From Escherichia phage ECO71P1, in the sequence record OP172789: a stretch of DNA of 64,000 bases. The stretch is one strand, 5' to 3'. Under the pieces are notes generated by a model that saw nothing but the letters and a program-made list of their open reading frames with translations, was not told where the DNA came from and made no database searches. Within the stretch, counting starts at the first letter, position 1, and every line of letters begins with the position of its first letter. The position numbers and the translations under genes were made by a program. Shown here piece by piece: positions 1-64,000 of the stretch.

Positions 1-97
1 GTATAAATATAAGTTTAGTATAAGTATGAGGATGTAGAAAAAATTAATTTAAATTAATTCAAAATGGAGTTAATTGTTTTTTCAAAGTTGTATAAAG

Positions 98-132
98 TAT
101 AGCGGCGACGCGTATCATCCGTATCATCCGTA
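98..132 (+). repeat. iteron block A: TATAGCGGCGACG followed by CGTATCATC CGTATCATC CGTA
   Basis: Tandem 9-bp unit read directly; 40/42 identical to 52178-52216. Confidence 0.8.
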
Positions 133-289
133 TGAGTGTACCATTGAACCCAGTCGCGGCGCACCATAGAAGTGTGTGGAGTGAACTACGGATAGGTCCA
201 AATCTTACGTCATTATACGCTTAAATTCTATGCGTAAGGTTAGCCAGCTAACTATATCTCCTTTTTAATTTCAAGCGGCAATCCCATAG

Positions 290-510
290 ACGGCGCAGCC
301 TACAGACCCACACACCACGGTACACGCCCCAAAACCTAGTTATTCCCTCTCCAATCCCACAGCACCACAGTACAATATTCTTCCAAATTCGCACACATAT
401 TCAAGACACACAAATCACGTCACAATCCTCACGCCAAACAAACCTCTAATAAATTTACACAAATCAATCGCTTTATCCGATAATAAAGACTCACAAACAA
501 CAAGCAAACA
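290..510 (+). other. G-depleted CA-rich non-coding tract
   Basis: About 220 nt with very few G on the plus strand; no ORF of 60 aa or more in any frame. Confidence 0.6.
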
Positions 511-530
511 AAAAGGGCCAATCGGCCCTC
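508..530 (-). terminator. rho-independent terminator (GGGCC GATT GGCCC plus T5 on minus strand)
   Basis: Hairpin 515-528 followed on the minus strand by UUUUU. Confidence 0.55.
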
Positions 531-546
531 TTAACATTAATCACTA

Positions 547-999
547 TTAAAATATAAAATTCTTCACTCCTAGCCTTTTAAATTCTTTCCTTAAAATTAT
601 ATTAAACTTCTTCAATTTAGTTTTATTCATCCTTAGCGGATTATAGGTGAACACCTTTTCTATTACTTCCTCGCTCATTTTTGAGCGCATATTAGTTGCG
701 TAATAGTTCTTGAACATATTAATAAGGTGATTGGATTCCAGCTTAAGCTCAATCACTTCTTCCGATTCATCAAGCTCAAGCAATCCTTTTTGCGTAAGAA
801 TATCTCTCAATATATTCTGACACTTCTTGCAATCACCTTTGCCTAAAAGCGAGTCGATATAATCGCCGCTGACGCGCTCATCACCGAAATACGTTGCGCG
901 ACCACAAAGGCTTTGCACTTCTCCTTCGTCAAAGTAATGCGCACGATGTCCCCACTTCGGTATGGCCCAACCAGCGGCGATAAGCCGTTTACCCATCAC
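547..999 (-). CDS. hypothetical protein (150 aa)
   Basis: Long ORF at the distal end of the minus-strand early block; hairpin plus T-tract follows on the minus strand at 508-530. Confidence 0.5.
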   Translation of the reverse strand: MMGKRLIAAGWAIPKWGHRAHYFDEGEVQSLCGRATYFGDERVSGDYIDSLLGKGDCKKCQNILRDILTQKGLLELDESEEVIELKLESNHLINMFKNYYATNMRSKMSEEVIEKVFTYNPLRMNKTKLKKFNIILRKEFKRLGVKNFIF

Positions 1000-1592
1000 C
1001 CCTCCTTAACGACCCGATAAGCAATGATGTCTGAACCATAGCCAAGCAATGTTCTATCCCAACCGATGCAGTCAGAAAATATGTCTTTAGTGATAATGCC
1101 ATCTCGATATTTAACGTCTACCCGTTTCCCAGGTGCTGGATTTTCACCACCAAACCAACCGTTCCAAGCAACATTGTCATTGCTCTTAACCACCCGATAA
1201 GCAGCTATGTCACTGCCTTTGAGCGCTCCTATGTGACCCCAGTAAAGATGGTCAGAAAGTCTTGATAAAACTTTATCAACTCCATCGCGCAGCTTGTATT
1301 CAACCATCTTACCAGGCACCGGATTCTCTCCACCAAACCACACGTTCCACGCTTCTTCCTTCGGCGCATCATCCACGCCTATATTAGCAACAACGTCATG
1401 TAACTGCTTAACGAGCGCCGACGCATCACGGACCTGTGAGCGTAATGCAACCAACTCGCGTTGCGCTTCACTATATTTCTCTTCCAGCGCGGCATAGTCC
1501 TCATATTCAACGTAGCCGCCTTCATTATCCTTTACAACTTCGCAAGTGCAAGCGTGCTGCGTGCAATAATCAACATCATAACGTTGTATCAT
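996..1592 (-). CDS. hypothetical protein with two tandem copies of a ~45-aa W-x-GGENP-x-PGK ... (D)IIAYRVV module
   Basis: ORF track; internal duplication visible in translation (WNVWFGGENPVPGK...GSDIAAYRVV and WNGWFGGENPAPGK...GSDIIAYRVV); 4-nt overlap with neighbour. Confidence 0.55.
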   Translation of the reverse strand: MIQRYDVDYCTQHACTCEVVKDNEGGYVEYEDYAALEEKYSEAQRELVALRSQVRDASALVKQLHDVVANIGVDDAPKEEAWNVWFGGENPVPGKMVEYKLRDGVDKVLSRLSDHLYWGHIGALKGSDIAAYRVVKSNDNVAWNGWFGGENPAPGKRVDVKYRDGIITKDIFSDCIGWDRTLLGYGSDIIAYRVVKEG

Positions 1593-2079
1593 TTAACTTC
1601 TCCAAAATTTCGATAGCGATTTGTGTTTGCTTCTCAAGCGCGATACGCAACATGTCAATTTGCAAGTCACGATGGGCCAGTTCAGCGGCGATGTCCGACT
1701 TGCTGTAAAGACCTTCATGCGTCATGGCATAGATGTGGCGCGTATAATAGCCGCCCTCATCGAGTTGCTCGATGTCACGTTGCCCGACTGCATATTGTTT
1801 ATCGGCTGTTTGCGCCGCTTCTTGGATTCTTATTTCTGCCACTTCCTTTAATGAATCGCTTGATGCTGGTCTGTTCTCTTCGAACATATTCCCATCACCA
1901 ATTTGCGCGCACCAAATCGAATCACCAGAAAAGCGCCACTGGCCGCCCAAGTCATCCCATGCAGGCTTTTCTTCATAAGCCCAGATCATCCCGTTAGAAT
2001 CGCGCGCAACGAATCGTGCGCGAGCGTCTATTTCGTATTCTTTACCTTCGAACTTGATGCGCTGTCTATTGTTAGTCAT
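1576..2079 (-). CDS. hypothetical protein (167 aa)
   Basis: ORF track; co-directional compact packing. Confidence 0.5.
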   Translation of the reverse strand: MTNNRQRIKFEGKEYEIDARARFVARDSNGMIWAYEEKPAWDDLGGQWRFSGDSIWCAQIGDGNMFEENRPASSDSLKEVAEIRIQEAAQTADKQYAVGQRDIEQLDEGGYYTRHIYAMTHEGLYSKSDIAAELAHRDLQIDMLRIALEKQTQIAIEILEKLNDTTL

Positions 2080-2408
2080 GATGCATCCTTAGTTGGATAG
2101 AATTTAGGGTTGTTCTTATAGAATGCCTTGAGCCATGCCTTTGCTTCAGCGATGCTGCTGAACTCTTCCTTGGAGAGTCCGGTGCGGTCCTCGCCTGCGA
2201 CCTTGAAATGGATGCGCACCTTGAGCCGAAGGTTGGTTGCTCTCGCGTAGTGGCCTTCATAGCCGTGATGGTCGAGGCTTACGATGGCGGCAAGCAGCTC
2301 GCAATCTTCTTTATCGGGATTGCCGCTGTAACAAGTCGGCCAGCCGCGACGTTGGAATGACCTGTATTGGCCTGTTGGCTCAGGGTCCACGTACCATTTC
2401 AATTTCAT
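2076..2408 (-). CDS. hypothetical protein (110 aa)
   Basis: ORF track; 4-nt overlaps with both neighbours. Confidence 0.5.
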   Translation of the reverse strand: MKLKWYVDPEPTGQYRSFQRRGWPTCYSGNPDKEDCELLAAIVSLDHHGYEGHYARATNLRLKVRIHFKVAGEDRTGLSKEEFSSIAEAKAWLKAFYKNNPKFYPTKDAS

Positions 2409-2746
2409 TTAACCTTCTCCAATTGGAATCTTGCTTCTGGAAAGCCTGCGACAAACATGTCACGACCCTCGACATCACGCTTCACGAACCAACGCATCCC
2501 GTTGACGACCGTGAAGACAATTTGCCTTCCATCAATAATAAGTCCTTTCGCCTCATAAAGCAAATAAGTCTGACCGACTTTGAAGCTTAACATATCCTTG
2601 CTTGTGCTGGTGCACTTGAGCCGCCACTTGGTGAGATTGGATTCGCTTGCCTCAATGTCAACAACCTTACCGCGCAGCGGCGATGTGCGTTGAAGCTCTT
2701 TCATCTGCTCATCGAACGTGAGTTCACGGACTTCTTGCTCTTCCAT
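2405..2746 (-). CDS. hypothetical protein (113 aa)
   Basis: ORF track; overlapping start/stop with neighbours. Confidence 0.5.
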   Translation of the reverse strand: MEEQEVRELTFDEQMKELQRTSPLRGKVVDIEASESNLTKWRLKCTSTSKDMLSFKVGQTYLLYEAKGLIIDGRQIVFTVVNGMRWFVKRDVEGRDMFVAGFPEARFQLEKVK

Positions 2747-3246
2747 TATTCCTCCACGACGCGATAGGCAATGATGTCATCTCCGCTTCCAACGTGCTTC
2801 CATCTTACTGATTGTGAGCCGTAACACCCGACGGACTTTATCCCGCTTCTCATTTTGTACTTGATAATCTTCCCAGGCACCGGATTCTCGCCTCCAGCCC
2901 ATTCAATCCAACCTTCATGAGACTCTTCGGACTTCTTCAAGTGATCGTACTTTTCACCAATGTGGGCAATTGGTTGGTTGCTGTTGTAAAAGAATCCAAG
3001 CGCAACATCGTAGCACGGATGACTATGAGAAAGACAGATGTCATCGCACCAAAGCTCCATGGTGCGCGACTTAAGGGTCATGATATTGGTATACCACTCG
3101 ATGGTGTAGTGGTCGTTAAGGTTGCCGACGATATAGAAGTTGCGACAAAAGTGCGCAGCATCGTCGGACTTCTCGCGGCGATAGCTTTTGATTGCGCCAG
3201 CCTTTACAGCCATTTCCAGTACTGCTTCGAGTTGTTCGATTTTCAT
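2746..3246 (-). CDS. hypothetical protein carrying one copy of the W-x-GGENP-x-PGK ... IIAYRVV module at its C-terminus
   Basis: Translation ends ...WIEWAGGENPVPGKIIKYKMRSG...GSGDDIIAYRVVEE, paralogous to the repeats in 996-1592. Confidence 0.55.
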   Translation of the reverse strand: MKIEQLEAVLEMAVKAGAIKSYRREKSDDAAHFCRNFYIVGNLNDHYTIEWYTNIMTLKSRTMELWCDDICLSHSHPCYDVALGFFYNSNQPIAHIGEKYDHLKKSEESHEGWIEWAGGENPVPGKIIKYKMRSGIKSVGCYGSQSVRWKHVGSGDDIIAYRVVEE

Positions 3247-3479
3247 TTCTTTACTCCGAGTTCAATTTGATAGCCGATTGACAATTCATTTTCGCCGATG
3301 TTGAATGCATCGACTGGCTGCGACATCACCGCTTTTAAATATACCTTCTTGCGTCGCTTCGCCTTGTACAAACAACGGTCGCCGCTGCGGTTGTAAATAT
3401 TAAGCCAGGTGCGTTTGCTAATCTTATACGGCACATGCGGCTTGATGAATAATAAACGGGCCTTAAGATTTGATGTCAT
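3243..3479 (-). CDS. hypothetical protein (78 aa)
   Basis: ORF track; overlaps neighbours by 4 nt. Confidence 0.4.
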   Translation of the reverse strand: MTSNLKARLLFIKPHVPYKISKRTWLNIYNRSGDRCLYKAKRRKKVYLKAVMSQPVDAFNIGENELSIGYQIELGVKK

Positions 3480-3771
3480 AATATTTACCTCCAGCCATAT
3501 TCTCTTTAATTTCTTTTAATGCCGTGCGACCTGCTTTTGTCATCACCACGGATGAATAGCGCGTCGGGTCTTTCTCTCCTGGCACCGCCCAATCAACAAG
3601 GCCCAACCGGAATAAGACAGGGATTGATGGCGCATTGATGTCGTGGAAAAGTGATGGCCGCTTTTCATAAGCCTTCTTGCGGTCGCCGCGCAGCATGTAT
3701 GGCGTTCCATCTCCCATCCTGTACAATGTTTGAATTTGCGCTAGGCTTAGTCTCATTGTTGTCTTCTCCAA
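3463..3771 (-). CDS. hypothetical protein (102 aa)
   Basis: ORF track. Confidence 0.45.
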   Translation of the reverse strand: MEKTTMRLSLAQIQTLYRMGDGTPYMLRGDRKKAYEKRPSLFHDINAPSIPVLFRLGLVDWAVPGEKDPTRYSSVVMTKAGRTALKEIKENMAGGKYYDIKS

Positions 3772-3938
3772 ACTGCGTGTAATGTTTTCTGGTCGAACTT
3801 GGACAGCGTTTCACGCTCCGATGCTTTAAGGAATCGCGTGCCAAAGAACAGCATCCCTTGCGGCGTTTTAACGAGAGACACGCCTTTGTTACGGTAAAAG
3901 CTTACCAAGGCTGATGCGTTGTGGACTTCGGTAATCAT
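3753..3938 (-). CDS. hypothetical small protein (start moved to internal ATG after AAGGAG RBS)
   Basis: The annotated 3998 start lies inside a sigma70-like promoter; AAGGAG at 3947-3952 precedes ATG at 3938. Confidence 0.4.
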   Translation of the reverse strand: MITEVHNASALVSFYRNKGVSLVKTPQGMLFFGTRFLKASERETLSKFDQKTLHAVWRRQQ

Positions 3939-3959
3939 AATCATTTCTCCTTTGCTTGA

Positions 3960-4013
3960 TGAACTAAGTATAATACAGGCAAATAAAAAGGCAAGCATTT
4001 AGCTCACCTTTTT
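3960..4013 (-). promoter_or_regulatory. early promoter: conserved 27-bp element AAAAGGTGAGCTAAATGCTTGCCTTTT (minus-strand sense), then -35 TTGCCT and -10 TATACT
   Basis: -35/-10 hexamers with 16-17 bp spacing read directly; same element repeated at 5221-5274. Confidence 0.55.
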
Positions 4014-4016
4014 GAA

Positions 4017-4277
4017 TCAAATCTTCTTCGCCTCTTCGTGGAGGCCGACTGACCTTAGTTTGCGTCGCAAGTAAGCTTTCTTCTCGCTCTCCCGTCCTGC
4101 TGGAGTGACGCGCCAGCGTAATGTGTTCTCCAAATTCTTGCGTCGGTTGTGCTCGTCGAGTAGCTCTACCAGTGCCTTTGCATCGTCGAGTGTTAACACC
4201 ACTGGCCGCGACCCATTAACGGCTTGTCGAAGCTTCCGCGCGGCAACGGCCAACTTAGTCATCGGACCCTTGTTCAC
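4017..4277 (-). CDS. hypothetical protein (86 aa, basic)
   Basis: ORF track. Confidence 0.45.
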   Translation of the reverse strand: MNKGPMTKLAVAARKLRQAVNGSRPVVLTLDDAKALVELLDEHNRRKNLENTLRWRVTPAGRESEKKAYLRRKLRSVGLHEEAKKI

Positions 4278-4666
4278 GGCAACTCCTTATTCATTGGCGT
4301 AATGGAAAGCACCTTCACTTCAGTGATGTCACGGTTATATTCGCGCTTGATTTGTAGAATCTGGGATTGGATGCGCGCGATAAAGTGCCACGTTATGCCT
4401 TCCTTAACGTTAATCCAGGCCGCAAGCTGCATCGAGTCAATGTCACTTCTCAATGTCATCGGTCTGTAAACAGCACTTGGTGCACCACTAGCACCGTAAG
4501 CCAGTTGCGCGTCATAAGCTGAATACTTGAATGACACCAGGAACATTCTTTCTTCAAGTTGACTCTCGCTATTAGGATTCTTATCACAATTAGCCATATG
4601 CTGCACGAACTCTTCATGCGGAAGATGCATCACATCGTGGCAATACGGACAACGTTTCATTCTCAT
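4274..4666 (-). CDS. hypothetical protein with N-terminal Cys/His cluster (CPYCH...H...H...C), possible zinc-binding
   Basis: ORF track; Cys/His spacing in translation. Confidence 0.45.
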   Translation of the reverse strand: MRMKRCPYCHDVMHLPHEEFVQHMANCDKNPNSESQLEERMFLVSFKYSAYDAQLAYGASGAPSAVYRPMTLRSDIDSMQLAAWINVKEGITWHFIARIQSQILQIKREYNRDITEVKVLSITPMNKELP

Positions 4667-4899
4667 TTTGCATACTCCATAGCATATTGCTGCAGCTTAA
4701 ACGCAGCCTTTTGTAATTGTTTGTGGCGTTCAAATAACGTCTCACGCTTTTCAGCATGGCAATCGGCGCGAAGCATTGTTATGGCAACGCTTGACATAGC
4801 ATTCAATAAAAACTGAAAACGAGACACCATGCGCAGCTCATTGCGCTTGTTGAAAGACAGCTTACCCAGCGCGGCATTCATAATTGCACCTCGACACAC
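4663..4899 (-). CDS. hypothetical protein (78 aa)
   Basis: ORF track. Confidence 0.4.
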   Translation of the reverse strand: MCRGAIMNAALGKLSFNKRNELRMVSRFQFLLNAMSSVAITMLRADCHAEKRETLFERHKQLQKAAFKLQQYAMEYAK

Positions 4900-5195
4900 G
4901 ATTCACTAGCCTTGAATCCCCAGCCTTCCAGACCGACTTCGCCGCAGCAGCGCACCTTTGCCCAACCAGTCATGAGCCATTGGCGATACTTTTCGAAGTA
5001 TGTTGGCTTTTCTGAATAACAATGAACAAGGCCGTCGTCATCAATGGCCACGTAACGCGTCCAAGGCGCAACGGGTACAACTACGTCGGGGTGCGACTCT
5101 GGCCAAGGCTTGATGTGTACAGCTGTGTTCAAGTCTACGTTTAACACGCTGCCTAACCGCTCGTCTTGTTCCTGGTCAATGCCTAAGTAAATCAT
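4878..5195 (-). CDS. hypothetical protein (105 aa)
   Basis: ORF track; GAGGTG RBS and the conserved promoter element upstream. Confidence 0.5.
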   Translation of the reverse strand: MIYLGIDQEQDERLGSVLNVDLNTAVHIKPWPESHPDVVVPVAPWTRYVAIDDDGLVHCYSEKPTYFEKYRQWLMTGWAKVRCCGEVGLEGWGFKASESCVEVQL

Positions 5196-5220
5196 AATTC
5201 ACCTCGCTTGTTAGTCTTGA

Positions 5221-5274
5221 TGAACAGAGTATAAGTATTGATAAAAGAAAAGGCAAGCATTTAGCTCACCTTTT
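5221..5274 (-). promoter_or_regulatory. early promoter, second copy of the conserved 27-bp element with -35 TTGCCT, 17-bp spacer, -10 TATACT
   Basis: Near-identical to 3987-4013; hexamers read directly. Confidence 0.55.
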
Positions 5275-5279
5275 GATAT

Positions 5280-5612
5280 TCATTTTACATAGTGGAGTAG
5301 GTCAATCTCTATCTCGTGCCTTGTCCTTGTTATCTTTGTATCGCCCGTCCGGTGGGTGACTTGAGAGAAGAAAGAGTCTTTGTGAGCACATCTTTCAAAC
5401 ATCACGCTGGCAAATCTGCAGCCGCATATTGCATCAAGTTTTGCTCCGTTAGACAAAAGGTTGAATGTCAATACAGTGTTATCCATCCTTGCATTTTGCT
5501 TGATGCAGGACTTTAAGAAGGCGTAAGAATCGGCAAATGATTTGTGCCTTTTACAAATATCTTTAACCTTTTCACGTTCATACGCGGCGAGTATCTGATC
5601 ACGGGTCATCAC
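5280..5612 (-). CDS. hypothetical protein (110 aa)
   Basis: ORF track. Confidence 0.45.
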   Translation of the reverse strand: MMTRDQILAAYEREKVKDICKRHKSFADSYAFLKSCIKQNARMDNTVLTFNLLSNGAKLDAICGCRFASVMFERCAHKDSFFSQVTHRTGDTKITRTRHEIEIDLLHYVK

Positions 5613-5845
5613 TGCACCTCTGTTATTCCGGTTATACGAACGATGACTGTGTCATCCAAATTAAACTGCTGCCGCGCAACGCGCTTGATGTCGTCCTTAA
5701 GGTCCGCAATCAACTCCCTTGTTAACACTGTACGCTCTGAGACGCCATATTGCACGTCAAAGGTATACTCGCCATAAAACACCGCGCCATTGGGAAGTTG
5801 CACGACATAGAATGCCATATACATGGCGTTGATATAATCTTCCAT
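5609..5845 (-). CDS. hypothetical protein (78 aa; start at internal ATG overlapping upstream stop as TAATG)
   Basis: The longer 5959 start would overlap the upstream gene by >100 nt in another frame; ATG at 5845 is coupled to the upstream stop. Confidence 0.4.
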   Translation of the reverse strand: MEDYINAMYMAFYVVQLPNGAVFYGEYTFDVQYGVSERTVLTRELIADLKDDIKRVARQQFNLDDTVIVRITGITEVQ

Positions 5846-6192
5846 TATACATTCTCCACGGGTCGACGAATGAGTTTGCGTAATCCTTCGGGCCAGACCT
5901 TCTTGATGACGGCCTTTGCTGGGCTGGATGAAAGCTTCTTCAGCTTCAATAGGACACAACCTTCATCATCGTTCGGTTGCACCTGGATAACGACTCGCGC
6001 TTGTCGGTCAATGACCATGACATCCCCAACGCGAATGTCTTTCACCAACACGCCCATCTCCTTCGTGCCGGATACGCCAATCACGTGGTCGCAACGGACT
6101 CGCGACGGTAGCAACGTGCCGCCTTCAGCCATCTCACGCACACGCTTCTTAATCTCTGCGCCATACAGCGTTTCATCTTTAACATGAGCCAT
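5845..6192 (-). CDS. hypothetical protein (start at ATG preceded by AAGGTA)
   Basis: ORF track with start adjusted to avoid overlap with 6179-6673. Confidence 0.4.
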   Translation of the reverse strand: MAHVKDETLYGAEIKKRVREMAEGGTLLPSRVRCDHVIGVSGTKEMGVLVKDIRVGDVMVIDRQARVVIQVQPNDDEGCVLLKLKKLSSSPAKAVIKKVWPEGLRKLIRRPVENV

Positions 6193-6673
6193 GTTCAAGT
6201 ACCTTATAGAATTTAGTGGTGAATCGCTCGTCGCCATAGTAGCGATAATTTCCGCCACCTGTGTGATCAAACCTTACCCATTGAATTAAAGTCTGGTCAG
6301 CGTCATGCGACACGTGAATCACTCGGCCATTAACAGGAATTGCACCCTCTTCCGCGTCCTTGCTTATGATTGAGTCGCCGTTCTTTATGTCAAATATGTC
6401 AATTGGCTTAAGGCGCGGCTTGTTATCAGCATAAGTTTTAATAGGTAAGGCAATGCAGCGAGAATTTGAATGATACACAGGTCTTGTTGCACCCTTGACG
6501 TTGCGCTTCAGCAATTCATCAATGGCATAGTCAACATCATCACTTTCAAACTCCTTCATGATGAAGTCTCTTACCCTTACACGAAGGTTGACATCTGCTT
6601 CTGCACGTCTCAATGCGTGTAAAATTTCTTTAGCTTCTTCTTTGTTTAACATTAAAGGGCGATGAATGATCAT
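6179..6673 (-). CDS. hypothetical protein (164 aa)
   Basis: ORF track. Confidence 0.5.
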   Translation of the reverse strand: MIIHRPLMLNKEEAKEILHALRRAEADVNLRVRVRDFIMKEFESDDVDYAIDELLKRNVKGATRPVYHSNSRCIALPIKTYADNKPRLKPIDIFDIKNGDSIISKDAEEGAIPVNGRVIHVSHDADQTLIQWVRFDHTGGGNYRYYGDERFTTKFYKVLEHGSC

Positions 6674-6827
6674 AATTAACCTCTGATTTGTGACACAAAA
6701 CGTTTATAATGTTCTTTGGCTAAGACGCGTGCACGCTCTTTCGTATGGCCACTGGCTTCGAGTACGCGACGAAGCTGCTTGATTGCGTCCGCTTTACTAA
6801 TCTTGTTATCGCTAAATTGATATTTAT

Positions 6828-7049
6828 TCATGCTTCACAAGCCGCCTTAATTTGACGTGGAGTAACGATGACCACTTCACCAACCAGTGACTTGTCGTCT
6901 TCTTTTACCGTGTCGATTCGAACGCGGTAATGATTGCGACCGCGCGAATCAGTAAGGTATTGATCCAGCTCAAGGATGGTGCCTGCGCGCATATTCTGTC
7001 CTGACATCCAACGGATGCGGTCCCCAGCCTTAAGAGTTTTCTTTCTCAT
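6828..7049 (-). CDS. hypothetical small protein (73 aa; internal start MRKKTLKAGD...)
   Basis: The N-terminal extension in the track overlaps the upstream gene; internal ATG at 7049 abuts the stop of 7057-7335. Confidence 0.4.
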   Translation of the reverse strand: MRKKTLKAGDRIRWMSGQNMRAGTILELDQYLTDSRGRNHYRVRIDTVKEDDKSLVGEVVIVTPRQIKAACEA

Positions 7050-7056
7050 CTTCAAC

Positions 7057-7335
7057 TCACTTATAGTATTTAAACATAGCCGCGCAAAAGTCTTGCATGG
7101 CATTCTTAATCTGCTTCTTGAACAACGGGTCATGCATCGTTTCAACATTCGTCTTAATCCGAACGTGACCGATAACATCAAACGCAGTCGCTGGCATCGG
7201 CTCATAGATTTCATGATCGTTCAAGATTATATCTAGTTTTGACTCAGAAATCACGGGATAATTCTTTCCAGCAGTAAACTGGTCATCAATCGATGACGTG
7301 CACTTGACAAAGAACACTTTGTATGTAGTAATCAT
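7057..7335 (-). CDS. hypothetical protein (92 aa)
   Basis: ORF track. Confidence 0.45.
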   Translation of the reverse strand: MITTYKVFFVKCTSSIDDQFTAGKNYPVISESKLDIILNDHEIYEPMPATAFDVIGHVRIKTNVETMHDPLFKKQIKNAMQDFCAAMFKYYK

Positions 7336-7541
7336 AGTGAGTCCTTCGGGCCGCAGTAGCGCCCGTCCAGGTAGCGGTCATATTGGATTAAGGCGAACGT
7401 TTTCAACGAAAGGTTACGGCGCTTAAACAGGTGACCCGTTGATGGATTCTGCTCGTGCGCCGTTGGATAAAGGCGTGACAGGTAGTGGATGAGGACTTGT
7501 AAAGCTCTACGTTGCTTTGTTATTCTCCCTTGTGTATTCAT
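7332..7541 (-). CDS. hypothetical protein (69 aa)
   Basis: ORF track; 4-nt overlap with downstream gene. Confidence 0.35.
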   Translation of the reverse strand: MNTQGRITKQRRALQVLIHYLSRLYPTAHEQNPSTGHLFKRRNLSLKTFALIQYDRYLDGRYCGPKDSL

Positions 7542-7770
7542 GGCTGAATCTACCCTCTGTCAATATCCGGTCGTGGATGACTATACCAGTGCAGCGCAGT
7601 CGGTTGGCATTGCTTCGCGCCTTTGCTGCTTGATGAGGATTGAACAAGCCAAACAAACTAGCCTTAAAAGCAAACTGGTAATATTTGATTAAGGTACTAA
7701 GTGCTAACTCAATCCTGTCTAAATTAATCATAATATCACCTCGTCAGAAAAGCAAATATTTTGATGATAA

Positions 7771-8418
7771 TTATCCTGTGGCCTGCATATTGCGTACATA
7801 CTTCTGCTCTAATGAATAGATGAAGTCGGCGACCGTCAATCCTTTGGTGTGCCACTCATACATTGTGTAGCCTGTATTCAGGAAATAGCCGCGCACCTTG
7901 TCCATTGCTTCAGATTCCTCCATGGAAGCCATCAGCGCGGCGACGTTATCATAAGAAGGCACAAATCCCTTCTTGCGTAGCGCATTGCGCAAATCTTTAG
8001 TTCTGAATCCAATCTTGCACAGGTCATCACGGCCCGTTGAAGATGCAACCTTCGGCAGCGCAAGGAACTCTTTGAGGAACATTGAGATGTTCAAGTCGCC
8101 TGCGTCATCAAGCTTCTGGAGTCGGTTGCGACCGCGACCCTTGAATTCACTCGCACGAGGGTGAGCACCAAAGCAGTGCGCCCCTTCCAGTTTTGGGTCG
8201 ATGATCATCAAATCTTTGCCTACGCGCAATTCAACATAGTAAAGGTATGTCTCATCGATAAGCTTCGTGCGCTTACAGTTGATGGAGTCCTTATCGTAAC
8301 CAAAACCACGCAACACGGTTGAAATCATCCGGTTCATTTCTTCTCCGTGAACGTCACTCTCTTTGTTCAGTTCACCAAGATGTTGAAAGAATTTAGCGAT
8401 GTTGATTGCTTTATTCAT
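7771..8418 (-). CDS. hypothetical protein (215 aa)
   Basis: ORF track; directly upstream of and overlapping the primase-helicase start. Confidence 0.5.
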   Translation of the reverse strand: MNKAINIAKFFQHLGELNKESDVHGEEMNRMISTVLRGFGYDKDSINCKRTKLIDETYLYYVELRVGKDLMIIDPKLEGAHCFGAHPRASEFKGRGRNRLQKLDDAGDLNISMFLKEFLALPKVASSTGRDDLCKIGFRTKDLRNALRKKGFVPSYDNVAALMASMEESEAMDKVRGYFLNTGYTMYEWHTKGLTVADFIYSLEQKYVRNMQATG

Positions 8419-10088
8419 CAGAATTCATCCTTATCTCTTCCTAAAGAACGTTTGCGTTCAATAACCTTCTTCAAGAATTCAATATCTTCAGGGTCAGATT
8501 CATCGCGGATAAGATACGCCAAAATAGTCATCAGGTCAGAAATGTATTCCCCTGCTTCATTCTTAATCAGCGGCGTAAAGTAACCACGCTGGTTGCGATA
8601 GGTTGCAGGCTCAAATCCAAGCTTCGACATGTGCGGCGCAAGGGTACGTGAGAAAGGCGACTTGCCGCACTTAGCTCTGAAGCCCATAGCGATTGCACCA
8701 CTAGTGATGTGCCAGCGTCCGCTGTGATGTCGGTCATAAGGCGCGGTGATGACGACTTCAACAAGGTCGTTGTCGACCATCTCGTCACGGATAACGCCGC
8801 GAGCACGTTCCATTTCGTTCTTGCTGAACTCAGTAAGCATGCGAGACGTTTCACCAACAAAAGCGTTGTAACCTGCTTCGCCGTGCTTCTCCATCCACGC
8901 AGCACACTCAGCCATCAACTGCCAAACATCTTCTTTCAAAGTGGAAAGGTCAGCTTGGAAGTCTTTCGACCAGTTCGGTTGCCCGTCCTTGTCTGCGAGT
9001 TGGCCAACAAAGATAGGATACACACGACGGTTGCCCGTATCGTCACGCTGCATGCCTGCGTATTCGTTGCCGTCCATGATAGCAATCCACTGGCGCGGTT
9101 TAACCTGCGTATCTTCAAATTTGAAGTCCAGGTCATCTTCCGTCTTAGTCAGGAATGCTTTCATGTTTTCGATGTCGGCCTTTTTAAAGCCTGTCATCTC
9201 GCCAACGTTCGCGATAATTGAGCGACCCGTAATAGCTCGCAAGAACGGGTTGAAGTTCTGCGCGGCCAAGTTCAACGGAATCGGTGTTGCGTGGCGGTCG
9301 TTCATAATAGCTTCGCAAAGCAGCTTACTGAAATAACTCTTCCCTGCGTTCTGGCCGCCGATGAGCGCAATGGAGATTGGCGCTTGACAGCCAGGGTTGG
9401 TCAGGCGGTTATAGAGCGATAGCCAAAAATACACACCGATTTGTCGGTTTAACTCTGTATCGAACGGTCGGAATAGCTCGATAAGGTATTTCTCAATGCG
9501 CGCAGTACCGTCCCATTCAGGCAGCTTCTTGTAGAAGAAGTCCATCAGGTCGTCGCGCTGATAACGCATGGCCCATTCCTTATAGGATTGAGCGACCTGA
9601 CGTGAGTTTGGGTTGGACAGGCCTGCTGCGTCGACAGCGGCAACTATCTCTGTGACTTCCAACGTCCGGTCGGTGAATGTTTCTCCGCGATGGTCGACTA
9701 AGCGTCCACGAAAAGTATCTTTGTGAGGGAATGGGACAATGCCGCTTCCCTTATCAAACAACGCGTCGAAAACCGCATAACGGTTCATGTCACTCGTCCG
9801 GTCCGCCTGAAGAACAAAATCATCTTTCGTCGGTTTGTAGTGAGGGAACTTGATTACCTGAAGTGAGGCGAGCAAACGTGCTCTTTCAACCAAGTCTTCT
9901 TCACCGTAGCACTCCATGCGCTCTGCATCTTTCTCAACAGCCTTATGCTGGAGGCTGATTTTAGCTCTGGTGCCTTGCTGCTCTGCCGCTTGCATCTCTT
10001 CTGAAACACCAGCGTCTTGAATTTCGTCAAAGGTTGCACCAAATTCATCACCTGTATCCTCTGGAAGATTGTCATGTTCAATTGACAT
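8418..10088 (-). CDS. DNA primase-helicase-like P-loop NTPase (VirE/D5 family-like)
   Basis: Walker A GGQNAGKS in the C-terminal half of a 556-aa protein; architecture typical of phage replicative primase-helicases. Confidence 0.7.
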   Translation of the reverse strand: MSIEHDNLPEDTGDEFGATFDEIQDAGVSEEMQAAEQQGTRAKISLQHKAVEKDAERMECYGEEDLVERARLLASLQVIKFPHYKPTKDDFVLQADRTSDMNRYAVFDALFDKGSGIVPFPHKDTFRGRLVDHRGETFTDRTLEVTEIVAAVDAAGLSNPNSRQVAQSYKEWAMRYQRDDLMDFFYKKLPEWDGTARIEKYLIELFRPFDTELNRQIGVYFWLSLYNRLTNPGCQAPISIALIGGQNAGKSYFSKLLCEAIMNDRHATPIPLNLAAQNFNPFLRAITGRSIIANVGEMTGFKKADIENMKAFLTKTEDDLDFKFEDTQVKPRQWIAIMDGNEYAGMQRDDTGNRRVYPIFVGQLADKDGQPNWSKDFQADLSTLKEDVWQLMAECAAWMEKHGEAGYNAFVGETSRMLTEFSKNEMERARGVIRDEMVDNDLVEVVITAPYDRHHSGRWHITSGAIAMGFRAKCGKSPFSRTLAPHMSKLGFEPATYRNQRGYFTPLIKNEAGEYISDLMTILAYLIRDESDPEDIEFLKKVIERKRSLGRDKDEF

Positions 10089-10146
10089 TTAATCCTCCTG
10101 ATACGGCTTTGTTATATTGTTGCATGGATATATCCTTTCAGGGTGC

Positions 10147-10174
10147 GGTAAATAAACGCCAGAAATCTGGCGTT
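10147..10174 (-). terminator. rho-independent terminator (8-bp stem AACGCCAG/CTGGCGTT, 4-nt loop, T-tract on minus strand)
   Basis: Perfect inverted repeat 10155-10174 followed on the minus strand by UAUUUACC. Confidence 0.55.
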
Positions 10175-10224
10175 GTATATTAATATAGTAAAACTCAGTT
10201 TAAAGCAATATAACTGGTGAACTA

Positions 10225-10515
10225 TCAGCAAGGAAATTGGTCAGCGTATGCCTTTCTCAATTTGTTTACTGACTGAACAGAATGAAGGTATTGGCAATCG
10301 GTGAAGATGCGGCGCAAACAATCCATAGAAGACAGGTCATCGTTAGTAACCACCAGAATCTCTTCCGAAGGGCAACCAGCTTCTTTGGCAATCTCATTAA
10401 GATTTGAGCCATTAATTTCTTCAACACGTTTCACCTCATCGATACCGTAAACATCAACGGCAACTTCGATGTCGTCATCGCTGATATTCTCACCATAAAG
10501 AATTACAATATTCAT
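10225..10515 (-). CDS. hypothetical protein (96 aa, acidic)
   Basis: ORF track. Confidence 0.45.
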   Translation of the reverse strand: MNIVILYGENISDDDIEVAVDVYGIDEVKRVEEINGSNLNEIAKEAGCPSEEILVVTNDDLSSMDCLRRIFTDCQYLHSVQSVNKLRKAYADQFPC

Positions 10516-10634
10516 TTACTCACCCCTGCCAAATAATATGCCATATCCAATACATATAATAGCCCCAGGATGATAACAAGGGAAATGATTAATGTGTATT
10601 TCTTTACGGCTTTCATATGTATCTATACCTAAAT

Positions 10635-10898
10635 TTACTGTTGAGGATCACCGATGGAGCCTGTCGCATCCCATTCAACGCGTGCTGAACGGTCTGCTGG
10701 TGGACAACCTTCTCCGGCGTAAAGCTCCACCACGCCTTCGTGAGAGCAGCACTGGCACTCTACAAGGTCGCCGTCCTCCCAGGCACCTTCCTCTGCATTG
10801 CGATGCTGCCGCACCTTGATCACATCGCTTGCACAGTTAGGACAAGTCGAAAGACTGCTTGTGACGTTCCAAACAAACTCGTTGCGGAAAGCACCCAT
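10635..10898 (-). CDS. hypothetical zinc-ribbon protein (CPNC ... CQCC)
   Basis: Internal ATG at 10898 preceded by AGAGGTG; two Cys pairs in translation. Confidence 0.45.
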   Translation of the reverse strand: MGAFRNEFVWNVTSSLSTCPNCASDVIKVRQHRNAEEGAWEDGDLVECQCCSHEGVVELYAGEGCPPADRSARVEWDATGSIGDPQQ

Positions 10899-10899
10899 G

Positions 10900-11190
10900 C
10901 TACACCTCTTGATCTCGCTGTTGTTGAATCGCGGCTGCAGCTTCTTCAAAATTCACTGGCTCAACGGTAAACGTTGCACTGACAGTGAAGTTGTTAATCG
11001 TCAGCAAAGTATTGAAACGCTCTGCATTCAGATTCATCGCCACGTGAGTCGAAACATTAAGGATTGCGCCAACAACTTCTTCAACCGCATAGCCTTTAAA
11101 CAGAGGAAGAATTTCATTGACAAGCTTCAGCTCGTTCTCCACGCGAAGTTTTTGCGCTTCTTCAGTGGTCATCATTTTTGGTTCGTTCAT
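10900..11190 (-). CDS. hypothetical small acidic protein (96 aa)
   Basis: ORF track; Glu-rich. Confidence 0.45.
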   Translation of the reverse strand: MNEPKMMTTEEAQKLRVENELKLVNEILPLFKGYAVEEVVGAILNVSTHVAMNLNAERFNTLLTINNFTVSATFTVEPVNFEEAAAAIQQQRDQEV

Positions 11191-11397
11191 TTTTATTCCT
11201 TAACAAATTCAGAGTAGTGTTTGGCCGCAGCCGATTGGTGGTGAGCCATAACACCTTCAAGGGTGGGAAGCTCTACGTGCTTAGGTTCTGACGAATTTAA
11301 CAGACCTTCAAGCTCGATGTTCAATTCTTCGCTTTGCATAAATCACCTCTGCTTCAGTTCATAAAATGATTATAGTTGCTAGAAAAATAAAAGCAAA

Positions 11398-12480
11398 CTA
11401 TTTTATGCCACCTGCGCGACGATTTATCATATCAAGTTGATTCTCAATATAAGGCATTACTACTGCTTCGACAAAAGCGGTCCATCCTTTCTTGCCTTCC
11501 CCTTTCCGGTGACAGTCGTGAGCGCAACCGAAAACGAATTCATGTTCAGCGCCAGGGATTGGGCCGCGAAAATAAGCGCCGTATGGGTCGCCGTTGGTGT
11601 GCTCTTCACCCCAAGGACAGATGATGCGGCATTTACCTGACATGTTTTCAACCACATCGCCATCGGACCCTTCGCCCATCTTATTGCGCGCAAGGATTTG
11701 CTGGGCTATCTTATACCAAACAGCGTCATATTTGTATTCGTCAACGTCGATTTGAATTTCACGCTTTTGCGGCATAACGACGTGGAAACCGAAGGCTTGG
11801 CAAATCTCTTCGATTGTGTAGCGCAAAGAATAGTCTGCATGAACAAGTCGGCAGCGGAACGGGTCGCCGTTCTCATCGACATATTTATAGGGGCCGTCGT
11901 GAGTCACACGCTTATTGTTGATGCACCCAGGAACACGACCCACGCGTGTCACATCTTTAATCGTATTGTCGCCGCCCTTCTTGAGTACCATGTTTACGAA
12001 AGACCCAAGGAATGCTTTGAACTGAATAAGATGGTCAATCGGTTCTTTAAAGAAGTACCACAGCTGATGGTTGTTCGGTGAAGTCTCAACAATGACGGTG
12101 GGCTTCAGGCGCTCGAAAAAGAATTCCAAATCTAAATCGCCCTTTGACCCTTTACCGTGTCCGATGTCGTCGACCATCATCGCCATGCCATGACCGAAAG
12201 CCGATTCCGTGCGCCAGTATCGCATCTCGCCTGTCTTTGGGTTGGGAGACTTACGCATTGAACTTATGCAGGCGTAACCGTTCTGATGTTGCATCAGCGG
12301 CTTGCCAAGCTTCCAAGGCTTAGGCCAGAAGCTGCTGTTAATCTTTTTGCCGCGCTCGTCGGTCTGCACCGTTGCTTCAGGCGCAAACACTGTCATGACG
12401 CGTTCATCTTCTGGAATGCCTCTTTGGAGTTCCGTCAAAAACTCTTCGATTATTTTTGCTTCTTCTCTTAAACTAGCCAT
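11398..12480 (-). CDS. DNA primase-like protein (possible primase-polymerase type) with C-terminal Cys/His cluster
   Basis: 360-aa protein first in the minus-strand block, divergent from the replication block; VDDIGHGKGSKGD acidic motif and C...C...H...C...C.H cluster; assignment by motif resemblance only. Confidence 0.45.
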   Translation of the reverse strand: MASLREEAKIIEEFLTELQRGIPEDERVMTVFAPEATVQTDERGKKINSSFWPKPWKLGKPLMQHQNGYACISSMRKSPNPKTGEMRYWRTESAFGHGMAMMVDDIGHGKGSKGDLDLEFFFERLKPTVIVETSPNNHQLWYFFKEPIDHLIQFKAFLGSFVNMVLKKGGDNTIKDVTRVGRVPGCINNKRVTHDGPYKYVDENGDPFRCRLVHADYSLRYTIEEICQAFGFHVVMPQKREIQIDVDEYKYDAVWYKIAQQILARNKMGEGSDGDVVENMSGKCRIICPWGEEHTNGDPYGAYFRGPIPGAEHEFVFGCAHDCHRKGEGKKGWTAFVEAVVMPYIENQLDMINRRAGGIK

Positions 12481-12640
12481 CTTTCTTTCCTTCGGTGATC
12501 AATACCTGCAGTATAATATTGAGTGATACAAAGTCAACAATATTTACCATTTAGTTCACAATTTCGATTTACTTTGCTTTATACTATATCTGCAATTATA
12601 CTATCAGAAAATATTTCCGCACTAACAAAGGTCGCCTGAA

Positions 12641-12967
12641 ATGAACGAAAAAGATACGAAGCAACGAGAACGTGCAACACACGTCGGCATCGTTGAGTCC
12701 TTCCTTAATACAAGACTGAATTCAAGTCTTACAATTATGCGATTCCTGGGTCAACCAGACAGAATCAAATTCATCTTTGCCGCAAATCCGGTATCGCTTT
12801 ACATCCCTGTTGAATCCATGGCGTACCTGGTGCGCGACGAGCAAGGGTGGAAGATACCAAACACGACTGTTTTCTTCAGTCACGTTGACGGTGAGATGTT
12901 TGAACGAAAAGAAGATTGCCATTTTATTCCAGTATATCTGGACCTTGAAAGCGTAGTGGAGTTATAA
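12641..12967 (+). CDS. hypothetical protein (108 aa)
   Basis: ORF track; first gene of the plus-strand block after a divergent promoter region. Confidence 0.5.
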   Translation: MNEKDTKQRERATHVGIVESFLNTRLNSSLTIMRFLGQPDRIKFIFAANPVSLYIPVESMAYLVRDEQGWKIPNTTVFFSHVDGEMFERKEDCHFIPVYLDLESVVEL

Positions 12968-14151
12968 TGAACATTCCAGAATTTAATAATGAGCCAGTGA
13001 TTCAGTTCAACGCGCAACAGATTGATGCCATCGAAAAGGCCGTTGCATGGTACAAGCGATTGCAGGACGGTAAAACGACGAAGCGCGTGTTTTTCATCGC
13101 TGGCTATGCAGGAACAGGTAAAACCTCTATTGCGCGTGAGATTGTGCGCCGTTGTGTCGGTGAGTACGGTGCCATTTATATTGCGCCGACCGGAAAGGCA
13201 GCCAGCCGATTGAAGCAGAAAGGGTGTCGTGGCGCGAAGACACTTCACCAGTTCATCTATAACGTGCGCGGCGTAAATGACGACAATGAGCCAATATTTT
13301 CGAGAAAGTCAAAGCTGGACGAAAAGCCGCATCTTGTAGTCCTTGATGAAGCTTCAATGGTTGGCGAGTGGGATACAGAGCGCCTTCTTGATCACCGCAT
13401 CCCTGTGCTGGCATTAGGCGACATTGGACAAGTCCCTCCGGTAAAAGCCGCCGCCTACTTTACTGAAGATGCCGTTGACGTACTGTTAACCGAAATCATG
13501 CGGCAAGGGAAAGAGTCCAACATAATCCGCGCTTCCTTCTTCGTGCGACAGGGCAACCGACTTCCTCCGCGTGAATACGATGACGTCAAGGTGTTGGCTG
13601 AATCGCCGCGCGTTACCGCACTGAAGAAATTCATGGGCGAAGATGATCAGATTATTTGTTCATATAACAGCACCAAAGATAAATGGAATTCATTATTGCG
13701 GCAAGTGAGCGGACGTATAACGCCAATGCCAGGAATCGGTGAGAAAGTTATTTGCACATTCAACCAACACGGTCCAGGATTCTGTAATGGCGAGCAAGGG
13801 ATTGTTATTAGTTATGAGCCAGTACCGGACTTTGAAAGGGATGAAGATGAGTCCAATGAAATAATGTATGTAAATTTGCGCTCGCTTACCGATGGCAAAG
13901 ATATAAAGGTCAAGATAAATCCTCTTTCCTTCTCTACTGATCAGGAAGTGCGCAAAGAGGCTCAACGCGCTGTTGGAGGAATGGACTATGGCTATGTCAT
14001 AACGGTGCACAAATCGCAAGGCAGCGAGTGGGATAATGTGTGCGTTCTGGAAGAAATCTTGCGCGGCGTTCCGTATGCCAAGATGATGTACACAGCCATC
14101 ACCCGTGCTAAGAAGAATCTGACTGTGTACCGTGATTTGAAAGCGCGTTAA
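12967..14151 (+). CDS. SF1 DNA helicase, Dda/RecD-like
   Basis: Walker A GYAGTGKTS, motif II VLDEASMV, C-terminal SQGSEWD motif. Confidence 0.8.
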   Translation: MNIPEFNNEPVIQFNAQQIDAIEKAVAWYKRLQDGKTTKRVFFIAGYAGTGKTSIAREIVRRCVGEYGAIYIAPTGKAASRLKQKGCRGAKTLHQFIYNVRGVNDDNEPIFSRKSKLDEKPHLVVLDEASMVGEWDTERLLDHRIPVLALGDIGQVPPVKAAAYFTEDAVDVLLTEIMRQGKESNIIRASFFVRQGNRLPPREYDDVKVLAESPRVTALKKFMGEDDQIICSYNSTKDKWNSLLRQVSGRITPMPGIGEKVICTFNQHGPGFCNGEQGIVISYEPVPDFERDEDESNEIMYVNLRSLTDGKDIKVKINPLSFSTDQEVRKEAQRAVGGMDYGYVITVHKSQGSEWDNVCVLEEILRGVPYAKMMYTAITRAKKNLTVYRDLKAR

Positions 14152-14225
14152 TGTTGACGTAAATTTACGAAAAATAAAACTGAAAATCAGTTTAATTAAA
14201 GTGGCATTGCCGCCAGAGTTTTTAG

Positions 14226-14254
14226 TTGCTACTGGCGGCGACTGAAGGCATAAT
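14226..14254 (+). promoter_or_regulatory. sigma70-like promoter (-35 TTGCTA, 17 bp, -10 CATAAT) with inverted repeat GCCGCCAG/CTGGCGGC bracketing the -35
   Basis: Hexamers and dyad read directly. Confidence 0.4.
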
Positions 14255-14310
14255 TAAGTTATCCCAAACGGGGAATATAAAATAAACTAATTTATTTAAG
14301 GACTGTGAAT

Positions 14311-15150
14311 ATGGCCGAAGCAATCAAAGTATTATCTAAAGAAGAAAAACAAGCAGCTGCAGCAGAACGTCGTCGCGTGGCTGAAGAAAAACGCCTGGCT
14401 AAAAAGAAAGAAGCCGAAGAAAAACGCCAGAAGCGTGAGCAGGAAAAACAAGCCAAGCGTGAAGAAGCTGCACTGAAACGCAAGCAGGCCGCTGATGAGA
14501 AAGCACAGAAACGTGCTGAAGAAGCAGCGAAGAAAGCCAAAGAGCGTGCAGAAAAAGCTGCTGCTAAGAAAGCAGAGCGTGAAGCCGCTAAAGCAGCAAA
14601 AGAAATCGAAAAGGCAAAGGCTAAAGAAGAAGCCAAGCGCCTGAAAGCTGAACAAGCTGCTGCTAAGAAAGCAGAGCGTGATCAAGCCCGTGCTGCAGCG
14701 AAGGCCGAAAAAGAGAAGGCCAAAGAAGAAGCTAAAGCGAAACGCAAGGCAGAGCGTGAAGCTGCTAAGATTGCGGCTAAAGAAGCTGCAGAAAAGCAGA
14801 AAGAACAGCGTAAGAAAGAAGCTGAAGAACGTCGCAAAGCCATCGCAGAACGTAAGGCTGCTAAAAAGGCAAACGGTCAGCGTCGTGCAAAAGCAACCCA
14901 CTTCATCTACACTGGCAATGGCCTGAGCCAGCCGCAAGAGCATTCCACCCGTGGACGCGTTCTGGCGGCGATCAAAGAAGGCGAAGTTGGCGTGGCGCAG
15001 TCTATCGATGAGCTGGGCGAAAAAGTTAAAGATCAACTGTTTGGCGCTTCCGTTCGCTCCTACCTGAGCAAGCTGGAAGAGATGGGCCACATCGAGTTTG
15101 TCGATGTTGAATCCAACGAAGATGCCGAAGACGGTGATCAAGCGGAATAA
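14311..15150 (+). CDS. Lys/Ala/Glu/Arg-rich low-complexity helical protein with C-terminal globular domain and acidic tail
   Basis: About 200 aa of KAEKAAAKKAEREA-type repeats (DNA-level direct repeats of gctgctaagaaagcagagcgtga), then ~70-aa non-repetitive domain ending EDAEDGDQAE; terminator follows. Confidence 0.7.
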   Translation: MAEAIKVLSKEEKQAAAAERRRVAEEKRLAKKKEAEEKRQKREQEKQAKREEAALKRKQAADEKAQKRAEEAAKKAKERAEKAAAKKAEREAAKAAKEIEKAKAKEEAKRLKAEQAAAKKAERDQARAAAKAEKEKAKEEAKAKRKAEREAAKIAAKEAAEKQKEQRKKEAEERRKAIAERKAAKKANGQRRAKATHFIYTGNGLSQPQEHSTRGRVLAAIKEGEVGVAQSIDELGEKVKDQLFGASVRSYLSKLEEMGHIEFVDVESNEDAEDGDQAE

Positions 15151-15175
15151 CCTTAGGACGGTTATGCAGCGGTAA

Positions 15176-15206
15176 TTGACCCACACTTGTTGTGGGTCTT
15201 TTTTCA
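15176..15206 (+). terminator. rho-independent terminator (GACCCACA/TGTGGGTC stem plus TTTTTT)
   Basis: Perfect 8-bp stem, 5-nt loop, T6 tract. Confidence 0.7.
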
Positions 15207-15229
15207 TCTGTACTAAATAAAATGACTTG

Positions 15230-15258
15230 TTGCTGTAAAATAATTTAGCTATTATACT
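15230..15258 (+). promoter_or_regulatory. sigma70-like promoter (-35 TTGCTG, 17 bp, -10 TATACT)
   Basis: Hexamers read directly upstream of 15283 gene. Confidence 0.5.
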
Positions 15259-15282
15259 TATCATATCACCCACAAAGGACAA

Positions 15283-16278
15283 ATGAACATGAAACAACCT
15301 GTAATGATTATCGGCGGCGGACTGGCAGGACTTATCACCGCTTGTCACTTCCCGAACTCTGTTGTGTACGAAGCAGGGGAACGAGCGCAACAGCACAAGG
15401 CGCTGCTACGCTTTCGCAGCGAAGAAGTAAGCCGTATTACCGGAATCCCTTTTAAGGCTGTGACAGTTGACAAGGCTGTGTATTTTCGCGGCCACTACTA
15501 CCACGACCATTGCCCAATCAACCTTGCCAATATGTATTCCATGAAGGTCACCAATCAATTTGGCAGCCGTTCAATCATGAAGCTTAAGACTGCAACGCGT
15601 TATATTGCGCCTGATGACTTTTATGATCAGCTTGTCGACAAACTGGGTGACCGAATATTCTTTAATACTCCGGTTGATACTCTTTGCGGCTATAGCGAGA
15701 CGCCAATCATCAACACGTCGCCGCTGCCAGTCATGATGAAGCTGGCTGGGATTGATCAAAAGCTTGATTTCTCATTTGATAAAGCAAACATTCGTGTTTA
15801 CCGCTTTAAGATTAAACGTAAGTGTGATTTGTATCAGACAATTTACTTCCCTGACTACTCCGTCAGAACTTACCGCGCATCAATTACTGGTGACACGCTT
15901 ATCATTGAAACAATTCCTTTGGTCAGCGTGAGTGAAGCTGCAGTTGAAGCCGCTGGCGGCATCACTCGTTACCGTGACATGAAGCTGCGCGCAGAAGTCG
16001 ACGAAGTGTTGACAGCCTTTGGCCTCTCATGGAGCGACATCGCTCTTGAAGAAGTTGAAAAGGTCGACCAGAAATATGGCAAGATTGTCGACATTCCGAA
16101 AGACTTGCGACACGCCCTACTCCTGCAGCTGACTATGGATTTGAACGTGTTCAGTGTCGGTCGATTTGCTACCTGGCGCAACATTTTGCTTGATGACGTT
16201 GCCCATGACCTTGTTGAAGTTGAAAAACTCATCAAAGCAAATAACTATCAAAAATTTGCTTATATTGCTAATAAATAA
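15283..16278 (+). CDS. FAD/NAD(P)-binding Rossmann-fold oxidoreductase (flavoprotein-like)
   Basis: N-terminal dinucleotide-binding motif VMIIGGGLAGL...E; 331 aa; exact family unresolved. Confidence 0.55.
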   Translation: MNMKQPVMIIGGGLAGLITACHFPNSVVYEAGERAQQHKALLRFRSEEVSRITGIPFKAVTVDKAVYFRGHYYHDHCPINLANMYSMKVTNQFGSRSIMKLKTATRYIAPDDFYDQLVDKLGDRIFFNTPVDTLCGYSETPIINTSPLPVMMKLAGIDQKLDFSFDKANIRVYRFKIKRKCDLYQTIYFPDYSVRTYRASITGDTLIIETIPLVSVSEAAVEAAGGITRYRDMKLRAEVDEVLTAFGLSWSDIALEEVEKVDQKYGKIVDIPKDLRHALLLQLTMDLNVFSVGRFATWRNILLDDVAHDLVEVEKLIKANNYQKFAYIANK

Positions 16279-16279
16279 T

Positions 16280-16323
16280 TTGCTTTCTGCTTCAATGGGC
16301 GTATACTTTAATCATTGAAGCAG
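16280..16323 (+). promoter_or_regulatory. promoter (-35 TTGCTT, 16 bp, -10 TATACT) with 11-bp inverted repeat CTGCTTCAATG/CATTGAAGCAG bracketing the -10
   Basis: Read directly; perfect dyad. Confidence 0.45.
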
Positions 16324-16343
16324 AACTCATAGAGGAAACGAAA

Positions 16344-16790
16344 ATGAAACGAATCACTGGAATCGCGCTTGCCGCTACTGCTATTCTCGGCACCATGTAT
16401 ATGGAAGCAACTGAAGCTGCCATCCGCACTTCCGATTCAGTCGCTGTTTACGATTGCGAAGCGATGGACGGTAAGACCGCAGCAACGACTGGTGCGAAGA
16501 TTACCACTTACATCGGTGTGAATGAGCAAGAAGGTCTGAATATTCAGATTCAGGGATTCACAGGGAAAGGTGCCAACCGTACTCCGTGGATGCAACGTTT
16601 CACTTTCGTCCAGCCTCGTTCAACTGGCGGCTTTATCAATCTGATTGGTGAAAACCGTTCTGGTGCAGAAATCTTTACATCAATGAGTTCTAATAATGAA
16701 CCAAAGAAAAGTTTTCAGTTGCTTTATAACGCACAATTCGTTTATCATTGCACCTTCTCTGGTGATCAGCAACTAGTGAATTACCGTTAA
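16344..16790 (+). CDS. hypothetical exported protein (N-terminal signal-peptide-like segment, two Cys)
   Basis: MKRITGIALAATAILGTMYMEATEAA hydrophobic N-terminus; good RBS. Confidence 0.5.
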   Translation: MKRITGIALAATAILGTMYMEATEAAIRTSDSVAVYDCEAMDGKTAATTGAKITTYIGVNEQEGLNIQIQGFTGKGANRTPWMQRFTFVQPRSTGGFINLIGENRSGAEIFTSMSSNNEPKKSFQLLYNAQFVYHCTFSGDQQLVNYR

Positions 16791-16803
16791 TAGGACAATT
16801 AAA

Positions 16804-17577
16804 ATGAAAGTTGAATTAATTCGATACACCCAAGATGCACTTGACCTTTTGCTGGAAACAAAGAACACGCGCATGACTGGTAAGCCTGTCTCTGAGATGA
16901 CGGAATCAGAGAAGCAAGAGCATTGGCGCTACATGCTTGATACAATCAAGTCACCTTTTGACTTTGTGGACTATATCTTTGACATAACCGTTGTTTCAAA
17001 GAATATGACTCATCAGATGGTCCGAACACGCGCAGGCGCATATCAAGAACGCACCAGTCGCGCTCAGGAATCTTCTGCATTTGATGCGATTCGCCCTAAA
17101 GCATTTGAGCACCCTGACGGCTCCACAAGCGAGCTTGGCGAGAAGTGGGATGATGCGATGGCGACTATTGATGCCATATATCAAGAGCTTCGCGCGGCTG
17201 GCGCAGAGATTCAGGATGCGCGTGCCGTGTTGCCTTCTAATATGCAAACGCATATCATGGCAAAGTTCAACTTGCGCACGCTGCAGCAGATGGCGTCAAA
17301 CCGCTTGTGCACGCGCACTCAAGGCGAGTATCAAGAAGTATTCCGCGCAATGGTTGCGGAAGTCCTCAAGGTGCACCCGTGGGCTAATCCTTTGCTGCAG
17401 CCGCAATGCATCGGTATGGGTAAGTGTGCGTTTCCTCGTCACGGTAAAGCCCATTGCCCTTGGTATCGTGATTGGATGGATACCACTGCACAGCAGGAAG
17501 AGTTGCGCATTCAGTTTTGGGATGCCGCGCCAATCACCAACAATCCAGTTGCTAAAGATGGAGTATCAAAAGGATGA
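16804..17577 (+). CDS. thyX: ThyX-like flavin-dependent thymidylate synthase homologue with altered signature (RTR...TSR in place of RHR...SQRY)
   Basis: SKNMTHQMVRTRAGAYQERTSRAQ aligns to the ThyX RHRx7S block as recalled; 257 aa; translationally coupled to next gene. Confidence 0.6.
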   Translation: MKVELIRYTQDALDLLLETKNTRMTGKPVSEMTESEKQEHWRYMLDTIKSPFDFVDYIFDITVVSKNMTHQMVRTRAGAYQERTSRAQESSAFDAIRPKAFEHPDGSTSELGEKWDDAMATIDAIYQELRAAGAEIQDARAVLPSNMQTHIMAKFNLRTLQQMASNRLCTRTQGEYQEVFRAMVAEVLKVHPWANPLLQPQCIGMGKCAFPRHGKAHCPWYRDWMDTTAQQEELRIQFWDAAPITNNPVAKDGVSKG

Positions 17578-18446
17578 GTTTTAAAAATAACCAAATCTTG
17601 AACGTATTCGACCTTGACGGAACTCTGTTTGATGACCGTTGGCGCTTAGACCGCATCAAGATTGCAGGTCCGTTGTCAGACTATGATGACTATCACAGCG
17701 GTATTGGTTATGATCAGTTCTATCCTCACATTGCAGCAGCAGTAGAGTCAGCATCTCTTCGCGGTGAGGCGGTTGAATATTGGACTGCAAGGCCAGAAAA
17801 ATACAGACAAGTGACTTTTGAACGTCTGGACAATGTTTTTCCTTTTGATGAATTTACAATCAAGATGAGAGACTCTGGCGACAAACGTCCATCAACTATT
17901 ATGAAATCTGAATGGCTATCGCACGCTTTGCGGCACGGCGATTATCGAATCATCAATATATTCGACGACCGACAAGACGTACTCGCGCGGATGCAAGATG
18001 AAGCCTTGTATTATAATTCCGTTGCTCAAAATAAAATCGCTTTTACGTTTAATCTTTGCAAGGCAGGTGAAGTGGTGCAACAATTAGCAATTGATCCAAG
18101 CGCAACGGGGCAAGAAGAGACTAAGGCTGTGGAAATTGAACAATCTCCGGCAACCGCCGCCGATATTCTTGATGCGATGGCAGCAACCTTCCGTGAGCGC
18201 AACGCTGTCTATGGCGATAACGCTGTGATGGTAGGCCAGGTTATGCAGGTGCTTTTCCCTAATGGCGTAACGTTGAAAACGCCGGAAGACTACCACATGT
18301 GGCATCTGTTCGAGCTTAAGATTGTCAAGCTTACACGCTTTGCAATCAGCGGCCTGAAGCACGAAGACTCTATACACGACGATGGTGTTTACAGCGCCAT
18401 GTGTGAACGTCTTGTCAACACCCATAATATTAATTTCAATAAATAG
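17574..18446 (+). CDS. HAD-superfamily phosphatase domain fused to a C-terminal domain of unknown function
   Basis: N-terminal DLDGTL (HAD motif I); ATGA overlap with the ThyX-like gene. Confidence 0.55.
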   Translation: MSFKNNQILNVFDLDGTLFDDRWRLDRIKIAGPLSDYDDYHSGIGYDQFYPHIAAAVESASLRGEAVEYWTARPEKYRQVTFERLDNVFPFDEFTIKMRDSGDKRPSTIMKSEWLSHALRHGDYRIINIFDDRQDVLARMQDEALYYNSVAQNKIAFTFNLCKAGEVVQQLAIDPSATGQEETKAVEIEQSPATAADILDAMAATFRERNAVYGDNAVMVGQVMQVLFPNGVTLKTPEDYHMWHLFELKIVKLTRFAISGLKHEDSIHDDGVYSAMCERLVNTHNINFNK

Positions 18447-18484
18447 TTTACTTGTGCGTTTCGATGAGTTATATTTATCTCATC
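18447..18484 (+). promoter_or_regulatory. promoter (-35 TTTACT, 17 bp, -10 TATATT) with GATGAG/CTCATC dyad bracketing the -10, followed by CATCGAAACGAA leader
   Basis: Read directly; same architecture at 25423-25460. Confidence 0.45.
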
Positions 18485-18511
18485 GAAACGAAGTCCAAAA
18501 AGGATAAATAA

Positions 18512-19195
18512 ATGAAAAAAGTAATTGTTGTAACTGGCTGCAATTCCGGTCTTGGTAAATCCATTTTTGACACCCTTGGCGCTTACGGTCACGAAGTTGT
18601 CGGTATTGATTTGGACAACGGTTATGACATCCGTAACGCGAAACAGATGAAAGAGCTTCTCTCTCAATACGACGTAGAGGGCTTGATCAACTGCGCTGGC
18701 GTCAACTCCAACAACTGGTTTGAAGACGTTAACTACGAAGAGTTTAATCGCGTTATGCACACCAACGCCTTCTCTTTCGTTAACACGACTCAGGCCGCGC
18801 TGAAAAGTCTTATTGACAACAAAGGTTTTGTGATCAACATCGTTTCCAACGCTGCGCATATTCCTATGACGTCCAGCTTGTGTTATAATGCTTCCAAGGC
18901 CGCTGCGCTTATGATTAGCAAGCAGATGGCTCACGAGCTTACGCCTAAATACGGGATCACGGTCTTCTCTATTAGTCCTAACAAGTTGCGTGGCACTGGT
19001 ATGTCTAAACAGATTGAAGATGCTGTTTGCGCGACTCGCGGCTGGACTCCTGAGTATGCTGCTGAATACCAGAAAAAGGCGTTGATGAATGGATTGGAGA
19101 CTGAGCCGCAAGTAATTGCTGACTTCATTCGCCATATCTTAATTACGGGCGCATGGCGCTTTATGTCTGGTACTGATATTCCATTTGGGAAATAA
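18512..19195 (+). CDS. short-chain dehydrogenase/reductase (SDR) family oxidoreductase
   Basis: TGxxxGxG (VTGCNSGLGKS), NCAG, catalytic YNASK motifs. Confidence 0.75.
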   Translation: MKKVIVVTGCNSGLGKSIFDTLGAYGHEVVGIDLDNGYDIRNAKQMKELLSQYDVEGLINCAGVNSNNWFEDVNYEEFNRVMHTNAFSFVNTTQAALKSLIDNKGFVINIVSNAAHIPMTSSLCYNASKAAALMISKQMAHELTPKYGITVFSISPNKLRGTGMSKQIEDAVCATRGWTPEYAAEYQKKALMNGLETEPQVIADFIRHILITGAWRFMSGTDIPFGK

Positions 19196-19198
19196 ATC

Positions 19199-19414
19199 AT
19201 GAACAAAGCCTGGGTAGCGGTAATCGGTTTAGTGCTTCTTGTTGTATTAGGATACACAATCAAATTTGAAGTTCCAAATCCTGTTGAGCCTGACAAAAAG
19301 ATTGTCGTTGAAGTCCCAGGCGCTAAAGGTGAATTACCAAAACCTAAATTTGAAGTTGTCACACCCGCTCCTGAAAAGCAACAGGACGAAGACAACACAG
19401 TAATTAATCAATAA
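19199..19414 (+). CDS. small membrane-anchored protein with Pro/Lys/Glu-rich tail
   Basis: N-terminal hydrophobic helix WVAVIGLVLLVVLGY; 71 aa. Confidence 0.45.
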   Translation: MNKAWVAVIGLVLLVVLGYTIKFEVPNPVEPDKKIVVEVPGAKGELPKPKFEVVTPAPEKQQDEDNTVINQ

Positions 19415-19434
19415 TATTTAATTAAGGAAACAAA

Positions 19435-19986
19435 ATGCCACACTTTAAAATTGAACAAATCGCCCTGTCAATTCCAGATGCTCAGCGTGCACAGGATTTT
19501 CTGGCTAAAATCGGCCTGACAGAATGGTTCCATGATCATGTTGTTGCTACTGGTCGCGTATTTGAAAATGACGAGTTTAAAGGTCGTCGCGACGATTGCA
19601 CCAACGAAGCTGACTTGCGATTCAACTATCAGGCTGGCAACGGCACCGATGGCGGCGCTGGTAAGCCTCTTGAGCTTGAAATCCTTGACTACACAATGGG
19701 TTGCAACTGGATCAACGAAAACATCGACATGCTTGATGCGCACGATAATCAGGTCAGCCATCTTGGCATGCATGTGACTGCCGCTGAACTTGCTGAATGG
19801 CGTAAGTTCTTTAAAGAAGAAGGCATTCAGGTTGCGCAGGAAGTCGTAACTGACTCTCACACCAACCCAAATATTGCTGGTCAGCGTCGTTACAACTATG
19901 TGATCTTTGATACGCGTGAAATCATCGGTGTCGACCTTAAGTTCATTGTGCGGTTGAATCAAGACGGTACTCCGTACACTGCATAA
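19435..19986 (+). CDS. VOC (glyoxalase/bleomycin-resistance/dioxygenase)-like protein, tentative
   Basis: Size and N-terminal pattern reminiscent of VOC fold; weak assignment. Confidence 0.35.
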   Translation: MPHFKIEQIALSIPDAQRAQDFLAKIGLTEWFHDHVVATGRVFENDEFKGRRDDCTNEADLRFNYQAGNGTDGGAGKPLELEILDYTMGCNWINENIDMLDAHDNQVSHLGMHVTAAELAEWRKFFKEEGIQVAQEVVTDSHTNPNIAGQRRYNYVIFDTREIIGVDLKFIVRLNQDGTPYTA

Positions 19987-20002
19987 CGAATCGTGAATCT
20001 GT

Positions 20003-20027
20003 GGCCGTCCTAATGGGCGGCCTTTTT
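20003..20027 (+). terminator. rho-independent terminator (GGCCGTCC ... GGGCGGCC plus TTTTT)
   Basis: GC-rich hairpin followed by T5. Confidence 0.55.
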
Positions 20028-20040
20028 GTAGGAGGCCAAT

Positions 20041-20583
20041 GTGTTATTTCTTCCTTATGACTTCGAAACAACCGGATTAACCGTGCACCCGAAAGCGCCG
20101 CTTGGGATGCAGCCGCGCCCTATTGAATTTGCAGGCCTGTTGACGGACGGCAAAGAGATTCTTGAAACGTTCGAGTTCATAATCAACCCTGAAATCGTGA
20201 TTGAAGAAATCATCACAAAGATTACCGGATTAACAAATGAAGACCTTGAGTGCAATCCGCCATTCATCAATTTTGTTCCGCAGCTAAAAGAAATCTTCAA
20301 GAAGACTGATGCCACTATCGCGCACAACCATGCGTTCGATAAGAACATTCTTGATTATGCACTACAGCGCGAAGGACTTACACTTGATGATGTTAATTTC
20401 CCAGAAATAAACATCTGTACAGTTGAGCAAACCTTGCCTATTTTTGGCCGAAGAGTTAAGCTTCAAGAGCTGTATGAATTATATTTCGGAAAATATGAAC
20501 AGAAGCACCGTGCATTAGACGACGTAATATTACTGCACAAAGTCTGCCAACAAATTGGCGTATATGACATCTGGAGTAAATAA
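20041..20583 (+). CDS. DnaQ-like 3'-5' exonuclease (DEDDh proofreading subunit)
   Basis: Exo I DFETTG, Exo II HNHAFD, Exo III HRALDDV; AGGAGG RBS; GTG start. Confidence 0.8.
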   Translation: MLFLPYDFETTGLTVHPKAPLGMQPRPIEFAGLLTDGKEILETFEFIINPEIVIEEIITKITGLTNEDLECNPPFINFVPQLKEIFKKTDATIAHNHAFDKNILDYALQREGLTLDDVNFPEINICTVEQTLPIFGRRVKLQELYELYFGKYEQKHRALDDVILLHKVCQQIGVYDIWSK

Positions 20584-23480
20584 TGTTTCCACAATTGAGA
20601 GTTCGCAGCGGTTACACGTTCAAAGAAGTATATGGACGGCATCCTGAAATTATAGCACGGCTCAAAGAGTTGGGCTGCGAAGTCGCGGCATTAGTTGATA
20701 ACAATACATGGGGTCACGTTCGCTGGGAAAAGGAATGTCAGAAGAATGATATCAAGCCTATGTTCGGCATGGAAATTCCAATCATCGACCCTGATGCGGA
20801 CCCGAAAAAGGGATTCAAACCGAAGGCTTGGATATTGGCGCTTGACCTGAAATCTTTTTACAACGCTACGACACTTGCAACACAGCGCGGCGGACTGACC
20901 CGTGCAGAGTTCGGGGCGCTGGATGGCGTCGTTAAATTCTGTGGCGGGGCTGTGGAGTTGCTGCGACCAGAGGACTACGATTATATAGACGTCAACCCAT
21001 CATCGTTCCTTTTGGCCAAGCGCCAGGTATTGGCTCACCGCAACAACGGAAGGCCGCTGGTTTTAACCGGATACAACCACATGCCTTCACCTGAGCACGT
21101 TGACTTTGCTTATGCTTGGGAAGTGCGCGACACGGTCAAGCCGCACTGCATCGTTGACGCGGAAGACTTGTGCAAACAGCTTAAAGGAATCCTGACCGAA
21201 GATGAGTTGAATCAAGCAACGGCCAATGCGGTTGATATTGCAAACGGAATCGTTGGGCTTGGCCTGAAGCTGCGCAAGGCACCGATTATCCACCTTGCTG
21301 GTGACATGGTAAAGCTTGCTCGTGAGGGTATGGAGTACCGCCTTAAGGCAGGTCACATCAAAGAATGGACTCAGGAATACGAGGACCGATTCAACGAAGA
21401 GATTCACCAGATTCAGCTGAAAGACTTTGACTCATACTTTCTGGTGGTAGCGGACCTTGTACGATTCGCAAAAACAAAAATGCTTGTCGGACCCGCTCGC
21501 GGCTCATCGGCTGGTTCACTGGTTTGTTATTGCCTCGGCATCACGGAAGTTGACCCAATCCCGTATAAGCTGCTGTTCGCCCGATTCATCGACGTAAGCC
21601 GCGCCGACCTTCCTGATATTGATATTGACTTTGAGGATACCAAACGCTATATGGTGTTTGATTACCTTAAAGAAAAATACGGCGAAATGAACGTTGCAAA
21701 GCTTGGCAACATCAACACTCTTAAGGCCAACTCAGTAATGGCTCAGGTTGGTAAGAAATTCAACATTGGATATCACGAAACGGCCAACATTAAAAACGCA
21801 TTGCTTGAATACTCATCTGGTGACGCCCGTTATGGTCACGGCCTGGAGGATACCTTTGCAACAACTACCACGGGTCAAGAGTTTGTGGCGAAATATCCTG
21901 ACGCCGCGCGTTGCATGGGTGACCTTGAGATTCACCCGTCCCACACAGGTGTTCACGCAGCGGGAATCATCGTGTGTAATGATCCAATCTCTGATTACTG
22001 TACTGTAACGGCGGAAGGGATTGCGCAAATTGATAAGCCTGACAGCGAATACCTTAACCTTTTGAAGCTTGATGCATTGGGTCTTCGCACCCTCGGAATC
22101 ATTTCTGATACTGGCGTGATAGACGCTGAAACGCTGTACGGAATCAAGCTTGATGATCAAAGCGTCCTTGACATCCTTAACGAAAACAAGATGTCAGGAA
22201 TATTCCAGTTTGAAGGCGACGCTGTACGCTCAGTAACCAACTTTGTGCACGTTGATAACTTTAACAAAATCGATAACCTGACAGCACTTGGCAGACCTGG
22301 CCCGTTGTCATCCGGTATGGCCCAGAAATACATCGAACGCGCGGCAGGACGTGCGCCGATTGAGTACGACGTGCCGCAGCTTGAGCCGTACTTAAAAGAG
22401 ACTTACGGCGTGTTTCTTTACCAAGAGCAAATCATGGCCGTGGTTAAAGAGATTGGTTCATTCGACTGGGCGAAAACATCAGCTGTACGTAAGGCAATGT
22501 CAGGTCGTAAGGGTGAAGAATACTTTAACAAGCTTGGCGAAGACTTCGTTGCAGGCGCAATAAATAACGGCGTACCGGAAGCGGATGCAAGAAAGCTTTG
22601 GCAGGCGATGGCGACGTTCGGGTCATGGGGCTTTAACAAGTCACACTCCGTGTCATACGCGGTCGTGACTTACTGGACCTTGTGGCTTAAACGACACTAC
22701 CCGCTGGAATTTGCCGCTGCTTGCTTACGCGCTGCTAAGGACGAAGACCAGACGATTGCGATATTACGTGAACTTGCAAAGGAAGGCGTGGATTATGTGC
22801 CAATCGACCCTGATCACTCTTCAATGAACTGGACCATCGCTAACGGAAAGCTAATCGGCGGCATCATGAACGCTAAAGGGTACGGAATGGTAAAAGCGAT
22901 GAAGTACATCGAAGCACGTGAAGCCGGAACCTTAACGCAAAAACAAAAGGACGCATTGGCCAATGCTGAAGTCAAATACGGCGACCTTACAGAGATGCAC
23001 ACCAAGTTCGGTTGGGCGTATAATGACCCCTATCTGATTGGCGTTACTTCCGGTGCTTCAATACGCCAGATGAAGGAAGTCGGTGATGACGAGCGTGCAA
23101 TAGTGATCGGCAAGCTGACCAAGAAAGTGCTGGCTGACGAGAACGAAGCAACACGCATCCGTAAACGTCTTGAGCGCGGCATTTATACAAAGCACGGCAA
23201 ACTTAAAAAGGGTCTTCAAGCTGATGGTCGCTACGCAGAGTTTGACCAGTATGGAAACAAGCTTGAGACTCAGTTCATTGACCTTATGTGCAAGGACGAT
23301 TCGACCGACTCGCCAATGCGCTTCAGGATTCGCCCAGAGAAGTTCCAGAAATACGGTAAATACATTGCAGAGAACGTCGGGAACGGCGCATTCTTCCTGA
23401 TGAAAGGCCGCAAGCTTGAAGGTATTGACATGTTTATCGTCGACGTGATCAAACAGGTGTATCCAGATGGCAACAAATAA
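20583..23480 (+). CDS. dnaE: DNA polymerase III alpha (DnaE)-like replicative polymerase
   Basis: N-terminal PHP-like LRVRSGYTF and core motif GPARGSSAGSLVCYCLGITEVDPI; 965 aa. Confidence 0.85.
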   Translation: MFPQLRVRSGYTFKEVYGRHPEIIARLKELGCEVAALVDNNTWGHVRWEKECQKNDIKPMFGMEIPIIDPDADPKKGFKPKAWILALDLKSFYNATTLATQRGGLTRAEFGALDGVVKFCGGAVELLRPEDYDYIDVNPSSFLLAKRQVLAHRNNGRPLVLTGYNHMPSPEHVDFAYAWEVRDTVKPHCIVDAEDLCKQLKGILTEDELNQATANAVDIANGIVGLGLKLRKAPIIHLAGDMVKLAREGMEYRLKAGHIKEWTQEYEDRFNEEIHQIQLKDFDSYFLVVADLVRFAKTKMLVGPARGSSAGSLVCYCLGITEVDPIPYKLLFARFIDVSRADLPDIDIDFEDTKRYMVFDYLKEKYGEMNVAKLGNINTLKANSVMAQVGKKFNIGYHETANIKNALLEYSSGDARYGHGLEDTFATTTTGQEFVAKYPDAARCMGDLEIHPSHTGVHAAGIIVCNDPISDYCTVTAEGIAQIDKPDSEYLNLLKLDALGLRTLGIISDTGVIDAETLYGIKLDDQSVLDILNENKMSGIFQFEGDAVRSVTNFVHVDNFNKIDNLTALGRPGPLSSGMAQKYIERAAGRAPIEYDVPQLEPYLKETYGVFLYQEQIMAVVKEIGSFDWAKTSAVRKAMSGRKGEEYFNKLGEDFVAGAINNGVPEADARKLWQAMATFGSWGFNKSHSVSYAVVTYWTLWLKRHYPLEFAAACLRAAKDEDQTIAILRELAKEGVDYVPIDPDHSSMNWTIANGKLIGGIMNAKGYGMVKAMKYIEAREAGTLTQKQKDALANAEVKYGDLTEMHTKFGWAYNDPYLIGVTSGASIRQMKEVGDDERAIVIGKLTKKVLADENEATRIRKRLERGIYTKHGKLKKGLQADGRYAEFDQYGNKLETQFIDLMCKDDSTDSPMRFRIRPEKFQKYGKYIAENVGNGAFFLMKGRKLEGIDMFIVDVIKQVYPDGNK

Positions 23481-23889
23481 CCGTGAACAGAAATACATAT
23501 TCGTGCCTTTGAAGAAGCATTCAGAATCAATATTGAAGCTTCAACGAATCGAATCGATGACTGGTGATGGCGTGCCGGACGTAATCGGCACCAACCGGAA
23601 AGGTCGCGGCTTTTGGCTTGAAATGAAGTTCTTTGAATCGTGGCCTGCAAGGGCCAACACTGCACCTTTCAGAAATGCATTTGAGAAAGGTCAGTGCAGC
23701 TTTCTTTCTTCGTGGAATGATTGGAAATACCCATCATTTGTTTTGCTTAAAGTCGATTCTGAGAAGATGTTTTATTTAGTCCACCCTTCGATTGAATTAA
23801 AGCGTTATAATATTGCAGACGTTCAACGTGAGATAATCGTGAAGGGAACTATTCATCACATCATCAAGTATTTAGAGGAATTGTCATGA
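23467..23889 (+). CDS. VRR-NUC-like nuclease
   Basis: PDVIGT ... LEMK pattern; conserved pairing with the downstream SNF2 helicase. Confidence 0.5.
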   Translation: MATNNREQKYIFVPLKKHSESILKLQRIESMTGDGVPDVIGTNRKGRGFWLEMKFFESWPARANTAPFRNAFEKGQCSFLSSWNDWKYPSFVLLKVDSEKMFYLVHPSIELKRYNIADVQREIIVKGTIHHIIKYLEELS

Positions 23890-25409
23890 AAACACAAGGG
23901 ATGCGCCACCAGCTTCTGGCGCTTGATAAAGCAGGCCGCAGAAAATACTTTGCCTATTTCATGGAACAGGGTCTTGGTAAAACTTGGACCGCTTTGGCAG
24001 AGTTTGAAAAGCACTTCGCCGCTGGCGCGTTCGATGCCATGGTCGTCATCGCTCCAAACGGTGTCCACTCAAACTGGATTCGTCGTGAAGCACCAGAACA
24101 CCTTTCCATCAAGTGGATTGGGCACTACTGGCGCGGCAATGACAAGATGAAGACTAAAAAGGGCAAGGCGCTTTGGGAGAAGATGTTTGCTGATCACTAC
24201 CCTGAAGGCGAAGTGCCTGCGCGCATCTTCTCATTCAACATTGATACCGTCAACACACCAGTCGGTTATCAACACATAGAGTCGGTCTTGAAGAAATACC
24301 GCTGCCTGATGATCATCGACGAATCAACGCGCATCAAGAATAACACAGCCAAACGCTCCATCAAGGTTGTGGAATTGGGACGGCTGGCAAAGGCCCGTCG
24401 AATCCTTTCCGGTACGCCGTTGCCGCGCTCGCCTGCGGATATTTACATGCAATACCACTTCCTTGAAGCAGGATTGCTCGGCACCAAATCATTCCGTGCC
24501 TTTAACTCTGAATTCACGGTGCTACTTGAAGCGCACGACCCAGAGATGCAAGCCATCCTCAAGAAAATCGGCGGCAATGGCTATGGGATTCCGCAAGTGC
24601 CGCGCAAAGACCAGTTTGGCCGACCGATGTACAAGAACCTTGACAAGCTTATCCGGCTGATGGAACCGCACTATTTTCGTGCAACAAAAGCAGAATACTT
24701 GCCTGACCTTCCAGAGAAGGTGTATAAGTTTATCGACTTCGAGTTGTCGCCTAAACAACGCGATGTTTACGATGAACTCAAGAATGAGTACAACTATTTG
24801 ATGGAATACAAGGGCGAAGAAGAAAACGTCAAGTTTGAGATGATCGCATCGCGCACCAAGATGAAGCAGGTTACATCCGGCTTTGTCAAGGTGTATGATG
24901 AGATGGTCTACATGGAAGACAACCCACGCTTCACGGCCTTTAAGGATTATGTGGAAGGGGTGTTGGAAGACGACCCAGAGCGCAAATTCATCGTTTGGGC
25001 CATCTTTAAGGAAGAGATGAACCAGATTAAGGAATGGCTTGAGTCTGAAGGCGTGGTCACTGGTGTATACAACGGTGAAACATCAAAAGAGCAGCGCGAG
25101 TTCTTGATTGATGACTTCCAGAAAAACACAGTCGCGAATGGTGGAACACAGGTATTGGTTTGCCACGCTGCAGCGGCAGGCATCGGCATCACACTTACCG
25201 CCGCTGACTTGGCAATCTATTATTCTTGCAACTATGACAATGAGTTGCGCAAGCAATCCGAAGACCGAAATCACCGCATCGGCACCAAATCAAGCGTGTT
25301 GTATGTTGATTTTATTGGTGTTGATACCATCGACGAAGAAATTCAGCGTTCACTCAGTATGAAGTCAATGCTTGCTGATCACATCCTCGACGGCAAAAAG
25401 ATGAATTAA
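23886..25409 (+). CDS. SNF2-family (SF2) helicase/ATPase
   Basis: Motif I GLGKTWTA, motif II IIDESTRIKN, C-terminal helicase domain. Confidence 0.8.
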   Translation: MKTQGMRHQLLALDKAGRRKYFAYFMEQGLGKTWTALAEFEKHFAAGAFDAMVVIAPNGVHSNWIRREAPEHLSIKWIGHYWRGNDKMKTKKGKALWEKMFADHYPEGEVPARIFSFNIDTVNTPVGYQHIESVLKKYRCLMIIDESTRIKNNTAKRSIKVVELGRLAKARRILSGTPLPRSPADIYMQYHFLEAGLLGTKSFRAFNSEFTVLLEAHDPEMQAILKKIGGNGYGIPQVPRKDQFGRPMYKNLDKLIRLMEPHYFRATKAEYLPDLPEKVYKFIDFELSPKQRDVYDELKNEYNYLMEYKGEEENVKFEMIASRTKMKQVTSGFVKVYDEMVYMEDNPRFTAFKDYVEGVLEDDPERKFIVWAIFKEEMNQIKEWLESEGVVTGVYNGETSKEQREFLIDDFQKNTVANGGTQVLVCHAAAAGIGITLTAADLAIYYSCNYDNELRKQSEDRNHRIGTKSSVLYVDFIGVDTIDEEIQRSLSMKSMLADHILDGKKMN

Positions 25410-25422
25410 TATCAAAAATAAT

Positions 25423-25460
25423 TTGACTTGTCAGGTAAGATGAGTCATAATTATTTCATC
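25423..25460 (+). promoter_or_regulatory. promoter (-35 TTGACT, 17 bp, -10 CATAAT) with GATGAG/TTCATC dyad around the -10 and CATCGAAACGAA leader
   Basis: Read directly. Confidence 0.5.
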
Positions 25461-25483
25461 GAAACGAAACAGAGGAATACAAA

Positions 25484-25747
25484 ATGGTACGCATCCTTGA
25501 ACGTTACAAAAATGAAGCTACTGGCGCAATCGCGTTCAAACGTCTTTTGGTCAAAGAAATTGACGGCATGTTCCGCGTTGTAAAAGAGTTTGATTATGGA
25601 AACGGTGCTGGGGTGAATACCGTCATTATGCCTGGCATCAAGGCATATAAAACTTTGAAAGGCGCTGAGAAGGCTTTGGCGGCTTGGAAACCTGAACGTT
25701 ATCAAATGACCCGTGTTGAAGGGCTAATGCAAGAAGGTAAAATATGA
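25484..25747 (+). CDS. hypothetical protein (87 aa)
   Basis: ORF track; good RBS. Confidence 0.5.
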   Translation: MVRILERYKNEATGAIAFKRLLVKEIDGMFRVVKEFDYGNGAGVNTVIMPGIKAYKTLKGAEKALAAWKPERYQMTRVEGLMQEGKI

Positions 25748-26301
25748 GCAATATTAATTGGGAAGATGATTTGCCGCAGGTCGCTCCTGAGAGCATCCAA
25801 GAGCGCCTTGCGCGCTTAGTATCGGAATTGGCAGAACGCCAAGAAGCTTTGACAGAGCTTGAAGATGAAGCTGATATGCAAAAGCAGCGCATCAGTGAAA
25901 TCAAAACTGTTTTGCTTCCTGGCGTTATGGATGAGCTTGGCGTGTCCGAAATCAAGCTTGAAGACAAGACCAAGATCAAGGTCGAGTCAAAAGTTAATGC
26001 TTCAATTAAGAAAGAAAATGAATTGAAGGTATTCGATTGGCTTGTCAACAACGGTTACGGCGGCTTGATCAAGTCCAGCGTCACGGCTGAGTTCGGTCGC
26101 GAAGAAATCGAACAAGCGCAAGAGATTGTTGCCGCGCTGCGTGAAGACGGTGTTGAAGCCACGTTGAAACAAGGTGTTCATTCTGCTACACTGAAGTCAT
26201 TTGTAAAAGAACAGCTGGAAGCGGGTAATCCAGTTAGTGAAGATATTAGCGTTTTTGAGTATAAAGAAGCTAAAATAACCTTGCCTAAAAGCAAAAAGTA
26301 A
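25744..26301 (+). CDS. hypothetical protein (185 aa, coiled-coil N-terminus)
   Basis: ORF track; overlap coupling. Confidence 0.5.
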   Translation: MSNINWEDDLPQVAPESIQERLARLVSELAERQEALTELEDEADMQKQRISEIKTVLLPGVMDELGVSEIKLEDKTKIKVESKVNASIKKENELKVFDWLVNNGYGGLIKSSVTAEFGREEIEQAQEIVAALREDGVEATLKQGVHSATLKSFVKEQLEAGNPVSEDISVFEYKEAKITLPKSKK

Positions 26302-26360
26302 TTTAACCTTTATCTTGAAATCAGGTTGCCACGAAACTTGATACTATAGGAAAACATCAA

Positions 26361-27221
26361 ATGTCTAAGAAAGAAACTACCGAAGTTGCAGTGAAAAACA
26401 CCCAGATGTCCGCTATGGCTGATTTTGTCGATATGACCGATTTTGGCGCTGGTTTTGAAGGTGCCGATGCCGACGCTTATGCCATTCCTTTTATCGTCGT
26501 ACTGCAAAAGATGTCTCCGATGGTCGACGAAGATGATCCAAAACACGTTCCTGGCGCAAAAGCTGGCATGTTGTACAACACCGTTACTGGTGAGTTGTAT
26601 GACGGCAAGAAAGGCGTGCAGATCATCCCTTGCGCATTCAAACGCACCTTCATCCTTTGGGGCGGTCGCGAGTCCGACGATAAAGGCTTTAAAGGTGAAT
26701 TCACCAAAGAGCACGTTGATGCAGAAGTCGCGGCAGGCCGCGCTGTTGAAATCAACGGTAAGGTATTCGTGCCAGACGAAAACGGCAAAGTGCACGAGAA
26801 GAAATCACCTTACTACGCAGATACACGTAACCACTTTGTGATCCTGTTAAACGAAGAGACTGGTGAATTTGGTAGCGCAATGCTGTCTCTGACTTCTTCC
26901 ATGATCAAGCCGTCTCGCATGCTGATGACCGCTCTGCAGCAGAAGAAAGTTCAGACTCCGCAGGGCCTGAAAACTCCGCCGACCTTCATGAACATCGTTC
27001 GCATGGGTACTGCGTCTCAGTCCAAAGATGGCAACACCTGGTCAGTTCTGAAGTTTGAGCTGGAAGGTCTGGTGCAGGATAAAGGTCTGTATGAAGTCGC
27101 CAAAGCATTCCACAACGACGTAGTTGGCGGCAACGTTAACATCGACCGCAGCAAGCAGGAAGAAGCAAGCGGTGCCGCTGGTCCTGTCAATGAAACTCCG
27201 ACCGACGCAGAAGAGTTTTAA
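26361..27221 (+). CDS. candidate single-stranded DNA-binding/annealing protein (acidic C-terminal tail ending in Phe)
   Basis: C-terminus ...ETPTDAEEF resembles acidic F-terminated tails of SSBs (T7 gp2.5, bacterial SSB); location in replication block; inference. Confidence 0.4.
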   Translation: MSKKETTEVAVKNTQMSAMADFVDMTDFGAGFEGADADAYAIPFIVVLQKMSPMVDEDDPKHVPGAKAGMLYNTVTGELYDGKKGVQIIPCAFKRTFILWGGRESDDKGFKGEFTKEHVDAEVAAGRAVEINGKVFVPDENGKVHEKKSPYYADTRNHFVILLNEETGEFGSAMLSLTSSMIKPSRMLMTALQQKKVQTPQGLKTPPTFMNIVRMGTASQSKDGNTWSVLKFELEGLVQDKGLYEVAKAFHNDVVGGNVNIDRSKQEEASGAAGPVNETPTDAEEF

Positions 27222-27238
27222 TCGACAATCAAATCAAC

Positions 27239-27268
27239 AAGGCTGCCGATTGGCGGCCTTTTATTTAT
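27239..27268 (+). terminator. rho-independent terminator (AAGGCTGCC ... GGCGGCCTT plus T-rich tract)
   Basis: Hairpin followed by TTTATTTAT. Confidence 0.5.
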
Positions 27269-27278
27269 CTGGTGCATC

Positions 27279-27797
27279 ATGATAGAAAGAATTGTACCGT
27301 TACTGAAGATTCTTGCCCTTGTTGGCGCGTTCGCCGCTGGGTCATACGTTGAAGACCTTAAGCAAACCAACGCATCACTGGCCAAGGATAATCAATATCT
27401 TACATCGCTTAATGAGCGTAAGGACAAGATAAATGTACTCGAAGAGCAAATTGCATCTTTACAGGTTGAATCGGCATCGGCATATGAGAAGGGTCGCCAG
27501 GAAGCGCAACTGGTTGCTGATGACACTATTGCTCGTTACAAGTCTGGGAATATCAAGCTGCGCGAGCAACTCAGCTGCTCCCGTGAATTACTCAGGAGTG
27601 TGCCCGACTCTGCGACCACTGGACGCCTCTCTATCCCAGAAGGAAACTGTGGACTATCAGAAGAGGATGTCAGATTTCTTGTTCAGTTCGCCGCAGAAAC
27701 AAACCGATTAAAAGAGAAGGTTAATAGCTTGATTGATACTTATAATCAGGCTAAAATTAAAATCGACCAATTCAACGCATCAAAGGAAAATAAATGA
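27279..27797 (+). CDS. i-spanin (Rz-like): N-terminal TM helix plus coiled-coil periplasmic domain
   Basis: TM segment IVPLLKILALVGAFAAGSYV, coiled-coil remainder, embedded out-of-frame lipoprotein ORF. Confidence 0.65.
   Translation: MIERIVPLLKILALVGAFAAGSYVEDLKQTNASLAKDNQYLTSLNERKDKINVLEEQIASLQVESASAYEKGRQEAQLVADDTIARYKSGNIKLREQLSCSRELLRSVPDSATTGRLSIPEGNCGLSEEDVRFLVQFAAETNRLKEKVNSLIDTYNQAKIKIDQFNASKENK
27484..27711 (+). CDS. o-spanin (Rz1-like) lipoprotein embedded in the +1 frame of the i-spanin gene
   Basis: MRRVARKRNWLLMTLLLVTSLGISSC: basic n-region, hydrophobic core, lipobox-like ISSC; short mature peptide; entirely within 27279-27797. Confidence 0.6.
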   Translation: MRRVARKRNWLLMTLLLVTSLGISSCASNSAAPVNYSGVCPTLRPLDASLSQKETVDYQKRMSDFLFSSPQKQTD

Positions 27798-28387
27798 ACC
27801 AGATTTATGCAAACATTCGCCAGTGGGCTTCTGACCGTAACATCATCAAAGGTTGCGACCTTAAGGACCAATACCCGAAGCTTATTAGCGAGTTTGGGGA
27901 GTTGACCGACCACGTGGATCAACTCCATGACCTTGTGTTCTTTGACCCTGAAATCGGATATACAGAGCAGGCCATCTGTGATTTACAAGCCGCAATCAAG
28001 GACGACATCGGCGATTGCCTTGTTGTGTTAACTATCCTTGCCGCGCAAAATGGTGCAAAAATCGAAGACATCAACGGCGGCGGTTGCGCCGACAAAGGTG
28101 CCCACCCTCACTCGTTTATCCTTCGCTTGGCAAAGACTCTCGGACGGCTTGGTGATGCCATTGCTAAAAATCAGAGTATGGATATTGATGTCACCATCAT
28201 GGCCGCAGTCGATTACCTTTCCGGCGTAGCACATGATTATGGACTTCGACTGTCTGATTGCGCTCAGGCCGCCTATGAAGACATCAAGGACCGTAAAGGC
28301 GTGATGTACAACGGAACGTTCATCAAATCGACTGATCAGGCTTACGCCTATGCGCTGGAACAAGTGATGAATAAGGAGTTTGAGTGA
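27794..28387 (+). CDS. MazG-like nucleoside triphosphate pyrophosphohydrolase
   Basis: LISEFGELTDHV (E-x-x-E-x-GEL-type motif) and downstream acidic DDIGD; ATGA overlap with spanin gene. Confidence 0.65.
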   Translation: MNQIYANIRQWASDRNIIKGCDLKDQYPKLISEFGELTDHVDQLHDLVFFDPEIGYTEQAICDLQAAIKDDIGDCLVVLTILAAQNGAKIEDINGGGCADKGAHPHSFILRLAKTLGRLGDAIAKNQSMDIDVTIMAAVDYLSGVAHDYGLRLSDCAQAAYEDIKDRKGVMYNGTFIKSTDQAYAYALEQVMNKEFE

Positions 28388-29361
28388 TGGCAGGAGAAAT
28401 CAAAGCACTAAAACCGATGAAAGGTTGCCAGCGTAAACAAATCATTGAGCGCGGCGAAGACGTGCCGCTGCCTTGCGGGTTGTCATTCAAGGTCGATGGC
28501 ATACGCGCGATGGCGTATGACAACTTGCCAATGGGTACGTCCGGCATGGCGTTGCGAAACGTTCAGATTAAAAAAGAGTTCCTCTTTTTGGGTGAATTGA
28601 TTCACGGCCTTGATGGAGAGCTTATTGACGGCAATCCGAATGATAAGAACGTCATGCAGCAAGCCTATACCGCATGCATGAATACCGATGCTATAACAAA
28701 CTTCACATGGTGGGTGTTTGATGACTTTAGCGACCCTGATTTGCCTTTCTCGGCACGTTATGAGCAATACAATCGACGCGTTGCTGAGGTCAATCAATAC
28801 CTCATTGACCATGGCCGACGTCCATTCCTTCGCGCTCTCGAATATCGCAACATCGAAAATATGGAACAGTACGCGGCAATGCAAATCGAAGCAGACCAGC
28901 TTGGCTATGAAGGCTTGTATGGCAAGTCTTGGACGGGCAAATACAAGCATGGCCGCGCGACGCCAAAGTCACGTGATGTGTGGAAGGACAAGCCGTGGAC
29001 CGATGAAGAAGGACTGATCATAGACTTCGTTGAGATGATGGAGAACAACAACGAAGCGTTCATTGATGAGTTGGGTCGCACTAAGCGTTCAAAAGAGGCT
29101 GAAGGCTTAGTCGCAAAAGGATACCTTGGCTCATTCGTAGTTGTCAATCCAAAGTATGTGGATGAGAAAGGTGAAATGATTCCTTTCCGCGTCTCCGCTG
29201 GTTCAATGCCTATGGCAGAGAGAAAAATGCTTTGGGAGAATCGCGAGAATTATCGCAACAAATATCTGACATATAAATTCTTTAACTTTGGCATCGTTGA
29301 CGTGCCGCGCTCTGCCTTGTATAAGTGCTTCCGTGATATTACCGATATGGAGTATTTTTAA
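28384..29361 (+). CDS. ATP-dependent DNA ligase
   Basis: Adenylation motif I KVDGIR; 325 aa. Confidence 0.75.
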   Translation: MMAGEIKALKPMKGCQRKQIIERGEDVPLPCGLSFKVDGIRAMAYDNLPMGTSGMALRNVQIKKEFLFLGELIHGLDGELIDGNPNDKNVMQQAYTACMNTDAITNFTWWVFDDFSDPDLPFSARYEQYNRRVAEVNQYLIDHGRRPFLRALEYRNIENMEQYAAMQIEADQLGYEGLYGKSWTGKYKHGRATPKSRDVWKDKPWTDEEGLIIDFVEMMENNNEAFIDELGRTKRSKEAEGLVAKGYLGSFVVVNPKYVDEKGEMIPFRVSAGSMPMAERKMLWENRENYRNKYLTYKFFNFGIVDVPRSALYKCFRDITDMEYF

Positions 29362-29433
29362 CACACTGGATAAATAATTGGTGCGTATAATCTATCGCGC
29401 CGTTTTCTAGAATTTAATATACAGTGTATACAT

Positions 29434-29464
29434 AAAGCCGGAAATTTCCGGCTTTTCTTTTATT
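29434..29464 (+). terminator. rho-independent terminator (perfect palindrome AGCCGGAAATTTCCGGCT plus T-tract)
   Basis: Read directly. Confidence 0.7.
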
Positions 29465-29477
29465 TACTTTCGGCGTA

Positions 29478-29505
29478 TTTACTTTCAAAACCTTGAGCCT
29501 ATACT
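29478..29505 (+). promoter_or_regulatory. sigma70-like promoter (-35 TTTACT, 16 bp, -10 TATACT)
   Basis: Read directly. Confidence 0.5.
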
Positions 29506-29536
29506 ATTAATATTCATAATCAAAAGGTGAATTATA

Positions 29537-30079
29537 ATGAAAGCGAACAAATTAAAGATTGTTTTGATCATCATCATGGCTATGCTGACAGTTATATTCT
29601 TCACCAAGACTGCATCGGCTGAAAATATGTTTGCGCCGCCGAATGGAAGTGCAAAAGTTTTGACAAGATATTTCAACAATGGGCAATCCTTTGAGTTCTG
29701 CTGGAGCAAATACGACGTAATAAAAGAAAGATTTGACAAAGAAAAGATGTGCGTAATGAATGATCGCGGTCGACAAGTCGTGTCGTTTGTGTTCGGAATG
29801 TCAATGGCAAAAGTTGATGCCCCTGAAATCGTTGTCAGGTATAATACATTGGACAGCGGCCTTGTCGACAAGACATACCCTGTTGCAGTAGACAGCAGGA
29901 CAGGCGGCGCACTAATACTCACTCCAGAAGATAAATCAGATGTCGTTAACATGCTCATCAACAGCAAAGACGTAATCGTGTTTTATCACATTGAAGGCGT
30001 ATCAGACTACCAAATGGCCTACTATCCACTGCCCTTGAGAGATGCTTCAGGTAATGTTAAGACACAGGAAGTGCGTTGA
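29537..30079 (+). CDS. hypothetical exported protein (signal peptide, ASA-E cleavage-like site)
   Basis: MKANKLKIVLIIIMAMLTVIFFTKTASAEN N-terminus. Confidence 0.5.
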   Translation: MKANKLKIVLIIIMAMLTVIFFTKTASAENMFAPPNGSAKVLTRYFNNGQSFEFCWSKYDVIKERFDKEKMCVMNDRGRQVVSFVFGMSMAKVDAPEIVVRYNTLDSGLVDKTYPVAVDSRTGGALILTPEDKSDVVNMLINSKDVIVFYHIEGVSDYQMAYYPLPLRDASGNVKTQEVR

Positions 30080-30306
30080 CATGGGTGGTAGTTATGCAGA
30101 AAGATTTGGAAGAAAACAAAAGGCTGAAAAAGGCTTTGACGTCTCAAATCTTATCCCTGTTGGTAAAGCTTATTGGGGAGTCAATTAGCAGCAAGGTGGC
30201 ACGGGCCGCGATTGTAGGCGTGATTGGCATGGCGGGGTATTACTTCGACTTGCCAGACATTGATACAAGTTCCGCTCCGCCCGTCCAAGTTGAAGCCGTA
30301 AAATAA
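30076..30306 (+). CDS. small membrane protein (one TM helix); holin candidate not established
   Basis: AAIVGVIGMAGYYF hydrophobic segment; ATGA overlap with preceding gene. Confidence 0.4.
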   Translation: MTWVVVMQKDLEENKRLKKALTSQILSLLVKLIGESISSKVARAAIVGVIGMAGYYFDLPDIDTSSAPPVQVEAVK

Positions 30307-30331
30307 ACAAAGGCCCATATGGGCCTTTTTC
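30307..30331. terminator. bidirectional terminator between convergent blocks (AAAGGCCCATATGGGCCTTTTT)
   Basis: Perfect palindrome flanked by A- and T-tracts at the strand switch. Confidence 0.7.
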
Positions 30332-30976
30332 TTACATAACTGCTAATGCATCCTTGTAACGCTTTCTTCGCAACTCACCGTGGTTTGCTGCGTTCGGCGC
30401 GGCCCCGTTAATCCGCTTAACGGTTGAATCAAAATTACCTGCGTCAGCAAGAGGAATACATCCGCTATTCTTGAAGAACCATGCCGCGCTGTCTGCAATA
30501 TATTTTGGTTCAGTCAGAATATCAGGGTTGTTCAATGCGTCATAGCCTGATTGGCGTGTATATTCCGCATAGTTTGCCTTGCCAGTCAGCTGAATGGCAC
30601 CACGGCCACGGTACTTCCAACCGTCGCCAGATGCTACCGAACCGTTGCCCATGCGGTTTGCATATGTATTATTGGCGATTTCCATAGGTTTACGTGCAAT
30701 CGACAGGGCCAATGAGTTCGGGGCGCTTCCAGAACGACCGTTGACGCTGTAACGACTAGGCCATGTATTGGCAAGACCTTGAGCAGAGTAGTTGAGATTT
30801 TCCACAAATGTTTTCAAGCTGCCTGTCTCCACTCCTACGTTTGCAAGGAATGCCGCGATGGCATTCTTGCTTTTGATTCCGTAGTGCTCACACGCCTGCT
30901 TGAAAGGGTCCACCCATTTCTCTGCGACATCCATGCTGCATCCGGTCCCTTTAGATATTACGTTTGCGTTAATCAT
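30332..30976 (-). CDS. endolysin, glycoside hydrolase family 19 (chitinase-like lysozyme)
   Basis: AAFLANVGVETGSL and YRGRGAIQLTGKANY motifs typical of GH19. Confidence 0.8.
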   Translation of the reverse strand: MINANVISKGTGCSMDVAEKWVDPFKQACEHYGIKSKNAIAAFLANVGVETGSLKTFVENLNYSAQGLANTWPSRYSVNGRSGSAPNSLALSIARKPMEIANNTYANRMGNGSVASGDGWKYRGRGAIQLTGKANYAEYTRQSGYDALNNPDILTEPKYIADSAAWFFKNSGCIPLADAGNFDSTVKRINGAAPNAANHGELRRKRYKDALAVM

Positions 30977-30984
30977 AAATCACC

Positions 30985-32772
30985 TTATGCGCTTCTGTAC
31001 CAGCCATTCAAAACAACGTATCGCGGCAAAGTCGCAACAGCCGTTGGCACCGACTGCCCTGCGTTGCCAGTGTTACCGACCACATCGTGAGTGTGAGCGG
31101 GAAGGGTATAACTGTGGCTGTGATTGCCAGCGTAATTTATATTCAACCCATGGGTGTGTGATCCAGAAGATTGAATATTATGTACGTGATTGCCATTAGT
31201 TGAAGTGTTGTATTTGTAGTTATCCCAGTCGCCGCCTTTGCGACTTCCGAAGTTGTTGTGTGTCCCATCATAAACGCCGTACCGCGCATCACTAATATTG
31301 GATTCACCCCAGCTGCTGTCATGGTGGTGGTTGCCTGCCGTGCTCATTCCGTGCACGTGAGCGCCGTTTTGGCTGGTATCGCCTGTGTGGTTGTGGTTGC
31401 CTGCGTCTCCAGTGGTATTGGACCATGGACCGCTTTGTCGCGTGGTAATGTTCACGCTGTGATTGTGGAGAGGAAGCATAGCGGCGGTAAGAGTAACAGA
31501 GTCCGCGCCACCAGTGGCAAGACCGTTTCGTGCCGTGCCGGACGTGCGAATAACCATGTTATCAGGCAGCCGTGTCCAAACCTGACCGTAAGCACCCAGC
31601 TTGGTATTTGGGTTGGTCCCGTTTGTCAAGAATCGAGTCTCACCTACTTCGAATACATCACCCATAGTGATCAACTTCGCAGCCAAAGCATCGAGTTGGC
31701 GCTTTGTAACAAAATGTTGCGGCTCAGTAGCGTCAACGCCGATTTGCGCCGCGCCAAACGCCTGAAGGAGACGCCAAACAGTGCCGTCATAAATGATGGT
31801 GAATGGCAACAAGCCTACGATAGCGCCAGCTGGTAACTCGCCGCCGTCGAATCCAAGAACGGCAACTTTGTTTACACCAATGGTCACGGTGACAGGTCCG
31901 GTAGTAGTCAAGTCATTGACGATTGTCAAACGACTACCCGCAGAAGGTGGCCATGAATACCCTGCTGGAACGGTAAGGATTATATCTTGCGCTCCTTTAC
32001 CAGATGCAAGGTTTGGAGTTCCGATTTGCACGTCTTGAACAGTGGCATTTTGAATCCAAGCACTCCAAGCACCAGAAGTGTAAGAGCGAGTAAACAAATA
32101 GCCATTCATTGATGTATATTGCTGCAGCGCAAACGTTTGTGCATCGACCTGCCAAGCGCAAACCTGAAGGCGACCTGCAACCTTCGTCGCGCCAACCGCA
32201 TTCGGGATGTTAGAACACAGAGCGGCGACGGCATCGGACTGGATGACGATAGTTGTGGAAGTCGTAATATTATCGAAGTCCACAAAGCTTGAAATCAATC
32301 CGCGAACGAAGTACGGGTTTTGCGCATCGCCGCCAGCAGGCATTGGAATGTATTTTCGCGCTTCGCTGGGCAGTGTTAATTCCTGCCAAGATTCCGTTTC
32401 TCCGTTGGCTGGCACGGCACTTGTGTTGCCGTCGACCACGCTTTGAAAAATGCGCCACTCAGGCGCTGAAGGCGTTCCAGAGTTGCTGACAACAATGGCG
32501 TTTTTCGGGTATCCATCCGGCTTCAAGTCAGAAGAGAAATATTGTTGAGCGCCATGATCTTGAATAAACATAAGGTTGTCTGTAATCAAATTCAGCAACC
32601 AGTTCATTGATTCGCGCTCAACAGCTTTCGCGGCGACGTTTCCGGCCTCCAGAGCAAGCGCATAGTCAGGAGTGTAGCCGCGCTGGAAGTTCACATAACC
32701 GCTTGGGCTTGCATCCGGCACCACGGATACATCACCGCTTTGCGCGAAAGGTCTGTTAATAAGTGTTGGCAT
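30985..32772 (-). CDS. tail fibre protein with C-terminal His-x-His repeat (putative metal-binding) tip
   Basis: Eight HxH motifs (LHNHS, NHNHT, AHVHG, NHHHD, NHVHN, SHTHG, NHSHS, AHTHD) in the last ~150 aa; position downstream of baseplate genes. Confidence 0.75.
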   Translation of the reverse strand: MPTLINRPFAQSGDVSVVPDASPSGYVNFQRGYTPDYALALEAGNVAAKAVERESMNWLLNLITDNLMFIQDHGAQQYFSSDLKPDGYPKNAIVVSNSGTPSAPEWRIFQSVVDGNTSAVPANGETESWQELTLPSEARKYIPMPAGGDAQNPYFVRGLISSFVDFDNITTSTTIVIQSDAVAALCSNIPNAVGATKVAGRLQVCAWQVDAQTFALQQYTSMNGYLFTRSYTSGAWSAWIQNATVQDVQIGTPNLASGKGAQDIILTVPAGYSWPPSAGSRLTIVNDLTTTGPVTVTIGVNKVAVLGFDGGELPAGAIVGLLPFTIIYDGTVWRLLQAFGAAQIGVDATEPQHFVTKRQLDALAAKLITMGDVFEVGETRFLTNGTNPNTKLGAYGQVWTRLPDNMVIRTSGTARNGLATGGADSVTLTAAMLPLHNHSVNITTRQSGPWSNTTGDAGNHNHTGDTSQNGAHVHGMSTAGNHHHDSSWGESNISDARYGVYDGTHNNFGSRKGGDWDNYKYNTSTNGNHVHNIQSSGSHTHGLNINYAGNHSHSYTLPAHTHDVVGNTGNAGQSVPTAVATLPRYVVLNGWYRSA

Positions 32773-32782
32773 TGCCGTTCCT

Positions 32783-35521
32783 CTACACGATGTATTTAAT
32801 TTTTGATAAAAGGGTTGATGCCCAATCACCAGTTAAGTCAGTTATATTCATGCTTGAAACATAACCACCAGCAGCACTTCTTGGAAAGTTTACTGTCGCT
32901 ACAACATCCCCATTCGAAGCTATCAATTGAACTCCAGTAGCCAGTGACCCTGGGTTTTTGATGTATATAGAAGTTGCAGTTTTCTTTGCAAAATCTTCGC
33001 TTGTTGAAATAGCAAGCGCATTCATCGTATCACCAGACACAAGCATCAAGCTTAAAATGTCAAGTTCAAGAGTTGTGCCAACTTCGGTCGGCAAGTCTTT
33101 CCCTGATATCAAGCCAATACTGATTCCACCTGTCGACCCGTCCCAAGTCGCTCCTTCAACAATCTCAGCGGCAAGGTCAATTTCGATACGCTGCAAATCG
33201 CCTACGCCTATGTTGTAGAATTTAGGAATATAGCCGCCCATCCCATCCGGTACAGTCACAAAAAGTTTTTGACCGTTAACCGTGTTGTTTTTGACTATTG
33301 CGATAAACGACAAAGGGCCAGTCAGGGTGCCAGTGTATTTAGTGGCCAGTACGGCGCGTGCATAACCGGATGCTGGCACAGTCCCTATTGTAGCGGAAAG
33401 CTTGAATGATGGGAACTGGTTGGGAACACCGCTGATTGGCGTTGCCGTTACCGTGTTAGCTCCGTCCTTGACGATATTGCCAAAAGATGTGCCGTCATTG
33501 GGCTGTGTGTATCGCCAGTAGTTTGTGATTGCGGCACGTGGGATTTCACGACCAAAGTCATCTCTTGATGCTTTTGAGATTGAATAATCGTTGACAAGTG
33601 CGCCGTCGATGACTTGGTTTACACCTTTCAAAGATTCAAGCTGTCTTATGACACCGTTAAAGTTGTTCAACGGCCACTCGTTAATGCCGCCAACTCTGAT
33701 TATCCCGTCAGTGTTAATCCATGCAACACCTTCCGTTTCAAATCCGATTCTGGTGTCTGTGATGTCGCTTACTGTCAAGTCAATATCTGAAAGGTCTGCT
33801 TCTTCCTGGTAAAGTTGCCAACGTATCCCAGCGTTTGCTGGCAAGAATCCTTCACTCCTGTCGCCAACTAGCGTCTTAAAGTTATCAGACAAGTTGTTGG
33901 CAAAATAAGGCCCGATGACATATTCCATGTAATAGGCAGCGGTCGGCGGCGGCGGTACTCCGTCCAATCGGCTAACGTTCCATGAGCGTCTGATGCCGTC
34001 TGTTTCTGCGATCAGAGTGGCGTTGCCTGGGTACGGATAGCCGCCGATTGAACCAGAGTACGCAAGCGATGAGCCAGGCTGCATGAATGACTCGCCTACC
34101 ACGCCATCTCTTGTTGTCAACGGCCCGTTCGCGCAAGAGATGTTGTTGAGCGTTCCTGCCGTAACAGACAAGATTGCCGTTCCATCTGCAGGAGGATTTT
34201 GAGTCCCATAGAAATAAGGCTCAGGCCCATTAGGATTCTGAACAGGGTCGCAAACGCAAATGGAGTATCCAAAAAGAAGTGCATCAGACCCTTCAGGCAA
34301 TTCGCGAGTCTGGGTTGATCCAGCGGCAGTTGCTTTCAACTCAATTGAAAAGCTTGTTTTCACCCCAGCTGTCGCGTTTGCAGTTTGCTCTACAATCCAG
34401 ATTCTGTACCAATCGCCGCCGATGGCCTTGATGCCACCACGGCTTGATTCCCTTCTCACACCGTCGAACTTTCCTGTGATGAAATAACTCAAAGAAGGGT
34501 CAAGGTTGAATTGACCAGTAACTGGGTCGAAAAGCTTGCCATTACTCGATGCATCACTGTTCTCTGTTACGGAAACAGAAGCCACGTTTTCAGAAAGCAC
34601 TTTTATGTAGAAGCTATAGCAAACGTTGACACCAGCCTGAGAAGGAAGCGCAATAGATTGGGCGCTTGGATTATTGGCCAAAGAATACACAGGCTCGCCG
34701 CTGGAAGCGGTCTTGATGACCCGTACTGCGTTGGCGAAATTCTCTATGGCCTCTCCTGGGTAATCACCGCACAGTTGGCCGTAATAGTCAGGGCCGCCAT
34801 ATTGTCGTGTATCACCGCCGACAATGCCAGCGTCGGAACCATTGCCCCATGAATACCAGTCTGGGTGTGCCATTCGCGAAACGGTCCCTGCCACCCCACT
34901 TATGGTAAGTCCTGCGTTGTTGCCGTGACTCAAAAGAACTTGTTTATAATCGTGCTGAATCTCAGTTGACCCCTGCCAGTCGTACAGAAGGAATGAACCG
35001 TTTGTTGATTCAGAAGAAGACACTGCGCCTTGAGTATTGTCTGTCACGTATGCGTAGCGCGATGAAGAGTAATCCCAATCTTCTCCACGGTTAAAAATCC
35101 ACTTAAGCATACGGTTGATGCTTTCTATGCGGCCATCGCTTGTGAGCGTCAAATAACGAAGCTTAAGAAGGATTCGCGCTTCTTCAATGTTTTTCACAAC
35201 CTTTCCGCCAGCACCAAAGAAGTTGCCGCCGATGTTGTCCGGCCCTTCGAAGTTGTCGCGTGTGGGTCCAAATGCCCAGTTGTGCTCATAGTTGCTTAAG
35301 TCAACAAAATCCCTTGGTATGCATAGGATGTCACACCAAATATAGATGCCCATTGCATCGCAAGTATCAATGTTGAATATGTTTTTGTACCAGTCAATCC
35401 AAAACTGATCTTGATATCGCTCATACCAGTCACTTTTCTTTTGAACCAAAGATGTGATGTTTGGCGCGTTGTTCTGCATCCACTTAAGGTTTTGCAACAG
35501 GTTTGTGTCAAACTTTTGCAT
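32783..35521 (-). CDS. large baseplate/tail fibre-associated structural protein (912 aa)
   Basis: Position between baseplate J-like gene and tail fibre; Gly/Ser/Thr-rich beta-type sequence. Confidence 0.55.
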   Translation of the reverse strand: MQKFDTNLLQNLKWMQNNAPNITSLVQKKSDWYERYQDQFWIDWYKNIFNIDTCDAMGIYIWCDILCIPRDFVDLSNYEHNWAFGPTRDNFEGPDNIGGNFFGAGGKVVKNIEEARILLKLRYLTLTSDGRIESINRMLKWIFNRGEDWDYSSSRYAYVTDNTQGAVSSSESTNGSFLLYDWQGSTEIQHDYKQVLLSHGNNAGLTISGVAGTVSRMAHPDWYSWGNGSDAGIVGGDTRQYGGPDYYGQLCGDYPGEAIENFANAVRVIKTASSGEPVYSLANNPSAQSIALPSQAGVNVCYSFYIKVLSENVASVSVTENSDASSNGKLFDPVTGQFNLDPSLSYFITGKFDGVRRESSRGGIKAIGGDWYRIWIVEQTANATAGVKTSFSIELKATAAGSTQTRELPEGSDALLFGYSICVCDPVQNPNGPEPYFYGTQNPPADGTAILSVTAGTLNNISCANGPLTTRDGVVGESFMQPGSSLAYSGSIGGYPYPGNATLIAETDGIRRSWNVSRLDGVPPPPTAAYYMEYVIGPYFANNLSDNFKTLVGDRSEGFLPANAGIRWQLYQEEADLSDIDLTVSDITDTRIGFETEGVAWINTDGIIRVGGINEWPLNNFNGVIRQLESLKGVNQVIDGALVNDYSISKASRDDFGREIPRAAITNYWRYTQPNDGTSFGNIVKDGANTVTATPISGVPNQFPSFKLSATIGTVPASGYARAVLATKYTGTLTGPLSFIAIVKNNTVNGQKLFVTVPDGMGGYIPKFYNIGVGDLQRIEIDLAAEIVEGATWDGSTGGISIGLISGKDLPTEVGTTLELDILSLMLVSGDTMNALAISTSEDFAKKTATSIYIKNPGSLATGVQLIASNGDVVATVNFPRSAAGGYVSSMNITDLTGDWASTLLSKIKYIV

Positions 35522-35527
35522 AGTTCC

Positions 35528-36799
35528 TCACACAAATTTAACGTTGATGAAGCCGCGCATGGTATTGGCCTTATCCCAAGGATTTGCAATCCACTCGCTG
35601 CCATAATCGGAAGGATAAGTTGGCGCTGCCTGTCCGCTTTTAACTGCTGCAATTTTGCAATCTTTGATATAAAGTCCTGGATATTCGCATGATACTGCTG
35701 AAGCAATTTCAAAAGAAGATTGAGATTGACCTACTGCATACCCCTGCTCACCGTTGAAATTGCCATTGCCGTAATTCAGTACAGCGGCAATAATAGACTC
35801 TGCATCAGCGGTCGCCGTTCCTCTTGAAACGGTTATGTCAACATACAAATCATATATCACTGCAGTGTTAAATTTGACGAAATAAGACAGTTGTGATTCT
35901 GAATCAACCACTTCGATTCCATCAGGCGAGTTTACCGGATTGCCTTGATTAGTAGCGCCAAAGTCCCAAGGTTGACCGCCCATCTTCGCCTTGAATATCG
36001 TCTCCGCAAACACTTGCTTGTCAAATGTTCCGCTTGCGCATACCCAAACACCGTTAGGCGTTGAGAAGGTGATGCCGCGCACCGTTCCAGGGACTCCCGT
36101 GTCATTCTCCACGACCATCACAGACTCTACACCGTCGACCGACATGGCGCGAGCGCGTATGGCACCAAGCGATGCGATGCCCTGCTGGTAAAGACGCTTA
36201 ACGCGAGCGGCCTTTAATGCTCCGTCGCCCATGTATTGTGTTCCTGGCACGGTTGTCGTTGCCGACGTTGAATAAGTTCTTGACCATCCGATGACGTCAT
36301 AACCTTGCACCACTGTGAACTCTTCATCAGGTGCAACAGTGAATGATCCATAGTCTTTTGACGCAAGAGTCATGTTGCTTGTCTTGCCAGTCGAAGTGAT
36401 TTGAACGTCTTCCAGCACATACCAGTATGTGCCATTTGAATCAGTAAGAAGACTTCCAGCAGGAATTTCCAACAGCGGCGTTCCCTCTGCAGTCACACCT
36501 TTCAGCATCGTGCTTACGTTCTTTGTTCGCTCGATACCAAGAAGCGCCGCGATTGCATCAAGATATACTCCATATGAGTAGTTAGGGTTGATGAGGCTTC
36601 CCAATTCGGCATTGTTCTTCATCACTGAAGTTCTTGCCAACGTCTCTGTTGCGATTAGCGTGCCTTGCGGCGTCGAAGCATCAACATCAAGCCCGACCCC
36701 TAAAGACTCAATCCATTCACCTTGAACATCAGCCAATAAATCTGCCGTGTCAATGGTGATCACACCAGTGCTTACTATGTAAGAATATTGTGCACTCAT
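35528..36799 (-). CDS. baseplate J-like protein
   Basis: 423 aa; position and N-terminal sequence character; family assignment by resemblance. Confidence 0.55.
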   Translation of the reverse strand: MSAQYSYIVSTGVITIDTADLLADVQGEWIESLGVGLDVDASTPQGTLIATETLARTSVMKNNAELGSLINPNYSYGVYLDAIAALLGIERTKNVSTMLKGVTAEGTPLLEIPAGSLLTDSNGTYWYVLEDVQITSTGKTSNMTLASKDYGSFTVAPDEEFTVVQGYDVIGWSRTYSTSATTTVPGTQYMGDGALKAARVKRLYQQGIASLGAIRARAMSVDGVESVMVVENDTGVPGTVRGITFSTPNGVWVCASGTFDKQVFAETIFKAKMGGQPWDFGATNQGNPVNSPDGIEVVDSESQLSYFVKFNTAVIYDLYVDITVSRGTATADAESIIAAVLNYGNGNFNGEQGYAVGQSQSSFEIASAVSCEYPGLYIKDCKIAAVKSGQAAPTYPSDYGSEWIANPWDKANTMRGFINVKFV

Positions 36800-37521
36800 T
36801 CTATCATATTCCCAGTTCTGTTTCCAGGCCCGTTACCGATATGCCCGTGAGTGGATACATCAATGCCGCCGACCGTTGTGCCAGTCGGAAGCGTTGCCGT
36901 CGTTCCTTCTTTGCCTTCTATCCCGCCATTGAATGTTGCCTTTCCATTTACTATCAATTGTTGATCGATAGTGGTTATCGGGGTCTTGACGTTTACTCCA
37001 GCAGATGCAGTAATGTTTATTGAGTCATCACTTAGTGCAATTCTCACAGCGCCGCTGAGGGACTGGATTACCATTGACCCTGCATCCTCTCCGCTTATGG
37101 TGTATTTTCGGAATACATCCGGTATGAACAGCCCATCAGCGAAAGTTTTTACACGGCCATTGGTAGGCGCTGTCGGCTTCAATTCTTCAAGGAATGTCGA
37201 CAACTCGCGGTCGCCAGCGAATATCCAGCCCAAGTCGCCTTCCTTCAAAGGGAAGTTGATCACGAATCCGCCGCCGCCGATTGCCAATACCGGAATTGAC
37301 ACCAAAGGTTGACGCTCCACTGGCTTATCATCAAGACTTACGAAATGAATAACAGGTTTTATGACTGCTAAATTTTTCTTGCGGTCATAAGATATTACTT
37401 GCGCAGGAATCATGCCATCAGTGGTATACTTGCCACGGTCCAGCATTCCCTGAAGCGCGGCAAACATACTTGATTTGTCAGTTTGGTTGGGGCTTGTAAG
37501 TTGGGTTAACTTTTCTGCCAT
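36796..37521 (-). CDS. baseplate protein (spike/gp25-like candidate)
   Basis: Position in baseplate cluster; start adjusted to ATG after AAGGAG. Confidence 0.45.
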   Translation of the reverse strand: MAEKLTQLTSPNQTDKSSMFAALQGMLDRGKYTTDGMIPAQVISYDRKKNLAVIKPVIHFVSLDDKPVERQPLVSIPVLAIGGGGFVINFPLKEGDLGWIFAGDRELSTFLEELKPTAPTNGRVKTFADGLFIPDVFRKYTISGEDAGSMVIQSLSGAVRIALSDDSINITASAGVNVKTPITTIDQQLIVNGKATFNGGIEGKEGTTATLPTGTTVGGIDVSTHGHIGNGPGNRTGNMIE

Positions 37522-37581
37522 CATAGACTCCTTATATCTGATCAACAAATTATAATCTATAAGGAGTCTATAAGCAATATT

Positions 37582-38103
37582 TTAGCGATTTGACTTTGAT
37601 TCTTTAATGGCAGCTTCGTTTGAGTAGGCTTCATTAAGTGATTTTGCTATTAAACCATCAAACATAGCAAATGCATCACGCAGTGAATAGTATTCTTCCA
37701 ACTCCTTTAAAGATGCAAGGCCGTTATTTATTAGACTTGCAACCATTGGCTCAAGATAATTAGGCTCTACTGTCGGTGCATCCGCCAAGAATCTATTTGG
37801 AATTTTGGTGCTTTTCCAATCGCTAAGGAATCCAAAGTTGTGCTTTTTAACGGCTTCCATTAACACTTTCAACACAAGATTAGGCGGCAAGTGATTAGGA
37901 ATACTTTTCACTTCTTCACTAATTACTTTTTCAGAATTAAGCCTTACTTTGGACCCGTCGTATTTTATTACATAACATTCACTCAATAATTCAAGTGGGG
38001 TTAATATACTTATGTCATCGACCATTTCAAATGCATCTATTGCGCTGAATTGATGAATTTCATAAGTTACGCCAAACAAGTCGATTATTTTATTCTTTCT
38101 CAT
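37582..38103 (-). CDS. hypothetical tail/baseplate-region protein (173 aa)
   Basis: ORF track; within baseplate cluster. Confidence 0.45.
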   Translation of the reverse strand: MRKNKIIDLFGVTYEIHQFSAIDAFEMVDDISILTPLELLSECYVIKYDGSKVRLNSEKVISEEVKSIPNHLPPNLVLKVLMEAVKKHNFGFLSDWKSTKIPNRFLADAPTVEPNYLEPMVASLINNGLASLKELEEYYSLRDAFAMFDGLIAKSLNEAYSNEAAIKESKSNR

Positions 38104-38105
38104 AT

Positions 38106-38978
38106 TTATGCCGATGGTGCAACGCCGCCCGTCACCGTAAATATGTCATCACGACTCGCTAAATCATATTCAAGTTGCATGATGACAAATGTGGTGTCGT
38201 TCAAGCTTGGGTTTAAGACTGATTTGAATTTAACACCTTGTGCAAGCTTCAAATCTGCGTTATACATACAAGTGAAGTCTGCACCCCACTCGTTCCACAT
38301 CGGTATTCCGACAAATTCCTCAATGACCGTAATCTGGTCTGGATTTAGAATTTTGTCTTTATCCTTAACAATTAACGTATCGTCATCAATGTATGCCGCG
38401 ATGGAGTTGCGTTGATAGTTCTGGATCTCAAGCAGCAGCGCAGCAGCAACATATGTCGTTCTTCCTGGGTTTACAAGGCGCTGATTGTTAATCGACGTGT
38501 CGCAAATAACAGTATCAATGTCCATTTGCTTTGCAGACCATTCCACAAACTCTTTGAAAGTCGGGTTGGATGGCGCGGCTTGAGTTATGAACTTCGTTCT
38601 GTTTATTTGGTTTGTATAACACGTGATTCTGATGACGATATTCGGCGGCGGCGCTGTTATCTCCACCGTAGTCACCTGTCCCTTGTATACCAAGTTGCTG
38701 CTGATTACGCTCCCCTCTCTGTATCCAGCTTCAATAGTCACGTTAACGTAGTTCGCCGCCAACTGACCTTGGTCACGCAGACGTTTGTTGAATGCCGTGA
38801 AGTTGGAAAGCAGATACTCTCTCAAGTACCCTGTCAATCCTGCGACTTCAATCGTGGCCTTATTCTGAACGGAAAGTGCTGCCTTTTTGATTCGGCATCT
38901 GAGCATCAATCCTTCATCAAGAACTTGGCTTGTGCCATCCGGCATAGATAAGGTGACCTTAAGGATTCTCTTTTTCAA
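38106..38978 (-). CDS. tail/baseplate hub candidate (290 aa)
   Basis: Immediately downstream of tape measure gene. Confidence 0.45.
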   Translation of the reverse strand: MKKRILKVTLSMPDGTSQVLDEGLMLRCRIKKAALSVQNKATIEVAGLTGYLREYLLSNFTAFNKRLRDQGQLAANYVNVTIEAGYREGSVISSNLVYKGQVTTVEITAPPPNIVIRITCYTNQINRTKFITQAAPSNPTFKEFVEWSAKQMDIDTVICDTSINNQRLVNPGRTTYVAAALLLEIQNYQRNSIAAYIDDDTLIVKDKDKILNPDQITVIEEFVGIPMWNEWGADFTCMYNADLKLAQGVKFKSVLNPSLNDTTFVIMQLEYDLASRDDIFTVTGGVAPSA

Positions 38979-38982
38979 ATTA

Positions 38983-41163
38983 TCACCACTTCAAAGGTGT
39001 AGCAGTAAGGTTGTTTATGTCGTTGATATCATCTTGTTCAAGCACACGCTTAGTCTCAATCGCCGTGCTTCTTGGGTCTTGAGCGCCGTTGACGTTGATG
39101 ACAACGTTTTTCTGACCCATAGTAATATCACGCCCACCAGGTCGACTATTCGCGGAAAGGTCGCCGCCGTATTTCTGGAATGCTTCAAGCTGGAATGCCG
39201 CAAGACGAGCATTCTTCATGGCTTCGGCCTGAATGTTCGGCCTTACACCTGGAGTTGAAGCCAGCTGCATGTTTTTAATATAATCCCTTTGCGTTCCAAG
39301 TTTAAGGTAAGTTTGAGCAAAGTCAATATCACCTTTGTTGACTTGTCCTTGCATCAGCTGCTCAACTGGCACGTTGAGGTATCCTGCAATAGCTTCTTGC
39401 AGCTGTCTATATTGCACCGTTTGGCGGGATTGGCCCTGTACTGGAGCGTAGCTGCCTTTTGGCGCTTCTACTCCGCTACCGCTAAGCACTGGAGTAACTG
39501 GTGCACCTTGCGGCGCTCCCGTGGCGTATTCTCCATTCGCCTGTCGTTCGAGAGCGGCCATCACCTTGCCAGGGTATGCACGGGTGTTCTTTCCCCATCC
39601 GCTGCGGTCATATCCGCCGTGATACATAGTCAGTGCAAGATTCCAATCGCCATTGGCAGCAGTTAAATATTCCTTGAGAAGTTGAGCGCCGCCCATAATG
39701 TTTTGTCTTGGGTCATTACCGTCTGTGATACCAAGTCCCTTGAAGTTGGAAGGCATTATTTGCATCAGTCCGGTCGCGCCTGCTCCGCTTACGGCATTAG
39801 GGTTGAATCCAGATTCGACTTCTGTGACGGCCTTCATCATCGCAACAGGGATTCCATAACGCTTGGAGGCTTCCTCATAGATTGAGTCATATGCAGTCGG
39901 ATTTCCTGACCCCAAGTTGTTGCCTACGGTCGCACCAGTGCTTAGTGCTGGCGTGCCAGGCATTGCGGATTGGCCTGCGCTTCGTCCTATCTCACCAGCC
40001 CATGCAGCCCACGCTTGTCGCTCATCAATAACACCAGCAAAGGTTGAAACGGCGCTTGAAAACAGGTTTATATCGCGAGTGAAAAGTGCTTGCGCAGAAC
40101 GTTGTTCAGCCGCGTTTTGCTCCTGATTCCTCTGGCGTTTCACATCGCCGTCAGCCATCTGGGTGATCCATCTATCAACGGCACGCTCGTGGCGCTCGTT
40201 GACAGCCGCCTGTTTATCAAACGGGTGCTTCAAGTCAGCAATGAAATTGTCGACAAATTCGGACCATCCATCAGACATTCTTTGGAACATCATCTGGAAT
40301 CCTTCGACTGTATCGGCGGTTTTGCTGACAAGCGTCGAGAATGCAGGCATCACGTTCTCACCGATTACCAGTTCAATGCGTCGCCAGTCTTCTTGAATTT
40401 GGCCCATGCTGTTTCGTATCGTTTCAAGAGCGGCCTGCTGTCTTTGCAGCTTCGCGGTTTCTTCGTCGCTTATACGGGTGCTTTCTTTGACTGATTGATT
40501 TCGCTCACGAAGCGCACGGACTTCATCGGCGGTAAAACCTGCCAGAGCACCAATAGCACGAGCGGTTTGCTCATTCACACTTCTCAGCTTTGTGCCAATT
40601 TCATCAAGAAGCTGGTTTGTGTCTTTGATGCCGCCGTTACTGTTGAAAGGACTAGTGCCCATCTTGTTCAGCAACAAGTTGTCCTTGTTCATCACATCTG
40701 GGTTGGTGTATGCGTTGAATGCGAGATTAGAAGCTTTGCTGATCAAATCCCTTGACCCCTGCGCACCAAGAATGCCACCTGAACTTTCATTCAATTGTCG
40801 CTGTAATTGCTCCACGCCAATTGGTGAAAGACCTGCTTCAAATCCCAGCTTCCTTTGCGCTTCATATTCTTTTCGAACATCAACAATGGATTTGACGACG
40901 ACGGCCAATCCTGCGACAACAGGAACGAGCGCGGCAAAGCGGTAAGTAAGCCGCGCAAGGATTCCGTCAATGGACCCCAGTTCAGCTGTGAGAGGCTTCA
41001 GCTCACCAAACACATCTTTGAATGCTCCGGTGAAGTCCTTACCAGCGGCCTTTGCCTTTTTGTTTGTCTGATCAACCTTATCTTGCAATTGCTCAAGACG
41101 ATTGATGGACTCTTTCAAGTCCACCGTATATTGAAGAACAAATTTTTCTAATGAGTCAGACAC
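38983..41163 (-). CDS. tail tape measure protein with C-terminal lytic transglycosylase (SLT) domain
   Basis: Coiled-coil N-terminal region; SLT catalytic motif TEVESGFNP...GLMQIMP; 726 aa. Confidence 0.8.
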   Translation of the reverse strand: MSDSLEKFVLQYTVDLKESINRLEQLQDKVDQTNKKAKAAGKDFTGAFKDVFGELKPLTAELGSIDGILARLTYRFAALVPVVAGLAVVVKSIVDVRKEYEAQRKLGFEAGLSPIGVEQLQRQLNESSGGILGAQGSRDLISKASNLAFNAYTNPDVMNKDNLLLNKMGTSPFNSNGGIKDTNQLLDEIGTKLRSVNEQTARAIGALAGFTADEVRALRERNQSVKESTRISDEETAKLQRQQAALETIRNSMGQIQEDWRRIELVIGENVMPAFSTLVSKTADTVEGFQMMFQRMSDGWSEFVDNFIADLKHPFDKQAAVNERHERAVDRWITQMADGDVKRQRNQEQNAAEQRSAQALFTRDINLFSSAVSTFAGVIDERQAWAAWAGEIGRSAGQSAMPGTPALSTGATVGNNLGSGNPTAYDSIYEEASKRYGIPVAMMKAVTEVESGFNPNAVSGAGATGLMQIMPSNFKGLGITDGNDPRQNIMGGAQLLKEYLTAANGDWNLALTMYHGGYDRSGWGKNTRAYPGKVMAALERQANGEYATGAPQGAPVTPVLSGSGVEAPKGSYAPVQGQSRQTVQYRQLQEAIAGYLNVPVEQLMQGQVNKGDIDFAQTYLKLGTQRDYIKNMQLASTPGVRPNIQAEAMKNARLAAFQLEAFQKYGGDLSANSRPGGRDITMGQKNVVINVNGAQDPRSTAIETKRVLEQDDINDINNLTATPLKW

Positions 41164-41166
41164 AGT

Positions 41167-41583
41167 TTACCCCTTGTTTGGAGTCTCGCCGCTGAGGAAT
41201 GGCGCGATTAATCGCATCGATTCGCCAATAAATGCTGCAGCCATTTCGCCGCCAGCTTGTTCCCAGTATCCTTCACGTTCAGCGTGAGTCTCTGGGTTTA
41301 TTCCGTTTTCCATCAACACTGCTTCGAAAACCAATTTTAAGTTTTCCCAGTCGCCAAGATGGTTGTCAATAAGTGCGCCAGTGCTCAGAGGAATTTCTTG
41401 CCCGACATCAAGTTCAACCTTCGCAAAGCTTAATACTTCCATTGTGTATTCTGAACGAAAGGCAGGGTCTTTTGACATCGCAAATTCGATGAATCGGCGC
41501 TGTATGTTCCAACCTTCCATCGCAGTCATTTTGCTGATTTTAATTTCTACTTTACGACCAGTTTGTTTATTGGTGATCTTCAT
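41167..41583 (-). CDS. tail assembly chaperone candidate
   Basis: Small gene directly upstream of tape measure gene. Confidence 0.4.
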   Translation of the reverse strand: MKITNKQTGRKVEIKISKMTAMEGWNIQRRFIEFAMSKDPAFRSEYTMEVLSFAKVELDVGQEIPLSTGALIDNHLGDWENLKLVFEAVLMENGINPETHAEREGYWEQAGGEMAAAFIGESMRLIAPFLSGETPNKG

Positions 41584-41584
41584 T

Positions 41585-42145
41585 TTATATTCCTACTGTT
41601 GATTTTATTTTATTATATAACGAACTCACAGTTGTAGTCAAACTGACTGGCTCTTTAATAGCCACGCCATTTGACGATTCATCTGCGGACTGTTTAGGGT
41701 CAAAGCTTCCCTGAATACTAAATGACGTCTGTTCAAATGTTATTACAATTGAGACTCCATTCAGGTTTTCTTCTGACTGAGTTATTTCGACATCAGACAT
41801 CGACATTTTGCTTGCAATTATGCTTCGAGAAGTTATTGAAAATGTAACTTCATCATTGTCGAATGTATTAATTATGTTTTCAATAGTCGATTGGTCGTTG
41901 CAAATTACGTTTAGCGCCATGTGCGCTGGCATTATTACTTTTGCCGCCTGTAGATTGCTTACTGAGGATGTGCTTGATACTTCCACCACCTGCATCGCCG
42001 TTCCAGCAAGTGGAAATTGAGTAGTTTCTGCTGGTGATGTTATTTCTGCAGATACTGGAGAAAGCTTTGTCCATACAGGAATCCCTGTTGACTCATTCGT
42101 TATGGTCAGAGATTGACCAGAGAGCAGAATCGAAACAAAGTCCAT
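41585..42145 (-). CDS. hypothetical tail protein (186 aa)
   Basis: ORF track; structural block. Confidence 0.45.
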   Translation of the reverse strand: MDFVSILLSGQSLTITNESTGIPVWTKLSPVSAEITSPAETTQFPLAGTAMQVVEVSSTSSVSNLQAAKVIMPAHMALNVICNDQSTIENIINTFDNDEVTFSITSRSIIASKMSMSDVEITQSEENLNGVSIVITFEQTSFSIQGSFDPKQSADESSNGVAIKEPVSLTTTVSSLYNKIKSTVGI

Positions 42146-42678
42146 CAGAACATCCCCTTGATGCCATTCATCACCTTTGTTGCAACGCCAGTGACGCTGG
42201 CAGTAGTCTCTTTTATATAAGCGATGCCGCGCTCAATGACAGTGGAGTCGGCTGCTTGCGCTGTTTGAATAGACACATCCTGCTGTGTTAATATCTCATG
42301 GAAGACCAGTTGTATGGGTTGTGAGGTTATATTGTCAGCATCTTGGCTGAAATTGTTATTTTGCAGCACCATACGTTCAAAGATTAGCCCACGAGAATTT
42401 ATTGTGTATATCGTGGACCTGTTCTGCAACATCTTTGCGATTGCGTCGGACGCGCTTTTTGTCTGTGCTATTACAGTCACAGTCAATATTCTAGGCATTT
42501 TGACTCTGCCATCGACGATATAGCTTCCGTCTTCCCTTTGGTTTTTGAATATCTTTGCTTGGAGTCTTATTTTTACGTTAACAATAGCCCAACCAAGCGT
42601 TGACACTTCCCCAAGGTTGAAGCTTCTTATTTTGAAGCTTCTGTTTGAAAGACTATATGACAATAAATCGATAGCCAT
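42145..42678 (-). CDS. hypothetical tail protein (177 aa)
   Basis: ORF track; structural block. Confidence 0.45.
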   Translation of the reverse strand: MAIDLLSYSLSNRSFKIRSFNLGEVSTLGWAIVNVKIRLQAKIFKNQREDGSYIVDGRVKMPRILTVTVIAQTKSASDAIAKMLQNRSTIYTINSRGLIFERMVLQNNNFSQDADNITSQPIQLVFHEILTQQDVSIQTAQAADSTVIERGIAYIKETTASVTGVATKVMNGIKGMF

Positions 42679-43175
42679 TAAATTGACCCCAATATGCTCT
42701 GCACCACGCCTTTTGCAATTTGCGATGTGCTCTGTGCGCCGCCGTAGCTGGCAAACACGAATGTGTATCTGTTTGTCTTGCGACGACCTGATTGCTCAAT
42801 GGAGTCGCCAAGCGGACCGCTGATGATGGTCCCGTTCGAAAATGCTACTCTGCCGCCGTCAGGATATGTAATAAGCATTGATGTGACATCCTGGATAGGA
42901 AGCCACTTGAATCCGCCTTTACGAGCGGAAAGCAAAAGCTTTAGGTTTATGTCGTCTTCAGTGTTTGGGATCACTGCAATGGATACGCGAACGACGGCGG
43001 CCTTGTCATAAATACAAATGCCGCCGTCGTAAGTAAGTTGATAGCCTACTGATTCAACTTCCTCAATAATTAGCGAATCCTGGTCATCAGACAAAGAACT
43101 GATATTCAGCCCAACAGGAAAAGATTGGAGAGCGACAATTCTAATGCTTGTGCCAAATCCACTAATATTGACCAT
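42678..43175 (-). CDS. tail tube-like protein, paralogue B
   Basis: N-terminus MVNISGFGTSIRIVA... paralogous to 44126-44593; size about 165 aa. Confidence 0.5.
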   Translation of the reverse strand: MVNISGFGTSIRIVALQSFPVGLNISSLSDDQDSLIIEEVESVGYQLTYDGGICIYDKAAVVRVSIAVIPNTEDDINLKLLLSARKGGFKWLPIQDVTSMLITYPDGGRVAFSNGTIISGPLGDSIEQSGRRKTNRYTFVFASYGGAQSTSQIAKGVVQSILGSI

Positions 43176-43177
43176 GT

Positions 43178-43444
43178 TTACTCCGCAGATGCAGATTTAA
43201 CTGCTGCAAGAATTTCATCCTTATAAGAAAGACCTTTGATGTCAATCTCATGTTCCTTTGCATAAGCCTTCAATGCAGAGACGCTCATTGAATCAAAATC
43301 AACTTTCGATTCTACTGCCCTCTCTTCAACCTGTTCTTTCTTCTCCGCAACAGGGTTTGAAGTCTTTTTGAATAATTCCGATGCGTCTTCAAATTTTTCG
43401 CCAAATTTCATGACGCCATTAGCAAAATGAATTACTTGTGCCAT
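43178..43444 (-). CDS. hypothetical protein (88 aa)
   Basis: ORF track. Confidence 0.4.
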   Translation of the reverse strand: MAQVIHFANGVMKFGEKFEDASELFKKTSNPVAEKKEQVEERAVESKVDFDSMSVSALKAYAKEHEIDIKGLSYKDEILAAVKSASAE

Positions 43445-43800
43445 TATTGATTACTCACCTTTATACGTTCGCCATAAATAGTCACCACTTCAGCGGTGAA
43501 TCCAAGAATACCGTTTTGGATGGTGACAGTCAATGAGTCGATTCCGGCAACGTCTGCTTTCTTCAGAATAGCATCTGCAATCGACTTTCTCGCACCGTCT
43601 TCATCAACGGGCGATTTGAAAACAGTGCCTAAATAATCGACTCCGTTTTCAACATCGTACAAGTCTTCACCAAGTCGCATTTGATGCGCTGCCTTGATAA
43701 CTTGTACCATGGCCTTTTCTCCTGACAGAATATTCAAATTTCTTCCATCAGGCAGAAACAGGTCGTTGTTATCATTAACTTCAATCGTTAGAGTTGTCAA
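43444..43800 (-). CDS. hypothetical protein (118 aa)
   Basis: ORF track. Confidence 0.4.
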   Translation of the reverse strand: MTTLTIEVNDNNDLFLPDGRNLNILSGEKAMVQVIKAAHQMRLGEDLYDVENGVDYLGTVFKSPVDEDGARKSIADAILKKADVAGIDSLTVTIQNGILGFTAEVVTIYGERIKVSNQ

Positions 43801-44126
43801 ATTGCAAACTCCGCTTCAGCAGTTTTCTGGAATTCAGCCAACTCAGATTCTGACATGTAATATAAATTACAGCCACCAGAGTTAAAATTCTCATAATCGG
43901 GTGCGCTGTCAAAAATAAAATTGCCGTACCCAATCATGAGATATTTATAAGGCACCATTGGTATACCACCAAAACAGCGCACCCCTTGAATCAACAATTC
44001 GCCATTGCGGTAAACATCTGCGCACATGTGCTCAATTGCGGCGAATATGTGCAGCTGCCAATAAGCCCCGTCAACGTTAAAGCTGATATTCTGGTTAGGT
44101 ACGCTGTCAAGTGGTATTTGATACAT
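43797..44126 (-). CDS. hypothetical protein (109 aa)
   Basis: ORF track. Confidence 0.4.
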   Translation of the reverse strand: MYQIPLDSVPNQNISFNVDGAYWQLHIFAAIEHMCADVYRNGELLIQGVRCFGGIPMVPYKYLMIGYGNFIFDSAPDYENFNSGGCNLYYMSESELAEFQKTAEAEFAI

Positions 44127-44593
44127 TATAAAATCTCTTGGTTGCTCACGCCAGTTTTGACTACGTTCTCAAACTTAAAGCGATATTGACGTGTTTTTAC
44201 ACGACCCTGAGACTGGATGCCAGGAATTACTGAACCAGTCGTCAAAGTGCCCTTGTTCAGTGTAATGACCATGCCAGAAGGGTAGGTCAGAATAAGGGTG
44301 ATCACGTCTTTCGCAGAGTTCTTGCGCTTGCCTACACGGTTAGCCGCAGCCAGAACATCTAAGTTCACATCGCTTTCAGAAGTAGGGATGATGTTGACGC
44401 CTACTTCAAGAGGGTTGGCACGGTTCCAGACTACCAGGTCACCGTTCAATCCCATTGCCGCTTCAGAGATTTGAAGATCAGGCGCGTCAATCGGATCAGC
44501 ATCATCTGCGAAATCAGAAAGAGTTACACCATTTGGAAAAGTGCTTGATGCCACTAAACGAATCGAAGCGCCAAAACCGGAAACGTTAATCAT
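44126..44593 (-). CDS. tail tube-like protein, paralogue A
   Basis: Directly downstream of sheath gene; N-terminus MINVSGFGASIRLVA... Confidence 0.55.
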   Translation of the reverse strand: MINVSGFGASIRLVASSTFPNGVTLSDFADDADPIDAPDLQISEAAMGLNGDLVVWNRANPLEVGVNIIPTSESDVNLDVLAAANRVGKRKNSAKDVITLILTYPSGMVITLNKGTLTTGSVIPGIQSQGRVKTRQYRFKFENVVKTGVSNQEIL

Positions 44594-44640
44594 TACAGAT
44601 TCCTCTCAGAGAGATGGCCGCCAGTTACGGCGGCAATTAT

Positions 44641-46179
44641 TTAGATAAGAACGTCACGACCTTCAACGCGACGCACAGCATCATCTTTAGAGTAGATTAG
44701 CGTGTATGTTGCATAGTATTCGGTGCGCCCATCGGAAGTGGTTTCAGTATCAAAATCTACAGTCAGCCAGTAACCGATAGTTTCAACCTGCCGCCAAGCG
44801 GTGTTGTCACCGGAAGTTTGCGTGATGTATTGTTTCTGAATCTCAGTCAGCGCCTTGCCAACAGAGATGGTGCCGTTAACCTTCGCATTGTCAACAGCAA
44901 CTTGAATCATGGCTTGTACAGTCGCTTTACCTTCTTCGTTTGCAGGCACGCGACCAAGATTCAAGAACATGCTGAACAGCTGAGAAGTGATAGCAGATTT
45001 AAGCCACATCTCGTTGGCATAAGTGTTCATGTCAACTGCTGCGGTAGACCCGCCCATCAATACGCCGCGCTGGAAGAATGCCAAGGTTTGTCCGGCCTGC
45101 TGAGTAGCACCGATGTAGTTCGCACGGTTTTGATCAGCAGTATCTGCGCGAGAGTCAGTTGAAACAGTCACGTTGCGAGTATCAAACTGATAATACATGT
45201 AGTTTTGAGTCGCATTCACAGTATTATAGTTTGTTGCCGCGAGGATTTCAGCAGGTGCTTGGTCGATGTAATCGTTTGCAAGGTTAGTTGCGCGAATCAT
45301 CATGCCAACGCCTGAGTACCCTTTCAGAGCGGTGTAGTATGACCCGATATTAGCGAACGAAGTCGAGAATAAATACATGTACATATTATTCTGCGAATGA
45401 GTCCACGCTGCCACAGCGGTAATTTCTTCCAGAGTTCGGTCAGCCCCAGCAAAAAGGAATGAGCCAAAGTTGTTGGAGATTTCCACAGATGCCGCGATGG
45501 CTTCTACCGGACTTGAAACGCCCTGGCCTGCAACGGTTACGGTGCCAGTGGTGGTCCAACCCAATGCCTGAGACGGGTCGGTCGGTTGGCCTGTGACGTT
45601 GATAGACAGATTGCCTGCACCAGCGGTCGACGGCGCTGCTTCCAGCGTGAACTGCTGAGTATTAGCGTTCCAATACACTTCTGCATCAGCAAGTGCAGGC
45701 ACCGACGTGCCACCTTCTGCTGCAAATTTAGTATTGATTGCCGTTTCCAGAAGTTCAGCCACATTTGCCAGGCTTGTTGCCGCTGAAAGGTTAATTGCGT
45801 CAGTCAGGTAGTCTGTGCCATCATAAGTGATGCTTAAGATAGCGCCAGTGAATGCTTGAAACGTAGCAAGCACTTTAGGCTCAGTATCACCGATGACCAT
45901 TGCTGGAATCGCAGTTGAAACAATACGCGAGAAGCTGATTGAATCAGGCGAGTTAATTTGCTTGCTGATGAATCCAAAATATAATGCTGCGCGCTTATAT
46001 TCTTCGGAAGAATAACCGAAATATGATCCAACAGCATCAGCCGTTGAAAATTCTGCTACAATGCCTGGCGGCAGAACTGTATTAGAAGTCATGACGCGAA
46101 GCGACAGTTTGCGAACTGCAACAGCCGCGCCTGCTCCGACCCCTGATACAATTTTAATATAACGAGATTGACTGATCAC
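44641..46179 (-). CDS. tail sheath protein
   Basis: 512 aa; precedes tube-like gene; GTG start with AAGAGGA RBS; assignment by position and size. Confidence 0.6.
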   Translation of the reverse strand: MISQSRYIKIVSGVGAGAAVAVRKLSLRVMTSNTVLPPGIVAEFSTADAVGSYFGYSSEEYKRAALYFGFISKQINSPDSISFSRIVSTAIPAMVIGDTEPKVLATFQAFTGAILSITYDGTDYLTDAINLSAATSLANVAELLETAINTKFAAEGGTSVPALADAEVYWNANTQQFTLEAAPSTAGAGNLSINVTGQPTDPSQALGWTTTGTVTVAGQGVSSPVEAIAASVEISNNFGSFLFAGADRTLEEITAVAAWTHSQNNMYMYLFSTSFANIGSYYTALKGYSGVGMMIRATNLANDYIDQAPAEILAATNYNTVNATQNYMYYQFDTRNVTVSTDSRADTADQNRANYIGATQQAGQTLAFFQRGVLMGGSTAAVDMNTYANEMWLKSAITSQLFSMFLNLGRVPANEEGKATVQAMIQVAVDNAKVNGTISVGKALTEIQKQYITQTSGDNTAWRQVETIGYWLTVDFDTETTSDGRTEYYATYTLIYSKDDAVRRVEGRDVLI

Positions 46180-46191
46180 GTCGGTGTCCTC

Positions 46192-46677
46192 TTATTTAAT
46201 GACTTGGCTGCTGACAGATTGCCACATGAGGCTAGTGTGAATCAAAGGCTTGTCGAATCCCTTCACACGTACAGTATATCTGGCGTTTGGTTGCCACGGT
46301 CCGTTTTTAATTGATTCGACAATCTTTGCTTCCATCGCAAGCCCAATTTGACCCAATGCCTGTCTAGCGTCTATTTTACCGGAAAAAATCTTTTTAGCAA
46401 TTTTATTCTCTATTTCACTGCGCTCACTAACGAATAATTCATAGGCATATCTCATGAATGGTCTGGGTGGCACTTCTACCCTGACTGGGCCTTGTCCAAA
46501 GTTCAAAACGGCTATGTGACCAAACTCGTTAAGCCGCGCGACTTCTGACACCAGCATGCCTTCTCCACCAGTTTCTGAAGGGTATCTGGTAGAATCAAAC
46601 CATCCTGCCTCAACAGTAAGACCCTTCATAGATTGAAGTGCCTTAATCTGTTTTTCTATCATTTTTGATTTTGTCAT
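46192..46677 (-). CDS. head-tail joining/completion protein candidate
   Basis: Between capsid and sheath genes; start adjusted to TAATATG coupling. Confidence 0.4.
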   Translation of the reverse strand: MTKSKMIEKQIKALQSMKGLTVEAGWFDSTRYPSETGGEGMLVSEVARLNEFGHIAVLNFGQGPVRVEVPPRPFMRYAYELFVSERSEIENKIAKKIFSGKIDARQALGQIGLAMEAKIVESIKNGPWQPNARYTVRVKGFDKPLIHTSLMWQSVSSQVIK

Positions 46678-46678
46678 A

Positions 46679-47260
46679 TTACACCGGAACGTCACCCAAA
46701 TCATTATTAACAGCTCTTGCCACTGCAGGAGTATCAATTGAAATTGCGTTTCTGTGAAGTATTACTAAATCAAAAGAAGGGAATGATTCGAATTGTGACA
46801 TGTCATCATAAAACTTTTCATTATTATTCATGTCGATTCGATATACTGATGCCTGATGCTTTTTGAACCAATCTCTCAGATTAGCTTTATGAGTTATGAA
46901 TCTTGCCAAATAAGTCAATACGTCATTAGCAGTAGGCTTTTCTGGGTCGCCAGGGACTTCTGGAAATAAGCCACTAATTTGAAAACGTGTTGCGTATATC
47001 TGATCTTCAATGTCTTTAAATTTGCCGTTTACAAATTGAGACTCATCATTGACAAATTCACTTTTCCTCATGGACCATCCAAAAGGAACTGAGAATAAAA
47101 GGTTAAACCAAATTTGATCACCAGTCGGAATGCCCTGTTGAGTCGGTTGATACTTTTTCTGGACCGGAACAGCAGAAAGGTCTGCACGACTATACGCCGC
47201 CAGACCTTCTTCAATTCGCGTTGCCAGCATGTCAATCAGGTCGACATCTGTCATATACAC
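46679..47260 (-). CDS. head-tail joining protein candidate (193 aa)
   Basis: Position. Confidence 0.4.
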   Translation of the reverse strand: MYMTDVDLIDMLATRIEEGLAAYSRADLSAVPVQKKYQPTQQGIPTGDQIWFNLLFSVPFGWSMRKSEFVNDESQFVNGKFKDIEDQIYATRFQISGLFPEVPGDPEKPTANDVLTYLARFITHKANLRDWFKKHQASVYRIDMNNNEKFYDDMSQFESFPSFDLVILHRNAISIDTPAVARAVNNDLGDVPV

Positions 47261-47261
47261 C

Positions 47262-47648
47262 TCAAGTAGACACTGGAAAGCTTTGTTTTACTTCCACGGC
47301 AAGGCAAGACGTCCAACCATCTTGGTCAAACCATGTCGTTTCATCTTCCATTTTATACGTTTTCCCACCAAACACAAAATAGTCGCCGGAAGCGTCGCGG
47401 TCAAGGTCAACAATGTCTTTGTCTACCCAGATTTTGACATAGTTCTTTTGAAGCTCTAATCCAAGCTCGACGTATTGATTTCGAAGAACAGCCTGCACCG
47501 AAGCAAGTAGCGTGATTGGTTCTTCATAAGTGGTAACGTAGTTGCGCATTTTATCAAGAGTGCGCCCCTTGTACATGTAATATTGAATCGGTTGGCGACC
47601 GATGACCTTTGTCGCAACTCGATATAAGTTTACGCCAGGAATCCTCAC
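47262..47648 (-). CDS. head-tail joining protein candidate (128 aa)
   Basis: Position. Confidence 0.4.
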   Translation of the reverse strand: MRIPGVNLYRVATKVIGRQPIQYYMYKGRTLDKMRNYVTTYEEPITLLASVQAVLRNQYVELGLELQKNYVKIWVDKDIVDLDRDASGDYFVFGGKTYKMEDETTWFDQDGWTSCLAVEVKQSFPVST

Positions 47649-48109
47649 CAGAATACCCCACCAATTTTACGAAATCCTTCGCGCTCTGGAAGCCCACCGA
47701 ATGACAAGCCGCCAACGGCCAGTGCTTGAAGAAGCGCCCACAGCGCCATGCCATAAGGAGTGCTTGACAGCCAGTATTCCCAACCATCACTCGCAGGCGG
47801 CGCTACCTTATTCACAGTGATGTCACCGATTGTTGCACCAGTTACGAAGCCGCCTTGTTCAACTCCGTCACCAGAAGACACAGACACCTGTTGGTCTGCG
47901 GCTATGCATAAAAGATGAGCCGTCATATATTCCAATGCCAGCTCCAATTTACTGCCATTCAAAACACGACAAGGACTGTCTTGTGATTCAATAAATTCAC
48001 ATGCCATGTCATAGAATACTTGAAGCGTTGTGTCAGGGAATTTTACCTGATCGGCAAACTGTGGAAATTTTATTCTGAACTTTTCGTAATCTAATGACAT
48101 GGCATTCAC
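47645..48109 (-). CDS. head-tail connector/adaptor candidate (154 aa)
   Basis: Position. Confidence 0.4.
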   Translation of the reverse strand: MNAMSLDYEKFRIKFPQFADQVKFPDTTLQVFYDMACEFIESQDSPCRVLNGSKLELALEYMTAHLLCIAADQQVSVSSGDGVEQGGFVTGATIGDITVNKVAPPASDGWEYWLSSTPYGMALWALLQALAVGGLSFGGLPEREGFRKIGGVFW

Positions 48110-48114
48110 CTTAT

Positions 48115-48579
48115 TTAAACGCGGAACAAATCATCTTCTTGTTCGCCGCTCAATTTAACCTTGATGCGCTTGTCAGCCGTCTCACGCGTCATAGGTGCGA
48201 ACGGGTCATCTGACATGCCGCGCACCTCTTTAGCGACAGCTTTGTGATTGCCAACAATGTCGTGGTTTACGACTTTAACCAGACCTTTTTCAAGGTGTTG
48301 CTTGAATACGTGATGATCTTTTAAATGTTCAAAATCAGCATCGCTTACAACGGTGACGATTCCTTCAGGAGTCCACAAAGGTGCACCATCAGCGCCTTTT
48401 GCCATTTCACCAAAGCCGGAAGTTGCAGAAGTAAGACCCGCGCCGCCCTTAATCAGAATCTGTTTGCGAATATTTGGAAGAGCGCCTGAACCAGCTTTTG
48501 CGTTCGGGTTTTCTTTCACTTCCGTATAGAAAGTGTAGTTGACTGACATAGACATAGTTGAAACGATGTATTTTGGCAT
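48115..48579 (-). CDS. hypothetical head protein (154 aa)
   Basis: Position after capsid gene. Confidence 0.4.
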   Translation of the reverse strand: MPKYIVSTMSMSVNYTFYTEVKENPNAKAGSGALPNIRKQILIKGGAGLTSATSGFGEMAKGADGAPLWTPEGIVTVVSDADFEHLKDHHVFKQHLEKGLVKVVNHDIVGNHKAVAKEVRGMSDDPFAPMTRETADKRIKVKLSGEQEDDLFRV

Positions 48580-48694
48580 TTTGTAGTCCTATTTATATAA
48601 GCCTCAGATAAGCCCCTACAGCCCTTGAGGTCTATTGATATGGGGCGAAGCCTTTCGACCACGCCCCATGTGTTTTACTGTGTAATCACAGCAA

Positions 48695-49834
48695 TTAGAT
48701 ACCAGTCATACGGACGACTGCGAAAGGACGCTTAAGCAGAACGCCTGCTGTTGCGTTTGCGTAGTCTTCAACGTAGCTCTTAGCACGTTTCTCAACGCCC
48801 AGAGTCATGAACTTAGTCTGAACCAGCTGGCTGAATACGGAACCATCATCGCTTGAGCCATCAATTGAGGAATCGATGTGATCAGCGTACAGATATGCCA
48901 CGTTCAGGAAAGTCGGGTCACTGCCAAGTGCGCCGTTGAGTTCCGGTGCAGATTTGATCTTCATCTTCGGATAAGTCTGGGTGATCCAGTCACGTACAGA
49001 AATACCGAAGTCGGTGGTGTTTGACAGCCAATCAATAGAGTTGGTCGGCAGCGCCAGAGTCATATCAACCTTCTCTGGATCAATCTGGTCCTGAGAGTTG
49101 ACACGGATTTGACGAACCATCAAACGGATGTCTGCAGTCACCTGTTGGAAGGTCGCAGTAGCCCAGCCGGAAGTGGTGTTTGAAGTCATTGCCGCTGGCA
49201 GGTTTGGATCATTCAGGAAGCCGAACGTGCGGTTGTTCCCGTTATACCAACCATAGAAGCCGATTGCGTTACGCATGATTTCCAGAGATACAGCAGCCTG
49301 CTGGCGCTTGGTCTCTGCAGAGTTCAGACGCATCGCAGACGCGCGGCCTTCTTCCAGCATGCCGACTGCCATGCCCATTTCACCGCGAACGATGGAACGG
49401 CGTTCAAAGTTCACGTTCCAGCTTGCCAGAGGAATAGAGGTGAAATCACCATATTCAACTGCGGTGCCAGCTGGTTCAACGATGCCCTGAACGATTTCTG
49501 CATCTTCCCACTGACCAACGGTGTCAATACCAACCAGCTCGTCAATTTTACGGGCAGCGGTCATGATTTTGACGAAGCCAGGCAGCCACTGTTGCAGGAA
49601 CTGCAGCGGGGTCGGGATTGATGGCGTGGTCTGCGGCGCAGTAAATGCGGCGTCACCTACGCGGAAAGCGCCTGCACGGTTTAAGTGCTCAATCTGATCA
49701 CGCACAATCGCGGAATCAAACACAATACCGATACGCGCAAGCTGGGAAACAGCCGCGTCGGTCACGGATTGCATATCAAAAGGGCGCACCTTGCTCGCTG
49801 GGAGGCGAGAGTGTGTTTGGCTAATGCGAGTCAT
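48695..49834 (-). CDS. major capsid protein
   Basis: 379 aa gene following protease/scaffold and a 212-aa gene; assignment by position and size. Confidence 0.6.
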
Positions 49835-49848
49835 TATTCACCTGCCTA

Positions 49849-50487
49849 TTAACGAGTCAATTGTACAATGGTATAAGTGGAAGACTGGACGCTTGGGCCG
49901 GAAAGGGCAATAGTCGTCGGGTCAATCACAATACCGCCTGGGATGGCAACCATGCCAGTTGGCAATGAGCCAGTATAGGCGATAATTGCACCAATAGGCA
50001 AGTTGTTCGGGTTGTTACCGCTGGAAATGCCTTTAGGTACATAAGCAAGCAGGTCGCCATAGTTAAGCGTCTGCGGACTGGTGCTTGGGTTGAATACTTC
50101 AACTACGAGGCCCGTGCACATATCATAGAACTCGCCTTCGCTATATTGAGGCAGAACCATGCTGGCACCCAAAGGACCAGTAGAGTTGCCATACAGCGCG
50201 TAACGCTTGCTATTGCCGAGGATGCCGTAGTAGTTAGTGCCGCCCAGCTCAACTTCAAAGTCCTGCGCGCCCAAAGTTTTGGTTTGACCAGTACCCATTA
50301 AGGATACGTCAGTCTTAAAACCGAACACACGGCTGATGGCGTTTACGTTTGCGCCTTCGTTAGCGTTGGCAATTCGGCCTGGCTTCCCACGCTGTGGGCC
50401 GTCGCGAACGATGTCGCCAGGAAAGCCAGTTGTATATTGACGGCCTACACTAGTTTGGAAAGTCATGTTTATTCCCCTTTCAACCAA
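49849..50487 (-). CDS. head decoration/auxiliary capsid protein candidate
   Basis: Between scaffold-protease and major capsid genes. Confidence 0.4.
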   Translation of the reverse strand: MVERGINMTFQTSVGRQYTTGFPGDIVRDGPQRGKPGRIANANEGANVNAISRVFGFKTDVSLMGTGQTKTLGAQDFEVELGGTNYYGILGNSKRYALYGNSTGPLGASMVLPQYSEGEFYDMCTGLVVEVFNPSTSPQTLNYGDLLAYVPKGISSGNNPNNLPIGAIIAYTGSLPTGMVAIPGGIVIDPTTIALSGPSVQSSTYTIVQLTR

Positions 50488-51887
50488 GCTTCAAATGCTT
50501 CGTCAGTTGCTGCAGAATCCGCAGCGGCCTTTTGTTTTGCGACTACACGCTGTTTTTGACCGTGTTCAACGCCGCGCAGATAATTATCCACCACGTCAAA
50601 CTCAGCACCATCAACGCACTTCAAGCCTAACTTTTTAGCGCCATATTTCGCTACGGACTTGGAGTCCATAGTTGCATGATCAAAGGCACCAACAACTTTA
50701 GACAGGCGCTGGTAGAGGCTATTCTTACGAGCAGAATCAGCGTAGAAAGCAGCAACTGCTGAATCAGATGCCATTGAGTGTTCCCCTTTTGCTGGACCTG
50801 GCGACGCTTTCGCCGCTTTTGTCGGTTTGTCATCTTTTTCGACCGAAGCCCCCTTTACGTTGCTGTTTTGCAGGCCGCTAACCACATCTTCAGCTTTGTC
50901 GCAAGGTGATACATCTTCAGCCTTGACTTCAACTTCTTCGTCTTTGACTTCGGCTTCAACTTCTTCTTCATCACCTACCGCGCCACCTTTAAGTTTTGCA
51001 ATAAGTGCTTCGATTTGGCTGATCAGTTGCGGAAGCTCGCCGCCAGCGTGAGATTCAGTTTCAACTTCAAACTTCTCTTCACCTTCTGGAGTCTCTTCAG
51101 CTTCTGCTTTAACTTCTGGATCAACCATCACTTCTTCACGTTCTTCGGTTGAATCCTTCTCTTCTGCTTTCACTTCAACTTCGTCCTGATGAGCAGCTTC
51201 GGTGCTCTCTTCATTCAGAAATTGTTCGAGCGCAGGGATCAGTGATTTCAGCTGTTCAACAGCATTATCACGCGCTTTACCTTTTAACGGTTTTGGCATG
51301 TCTAAATCCTCGTTGGATGGTGTTACAGTCGTCAAACAAAGATGGTCAAAGCAACGACCATCCAGCACCCGTGCACCTGGTACTCGACCAACGTCCACGA
51401 GAGCAATGTGGTTGCCGCGAAGAGTTGTCTGTACCACTTCATACGGCTGCCCGTCAAACTCTCCAGACTGTATGATGAATTCACAGTCATAGCCCAAAGA
51501 CAAGTCAACCTTTCCAGAATCGATGGCCTTCTTCAGACGACGGCTAAAAACTTTAAGGTCGCCGCGCATCCATGGCTTGTCATAATAAACATTGCCAGTT
51601 AGAACGCCATCAACGCCATACTCTTCGGGTGCTGTGTTATCCTCATCACCTTCGAATCCAGAAAGCATTTCGTGATTGTCGATGAAAGGGATATTTTTGA
51701 ATGAATCTATCGCTTCGGGGTCTTTCACCGCTGACTCTGGGCGATAAACTTTTACGATGCGATTCGGATCACCATCAAGTCCAACCTGACCTGCAGAATA
51801 ATCAAAAATGCCAAATGACGAAATGGGACAACCCACAATCGTCAAGAATCCATTTTTGTCAATTTCGCGTGCCGTTTGCATTCGCAT
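50469..51887 (-). CDS. prohead protease-scaffold fusion protein candidate
   Basis: N-terminal ~200-aa globular domain followed by a long Glu/Lys-rich repetitive helical region (EVEVKAEEK ...) typical of scaffolds; immediately upstream of capsid genes. Confidence 0.55.
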   Translation of the reverse strand: MRMQTAREIDKNGFLTIVGCPISSFGIFDYSAGQVGLDGDPNRIVKVYRPESAVKDPEAIDSFKNIPFIDNHEMLSGFEGDEDNTAPEEYGVDGVLTGNVYYDKPWMRGDLKVFSRRLKKAIDSGKVDLSLGYDCEFIIQSGEFDGQPYEVVQTTLRGNHIALVDVGRVPGARVLDGRCFDHLCLTTVTPSNEDLDMPKPLKGKARDNAVEQLKSLIPALEQFLNEESTEAAHQDEVEVKAEEKDSTEEREEVMVDPEVKAEAEETPEGEEKFEVETESHAGGELPQLISQIEALIAKLKGGAVGDEEEVEAEVKDEEVEVKAEDVSPCDKAEDVVSGLQNSNVKGASVEKDDKPTKAAKASPGPAKGEHSMASDSAVAAFYADSARKNSLYQRLSKVVGAFDHATMDSKSVAKYGAKKLGLKCVDGAEFDVVDNYLRGVEHGQKQRVVAKQKAAADSAATDEAFEAWLKGE

Positions 51888-51994
51888 CCACCCTCAAATA
51901 AGTATTGTGTATTATATCTAATGAAAAAAACTTAGGCAAACAATAATTATGGTTTGAATATGTATAACAACCGATATAGCCGCGCCTTAATTAG

Positions 51995-52300
51995 TGTGAT
52001 ACGGATGATACGGATAAAATGAGGCGTATTTTTATCCGTATCGGTGTATAAGCCGCGCTATCACTGGTGTGCTACGGATGATACGGATGATACGGATACT
52101 TTTCATATATAAGAGTTTATAAAAAAATAAAATTAAATTAGATATATAATTTTAAATTAATTTATTTGAATTCCTATAAAGTATCGCGGCAACGCGTATC
52201 ATCCGTATCATCCGTAAGATTCTTTTGAAAACAACTACTTACTTGATACGGATGATACGTCATTATACGCGTAAAATCCTGCGGCAATCCATTGCCAGGC
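51995..52300. repeat. iteron region B: five clusters of the 9-bp unit CGTATCATC/GATGATACG in both orientations plus GCCGCG-containing boxes and an AT-rich tract
   Basis: Copies at 51998-52016 (inverted), 52033-52044, 52073-52100 (inverted, three units), 52195-52216 (direct), 52245-52261 (inverted). Confidence 0.8.
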
Positions 52301-52303
52301 GAT

Positions 52304-52441
52304 TCAGTGAATATTAAAAAGCACTCCAGCAACTAAAACGCCAATCAGCATCGAGTCGTAAACAGCCCATTTCCAAGAAAGCAAAGAGTTGCAATTAATA
52401 TTTCGCACTTTAACGTAACGTGACTGAATAATCTTTTGCAT
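52304..52441 (-). CDS. small membrane peptide (45 aa)
   Basis: AGAGGAAG RBS 8 nt upstream; C-terminal hydrophobic segment; abuts the iteron region; below the size cut-off of the ORF track. Confidence 0.35.
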   Translation of the reverse strand: MQKIIQSRYVKVRNINCNSLLSWKWAVYDSMLIGVLVAGVLFNIH

Positions 52442-52451
52442 AACTTCCTCT

Positions 52452-53372
52452 TTAGTTCAACTTAATTGCGGTGATCTGTCCGTAAACGGTAGATGTCAAT
52501 TCGTCTGTGCATTGATAGTTTAGATACACGTTGCCAGGCGCGGCAAGAGTAATTATCTTTGTTGGAATATTGCCGCCGAAACGACCTGCAGCCCGAATGC
52601 CAGCAGACATCGTGAATGCATCATCCGTAATATCTGAATTACTTGTTGACAATTTTACTGTAATTCCGGTATTCGCTTGAACTCCTTCTGTTGCGACAGT
52701 CAACTGACTTGCTGTCACAAGCCATTTCCCTGCAGGCAGGTTTAATGTTGCCAGATTCACCAGAGTTGTCGGAGGATTGCTTACACTATTGCTTGTGTTT
52801 TGCACATTGCTTGCAGCAGCATTAAGAACTCCAGAACCATCAATTGATAGTGTCGCTCCTACTTTTACGCCACCCAAGGTTGATGCTGATGCAATCGGTA
52901 ACGAGTATTGAGTAACACTAATTGTACCGTCACCTGCAACACTTATGCCACTTCCTATCTTGACGCCGCCGAGAACAGAAGCCGTTGCCGCTGGTAACGT
53001 GTATTGGTTGCCGCTGGATTTGACTACCTTAACGGCGACAGCATTCTTGGACCCTCCAGACTCCATGCCTATAATCACCGCTTCTCCAAAAGCGATGGTG
53101 ATTGTAGATGCAGTTAAACCAGTCTGCACGTCTGTTATGTCCATTTTGGGAACTGAAAGTGTCAGATTCGGCTTGCTGGTAGAATCGCCATCATTACCGA
53201 TCATAAAGAATTGGCCGACTGAATTGTATCCAGATGCCAATGGCGGACTCAATGGAACAATCAAATTTTTATCGGATGTAAATTCTGAAACAATCGCCAA
53301 ACCGTTCGCATATACAGCAGGTAATACTGGCGTTTGTCCAGATATAGGAAACGTGCTGATTGGTATCGTCAT
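52452..53372 (-). CDS. fibre-like protein with tail-fibre-type repeats, located inside the head module
   Basis: Repeats ATASVLGGVKIGSGISVAGDGTISV and STLGGVKVGATLSIDGSGVLN; start adjusted to ATG with GAGGT RBS. Confidence 0.55.
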   Translation of the reverse strand: MTIPISTFPISGQTPVLPAVYANGLAIVSEFTSDKNLIVPLSPPLASGYNSVGQFFMIGNDGDSTSKPNLTLSVPKMDITDVQTGLTASTITIAFGEAVIIGMESGGSKNAVAVKVVKSSGNQYTLPAATASVLGGVKIGSGISVAGDGTISVTQYSLPIASASTLGGVKVGATLSIDGSGVLNAAASNVQNTSNSVSNPPTTLVNLATLNLPAGKWLVTASQLTVATEGVQANTGITVKLSTSNSDITDDAFTMSAGIRAAGRFGGNIPTKIITLAAPGNVYLNYQCTDELTSTVYGQITAIKLN

Positions 53373-53379
53373 AATGACC

Positions 53380-54231
53380 TCAAATGATTGGTATTTTCCT
53401 GCACTTGCAGTGTATTGCCCATCCAGGAGGACCGATGTCACCCTTTTTGAACTTCAATTCTCCGCCAACTTCCCATAGGCGCTTGTCATCAAGTTTAAAT
53501 CTCATTCCGTCGACGTGTTCATGAGAGATTCGCGGCTCCTTTCCTGCTCCTGAGTGCGCCCATTCAAATTCTTCAACTCCATTCTGGCGCATCCTTTCAT
53601 CGCTTAGAACGCAATACAATTTGCTTGTCTGGTCTTTAGCGATTAAGTCGACTCTCTTTGCAGAGAAGTGTTTTACGTTTCGCAGCGCCGCCTGAATGCC
53701 TGACGTGCCTTGCTGGGCTGGGTCGGGCGAAGTCAGCGAAAGCATTACTGCTTCGTACACTCTGTTGTGAATATCCTCGCCGACCTTAGTCACTAGAGTC
53801 GTGTTAAACGTCTCGCTTGTTCTAAGAGTGTTCTCAACGAATTTGTTATATGTGGCCTTTGGCGCTTCTATGCCTGCGGACTTAAGGCTGGCGAATGTAG
53901 CAGAAGTAGCACCCTTTTCGACCGATTTGATAAAATCAGCGGCAATCTTTGACCCAACACGAGCAAACGCCCTTGCCCATTTCAGCTGCAGACGTTTCAT
54001 AAGAGTTTGGAATGTTGAATCAGCAGAGTCTTGCGCAAAGAACTTCTGCACCTGCTTCTTTTCAAGCCACTCTGAAATTCCTGCCTGATAGTCATCAATC
54101 ATCGCATAGCAAAGACCTTTCATCTCACGACGGTAGGCCATTGCAATAGCGTTTGATGGGATTATCGGACTGCCGCGCCCGATTCTATCGGGTGAGCGGC
54201 GTTCACGTTTTTTCGAAGCTTTAAAAGCCAT
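53380..54231 (-). CDS. head morphogenesis protein, Mu F / SPP1 gp7-like
   Basis: C-terminal HEHVDGMRF ... GPPGWAIHCKCR motif; directly after portal gene. Confidence 0.65.
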   Translation of the reverse strand: MAFKASKKRERRSPDRIGRGSPIIPSNAIAMAYRREMKGLCYAMIDDYQAGISEWLEKKQVQKFFAQDSADSTFQTLMKRLQLKWARAFARVGSKIAADFIKSVEKGATSATFASLKSAGIEAPKATYNKFVENTLRTSETFNTTLVTKVGEDIHNRVYEAVMLSLTSPDPAQQGTSGIQAALRNVKHFSAKRVDLIAKDQTSKLYCVLSDERMRQNGVEEFEWAHSGAGKEPRISHEHVDGMRFKLDDKRLWEVGGELKFKKGDIGPPGWAIHCKCRKIPII

Positions 54232-54232
54232 A

Positions 54233-56608
54233 TCAACCTTGCTTCGGTGAATTAGTAGGATTATTGAGTGCTCCGTATGCTTGAGAGCAATCACCCTTCA
54301 ACCACTCCTTGAATGAGTTCACATCTAATTCGTGGATTGAGTCGAATCCATTCCAACCGTTACCAAATGATGCTTGATAAGCTTCTTTCGCTTCTTCTGC
54401 TGAATCGAATCCAAGCATACACTTGTGTTCATCAAACTCGCCAGAGTAGTTATCGTTTTGGTTCACGATAAAGACTTTCGGCGACTTCAGATTTGGACCC
54501 ACAAAGCAGTCTACTTCATCACCGTCTGCACCCTTGGTGCCCTTGATGAATCCGTAGTGGTGCGGCATCTTCACGGCCCATTCACCGTCAAGGCTGTTTC
54601 CTCTACGAATGCTGTTGCGCGGATTCTCAATGCCAAGAATCATTCCGTGCAACTTCATCTTAGGTAATGATGCTGCGTCCATTTTACCAACGTTGTGGCG
54701 TAAGTTGACGACGTGTCCTTTAACGCTTGGAAGGGTAGACGGTTGCACCGACCGTGAATCTTTTTGAGGGTCAAAATCCACATCCTGACCTTCTTTCAGG
54801 TAGTAATCCGCAATACCCTCCAGACCTTCTTTCAACTGCGTTAGGACATCAACCTGATGGCTTGATTCATCATCGGTGTCGTCCATGTTGATTTCGACAG
54901 GTGCTCTGTCAGGGTTTTCTGCCAACTCACCACGCGCGGCACCCTCTGGCATAATACCTGTTTCGCTATAGAACTGGCCGCCCATCTTGACAACATCAGC
55001 TTTCGCCTGTTCAATATCGGCCTTACCTTGCAGGACTTCACCAGCAGACTTGCCAAGCAATGCCATATTCTCTGGAGACATCCCTGGGGTTTCTTCTGCT
55101 GCGTCTTCCGGCAGACGGTTGTAGCCGCTGTTTTTGTCGTCTTTGATGCGGTCGCGCTCTTCATCAGGAGAAATGACGCCAGCATCAATAAGAGTTTTGC
55201 CAGTGTTGGCTCGCTTATCATTGATTTCTGCAAGTTGAGTAGCAGTAAGTGAGCCAACTGGTTCCCATGCAACCTTAACATCGACATCCACCCCTTCTGA
55301 TTTGAGAAGGATTTTGTAATGGCGGTCGAGAATTTTTGTCAGGTCATGCTGCTGGCACGTTTCCAACTCTTCGTGATAGCTGACCATCTCGAATTCACCA
55401 GTAGCGTTAAAGCCTTTCGGCGAAGTCCCAAGTAGTTTGGTTGACGGAACTTTTGCGATTGCGGCCACCAGCTGGTACTGGTTCATGATGATGCTGTCGA
55501 AGTCTGACAAGTTGATGTCGAACTGGTCCATCTCTTCTTTTTGGCCAAGCACTTTGACTGCATAGTTATCGCGGTACTTGATCCACATCATCAGACGTTC
55601 TGCAAAAGACCGCTCATTGGCAATCGCCTTGTCAACGTCGGTCCGCAGCGTGGTTGTACGCTTGGACATCGCCAGCAATGGCGCTTCGTTAGCGGTACGT
55701 TCAGCGGCATAGATGCGTTCATAAATCTGCTGAGTCAGAGGAATGCCGCCGTAAATATAAGTTGGCTTGAGAATATCAGCTGGCTCATCATTGCGCAAGA
55801 TGATGAGGTGACTGCGATGATAACGTTGTCCGCTGATCACCCAGTATTCTGGATCATAGAAGTGCTGTGATGCAGGGTCGGCGGTGTTTTCAGACGTTAA
55901 AAATGGCATCATCCAATAAGGGTCAACCTGAATGATTCCCTTATAAGACCCCTTTGTCACACCATCAATGTTAAAAGGCTTGCTGTAATATTCTGGATCA
56001 TCGCTACGCACATCAAATATGATGACGCGGATACCAAAAATATTTTTGAATCGTTCGGCTTCAACTAAGTGCTCTTTGATATTAAATTCTTTATCAATTT
56101 GCTTTAGGCGTTCGCTTGCCTGCACTGACAATTCTGACTCAGAACTGGATTTGACTTCCCAACCTTTACGGACCGCATCGCGTCCTACCATGGAACACGC
56201 CTTGTTCACCAGCCAATGCTGTGCGATGATGGCACAAGCTTGATAGCCGATGAATGACTGTGACAAATACCAGTTTTGAAGTTGAATAGGTACTGTGTAT
56301 GGGTTGACCTGCCCTTCTGAACTGATGTTCTTCAAGGCATTATCCATGACTTTTTTGGATACTGTTGCGGAATCGACTGAACGGCCTTTTATGATAGCAA
56401 CACCGTCGCCATTAATATCAGGCTCATATAAAGGGAAGTCATCAACCGTTTTAAAGGTCGGTCGATTGCTTTCAGTCTTTTCCCAGCGTTGACCGCTGCC
56501 GCGCCTTTCAAGGCGTTCAAACGGTGCCAATGGGTCGCCTGGCGGCATCTCCGCTGGTTCGGCTTCTGGTTGCGTCTTCTCCCAGAGTTTTATGCCAAGA
56601 ATTTTCAT
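54233..56608 (-). CDS. portal protein with C-terminal ~140-aa extension matching the family I inorganic pyrophosphatase signature
   Basis: Large gene between terminase and Mu F-like gene; C-terminal YGFIKGTKGADGDEVDCFV and AEEAKEAYQASF segments. Confidence 0.6.
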   Translation of the reverse strand: MKILGIKLWEKTQPEAEPAEMPPGDPLAPFERLERRGSGQRWEKTESNRPTFKTVDDFPLYEPDINGDGVAIIKGRSVDSATVSKKVMDNALKNISSEGQVNPYTVPIQLQNWYLSQSFIGYQACAIIAQHWLVNKACSMVGRDAVRKGWEVKSSSESELSVQASERLKQIDKEFNIKEHLVEAERFKNIFGIRVIIFDVRSDDPEYYSKPFNIDGVTKGSYKGIIQVDPYWMMPFLTSENTADPASQHFYDPEYWVISGQRYHRSHLIILRNDEPADILKPTYIYGGIPLTQQIYERIYAAERTANEAPLLAMSKRTTTLRTDVDKAIANERSFAERLMMWIKYRDNYAVKVLGQKEEMDQFDINLSDFDSIIMNQYQLVAAIAKVPSTKLLGTSPKGFNATGEFEMVSYHEELETCQQHDLTKILDRHYKILLKSEGVDVDVKVAWEPVGSLTATQLAEINDKRANTGKTLIDAGVISPDEERDRIKDDKNSGYNRLPEDAAEETPGMSPENMALLGKSAGEVLQGKADIEQAKADVVKMGGQFYSETGIMPEGAARGELAENPDRAPVEINMDDTDDESSHQVDVLTQLKEGLEGIADYYLKEGQDVDFDPQKDSRSVQPSTLPSVKGHVVNLRHNVGKMDAASLPKMKLHGMILGIENPRNSIRRGNSLDGEWAVKMPHHYGFIKGTKGADGDEVDCFVGPNLKSPKVFIVNQNDNYSGEFDEHKCMLGFDSAEEAKEAYQASFGNGWNGFDSIHELDVNSFKEWLKGDCSQAYGALNNPTNSPKQG

Positions 56609-56770
56609 TGTTAACGCCACCTGACAGTGAAAGGGAATCAATCTATATTATAAATATTCATGTGTTTGTAAGCAAATGATATGTATGGTGATCATAAATA
56701 GTTCATAAAATATTTTGCTTTTGTATCATTTTGAGTTATATTTTAGTTAACCAAACGAAAGGAGATTGAA

Positions 56771-57187
56771 ATGAGCACAACAATTGTATTTGTCGTCCTG
56801 CACAACGGCGAAGTCGTTAACGTATGTGAATGTGAAGAACTGGCAAAGGCCACTGCCGCGCGATACGAAGGTGCTACTATTGACCCGTGGATTTTAGATG
56901 CGCGAAACGTCTTGCAGGCGACTTTGGATGAGTGGCTGTTGGGTCGCAAAGTCTATCCAGTAGACAATATCGACTCCATTCAAGGTGAAACAGTATACTT
57001 TGAAGATGAATGCGTTCGCGGAATCGGCAAATTCATGGGATTGTGCCCATCTTCATCCAAAAACAAATTTTATCGTATTCAAGTTGAAGAAAACGATATG
57101 TTTGACAAAGTCACGCGCTCGATTGTTCCTGGCGGCGGCACTCCAATTTTTATGGCAGAATCAGACATCAAGGGGATTATCAAATGA
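56771..57187 (+). CDS. hypothetical protein (138 aa), plus-strand gene between portal and terminase
   Basis: Strong RBS AAAGGAG; opposite strand to flanking morphogenesis genes. Confidence 0.55.
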   Translation: MSTTIVFVVLHNGEVVNVCECEELAKATAARYEGATIDPWILDARNVLQATLDEWLLGRKVYPVDNIDSIQGETVYFEDECVRGIGKFMGLCPSSSKNKFYRIQVEENDMFDKVTRSIVPGGGTPIFMAESDIKGIIK

Positions 57188-57423
57188 GAACTTTAACCGA
57201 ACTCGATGTTCTGAAAGATGTTGCAGCCGCGCTGGGCGTTGAAGTCTCCGAAAAGTCGACACTGGGCGCGCTGCGTCGCGATTTACTCGAAGCCGTCGAC
57301 CGCAACGATTTTGACCGTAAGTGTTTGCAAAAGAAGATTCGACAGGCAGTAAGGGCGGGTAAGCGATTCCGTGCCAGGTCGTTTGCCGCGAGAAAACTCG
57401 ACCTTCAGCACGGAATGCTTTAA
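57184..57423 (+). CDS. hypothetical basic protein (79 aa)
   Basis: ATGA overlap with the preceding gene. Confidence 0.5.
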   Translation: MRTLTELDVLKDVAAALGVEVSEKSTLGALRRDLLEAVDRNDFDRKCLQKKIRQAVRAGKRFRARSFAARKLDLQHGML

Positions 57424-57426
57424 TTG

Positions 57427-58887
57427 TTAAAGGTTAGAGAAGAAGCCGGATGCTGCAACAATTGGTTTCATCAATGCCATGATTGCTGCGTCCGCTTTGT
57501 TAGGCGATTTGACTCCACGCTTTGCCATATCCTTTTTCGATTCAACTTTGAACTTGCCAAGTACAGACGTGTCTTTGCGCGGCGCTGACATTTCAAAAAG
57601 AAACGTCTCAATTTCTTCCGCAGACCAAGCAGGAATCCCAAGTTCTGGGATGCCGTCTGTGTCGATGGAAATCAACTCATCAGTCGGGTATACGGCCTGC
57701 CCTGTTGCATACTCATATGTCTTCCTGAATCGTTCGGCAATCTCAGTCCATTTTTGCGCTTTTATGTTTGCGAAATGGTCTTTATTGAGTATTTCAACGT
57801 GTGGTAACTCAAGGAAAACGTCATCAGGATCATCAACAGCACCTTGCGCGTTGAACGCATTAAATTCGATTCTTGGGAATGTTGGATTTTCATGGATTGC
57901 ATACTCATTGAGCTCATCAAATTTTGAACCAGCAAATGCACCAACACCGATTGCGTCATAGGTAATTGATGCGCCGAATGTCAATGCGTCTTTCCAAACT
58001 CCGCTTGCGGACTTAAGCAATTCATCTTCCAGACCTTCCCATGTCTTGATGCCGCGCAATACGTTGCCCGTGACAAATGCTGTGGCGTTTAAGTCGTCGC
58101 CGTCGTCCGCCACGTCAAAGCCTATACGGTTAGACCCTGACAAGCTCCATCCCAGCGTAGGGTGTTTGTGGAGGTTTAGCGCGGCCTTGACGAATGCACG
58201 GTTAATGACCGACTTGTCGCCGCCTGTCTTCGGTACTCCGCCATAAACGTGCTCTGCCTTTTTCGGGTCGCGCTCATACATGCCAGCAATAACGTCCAGC
58301 ATTGTTTGCGACAAGAATGGGTTGTCTTGCCAGTTGATCTTCTTAACGATGGCATTCTTCGGCGGTCGCATGACAAAGTTCTGGTAAACGAAATCGGCCT
58401 CTTCATCAGGGTTAAATATGATCCATATTTCGGACCCTTCCTTACGAATTGTCGGCTCAATAATGTCCCACTGCTCTTCAGTCAGTGCGTGCGCTTCCTC
58501 AAGCCAAAGAACATCAACGCCTTCGGTTGATTTGATTTCGTCAACGTTGCGTGCGATACCGTAAAATAAGAATTCAGATTTTGTTCTTTTATGCTCAATG
58601 GAGTTTTTTAATAAGTTGAACTCGTCTTTAAAATCAGAAATCTCTATCTTATCTTTTAATAGCGTATATACTGATTCAGAAATCTTGTTCTGGAATTGTC
58701 GAACGCAAAGGAATTTTAATTTAAAGTTTGCCGCCAAATAAATAGCAAAACCAGCGGCATCATGCGATTTGGAAGATGCACGACCGCCGTATATAACTTT
58801 GTATCGCGCTTTCGTCTTCCAGACTTCTCTTAAAGCAGGATTCAACTGGTACATGACTTTCCAATTATGTGTTAATATTTTATTCAT
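57427..58887 (-). CDS. terminase large subunit
   Basis: Walker A YGGRASSKS near the N-terminus; 486 aa; C-terminal nuclease-like acidic residues. Confidence 0.8.
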   Translation of the reverse strand: MNKILTHNWKVMYQLNPALREVWKTKARYKVIYGGRASSKSHDAAGFAIYLAANFKLKFLCVRQFQNKISESVYTLLKDKIEISDFKDEFNLLKNSIEHKRTKSEFLFYGIARNVDEIKSTEGVDVLWLEEAHALTEEQWDIIEPTIRKEGSEIWIIFNPDEEADFVYQNFVMRPPKNAIVKKINWQDNPFLSQTMLDVIAGMYERDPKKAEHVYGGVPKTGGDKSVINRAFVKAALNLHKHPTLGWSLSGSNRIGFDVADDGDDLNATAFVTGNVLRGIKTWEGLEDELLKSASGVWKDALTFGASITYDAIGVGAFAGSKFDELNEYAIHENPTFPRIEFNAFNAQGAVDDPDDVFLELPHVEILNKDHFANIKAQKWTEIAERFRKTYEYATGQAVYPTDELISIDTDGIPELGIPAWSAEEIETFLFEMSAPRKDTSVLGKFKVESKKDMAKRGVKSPNKADAAIMALMKPIVAASGFFSNL

Positions 58888-58953
58888 ATTATAGTTTGCT
58901 TGAGACAGCTATATCAAGTAAAATTATGATTCCAGCTTAGTAGTGGATAAAGG

Positions 58954-58982
58954 GTGATCTTTTTGGCCAGATTATTTCTGGC
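58954..58982 (+). terminator. hairpin plus T7 tract (TGGCCAG ATTATTTC CTGGCCA TTTTTTT)
   Basis: Read directly; orientation favours plus strand. Confidence 0.45.
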
Positions 58983-59001
58983 CATTTTTTTAATTTAAAT
59001 T

Positions 59002-59029
59002 CACAAAAAGTTTGCCTTTCTGAAATTCT
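59002..59029 (+). promoter_or_regulatory. sigma70-like promoter (-35 TTGCCT, 16 bp, -10 TATAAT)
   Basis: Consensus -10 read directly upstream of 59066 gene. Confidence 0.55.
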
Positions 59030-59065
59030 GCATTATAATCATATTAACTCAAAACCGGAGGTAAT

Positions 59066-59281
59066 ATGAAACTCATCGACCGTGCCATCAAAGCCATTGA
59101 TAACCACTCCACCGCGCTTGCTTTCGTGATGGGATTTTGTTTTACTGCTGCGTTTGGCGACGTTCACACATTCAAGTCTGTCATCTTGTGCTGGTCCATT
59201 TGGTCACTTATTTCTCTGGTTTTGATTCTTCCGATGACGTGGCTTGTTCTTACTTGTCTGGAATCTCAAGGTGAAGACTGA
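59066..59281 (+). CDS. small membrane protein (two predicted TM helices)
   Basis: Two hydrophobic segments in 71 aa; GGAGG RBS. Confidence 0.5.
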   Translation: MKLIDRAIKAIDNHSTALAFVMGFCFTAAFGDVHTFKSVILCWSIWSLISLVLILPMTWLVLTCLESQGED

Positions 59282-59502
59282 TGAGACTATCAATCAAAGA
59301 GCGGGCGAAGCGGCCCAAAAGGAGTGAGCCAAAGGCCAAATACGCATGCATCGGCGGACCATTCGACGGTCAAGCGATGTGGCTTTCAAAATCTAATCCA
59401 TCGACGGTTGAGTTTAGCCTTCATGGAATGCGCGGCAGATACCTGCTAAATAGAGAAACAAGTGGCAGTACATTTGTGGAGTGGAAAGAAAATGGCAAAT
59501 GA
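59281..59502 (+). CDS. hypothetical basic protein (73 aa)
   Basis: ORF track; overlap coupling. Confidence 0.45.
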   Translation: MRLSIKERAKRPKRSEPKAKYACIGGPFDGQAMWLSKSNPSTVEFSLHGMRGRYLLNRETSGSTFVEWKENGK

Positions 59503-59725
59503 ATTGACTTTAACAGTACCAAAAGAAGTGCTAGACAAGGCATATGCAGATTCTGTAAAAGAATTAGCTGGAGTGCTTGGAATTGAAAATGAATTCAACG
59601 TTCAGCTGCAATTCCTTAAGGATACTCTTCAAATCAAAGAGAATAGAGAAGCTGGAAGTGGTGCGCCTTTAGCTTTAGCAATCCTCTATGCGGGACTTGT
59701 TTTGCAATCTGGAGATGAACTGTGA
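59492..59725 (+). CDS. hypothetical protein (about 77 aa)
   Basis: ORF track, start adjusted to internal ATG. Confidence 0.4.
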   Translation: MANELTLTVPKEVLDKAYADSVKELAGVLGIENEFNVQLQFLKDTLQIKENREAGSGAPLALAILYAGLVLQSGDEL

Positions 59726-59920
59726 ATCGTTGGTGCAGTTGGAAGCTTAAACGACTCGCCTGGGCCAATGCCGCCAATTCTGCTGGACCAATCGCTGCTG
59801 GTGTTGGGTCGATATGGGATGGTGAGGGCCGTTGGGACTCGCTGTGTGGCACGCGCCTATTCTTTCGCGTAAAATAATATTTGCCCTTCCCGATATGGGA
59901 AGGGAATTAAAGAGGTTATC

Positions 59921-60262
59921 ATGAACAACACTTTATCACAACTGCTAATCTGGACAATCGCTGCTATCATTGGCACCGTTATTATGATGTCAAGCGCAAA
60001 GGCTGAAACGGATATTTGCGGCAGGCTTATTTCTGAGAATGGCGAGATTTATTATGGCAACTCAAAAGGCGATTATATATCACCTGAAGTCTGCGCTCAG
60101 AAGAAAGCAGAAATGCAAAAGCAGTATCATGAAGATCAATCCATATCTCAAGCCGCGCTGATTGAATTAAGTATATCAGCCATCATCTTTCTAATCGTTT
60201 TTATGCTCATTATTAAACCAAATAATGACAGCAACCGTCATATTCCTCTCAAAAGAAATTAA
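59921..60262 (+). CDS. exported/membrane protein (N-terminal signal-like and C-terminal TM segment)
   Basis: Hydrophobic N-terminus ending SSAKAE and C-terminal IIFLIVFMLII segment. Confidence 0.5.
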   Translation: MNNTLSQLLIWTIAAIIGTVIMMSSAKAETDICGRLISENGEIYYGNSKGDYISPEVCAQKKAEMQKQYHEDQSISQAALIELSISAIIFLIVFMLIIKPNNDSNRHIPLKRN

Positions 60263-60300
60263 GGTTATAATACGGTTGTCGACAAAACGAGGACCGTAAA

Positions 60301-62616
60301 ATGCCAAGGCTAATATTCAAAAACAACTTTGAGGTCGCGCTGGCTCAACCAACGACGACTTCAGACACCACAATCACAATTCGCTCAGGGTCGGGCTTTC
60401 CGACCTTGGGCGCAAACGAGCGTGTAGTGGCGACAATCGTCGATGCTGCAACAGGCCTCCAATTCGAAATCGTCACAGTAACAGCCGTTGTTGGAAACGT
60501 CCTGACCGTGCAGCGTGCACAAGAAGGAACTGCAGCGCGTGCGTGGTCGGCTGGTGACATGCTTTCCATTCGAACTACTGCTGCGACACTGACAAATTCT
60601 TTTCGAAACTTCGGGGAAATTCCTAGCGGAATAAATCTTAATGCTTTGACTGGCACTTGGTTTGGCATATATTATCAAACTCAAGATTCAAACGCATCAA
60701 CGACTCTAAATTACCCCATTGCAGTTGGTGGATCACTTGAGGTGTTTACAAGTGGTGCAGGGCAAGAAGGTTGCATCCAAGTTTATAAAGTAAGGAACTC
60801 GGCCAGGTCTTATACCAGGACTTACAATCCACAATCAGGATGGACTAGTTGGAATTCATACAGGATGACTGATGACACCGTGCCTATTCAATTTGGCGGA
60901 ACGGGGCAAACCACAATTCAGGGAATGAAAACAGCTTTTGGATTCGGAACGGTTGCTGATCAGAACATCGTTCCAACTTCAATGGGCGGCACCGGATCAG
61001 GGGATAATGCTCAGGCTTGGCTAAACATCCGTCCACAAGGATCAACACCGCTGGCTGGTGACCCAGTAAACGATTATGATGCCGCGACTAAGCGTTGGGT
61101 TGAGAACTTGGTGAATACAGGCACCGTTGGTCCAAGTATGAACGGTGTTATGAACTATGGCGTCGGTGATTTCCACTTACGGGACAGCCGTGCTTATATT
61201 CAACCTTATGAAGTCGTTTCTGACGGACAATTGTTAAATCGTGCAGACTGGCCTGAGCTTTGGGCTTATGCGCAAATGCTTACCCCTATTGCTGATGCTG
61301 ACTGGCTTGCCGATGCATCCAAGCGCGGCAAATATTCTTTGGGCAACGGAACGACAACATTCCGCGTGCCAGACCGTAACGGCGTCCAAGCAGGGTCCAT
61401 TCCTGGCCTATTTGGTCGAGGTGATGGTGGAGTGTCTTCTTTTGACGGTCGCGTAAGACAAAACGCAGCGCCAAACATAACCGGTTCAGTTGGCACTTCA
61501 ATATCAACGCAATATAACACGGCAGGTAACACAGGGACAGGGGCAATAGTTCCAGCACCTGTTGTTATTCCAGGCCTAAGAGTTGGTCCAGAAGGAGGTA
61601 CAACAAGCCTTAACTATAGGAACGGATTGAACATTGATGCAAGCCTTTCCAATGCTGCTTATGGTCGAGATGGCTCCGCAGAGGTTCGACCTAATGCTTT
61701 TGAAGGCGTTTGGGTGATTCGTGCATCTGGTGGATTTGTCGCGGCGAATACGCAGTGGAGTGTAATTACTGGTGACTCATCCCGTCCATCAACAGGGGTG
61801 ACAACGGATGGCGGTGAAATAATTTCAAGATACAATATTGGAACGGCACAGGAAGCCCAAATGAGCTGGCGCGTTCGCGCTTTAATTGGAGGTACATATT
61901 ATGCTCGCCTTAATGTGTCAAACGCCACAAAAGGCACAACTACTGTATTTGATTTTGATGATACTGGTGCAATGGCTGCTCCTGGCCCAATTTCTGCTGG
62001 TGCTGCTGGTTCAAATTTCAAAAGCACAATAGAAGTAAATAATGTCTCTTATCCAGGACTTTTGTTCAAGCCTACGTACACCAATGGAAACGTGATACCT
62101 GATACTGTTGTTGGAGGGAATACATTCTTTGAGTGCTCATTCATCCAGGGGCAGATATCAGGTGTTCAATTGTATCGTAGGAGGAAAGACGGAAATGCCA
62201 CAGGACAAATAGCGATTTCCTTCCCGACTACTGCCGGAACGATTGCGCTTCAAGGTACATCAGGCATTGAATATAAAAAGGACGTTGTAGATGCAGATGC
62301 CAAGGAAGCGATGGATAGAATCAATTCACAGCGCCTTGTCAATTTCGTTTATAAGGATGATGAGCAAGAGCGTGTGAGATTTGGTATAATCGCTGAAGAA
62401 GCGGAATTGATTGCGCCACAATATATCAAGCACAATCAAGAAAACATTTCTGACATTCTTGATGAAGAAGGAAACAAGATAGGTGAAGAGACTCGTGACA
62501 GACCTTCAGTTGACACAAACCCAATCGTCATGGACTTGATGGGCTGTGTGCAGTATCTCAATAAGCAAATTGAAGATTTGAAGGCAGAGATAGCCGCGCT
62601 AAAGGCAGCAAAATAA
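60301..62616 (+). CDS. tail fibre/tailspike protein with collar-like domain and C-terminal intramolecular chaperone (S74-like) domain
   Basis: Collar-like block DWPELWAYAQ ... TTFRVPDRNG; C-terminal LVNFVYKDDEQERVRFGIIAEEAEL followed by coiled coil. Confidence 0.7.
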   Translation: MPRLIFKNNFEVALAQPTTTSDTTITIRSGSGFPTLGANERVVATIVDAATGLQFEIVTVTAVVGNVLTVQRAQEGTAARAWSAGDMLSIRTTAATLTNSFRNFGEIPSGINLNALTGTWFGIYYQTQDSNASTTLNYPIAVGGSLEVFTSGAGQEGCIQVYKVRNSARSYTRTYNPQSGWTSWNSYRMTDDTVPIQFGGTGQTTIQGMKTAFGFGTVADQNIVPTSMGGTGSGDNAQAWLNIRPQGSTPLAGDPVNDYDAATKRWVENLVNTGTVGPSMNGVMNYGVGDFHLRDSRAYIQPYEVVSDGQLLNRADWPELWAYAQMLTPIADADWLADASKRGKYSLGNGTTTFRVPDRNGVQAGSIPGLFGRGDGGVSSFDGRVRQNAAPNITGSVGTSISTQYNTAGNTGTGAIVPAPVVIPGLRVGPEGGTTSLNYRNGLNIDASLSNAAYGRDGSAEVRPNAFEGVWVIRASGGFVAANTQWSVITGDSSRPSTGVTTDGGEIISRYNIGTAQEAQMSWRVRALIGGTYYARLNVSNATKGTTTVFDFDDTGAMAAPGPISAGAAGSNFKSTIEVNNVSYPGLLFKPTYTNGNVIPDTVVGGNTFFECSFIQGQISGVQLYRRRKDGNATGQIAISFPTTAGTIALQGTSGIEYKKDVVDADAKEAMDRINSQRLVNFVYKDDEQERVRFGIIAEEAELIAPQYIKHNQENISDILDEEGNKIGEETRDRPSVDTNPIVMDLMGCVQYLNKQIEDLKAEIAALKAAK

Positions 62617-62623
62617 TTCACTC

Positions 62624-62650
62624 AAGGCGCTGAAAAGCGCCTTTACTTTA
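62624..62650 (+). terminator. rho-independent terminator (AAGGCGCT GAAA AGCGCCTT plus T-rich tract)
   Basis: Read directly. Confidence 0.6.
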
Positions 62651-62670
62651 TGCGCTATTAAGTTATACTC
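62643..62670 (+). promoter_or_regulatory. sigma70-like promoter (-35 TTTACT, 16 bp, -10 TATACT)
   Basis: Read directly. Confidence 0.45.
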
Positions 62671-62697
62671 ATTATACGTTAACAAGTGAGGTGTATT

Positions 62698-62907
62698 ATG
62701 GAAATTAAATTGTTGTCCGATTTCGTAAAAAGTATTGAAGCCAAAGGCATGACAATCAAGGCTAAGAAAGGCGGCATTGTCTGCATTGACAAACAACAAA
62801 GCGATCAAGGCATATCACTTGATGATATCAAAACTATGCAAAAGCTTAATAAGAAAGGCGACTTGCACAAGTTCTTGAAGGATATTGGGGCGGTGGACAA
62901 TGGATAA
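62698..62907 (+). CDS. hypothetical protein (about 69 aa)
   Basis: ATG with GAGGTG RBS. Confidence 0.45.
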   Translation: MEIKLLSDFVKSIEAKGMTIKAKKGGIVCIDKQQSDQGISLDDIKTMQKLNKKGDLHKFLKDIGAVDNG

Positions 62908-63000
62908 AGAGTCACGACGCTTTGCATTTTGGGGCACGGTATGCATTGCCGCGCTGTTTGGAATTGCTTATGCAATTGTTTACGCTGCAGCGGCATAATT

Positions 63001-63396
63001 ATGATCATCGATATTGAAAAGGCACTCAAGCGAGAATTGACGCCAGGTGCGACTCCTGGCGAAGAAGCCTACTACCGACCGAAAGCGCAGCGCACCAATG
63101 AGATTCCGGTCGTTAAGCGGACAGTGAATAAGAACGGTCAGCGGTCGCGACTGCGCTCTATCCGGTCCGGTGAAAGGATTAAAACGATTCGCCAGTGTCT
63201 ACAACGACTCGAAATCATGGGTTGTCGCGCTTATATCGACCCTGATGGAAAGGTCATGGTGAGAATTGGCAATAGTACACAACTACAAGACGGATTGCCT
63301 TGCGGAGAATCCAGACCCATAGCAAAGACCGACCGTGTGGCTACTGGCCGCGAGGTTGAGGAAAGTTGGTTGGGTGCTTTCTTATTAAAATATTGA
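63001..63396 (+). CDS. hypothetical protein (about 131 aa)
   Basis: Internal ATG chosen; N-terminal part of track ORF is Cys-rich and lacks an RBS. Confidence 0.4.
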   Translation: MIIDIEKALKRELTPGATPGEEAYYRPKAQRTNEIPVVKRTVNKNGQRSRLRSIRSGERIKTIRQCLQRLEIMGCRAYIDPDGKVMVRIGNSTQLQDGLPCGESRPIAKTDRVATGREVEESWLGAFLLKY

Positions 63397-63403
63397 GGTT
63401 AAT

Positions 63404-63598
63404 ATGAATAAAAATGAATCAGTAGCATTCTTACAATGGCTGGAAGGTGTGGTGGAGTATCGCGCGGCAAGCGACCGTTTCATCTTTCAAGGCAAAAGCT
63501 TCAAGCGCAAAGGACAAGCCCAGAAAGCAGCCCGTAAATACTGGAAGGAAGTTTATTCAGAGTTCTTTCAGCACATCGGCTCAGTTGGTATCGATTGA
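63404..63598 (+). CDS. hypothetical protein (64 aa)
   Basis: ORF track; RBS-like GAGG upstream. Confidence 0.4.
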   Translation: MNKNESVAFLQWLEGVVEYRAASDRFIFQGKSFKRKGQAQKAARKYWKEVYSEFFQHIGSVGID

Positions 63599-63633
63599 TG
63601 AATCCAATCGTTACAATTAACAAACCGATTTGA

Positions 63634-63657
63634 ATGCCGCGCTATGCGGCTTTATTA
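63634..63657 (+). terminator. rho-independent terminator (GCCGCG CTAT GCGGC plus TTTATT)
   Basis: Read directly. Confidence 0.5.
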
Positions 63658-63695
63658 TAGTTATTGTTAATCACCCAAATATTGAAGGTAATGAT

Positions 63696-64000
63696 ATGCC
63701 AAATAAAAATGATTCTATTCACAATACATATACTAAAGGCAGCGGAATGGCCTTTGGTGGCAGCATCAAAATTGACGCTCCTGGGATTCACATCCATAAT
63801 GTTGATGCAAGTTCTGATGTAAGCAGTCGTGATTTGTCCTTGGTCCTCAAGAATCAACTCGCTTTGGAATCGCGGTTGGATAGCATCGAGAAATCTCTCG
63901 AAAGTCTGCGCGACCAGCTTTATGGGCCTTGCCCCGTTGCGGATGAGTCTAAGACTGTTAATGTCAACTACGGTCTGATTGACAATATGCTTGGTGCTAC
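63696..64000 (+). CDS. hypothetical protein, 5' partial view (ORF continues past window end)
   Basis: ATG at 63696 after GAAGG; open frame to the end of the window. Confidence 0.45.
   Translation, partial: MPNKNDSIHNTYTKGSGMAFGGSIKIDAPGIHIHNVDASSDVSSRDLSLVLKNQLALESRLDSIEKSLESLRDQLYGPCPVADESKTVNVNYGLIDNMLGA

Follow-up and report, generated by a model that had tools for sequence, protein, structure and literature searches.

This locus raises the question of why two small genes lie on the plus strand between the genes for the portal protein and the large terminase subunit (TerL), whether they were inserted there, and what their products, here called gpA and gpB, contribute to infection. The window, i.e. 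the entire stretch of 64,000 nucleotides analysed from Escherichia phage ECO71P1 (OP172789), is that of a Wifcevirus and is 97.6% identical to Escherichia phage vB_EcoM_WFH. This genus is distantly related to the PB1-like phages of Pseudomonas, genus Pbunavirus (PMC11990801).

The gene pair and its control region

The initial annotation had described two coupled plus-strand genes of 138 and 79 amino acids (aa) at 56771-57423, equipped with a strong ribosome-binding site, flanked by portal and terminase genes and convergent to the latter. This layout holds throughout: the open reading frames are exactly as described, the gpB start and the gpA stop share a 4-nt overlap (ATGA), and the flanking genes match the Phage_portal_3 and Terminase_3 families. 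In addition to the gpA Shine-Dalgarno sequence, gpB has a ribosome-binding site of its own, AAGGGG, 8 nt before its ATG. gpB and TerL are convergent, as their stop codons are separated by 3 nt, and gpA diverges from the portal start across 162 bp. The features referred to below are as follows.

54233-56608, minus strand: portal protein (Phage_portal_3, E 3.4e-88), first gene of the head operon, diverging from gpA
56609-56770: control region between the divergent portal and gpA genes, 162 bp, AT-rich, GC 0.28
56647-56675, minus strand: portal operon promoter candidate, TTGCTT-17-TATAAT, by consensus match only, same family as the gpA candidate
56676-56695: imperfect 20-bp palindrome, ATGATAT-GTATGG-TGATCAT, between the divergent promoter candidates
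56715-56742, plus strand: sigma-70-type promoter candidate for gpA-gpB, TTGCTT-16-TATATT, by consensus match only
56757-56764, plus strand: Shine-Dalgarno sequence of gpA, GAAAGGAG, 6 nt before the ATG, annotated as a ribosome-binding site in phage Mansfield
56771-57187, plus strand: gpA, ATG 56771 to TGA 57187, 138 aa, 15.4 kDa, pI 4.7
57184-57423, plus strand: gpB, ATG 57184 to TAA 57423, 79 aa, 9.0 kDa, pI 10.3
57427-58854, minus strand: TerL (Terminase_3, E 3.2e-37), a lone minus-strand gene
58917-58888, minus strand: TerL promoter candidate, TTGATA-18-TATAAT
58964-58994, plus strand: hairpin GGCCAGA-loop-TCTGGCC with a subsequent T7 run, located just past the TerL start; downstream of gpB it is the first intrinsic terminator predicted on the plus strand
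11369-11396 (minus), 37549-37577 (minus), 45958-45985 (plus), 51911-51939 (minus), 56647-56675 (minus), 56715-56742 (plus) and 59012-59039 (plus): copies of TTGCYT-N16/17-TATAWT

Both genes are encoded in all 28 Wifcevirus records matched by the region, which represent about 24 distinct genomes, with amino-acid identities of 94-100%. Compared with eight Wifcevirus loci, gpA shows a dN/dS of 0.04-0.13 and gpB one of 0-0.05; the values for TerL and the portal N-terminus are about 0.01. The GC contents of gpA (0.448) and gpB (0.525) compare with 0.463 for the window. gpA and gpB are real, constrained and native genes, as the dN/dS ratios, the presence in 28 records and the distant homologs in other genera together go beyond what is expected of chance open reading frames. 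In every annotated record, from more than 20 Wifcevirus genomes, each carries the label "hypothetical protein". An overlapping 85-aa open reading frame in the +1 frame (56985-57242) is not a gene; the C-terminus of a frameshifted gpA in one public assembly (P0008) follows this frame, probably owing to an assembly error.

Two details of the neighbouring genes deserve mention. The portal C-terminus (residues ~660-782; 54233-54700 in the window) is an InPase domain (PF18823, E 3e-46), of a type also present in large polyvalent/DarB-like phage proteins in PHROGs. For TerL, the mechanical call starts at ATG 58887 while the Mansfield and WFH annotations use ATG 58854, and vB_Eco4M-7 is annotated with a longer, 486-aa form. 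The strong TerL promoter candidate would place the transcription start downstream of ATG 58887, which supports ATG 58854.

The 162-bp control region is nearly invariant across Wifcevirus, even in comparison to a genome whose gpA differs at a dS of 0.84, and it is more conserved than the synonymous sites of the flanking genes, pointing to dense regulatory content. TTGCYT-N16/17-TATAWT, the motif common to both divergent promoter candidates, has seven exact matches in the window, where chance alone would give 0.09. Of these, six are located 20-35 nt upstream of a start codon with a ribosome-binding site, and the seventh is antisense inside the tail-sheath reading frame. Genes behind these candidates include those for the portal and the prohead protease, one gene each in the baseplate and replication regions, and gpA. 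Judged from this distribution, gpA-gpB appear to use a promoter type of the morphogenetic operons that is read by the host RNA polymerase (RNAP). The family is nevertheless not a specific marker of late genes, since the copy at 11369-11396 precedes the replication-region gene. Beyond this promoter family, no operator motif common to the control region and other intergenic regions was found.

From the gpB stop up to position 58964, no plus-strand intrinsic terminator is predicted. Transcription leaving gpB probably runs antisense into TerL. The hairpin at 58964-58994, which may belong to the gpA-gpB transcription unit, has a conserved stem and a variable loop. Mansfield and ECML-117 carry an insertion 14 nt after the T-run of this hairpin (L001, L013), a 231-bp gene equipped with a ribosome-binding site of its own, and vB_Eco4M-7 gp32 is the same gene at the corresponding position. 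This 7.8-kDa protein was found in virions by mass spectrometry (MS; PMC7048862), and the gene is absent from the window.

The junction of the block with TerL differs within the lineage. Wifcevirus and Kyle-like phages have no gap, or overlapping convergent genes, with the last cassette gene of the Kyle-like phages overlapping the TerL 3' end, whereas a strong intrinsic terminator (L007 2235-2258, minus strand) occupies a 36-nt gap between the last cassette gene and TerL in Pseudomonas phage 14-1 (PMC3008698). The Pbunavirus terminator weakens the case for antisense control of TerL as a conserved feature of the lineage. Moreover, untranslated antisense RNA is prone to Rho termination in E. coli. 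Antisense control of TerL is hence regarded here as a possibility and not as a finding.

An opposite-strand cassette in PB1-like phages

Relatives of the portal protein, at 47-66% identity, occur in five further genera, namely Kylevirus, Pbunavirus, Myosmarvirus, Carpasinavirus and that of a Xylella phage. The relatives inspected all have TerL and portal in the same orientation, with an intervening block of opposite-strand genes whose content is as follows.

Wifcevirus: 2 genes (gpA, gpB)
Xanthomonas phage Carpasina (Carpasinavirus): 4 genes
Pantoea phage Kyle: 5 genes
Metagenomic Kyle-like genomes (L009, L010): 6-7 genes
Serratia phage WR01 (Myosmarvirus): 7 genes
Pseudomonas phage 14-1 (Pbunavirus): 14 genes, gp04-gp17

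The most widely common cassette member is a DUF2786/DUF7168 gene, present in 14-1 (gp08), Kyle (gp24), WR01 and Carpasina; it was not found in the window. In Kyle-like phages and Pbunavirus, the cassette gene adjacent to the portal is a gpA homolog. The gpA-gpB pair itself is not universal in the lineage, as family HMMs detect neither homolog in the cassettes of Myosmarvirus and Carpasinavirus. In Kyle-like phages a Trypsin_2 serine protease gene is located between the gpA and gpB homologs (L002 4376-4921; L009 6426-6998; L010 6444-7004). The Kyle protease has a lipobox-like LALAGC near its N-terminus, and such an accessory gene is unusual in a virulent phage. The extra genes of the Kyle-like cassettes were either lost by Wifcevirus or never acquired.

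Judged from gene order and homology, the opposite-strand cassette separating TerL from portal is an ancestral feature of the PB1-like lineage, comprising Pbunavirus, Kylevirus, Wifcevirus, Myosmarvirus and Carpasinavirus. The Wifcevirus arrangement is then best read as a reduced form of this cassette and not as an insertion, given the presence of both genes in all records, their constraint, a GC content near that of the genome, the missing terminator and the positional orthologs. The same layout can equally be described as TerL being a single inverted gene within a block on the other strand. The initial annotation had taken the site for a typical moron or accessory insertion, a view that must be abandoned for these two genes on the same evidence: they occur in every Wifcevirus record under strong constraint, with GC near that of the genome and with positional orthologs in other genera. 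Recent horizontal insertion is ruled out by conservation, composition and synteny. Nor do the usual hallmarks of a moron apply. A promoter candidate is present but no terminator is predicted before 58964, presence is uniform and not patchy among close relatives (28/28 records carry both genes), and the base composition is not atypical (0.448 and 0.525 versus 0.463). The related proposal that the position is an accessory, host-modulating site is upheld in part, as the locus is variable and holds host-modulating genes in Pbunavirus, while these two genes are no insertion. The layout is ordinary and already annotated, and it is normal for PB1-like phages, in which the gap between TerL and portal should be read as an ancestral opposite-strand cassette and not as an insertion site.

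Homologs, predicted folds and the virion

gpA corresponds to gp35 and gpB to gp34 of vB_Eco4M-7. The gpA ortholog of Kyle, gp28, shows 25% identity across the full length (E 4e-10), and the gpB ortholog, gp26, is recovered with the family HMM. gpA matches phrog_5124 with E 6.9e-6 and 14-1 gp17 matches the same family with E 1.6e-88; a gpA family HMM built without any Pbunavirus sequence detects 14-1 gp17 with E 5.7e-12. On these profile matches, combined with the shared position as first gene diverging from the portal, gpA is assigned to the phrog_5124/Pbunavirus gp17-like family. No gpB homolog was found in the Pbunavirus block. Among 1.84 billion representative proteins, scanned in full with HMMER, only five gave gpA hits. 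One of these five, the 1410-aa repeat protein P0014, was judged spurious. Three proteins (P0011-P0013) are relatives at 42-56% identity. Scans of IMG/VR and metagenomes yielded near-identical Wifceviruses only. Neither protein has a match in Pfam, NCBIfam or the sequences of the PDB, nor among the defence systems of PADLOC, and PHROGs assigns no functional category to either.

In the gpA model, a linker helix connects an N-terminal beta-beta-alpha-beta domain to a C-terminal SH3/Sm/KOW-like barrel, whose five predicted strands superpose on known SH3-like members (Sm, Tudor, KOW). This barrel is a generic fold and tells little about function. The gpB model consists of four helices. Its N-terminal part (residues 6-40) forms a SAP-like helix-extended loop-helix, and the C-terminal half is rich in Arg/Lys, with a pI of 11.9. 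Its best structural matches are SAP domains (PIAS1, SIZ1) and DNA/RNA-binding modules with the helix-extended loop-helix of the Rho N-terminal domain type; the Pfam SAP, HeH and Rho_N profiles give no match to the gpB sequence at E values up to 5. gpB and its Kyle-like orthologs have in common a DVAAxLG..V motif and a conserved cysteine, and their basic tail contains an aromatic residue with Arg after it. The basic character, the modelled SAP-like four-helix fold and the arginine-rich helix with its conserved aromatic residue make binding of DNA or RNA the most likely activity of gpB. The opposite charge of the two proteins (pI 4.7 versus 10.3), their translational coupling and their co-conservation suggest that gpA and gpB may form a complex.

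As both genes are small and adjoin TerL, gpB is basic and looks DNA-binding, and the Wifcevirus records lack an annotated small terminase subunit (TerS), either product might be taken for the missing subunit. The TerS of this group is nonetheless encoded elsewhere. 14-1 gp76 is the structurally solved E217-type TerS (PDB 7UXE, E 2.5e-125), and 26 Escherichia (Wifcevirus) records encode a homolog of it with 39-41% identity (E ~1e-30). In phage FEC19 the homolog is gp02 (L021 2498-2971), whose map position is ~0.3 kb to the left of the window start. Furthermore, Pbunavirus has the gpA ortholog and the gp76 TerS together, the gpA fold is not TerS-like, gpB comprises only 79 aa, and searches of Pfam, PHROGs and the PDB gave no TerS match for gpA or gpB. 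A TerS identity for either protein is thereby effectively refuted. As a useful by-product, the Wifcevirus TerS, annotated as a hypothetical protein only, is recognized as unlinked from TerL, as in Pbunavirus phages including E217.

A structural role in the virion would agree with the conservation of the pair and its location next to head genes. MS of CsCl-purified virions identified 33 proteins of vB_Eco4M-7 and 28 of ECML-117, including others of only 7.6-7.8 kDa, but gp34, gp35 and their ECML-117 orthologs are absent from the published lists (PMC7048862). In agreement, searches of the PDB, which includes the virion models of E217 and Pa193, gave no match to gpA, its Pbunavirus ortholog or gpB. 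A synthetic vB_Eco4M-7 carrying gp35-HiBiT, for which gp35 was chosen as it directly follows the expected transcription start, was recovered at wild-type plaque numbers (336 versus 332; PMC11074155), and gp35 hence tolerates a tag. We consider it very improbable that gpA or gpB is a structural protein, and both virion MS and the PDB virion entries led to rejection of this assignment. For the initial annotation, conserved presence together with an essential structural role in all relatives would have spoken against an accessory function; the presence is indeed conserved, but the products are missing from virion MS and cryo-EM models. Since they are not in the virion, gpA and gpB presumably act inside the infected cell.

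Possible functions of gpA and gpB

Combining these observations, we propose that gpA-gpB are the conserved core of the ancestral opposite-strand cassette and constitute a non-virion, intracellular pair acting on nucleic acid, probably in a phage-intrinsic role, an explanation to which we assign about an even chance of being correct. The candidate promoter TTGCTT-16-TATATT, back to back with that of the portal operon, would drive both genes, which would then be translated as a coupled pair. gpB, a basic SAP-like protein, would bind DNA or RNA in the infected cell, and the acidic gpA, with its alpha/beta domain and SH3/Sm/KOW-like barrel, would most likely serve as its partner or adaptor. Together they may regulate the expression of phage genes, or DNA transactions, at about the time when the head genes are switched on. 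Alternatively, the pair may target a universally conserved host machine. Conservation of gpA in phages of Pseudomonas, Pantoea and Escherichia is what makes a phage-intrinsic role, or a universal host target, probable, and a host-specific takeover or anti-defence role is the less likely option. For an anti-defence role in particular, the analysis yielded no supporting evidence. A host-directed role for gpA nevertheless is conceivable, as the homologous Pbunavirus block has been called early and holds host-directed proteins (PMC8085984).

One specific version of the proposed intracellular pair, which we regard as a long shot, is a phage-intrinsic nucleic-acid switch, in which the modelled SAP-like domain and Arg-rich helix of gpB and the KOW/Sm-like barrel of gpA would act at the divergent promoter region or on transcription elongation and termination. 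In the latter case the pair might promote read-through of the hairpin at 58964-58994, which in some Wifceviruses lies upstream of plus-strand virion genes. Either mechanism could contribute to the infection cycle of ~10 minutes that has been reported. In a related scenario, terminator-less transcription from gpB, antisense into TerL, may delay terminase expression.

Two other explanations have to be weighed against the proposed phage-intrinsic pair. The reading of the initial annotation, according to which the genes are a moron or accessory module with anti-defence or host-modulating function at a permissive site, draws on the content of this site, which varies from 2 to 14 genes between genera, on the Pbunavirus cassette with YIP (gp11) and the RNAP-binding gp12 (PMC8085984), on the lipoprotein trypsin-like protease of Kyle-like cassettes, and on the non-virion nature of the products together with the tag tolerance of gp35. 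Both genes are however retained in 28/28 Wifcevirus records at dN/dS of at most 0.13, their GC is not atypical, they have no terminator of their own, and neither PADLOC nor any other family matches them; furthermore, phages infecting three host genera keep gpA at this position, a pattern uncommon among host-specific accessory genes. We therefore judge this explanation unlikely. The pair could instead be a non-virion helper of morphogenesis or packaging, co-expressed with the head genes and working with TerL or the portal at packaging initiation, or as a head-assembly chaperone. Compatible with such a function are the conserved position between TerL and portal, the promoter family common to the portal, prohead-protease and baseplate operons, a purifying selection approaching that of structural genes, and the DNA-binding appearance of gpB. 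On the other side, the proteins resemble no known assembly or packaging factors, the lineage has its own TerS elsewhere, the Pbunavirus block is regarded as early (PMC8085984), and the promoter family also precedes a replication-region gene (11369-11396), rendering a helper function improbable as well. The phage-intrinsic pair acting on nucleic acid is consequently the explanation we retain, and gpA (phrog_5124) and gpB, as conserved orphan genes, are reasonable functional targets in the therapeutically used Pbunavirus/Wifcevirus group.

Compared to known systems, gpA-gpB share with lambda-type morons that they are small opposite-strand genes between essential genes with a promoter of their own, a candidate here, but they lack their own terminator, show neither presence/absence polymorphism nor a compositional anomaly, and are conserved across genera. 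The homologous block of Pbunavirus, regarded as an early region, encodes the host-directed 14-1 proteins gp11 (YIP), which binds the diguanylate cyclase YfiN, and gp12, which binds RNAP alpha and inhibits transcription (PMC8085984; PMC10914365). These two are located between TerL and portal on the opposite strand, like gpA and gpB, but are unrelated to them in sequence, and a search of the window revealed no homolog of either. 14-1 gp17 (ORF16), by comparison, is a gpA homolog of similar size (133 versus 138 aa) and likewise the first opposite-strand gene diverging from the portal; it is only ~26% identical to gpA and heads a 14-gene block with a strong terminator before TerL (PMC3008698). A further parallel is offered by Kyle gp28/gp26 and the metagenomic Kyle-like relatives. 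Their cassettes differ by the lipoprotein trypsin-like protease gene between the pair and by 3-4 further genes, one of them DUF2786/DUF7168, whereas the gpA and gpB orthologs agree with the Wifcevirus pair in order, orientation and location.

Follow-up and report, generated by a model that had tools for sequence, protein, structure and literature searches.

A variable 'T-shaped'-type tail fibre in Escherichia phage ECO71P1, with a predicted self-cleaving chaperone and exchangeable cassettes

In the window analysed here, a 64,000-nucleotide stretch of DNA from Escherichia phage ECO71P1 (sequence record OP172789), the product of the gene at 60301..62616 is, judged by its sequence, orthologous to the variable tail fibre that has been called 'T-shaped' in Wifcevirus myophages and was described for Bas99 Gp114 (Humolli 2025, PMC11990801). 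The fibre type itself was already published in 2025 (PMC11990801); the present fibre is a new combination of alleles. We consider it very probable that the gene specifies a variable lateral fibre of this T-shaped kind, with a self-cleaving chaperone and glycan-binding modules encoded by recombining cassettes. A preliminary description of this DNA had read the gene as coding for a virion fibre, and that reading gains support from the PHROG match of the 771-aa protein (phrog_6921, tail fiber; E 2.7e-200) and from syntenic orthologs in TH32, Mansfield, Bas99, Bas100, Ro157lw, ECML-117, WFC, and SP13; a search of NCBIfam returned no match for the fibre. Its domains follow in the order anchor (aa 1-100), knob (~101-197), RBD1 (~236-515), RBD2 (516-653), and Peptidase_S74 (654-771), and the features of the gene are as follows.

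60301..62616, plus strand: tail fibre gene, an ATG-to-stop frame in the ORF list; precursor of 771 aa, 82.2 kDa
60301..60600, plus strand: N-terminal anchor, aa 1-100; 92-98% identity in all Wifcevirus orthologs
60601..60891, plus strand: pyocin-knob-like domain, aa ~101-197; profile and Foldseek matches to R-type pyocin fibres
60892..61431, plus strand: GGTG-rich linker and conserved RBD1 base, aa 198-377; 82-100% identity in Wifcevirus
61219..61422, plus strand: Collar-like motif region, aa 307-374; SDGQLLNRADWPELWAY ... TTTFRVPDRNG ... LFGRG
61432..61680, plus strand: hypervariable RBD1 tip, aa ~378-460; 31-43% identity to most orthologs
61681..61845, plus strand: RBD1 closing segment, aa 461-515; includes EVRPNAFEGVWVIRASGGF
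61846..62259, plus strand: second distal variable domain, aa 516-653; 'T5-like RBD2' in the literature
62260..62613, plus strand: Peptidase_S74 intramolecular chaperone, aa 654-771; cut predicted between Thr653 and Ser654
62260-62262 and 62275-62277, plus strand: codons of Ser654 and Lys659, the predicted catalytic pair
62581..62643, plus strand: last ~12 codons and hairpin, genus-conserved; right-hand homology arm for cassette exchange
62624..62643, plus strand: terminator-like hairpin 3' of the fibre stop; -15.2 kcal/mol, z -2.1

In the mechanism that we propose, three 82-kDa precursors would assemble from the C-terminus, with the last 118 residues serving as a chaperone that nucleates folding of the distal trimer. 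The chaperone would then cut itself between Thr653 and Ser654, with Ser654 activated by Lys659, to give a mature chain of 68.7 kDa and a fragment of 13.4 kDa. The mature trimer, which its N-terminal ~100 residues, conserved across the genus, would hold on the virion, would present three diversifying modules, namely the knob-like domain, the Gp12/collar-like RBD1 with its hypervariable tip, and the distal RBD2, and these would bind a host surface glycan, most probably the O-antigen. The O-antigen layer would be passed first, after which the conserved HxH fibre and the baseplate would trigger contraction. Homologous recombination in the conserved inter-module segments would swap the knob, the RBD1 tip, and RBD2 together with the chaperone independently of each other, resulting in host-range evolution.

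The gene is preceded by a GAGGA ribosome-binding site 7 nt upstream, and the WFC record carries an annotated terminator at the position equivalent to the hairpin. The locus has an order common to Wifcevirus, namely a divergent terminase gene, five small plus-strand ORFs, the fibre gene, and the terminator; the fibre ortholog adjoins the terminase gene in all Wifcevirus records examined, and the structural module (25 kb) has 97.8% identity with that of Ro157lw. The baseplate/fibre cluster lies on the minus strand at ~30985..41163, and the fibre gene stands ~27 kb off, with the head and terminase genes in between, just as it had been placed apart from the baseplate genes in the preliminary description. 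The region upstream contains these features:

59012..59039, plus strand: sigma-70-like promoter candidate TTGCCT-16-TATAAT; 10/12 consensus matches, by pattern match alone
59066..59281, plus strand: small ORF, 71 aa; strong hydrophobic segment at aa 39-57 (Kyte-Doolittle window 2.32)
59281..59502, plus strand: small ORF, 73 aa; basic, soluble, no membrane segment
59492..59725, plus strand: small ORF, 77 aa; acidic, hydrophobic only weakly and near the C-terminus
59722..59877, plus strand: small ORF, 51 aa; GTG start, a 156-nt CDS in relatives
59921..60262, plus strand: small ORF, 113 aa; signal/anchor-like segment at aa 8-26 and C-terminal membrane segment at aa 80-98

The promoter candidate sits in the divergent region between the minus-strand terminase gene and the plus-strand block. 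Between it and the fibre gene lie five small ORFs, not the four counted previously, and the records of Bas100, Mansfield, ECML-117, and WFC annotate the same set. Their earlier characterization as membrane or exported proteins fits the hydropathy of the products of 59066..59281 and 59921..60262 (the latter reaching 2.06 at aa 8-26 and 2.90 at aa 80-98), but not that of the rest, one of which is basic and soluble. Neither of these two hydrophobic proteins has a match in Pfam or PHROG, the 73-aa protein matches phrog_12090 (unknown function; E 4.8e-28), and the counterpart of the 77-aa ORF is an annotated 234-nt CDS in relatives. The nucleotide identity of the 113-aa ORF is ~91-98% irrespective of the downstream fibre cassette. 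Since the small upstream proteins are ~91-98% identical whichever cassettes follow, their variation is not coupled to that of the fibre, and we reject a specificity-linked role for them, such as that of chaperones or receptor-blocking proteins.

The preliminary description had further listed at least three receptor-binding candidates, among them a fibre-repeat protein encoded in the head module:

52452..53441: head fibre protein, phi29-type; Pfam PF11133 Phage_head_fibr, 33.1 bits against 24.6

This gene is located between head-morphogenesis and protease genes, and its counterpart in the 97%-identical WFH RefSeq record is named 'head fiber protein'. By PF11133 and the WFH annotation, the third candidate is therefore a head fibre, and the phage has two tail fibres plus a head fibre rather than three receptor-binding candidates; two tail fibres have also been published for the genus (PMC11990801).

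Module identities were obtained from motif-anchored slices and pairwise alignment. On clustering, the anchor (aa 1-100) forms one single sequence type in 118 sequences, and the RBD1 base (aa 201-380; 82-100% identity to all Wifcevirus orthologs) likewise forms a single cluster of 118 sequences, with aa 198-377 conserved also in the fibres of DT57C (LtfA/LtfB), phiKT, and bob. The variable part of the knob (aa ~123-197) falls into 31 sequence types in 106 orthologs, and the RBD1 tip has close relatives in Ro157lw (92%) and P0010 (98%). At the DNA level, the RBD1 tip (61432-61678) is the sole break between the fibre gene and the P0002 contig, and homology to Ro157lw, Bas99, ECML-117, and P0010 restarts at 62581-62587. 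On the protein, the exchangeable cassettes map to aa ~123-197, ~378-460, and ~494-762. These breakpoints at domain borders support a locus that is modular and exchanged between phages, and this comparison with related phages thereby upholds, for the modularity of the locus, the earlier proposal of host-range modularity through cassette exchange. The fibre gene is a hypervariable host-range locus in an otherwise ~97% conserved phage backbone.

The knob region is recognized by both profile and fold. An hmmsearch profile against the PDB recovers 6ct8 (E 6.7e-6) and 6cl6 (E 2.8e-5), both of them R2-type pyocin fibres, Foldseek recovers the same two (6cl6, E 6.9e-4; 6ct8, E 1.5e-3; probability 1.00) with an AF2 pLDDT of 71-90 over the domain, and NCBI labels two orthologs 'pyocin knob domain-containing S74 family peptidase'. 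The word 'pyocin' is absent from PMC11990801, in which the knob-like domain goes unmentioned. The preliminary description, for its part, had overlooked the knob-like domain, the second distal binding domain, and the prior description of the fibre type.

The collar-like motif of that description survives as a motif: hhalign against a nine-sequence Collar-family alignment gives a weak signal over aa 307-374 (E 4.8e-4, probability 32%, 42 columns), but Pfam Collar PF07484 stays below threshold (13.2 bits vs 24, E 0.087, profile positions 38-54 of 57). Among nine relatives, DT57C LtfA alone exceeds the threshold (25.0 bits), through another copy at aa 385-400. The profile of the Collar family, to which T4 gp12 (PF07484, PF14928) belongs, aligns with the fibre in the motifs DG..L.R.d(Y/W)PeL, TTF.(L/V)PD.(R/N)G, and (L)F.RG; the fibre differs in 18-aa and 8-aa insertions inside the motif region and in the HxH site, which is absent from the entire 771-aa protein, whereas all nine sequences of the Collar family have H116/H118. 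Against T4 gp12 itself, the Smith-Waterman score is 35 (shuffled mean 37), and hhalign of the fibre family profile against gp12 alone yields a probability of 0.4%. The RBD1 closing segment, in which 69 homologs all have an unchanged VWVIRASGGF block, resembles by eye the NETRPxN..NYIIK end of Collar-family proteins but is left unaligned by hhalign. Monomer AF2 models give no confident fold for the N-terminal anchor and the whole of RBD1, with pLDDT below 50 at aa 225-385, and they reproduce neither a Gp12-like fold nor the T shape. A Gp12-like receptor-binding domain (RBD1) has been described in the orthologs (PMC11990801), and following that literature, the assignment of the Collar-like motif to a whole Gp12-like receptor-binding domain is partly supported.

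The C-terminal segment passes the Pfam threshold for PF13884 (Peptidase_S74; 30.8 bits vs 22, E 3.6e-7, aa 656-707), a domain found in 9/9 relatives scanned, and its profile matches the chaperone regions of 8jov_1, MyRF 7dc3, S16 gp37 6f45, and GA-1 3gud; its fold is similar to that of solved chaperone domains. Across 69 homologs, Ser654 and Lys659 never change, although the region around them is highly variable, and 125/125 orthologs have an S-x4-K motif at a distance of 95-140 residues from the C-terminus. The family and the catalytic residues thus agree with the self-cleaving chaperone-like domain proposed earlier, and the domain is predicted to release itself at Thr653/Ser654. In T5 pb1 the corresponding site is T1263/S1264...K1269, and the mutation S1264A blocks cleavage (PMC4690869). 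That the S74 domain is instead kept in the mature fibre as part of its distal tip, either uncleaved or cleaved but bound, would suit a residue 655 that is Gly where the consensus has Asp (SGIEYK vs SDExxK); it would also suit the vB_Eco4M-7 ortholog, where phage with a C-terminal HiBiT tag were viable and gave a stronger signal than the other sites tested (PMC11074155), a result that fits either reading. We regard such retention as quite improbable, because the invariance of Ser654 and Lys659 is hard to explain without catalysis, the authors of DT57C LtfA predicted a cleavage site from the conserved motif, the same SGIEYK (PMC4728585), and the homologous domain is released in T5 pb1 and K1F endoNF (PMC4690869). 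An enzymatic tailspike, that is, an endosialidase or other depolymerase degrading capsule or O-antigen, is hardly credible. It takes its cue from the Pfam family name 'Chaperone of endosialidase' and from the SP13 ortholog annotated as 'endo-N-acetylneuraminidase', a label apparently carried over from the S74 domain, yet the endosialidase-related part is limited to the C-terminal chaperone, searches of Pfam, PHROGs, and NCBIfam yield no glycosidase family, be it a sialidase, a beta-helix, or another, and the solved-structure matches by sequence and fold are all fibres or chaperone domains. The BASEL study also classes such fibres as lacking enzymatic properties (PMC11990801). We accordingly reject the endosialidase identity and retain that of a fibre with an S74 chaperone predicted to cleave itself.

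As for attachment, the N-terminal ~100 aa of the fibre match the N-terminal end of phage fibre chain 8jov_1 (E 1.3e-9), a likeness that agrees with the fibre-attachment-like region noted earlier, and Foldseek with the same 100 aa finds a resemblance to the tailspike of Acinetobacter phage AS12. By this similarity, aa 1-100 would fix the fibre to the virion. The position of the gene beside packaging and head genes, ~27 kb from the baseplate genes, would fit docking away from the baseplate, for example as a branch on the conserved HxH fibre or at the neck. Such an arrangement may also draw on the Pbunavirus relative E217, which has one fibre type and one attachment loop, on DT57C and phiEco32, which bear homologous distal modules on branched fibres, and on the BASEL authors' statement that the relation between the two Wifcevirus fibre sets is unclear (PMC11990801). 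Nevertheless, the same authors' AlphaFold model led them to propose direct baseplate attachment, and the likeness of aa 1-100 is to virion-binding N-termini (8jov_1, the AS12 tailspike), so that we deem docking elsewhere rather unlikely and favour a fibre held on the virion by its own N-terminus.

By analogy with related phages, the receptor of this fibre is most probably the O-antigen: Bas98-101 are fully dependent on O16 (PMC11990801), vB_Eco4M-7 requires the O157 antigen (rfbE) (PMC11074155), and in DT57C LtfA the O22/O87 specificity is switched through the divergent C-terminal region (PMC4728585). Four phages isolated on O157 have a common RBD2 family, with 61-81% mutual identity vs 21-29% to the rest, and these same named isolates carry four different RBD1 tips; O16-dependent Bas99 and Bas100 have RBD1 tips that are 95% identical and unrelated RBD2 domains (24%). 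The pyocin Knob2 was linked to the killing spectrum by its authors (PMC6116203). It is conceivable, though on balance doubtful, that the fibre has three independently exchanged glycan-reading modules rather than two, with the knob as the third, and that the two distal domains may read different O-antigens. If this were true, host range would be predictable and engineerable module by module, and dual specificity would be the prediction for FEC19, in which an O16-type tip is combined with an RBD2 of O157 type. Wifceviruses are under exploration for O157 detection and biocontrol, and a map that gives the cassettes, their conserved recombination arms, and where cleavage is predicted can be used for engineering fibre specificity. 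Beyond the allele combination, the new questions are what the knob may do and how modules are to be assigned to O-antigens.

Several known systems share parts of this architecture. The knobs of R-type pyocin fibres (PA0620; 6cl6, 6ct8, 6cu2; PMC6116203) are alike in sequence profile and fold, and the fibre knob is, like pyocin Knob2, highly diverse among relatives (PMC6116203), but the pyocin fibres have tandem knobs in mid-fibre, whereas the single knob here comes right after the anchor. In K1F endosialidase, GA-1 gp12, and MyRF (3gw6, 3gud, 7dc3), the intramolecular chaperone (ICA) domain is preceded by unrelated domains, respectively a sialidase, an appendage, and a transcription factor. 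The tip of T5 pb1 (4uw7/4uw8; PMC4690869) likewise has a Thr-Ser scissile bond with Lys five residues after the Ser and a common assembly logic with a C-terminal chaperone, although PDB sequence and profile searches detect no sequence similarity between pb1 and the fibre. Much closer is DT57C LtfA, the L-shaped fibre of a T5-like siphophage (8hqz chain d), whose residues 542-1076 are 68% identical to aa 235-771, with a chaperone that is 83% identical and the SGIEYK cleavage motif in common. The 8hqz coordinates comprise only the N-terminal part of LtfA, so the matched region is unsolved and supplies no structural evidence; and with the RBD1 tip ~41% and RBD2 ~53% identical, an O22-like specificity is not transferable to the fibre. 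LtfA is also unlike it in its T5-type N-terminus, long coiled-coil shaft, and LtfB branch. Bas99 Gp114 shares the locus and its synteny, the anchor (96%, aa 1-100), the RBD1 base (90-100% identity), and the overall order of anchor, Gp12-like RBD1, distal RBD2, and C-terminal chaperone, and differs in every variable module: the knob (45%), the RBD1 tip (25%), RBD2 (28%), and the chaperone (31%).

By its sequence, the window comes from an E. coli myophage of Wifcevirus type. Across the 25-kb structural block (30000..54999), identity is 97.8% to Ro157lw and about 97% to WFH, EC150, RCIP0363, and TH35. The minus-strand structural genes encode the endolysin, a 614-aa fibre, a 912-aa DUF2612 protein, the baseplate wedge and hub, the lytic tail protein, the sheath, the major head protein, the protease, the head-morphogenesis protein, the portal, and the terminase. 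We observed in passing that the 802-aa portal protein (54233..56641, minus strand) joins a Phage_portal_3 domain (aa 133-479, E 3e-88) to a C-terminal, pyrophosphatase-like InPase domain (PF18823, aa 660-782, E 3e-46), a fusion also called on related Logan contigs.

The fibre gene was recovered at exactly the coordinates of the preliminary description, as a 771-aa ORF at 60301..62616 on the plus strand, with a ribosome-binding site (GAGGA) 7 nt upstream. A GC-rich hairpin follows its stop codon at 62624..62643, the position matching an annotated terminator in the WFC record. The product matches PHROG 6921, "tail fiber protein" (E 2.7e-200), and full-length orthologs lie at the same locus in all Wifcevirus records examined; read-archive assemblies add over 100 clusters at 90% identity, on contigs of ~68 kb. 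These Logan/ENA contigs (e.g., L013, L014, and L015) supply the distinct clusters behind the ortholog labels P0001-P0120; fewer than 20 sequenced isolates of the genus were counted in 2025 (PMC11990801), and its sampling in raw read data lies far above that in GenBank. The fibre region has matches in 33 GenBank phage records, almost all from Escherichia phages of the WFC/WFH/ECML-117 group; at the fibre locus itself none of these comes near identity, with TH32 the closest (81% covered, 90.9% identity).

The type of fibre is already known. Humolli et al. 2025 (PMC11990801; the BASEL paper) report two different tail fibres in Wifcevirus, the first genus-conserved with a T4 gp37-like HxH tip and the second variable and "T-shaped" (Bas99 Gp114), with an N-terminal anchor, a Gp12-like receptor-binding domain (RBD1), a T5-like RBD2, and a C-terminal intramolecular chaperone. 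The 60301..62616 gene is this variable fibre, and the 614-aa minus-strand fibre (30985..32829), with eight HxH motifs at aa 455-581, is the conserved one; what is new here is an allele combination of a known family. The BASEL authors consider the relation between the two fibre sets unclear (PMC11990801); the Pbunavirus relative E217 has one fibre type only. The 912-aa structural protein adjoining the HxH fibre (32783..35521, minus strand) carries an N-terminal DUF2612 domain (E 2e-15); the NCBIfam domain "phage head spike fiber" is matched weakly as well, below threshold (E 0.002).

Domain map of the 771-aa fibre protein
aa 1-100: anchor; 92-98% identity across the genus; similar to the 8jov_1 fibre chain at its N-terminus (E 1.3e-9)
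aa ~101-197: pyocin-knob-like domain; matched by the family profile to 6ct8 (E 6.7e-6) and 6cl6 (E 2.8e-5), both R2-type pyocin fibres
aa 198-380: GGTG-rich linker and RBD1 base; 82-100% identity within the genus
aa ~378-460: hypervariable RBD1 tip; 31-43% identity to most orthologs
aa 461-515: RBD1 closing segment; invariant block VWVIRASGGF
aa 516-653: second variable distal domain (RBD2); close matches in TH32, P0001, and P0002 only
aa 654-771: intramolecular chaperone; Peptidase_S74 match, invariant Ser654/Lys659

The N-terminal attachment-like region proposed earlier thus corresponds to the genus-conserved, 8jov_1-like anchor. In the N-terminal AF2 model, only the knob-like domain folds with confidence (pLDDT 71-90), and its best Foldseek matches are again 6ct8 and 6cl6; two orthologs carry the NCBI name "pyocin knob domain-containing S74 family peptidase," and the BASEL paper (PMC11990801) makes no mention of a knob domain. 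The linker and RBD1 base are also 82-100% identical to fibres of the siphovirus DT57C, the podovirus phiKT, and the Dhillonvirus bob.

The modularity suggested from the sequence is seen in comparison with related phages as cassette exchange at both the protein and DNA levels, the nearest relatives differing from module to module.

Closest relatives of each fibre module (identity)
Knob: P0001 and P0002 (94-96%); next best 59%
RBD1 tip: P0001 and P0010 (98%), Ro157lw (92%); next best 56%
RBD2: P0001, P0002, and TH32 (98-100%); next best 54%
Chaperone: the RBD2 set (97%), Mansfield-like (87-89%), DT57C LtfA and bob (83%); rest lower

Apart from a single interruption at the RBD1 tip (61432-61678), the window and the P0002 contig are collinear, with ~92% DNA identity. 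The P0010 contig loses collinearity at the knob (60666-60893) and across RBD2 plus chaperone (61780-62586), and its tip, at 96-97% DNA identity, exceeds most adjacent conserved parts of the gene. Ro157lw is collinear to 61779, with homology returning at 62581. There, the gene's final ~12 codons (…LEAEIAALKAAK) and its terminator (62581..62643, plus strand) are genus-conserved with any chaperone type upstream, even where the chaperone is <25% identical, and form a fixed right-hand homology or recombination arm. When 106 orthologs were sliced at conserved motifs, compared pairwise, and typed at 80% identity, 31 knob, 24 tip, 22 RBD2, and 14 chaperone types were obtained, in 69 different combinations. 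Linkage is tight between RBD2 and the chaperone (adjusted mutual information 0.87) and loose for all other module pairs (0.25-0.43); therefore, the chaperone travels with the domain that it folds, as expected from the chaperone mechanism.

In the proposed mechanism, the conserved N-terminus would fasten the fibre to the virion, the variable modules would bind glycan, and the chaperone would drive trimer folding starting at the C-terminus and remove itself by a cut at Thr653|Ser654. The four O157-isolated phages, Ro157lw (L005), ECML-117 (L008), FEC19 (P0102), and vB_Eco4M-7n (P0062), have a common RBD2 family (61-81% identity, vs 21-29% to the rest) and four different types of RBD1 tip. The O16-dependent Bas99 (L004) and Bas100 (L001) have tips 95% identical and unrelated RBD2 domains (24%), and FEC19 combines an O16-type tip with an O157-type RBD2. 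This small sample of six phages, with host metadata only as the basis, suggests that each distal domain reads its own, different O-antigen. The receptor of the present fibre is not assignable because it combines a Ro157lw-type tip with a TH32-type RBD2.

The fibre gene is the last member of a plus-strand block that begins after a promoter-like site (59012..59039) and diverges from the terminase gene. Five small ORFs precede it (216, 222, 234, 156, and 342 nt), rather than the four first counted, and the same five are annotated in Bas100, Mansfield, ECML-117, and WFC. Their description as membrane or exported proteins fits, by hydropathy, the first (71 aa) and the last (113 aa, with a signal-like N-terminus and a C-terminal membrane segment) and fails for the others, the second product being basic and soluble. 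Family searches assigned none of the five to a functional family. The 113-aa protein (59921..60262, plus strand), directly upstream of the fibre gene, has two cysteines in its predicted periplasmic part and is kept regardless of the fibre cassettes downstream, without family assignment; a role in lysis or superinfection exclusion is conceivable. A perfect TATAAT (60266..60271, plus strand) lies in the 38-nt gap that separates the last small ORF from the fibre gene, with no recognisable -35 element; the gene might have its own promoter besides read-through from 59012..59039.

The count of at least three receptor-binding-protein candidates does not survive. The ORF at 52452..53441 (minus strand), with two ~30-aa repeats, Y(T/S)LP.A(T/S)AS.LGGVK, matches the phi29-type Phage_head_fibr family of Pfam (33.1 bits vs a cut-off of 24.6), sits between the head-morphogenesis and protease genes, and bears the label "head fiber protein" in the RefSeq record of WFH; neither a "head fiber" nor any head-fibre protein appears in the genus description of the BASEL paper (PMC11990801). 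The most likely reading is a capsid fibre rather than a tail receptor-binding protein, which gives the phage two tail fibres, in agreement with the published account, and one head fibre. The collar similarity holds as a motif and falls short as a domain: Pfam Collar scores 13.2 bits (cut-off 24), over the last third of the profile only, and T4 gp12 shows no significant similarity by pairwise alignment or against the fibre family profile. An hhalign comparison with a nine-sequence Collar-family alignment aligned aa 307-374 (E 4.8e-4, probability only 32%), pairing SDGQLLNRADWPELWAY...TTTFRVPDRNG...LFGRG with CDG..vS...Y..LFa...TF.LPD.RG.F.RG. The HxH pair invariant in that alignment is absent from the fibre, and the region is unfolded in the monomer AF2 model (pLDDT <50).

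The strongest PDB match is DT57C LtfA (8hqz_d, E 1e-235; 68% identity over aa 235-771), which represents homology rather than a solved structure of this region because in LtfA just the N-terminal part was modelled (PMC10713586). LtfA recognises an O22-like O-antigen; its divergent C-terminal region shares 82% identity with the fibre of phiKT, and swapping part of it with DT571/2 switched host specificity (PMC4728585). The present fibre and that of phiKT share the RBD1 region only, and by analogy this supports RBD1 as a real O-antigen-reading domain. LtfA specificity is not transferable because the tips are only ~41% identical. Dependence on O16 in Bas98-101 (PMC11990801) and on the O157 antigen in vB_Eco4M-7 (PMC11074155) likewise supports O-antigen as the probable receptor class, by analogy with these relatives.

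The self-cleaving chaperone-like C-terminus is upheld as a chaperone domain (Peptidase_S74, 30.8 bits vs a cut-off of 22), and the fibre family profile also matches chaperone regions of 8jov_1, MyRF (7dc3), S16 gp37 (6f45), and GA-1 gp12 (3gud). No sialidase domain emerged from the family and structure scans of the fibre; hence the label "endo-N-acetylneuraminidase" on the SP13 ortholog (L010 2501..4810) is apparently a misannotation that derives from the S74 "chaperone of endosialidase" domain. A C-terminal HiBiT tag on the ortholog gp27 of vB_Eco4M-7n gave viable phage with the strongest luminescence in a set of 13 tagged phages that came from attempts at 20 sites (PMC11074155), a result compatible with a tagged chaperone cut off and released in infected cells, a reading that its authors do not discuss. 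In a 69-homolog alignment, Ser654 and Lys659 are invariant amid ~140 residues almost without conserved columns. We infer self-cleavage at Thr653/Ser654, with predicted products of 68.7 kDa (aa 1-653) and 13.4 kDa. The site, T653-S654-G-I-E-Y-K659, matches that of T5 pb1, in which the Thr1263-Ser1264 bond is cut, Lys1269 activates Ser1264, and S1264A blocks cleavage (PMC4690869).
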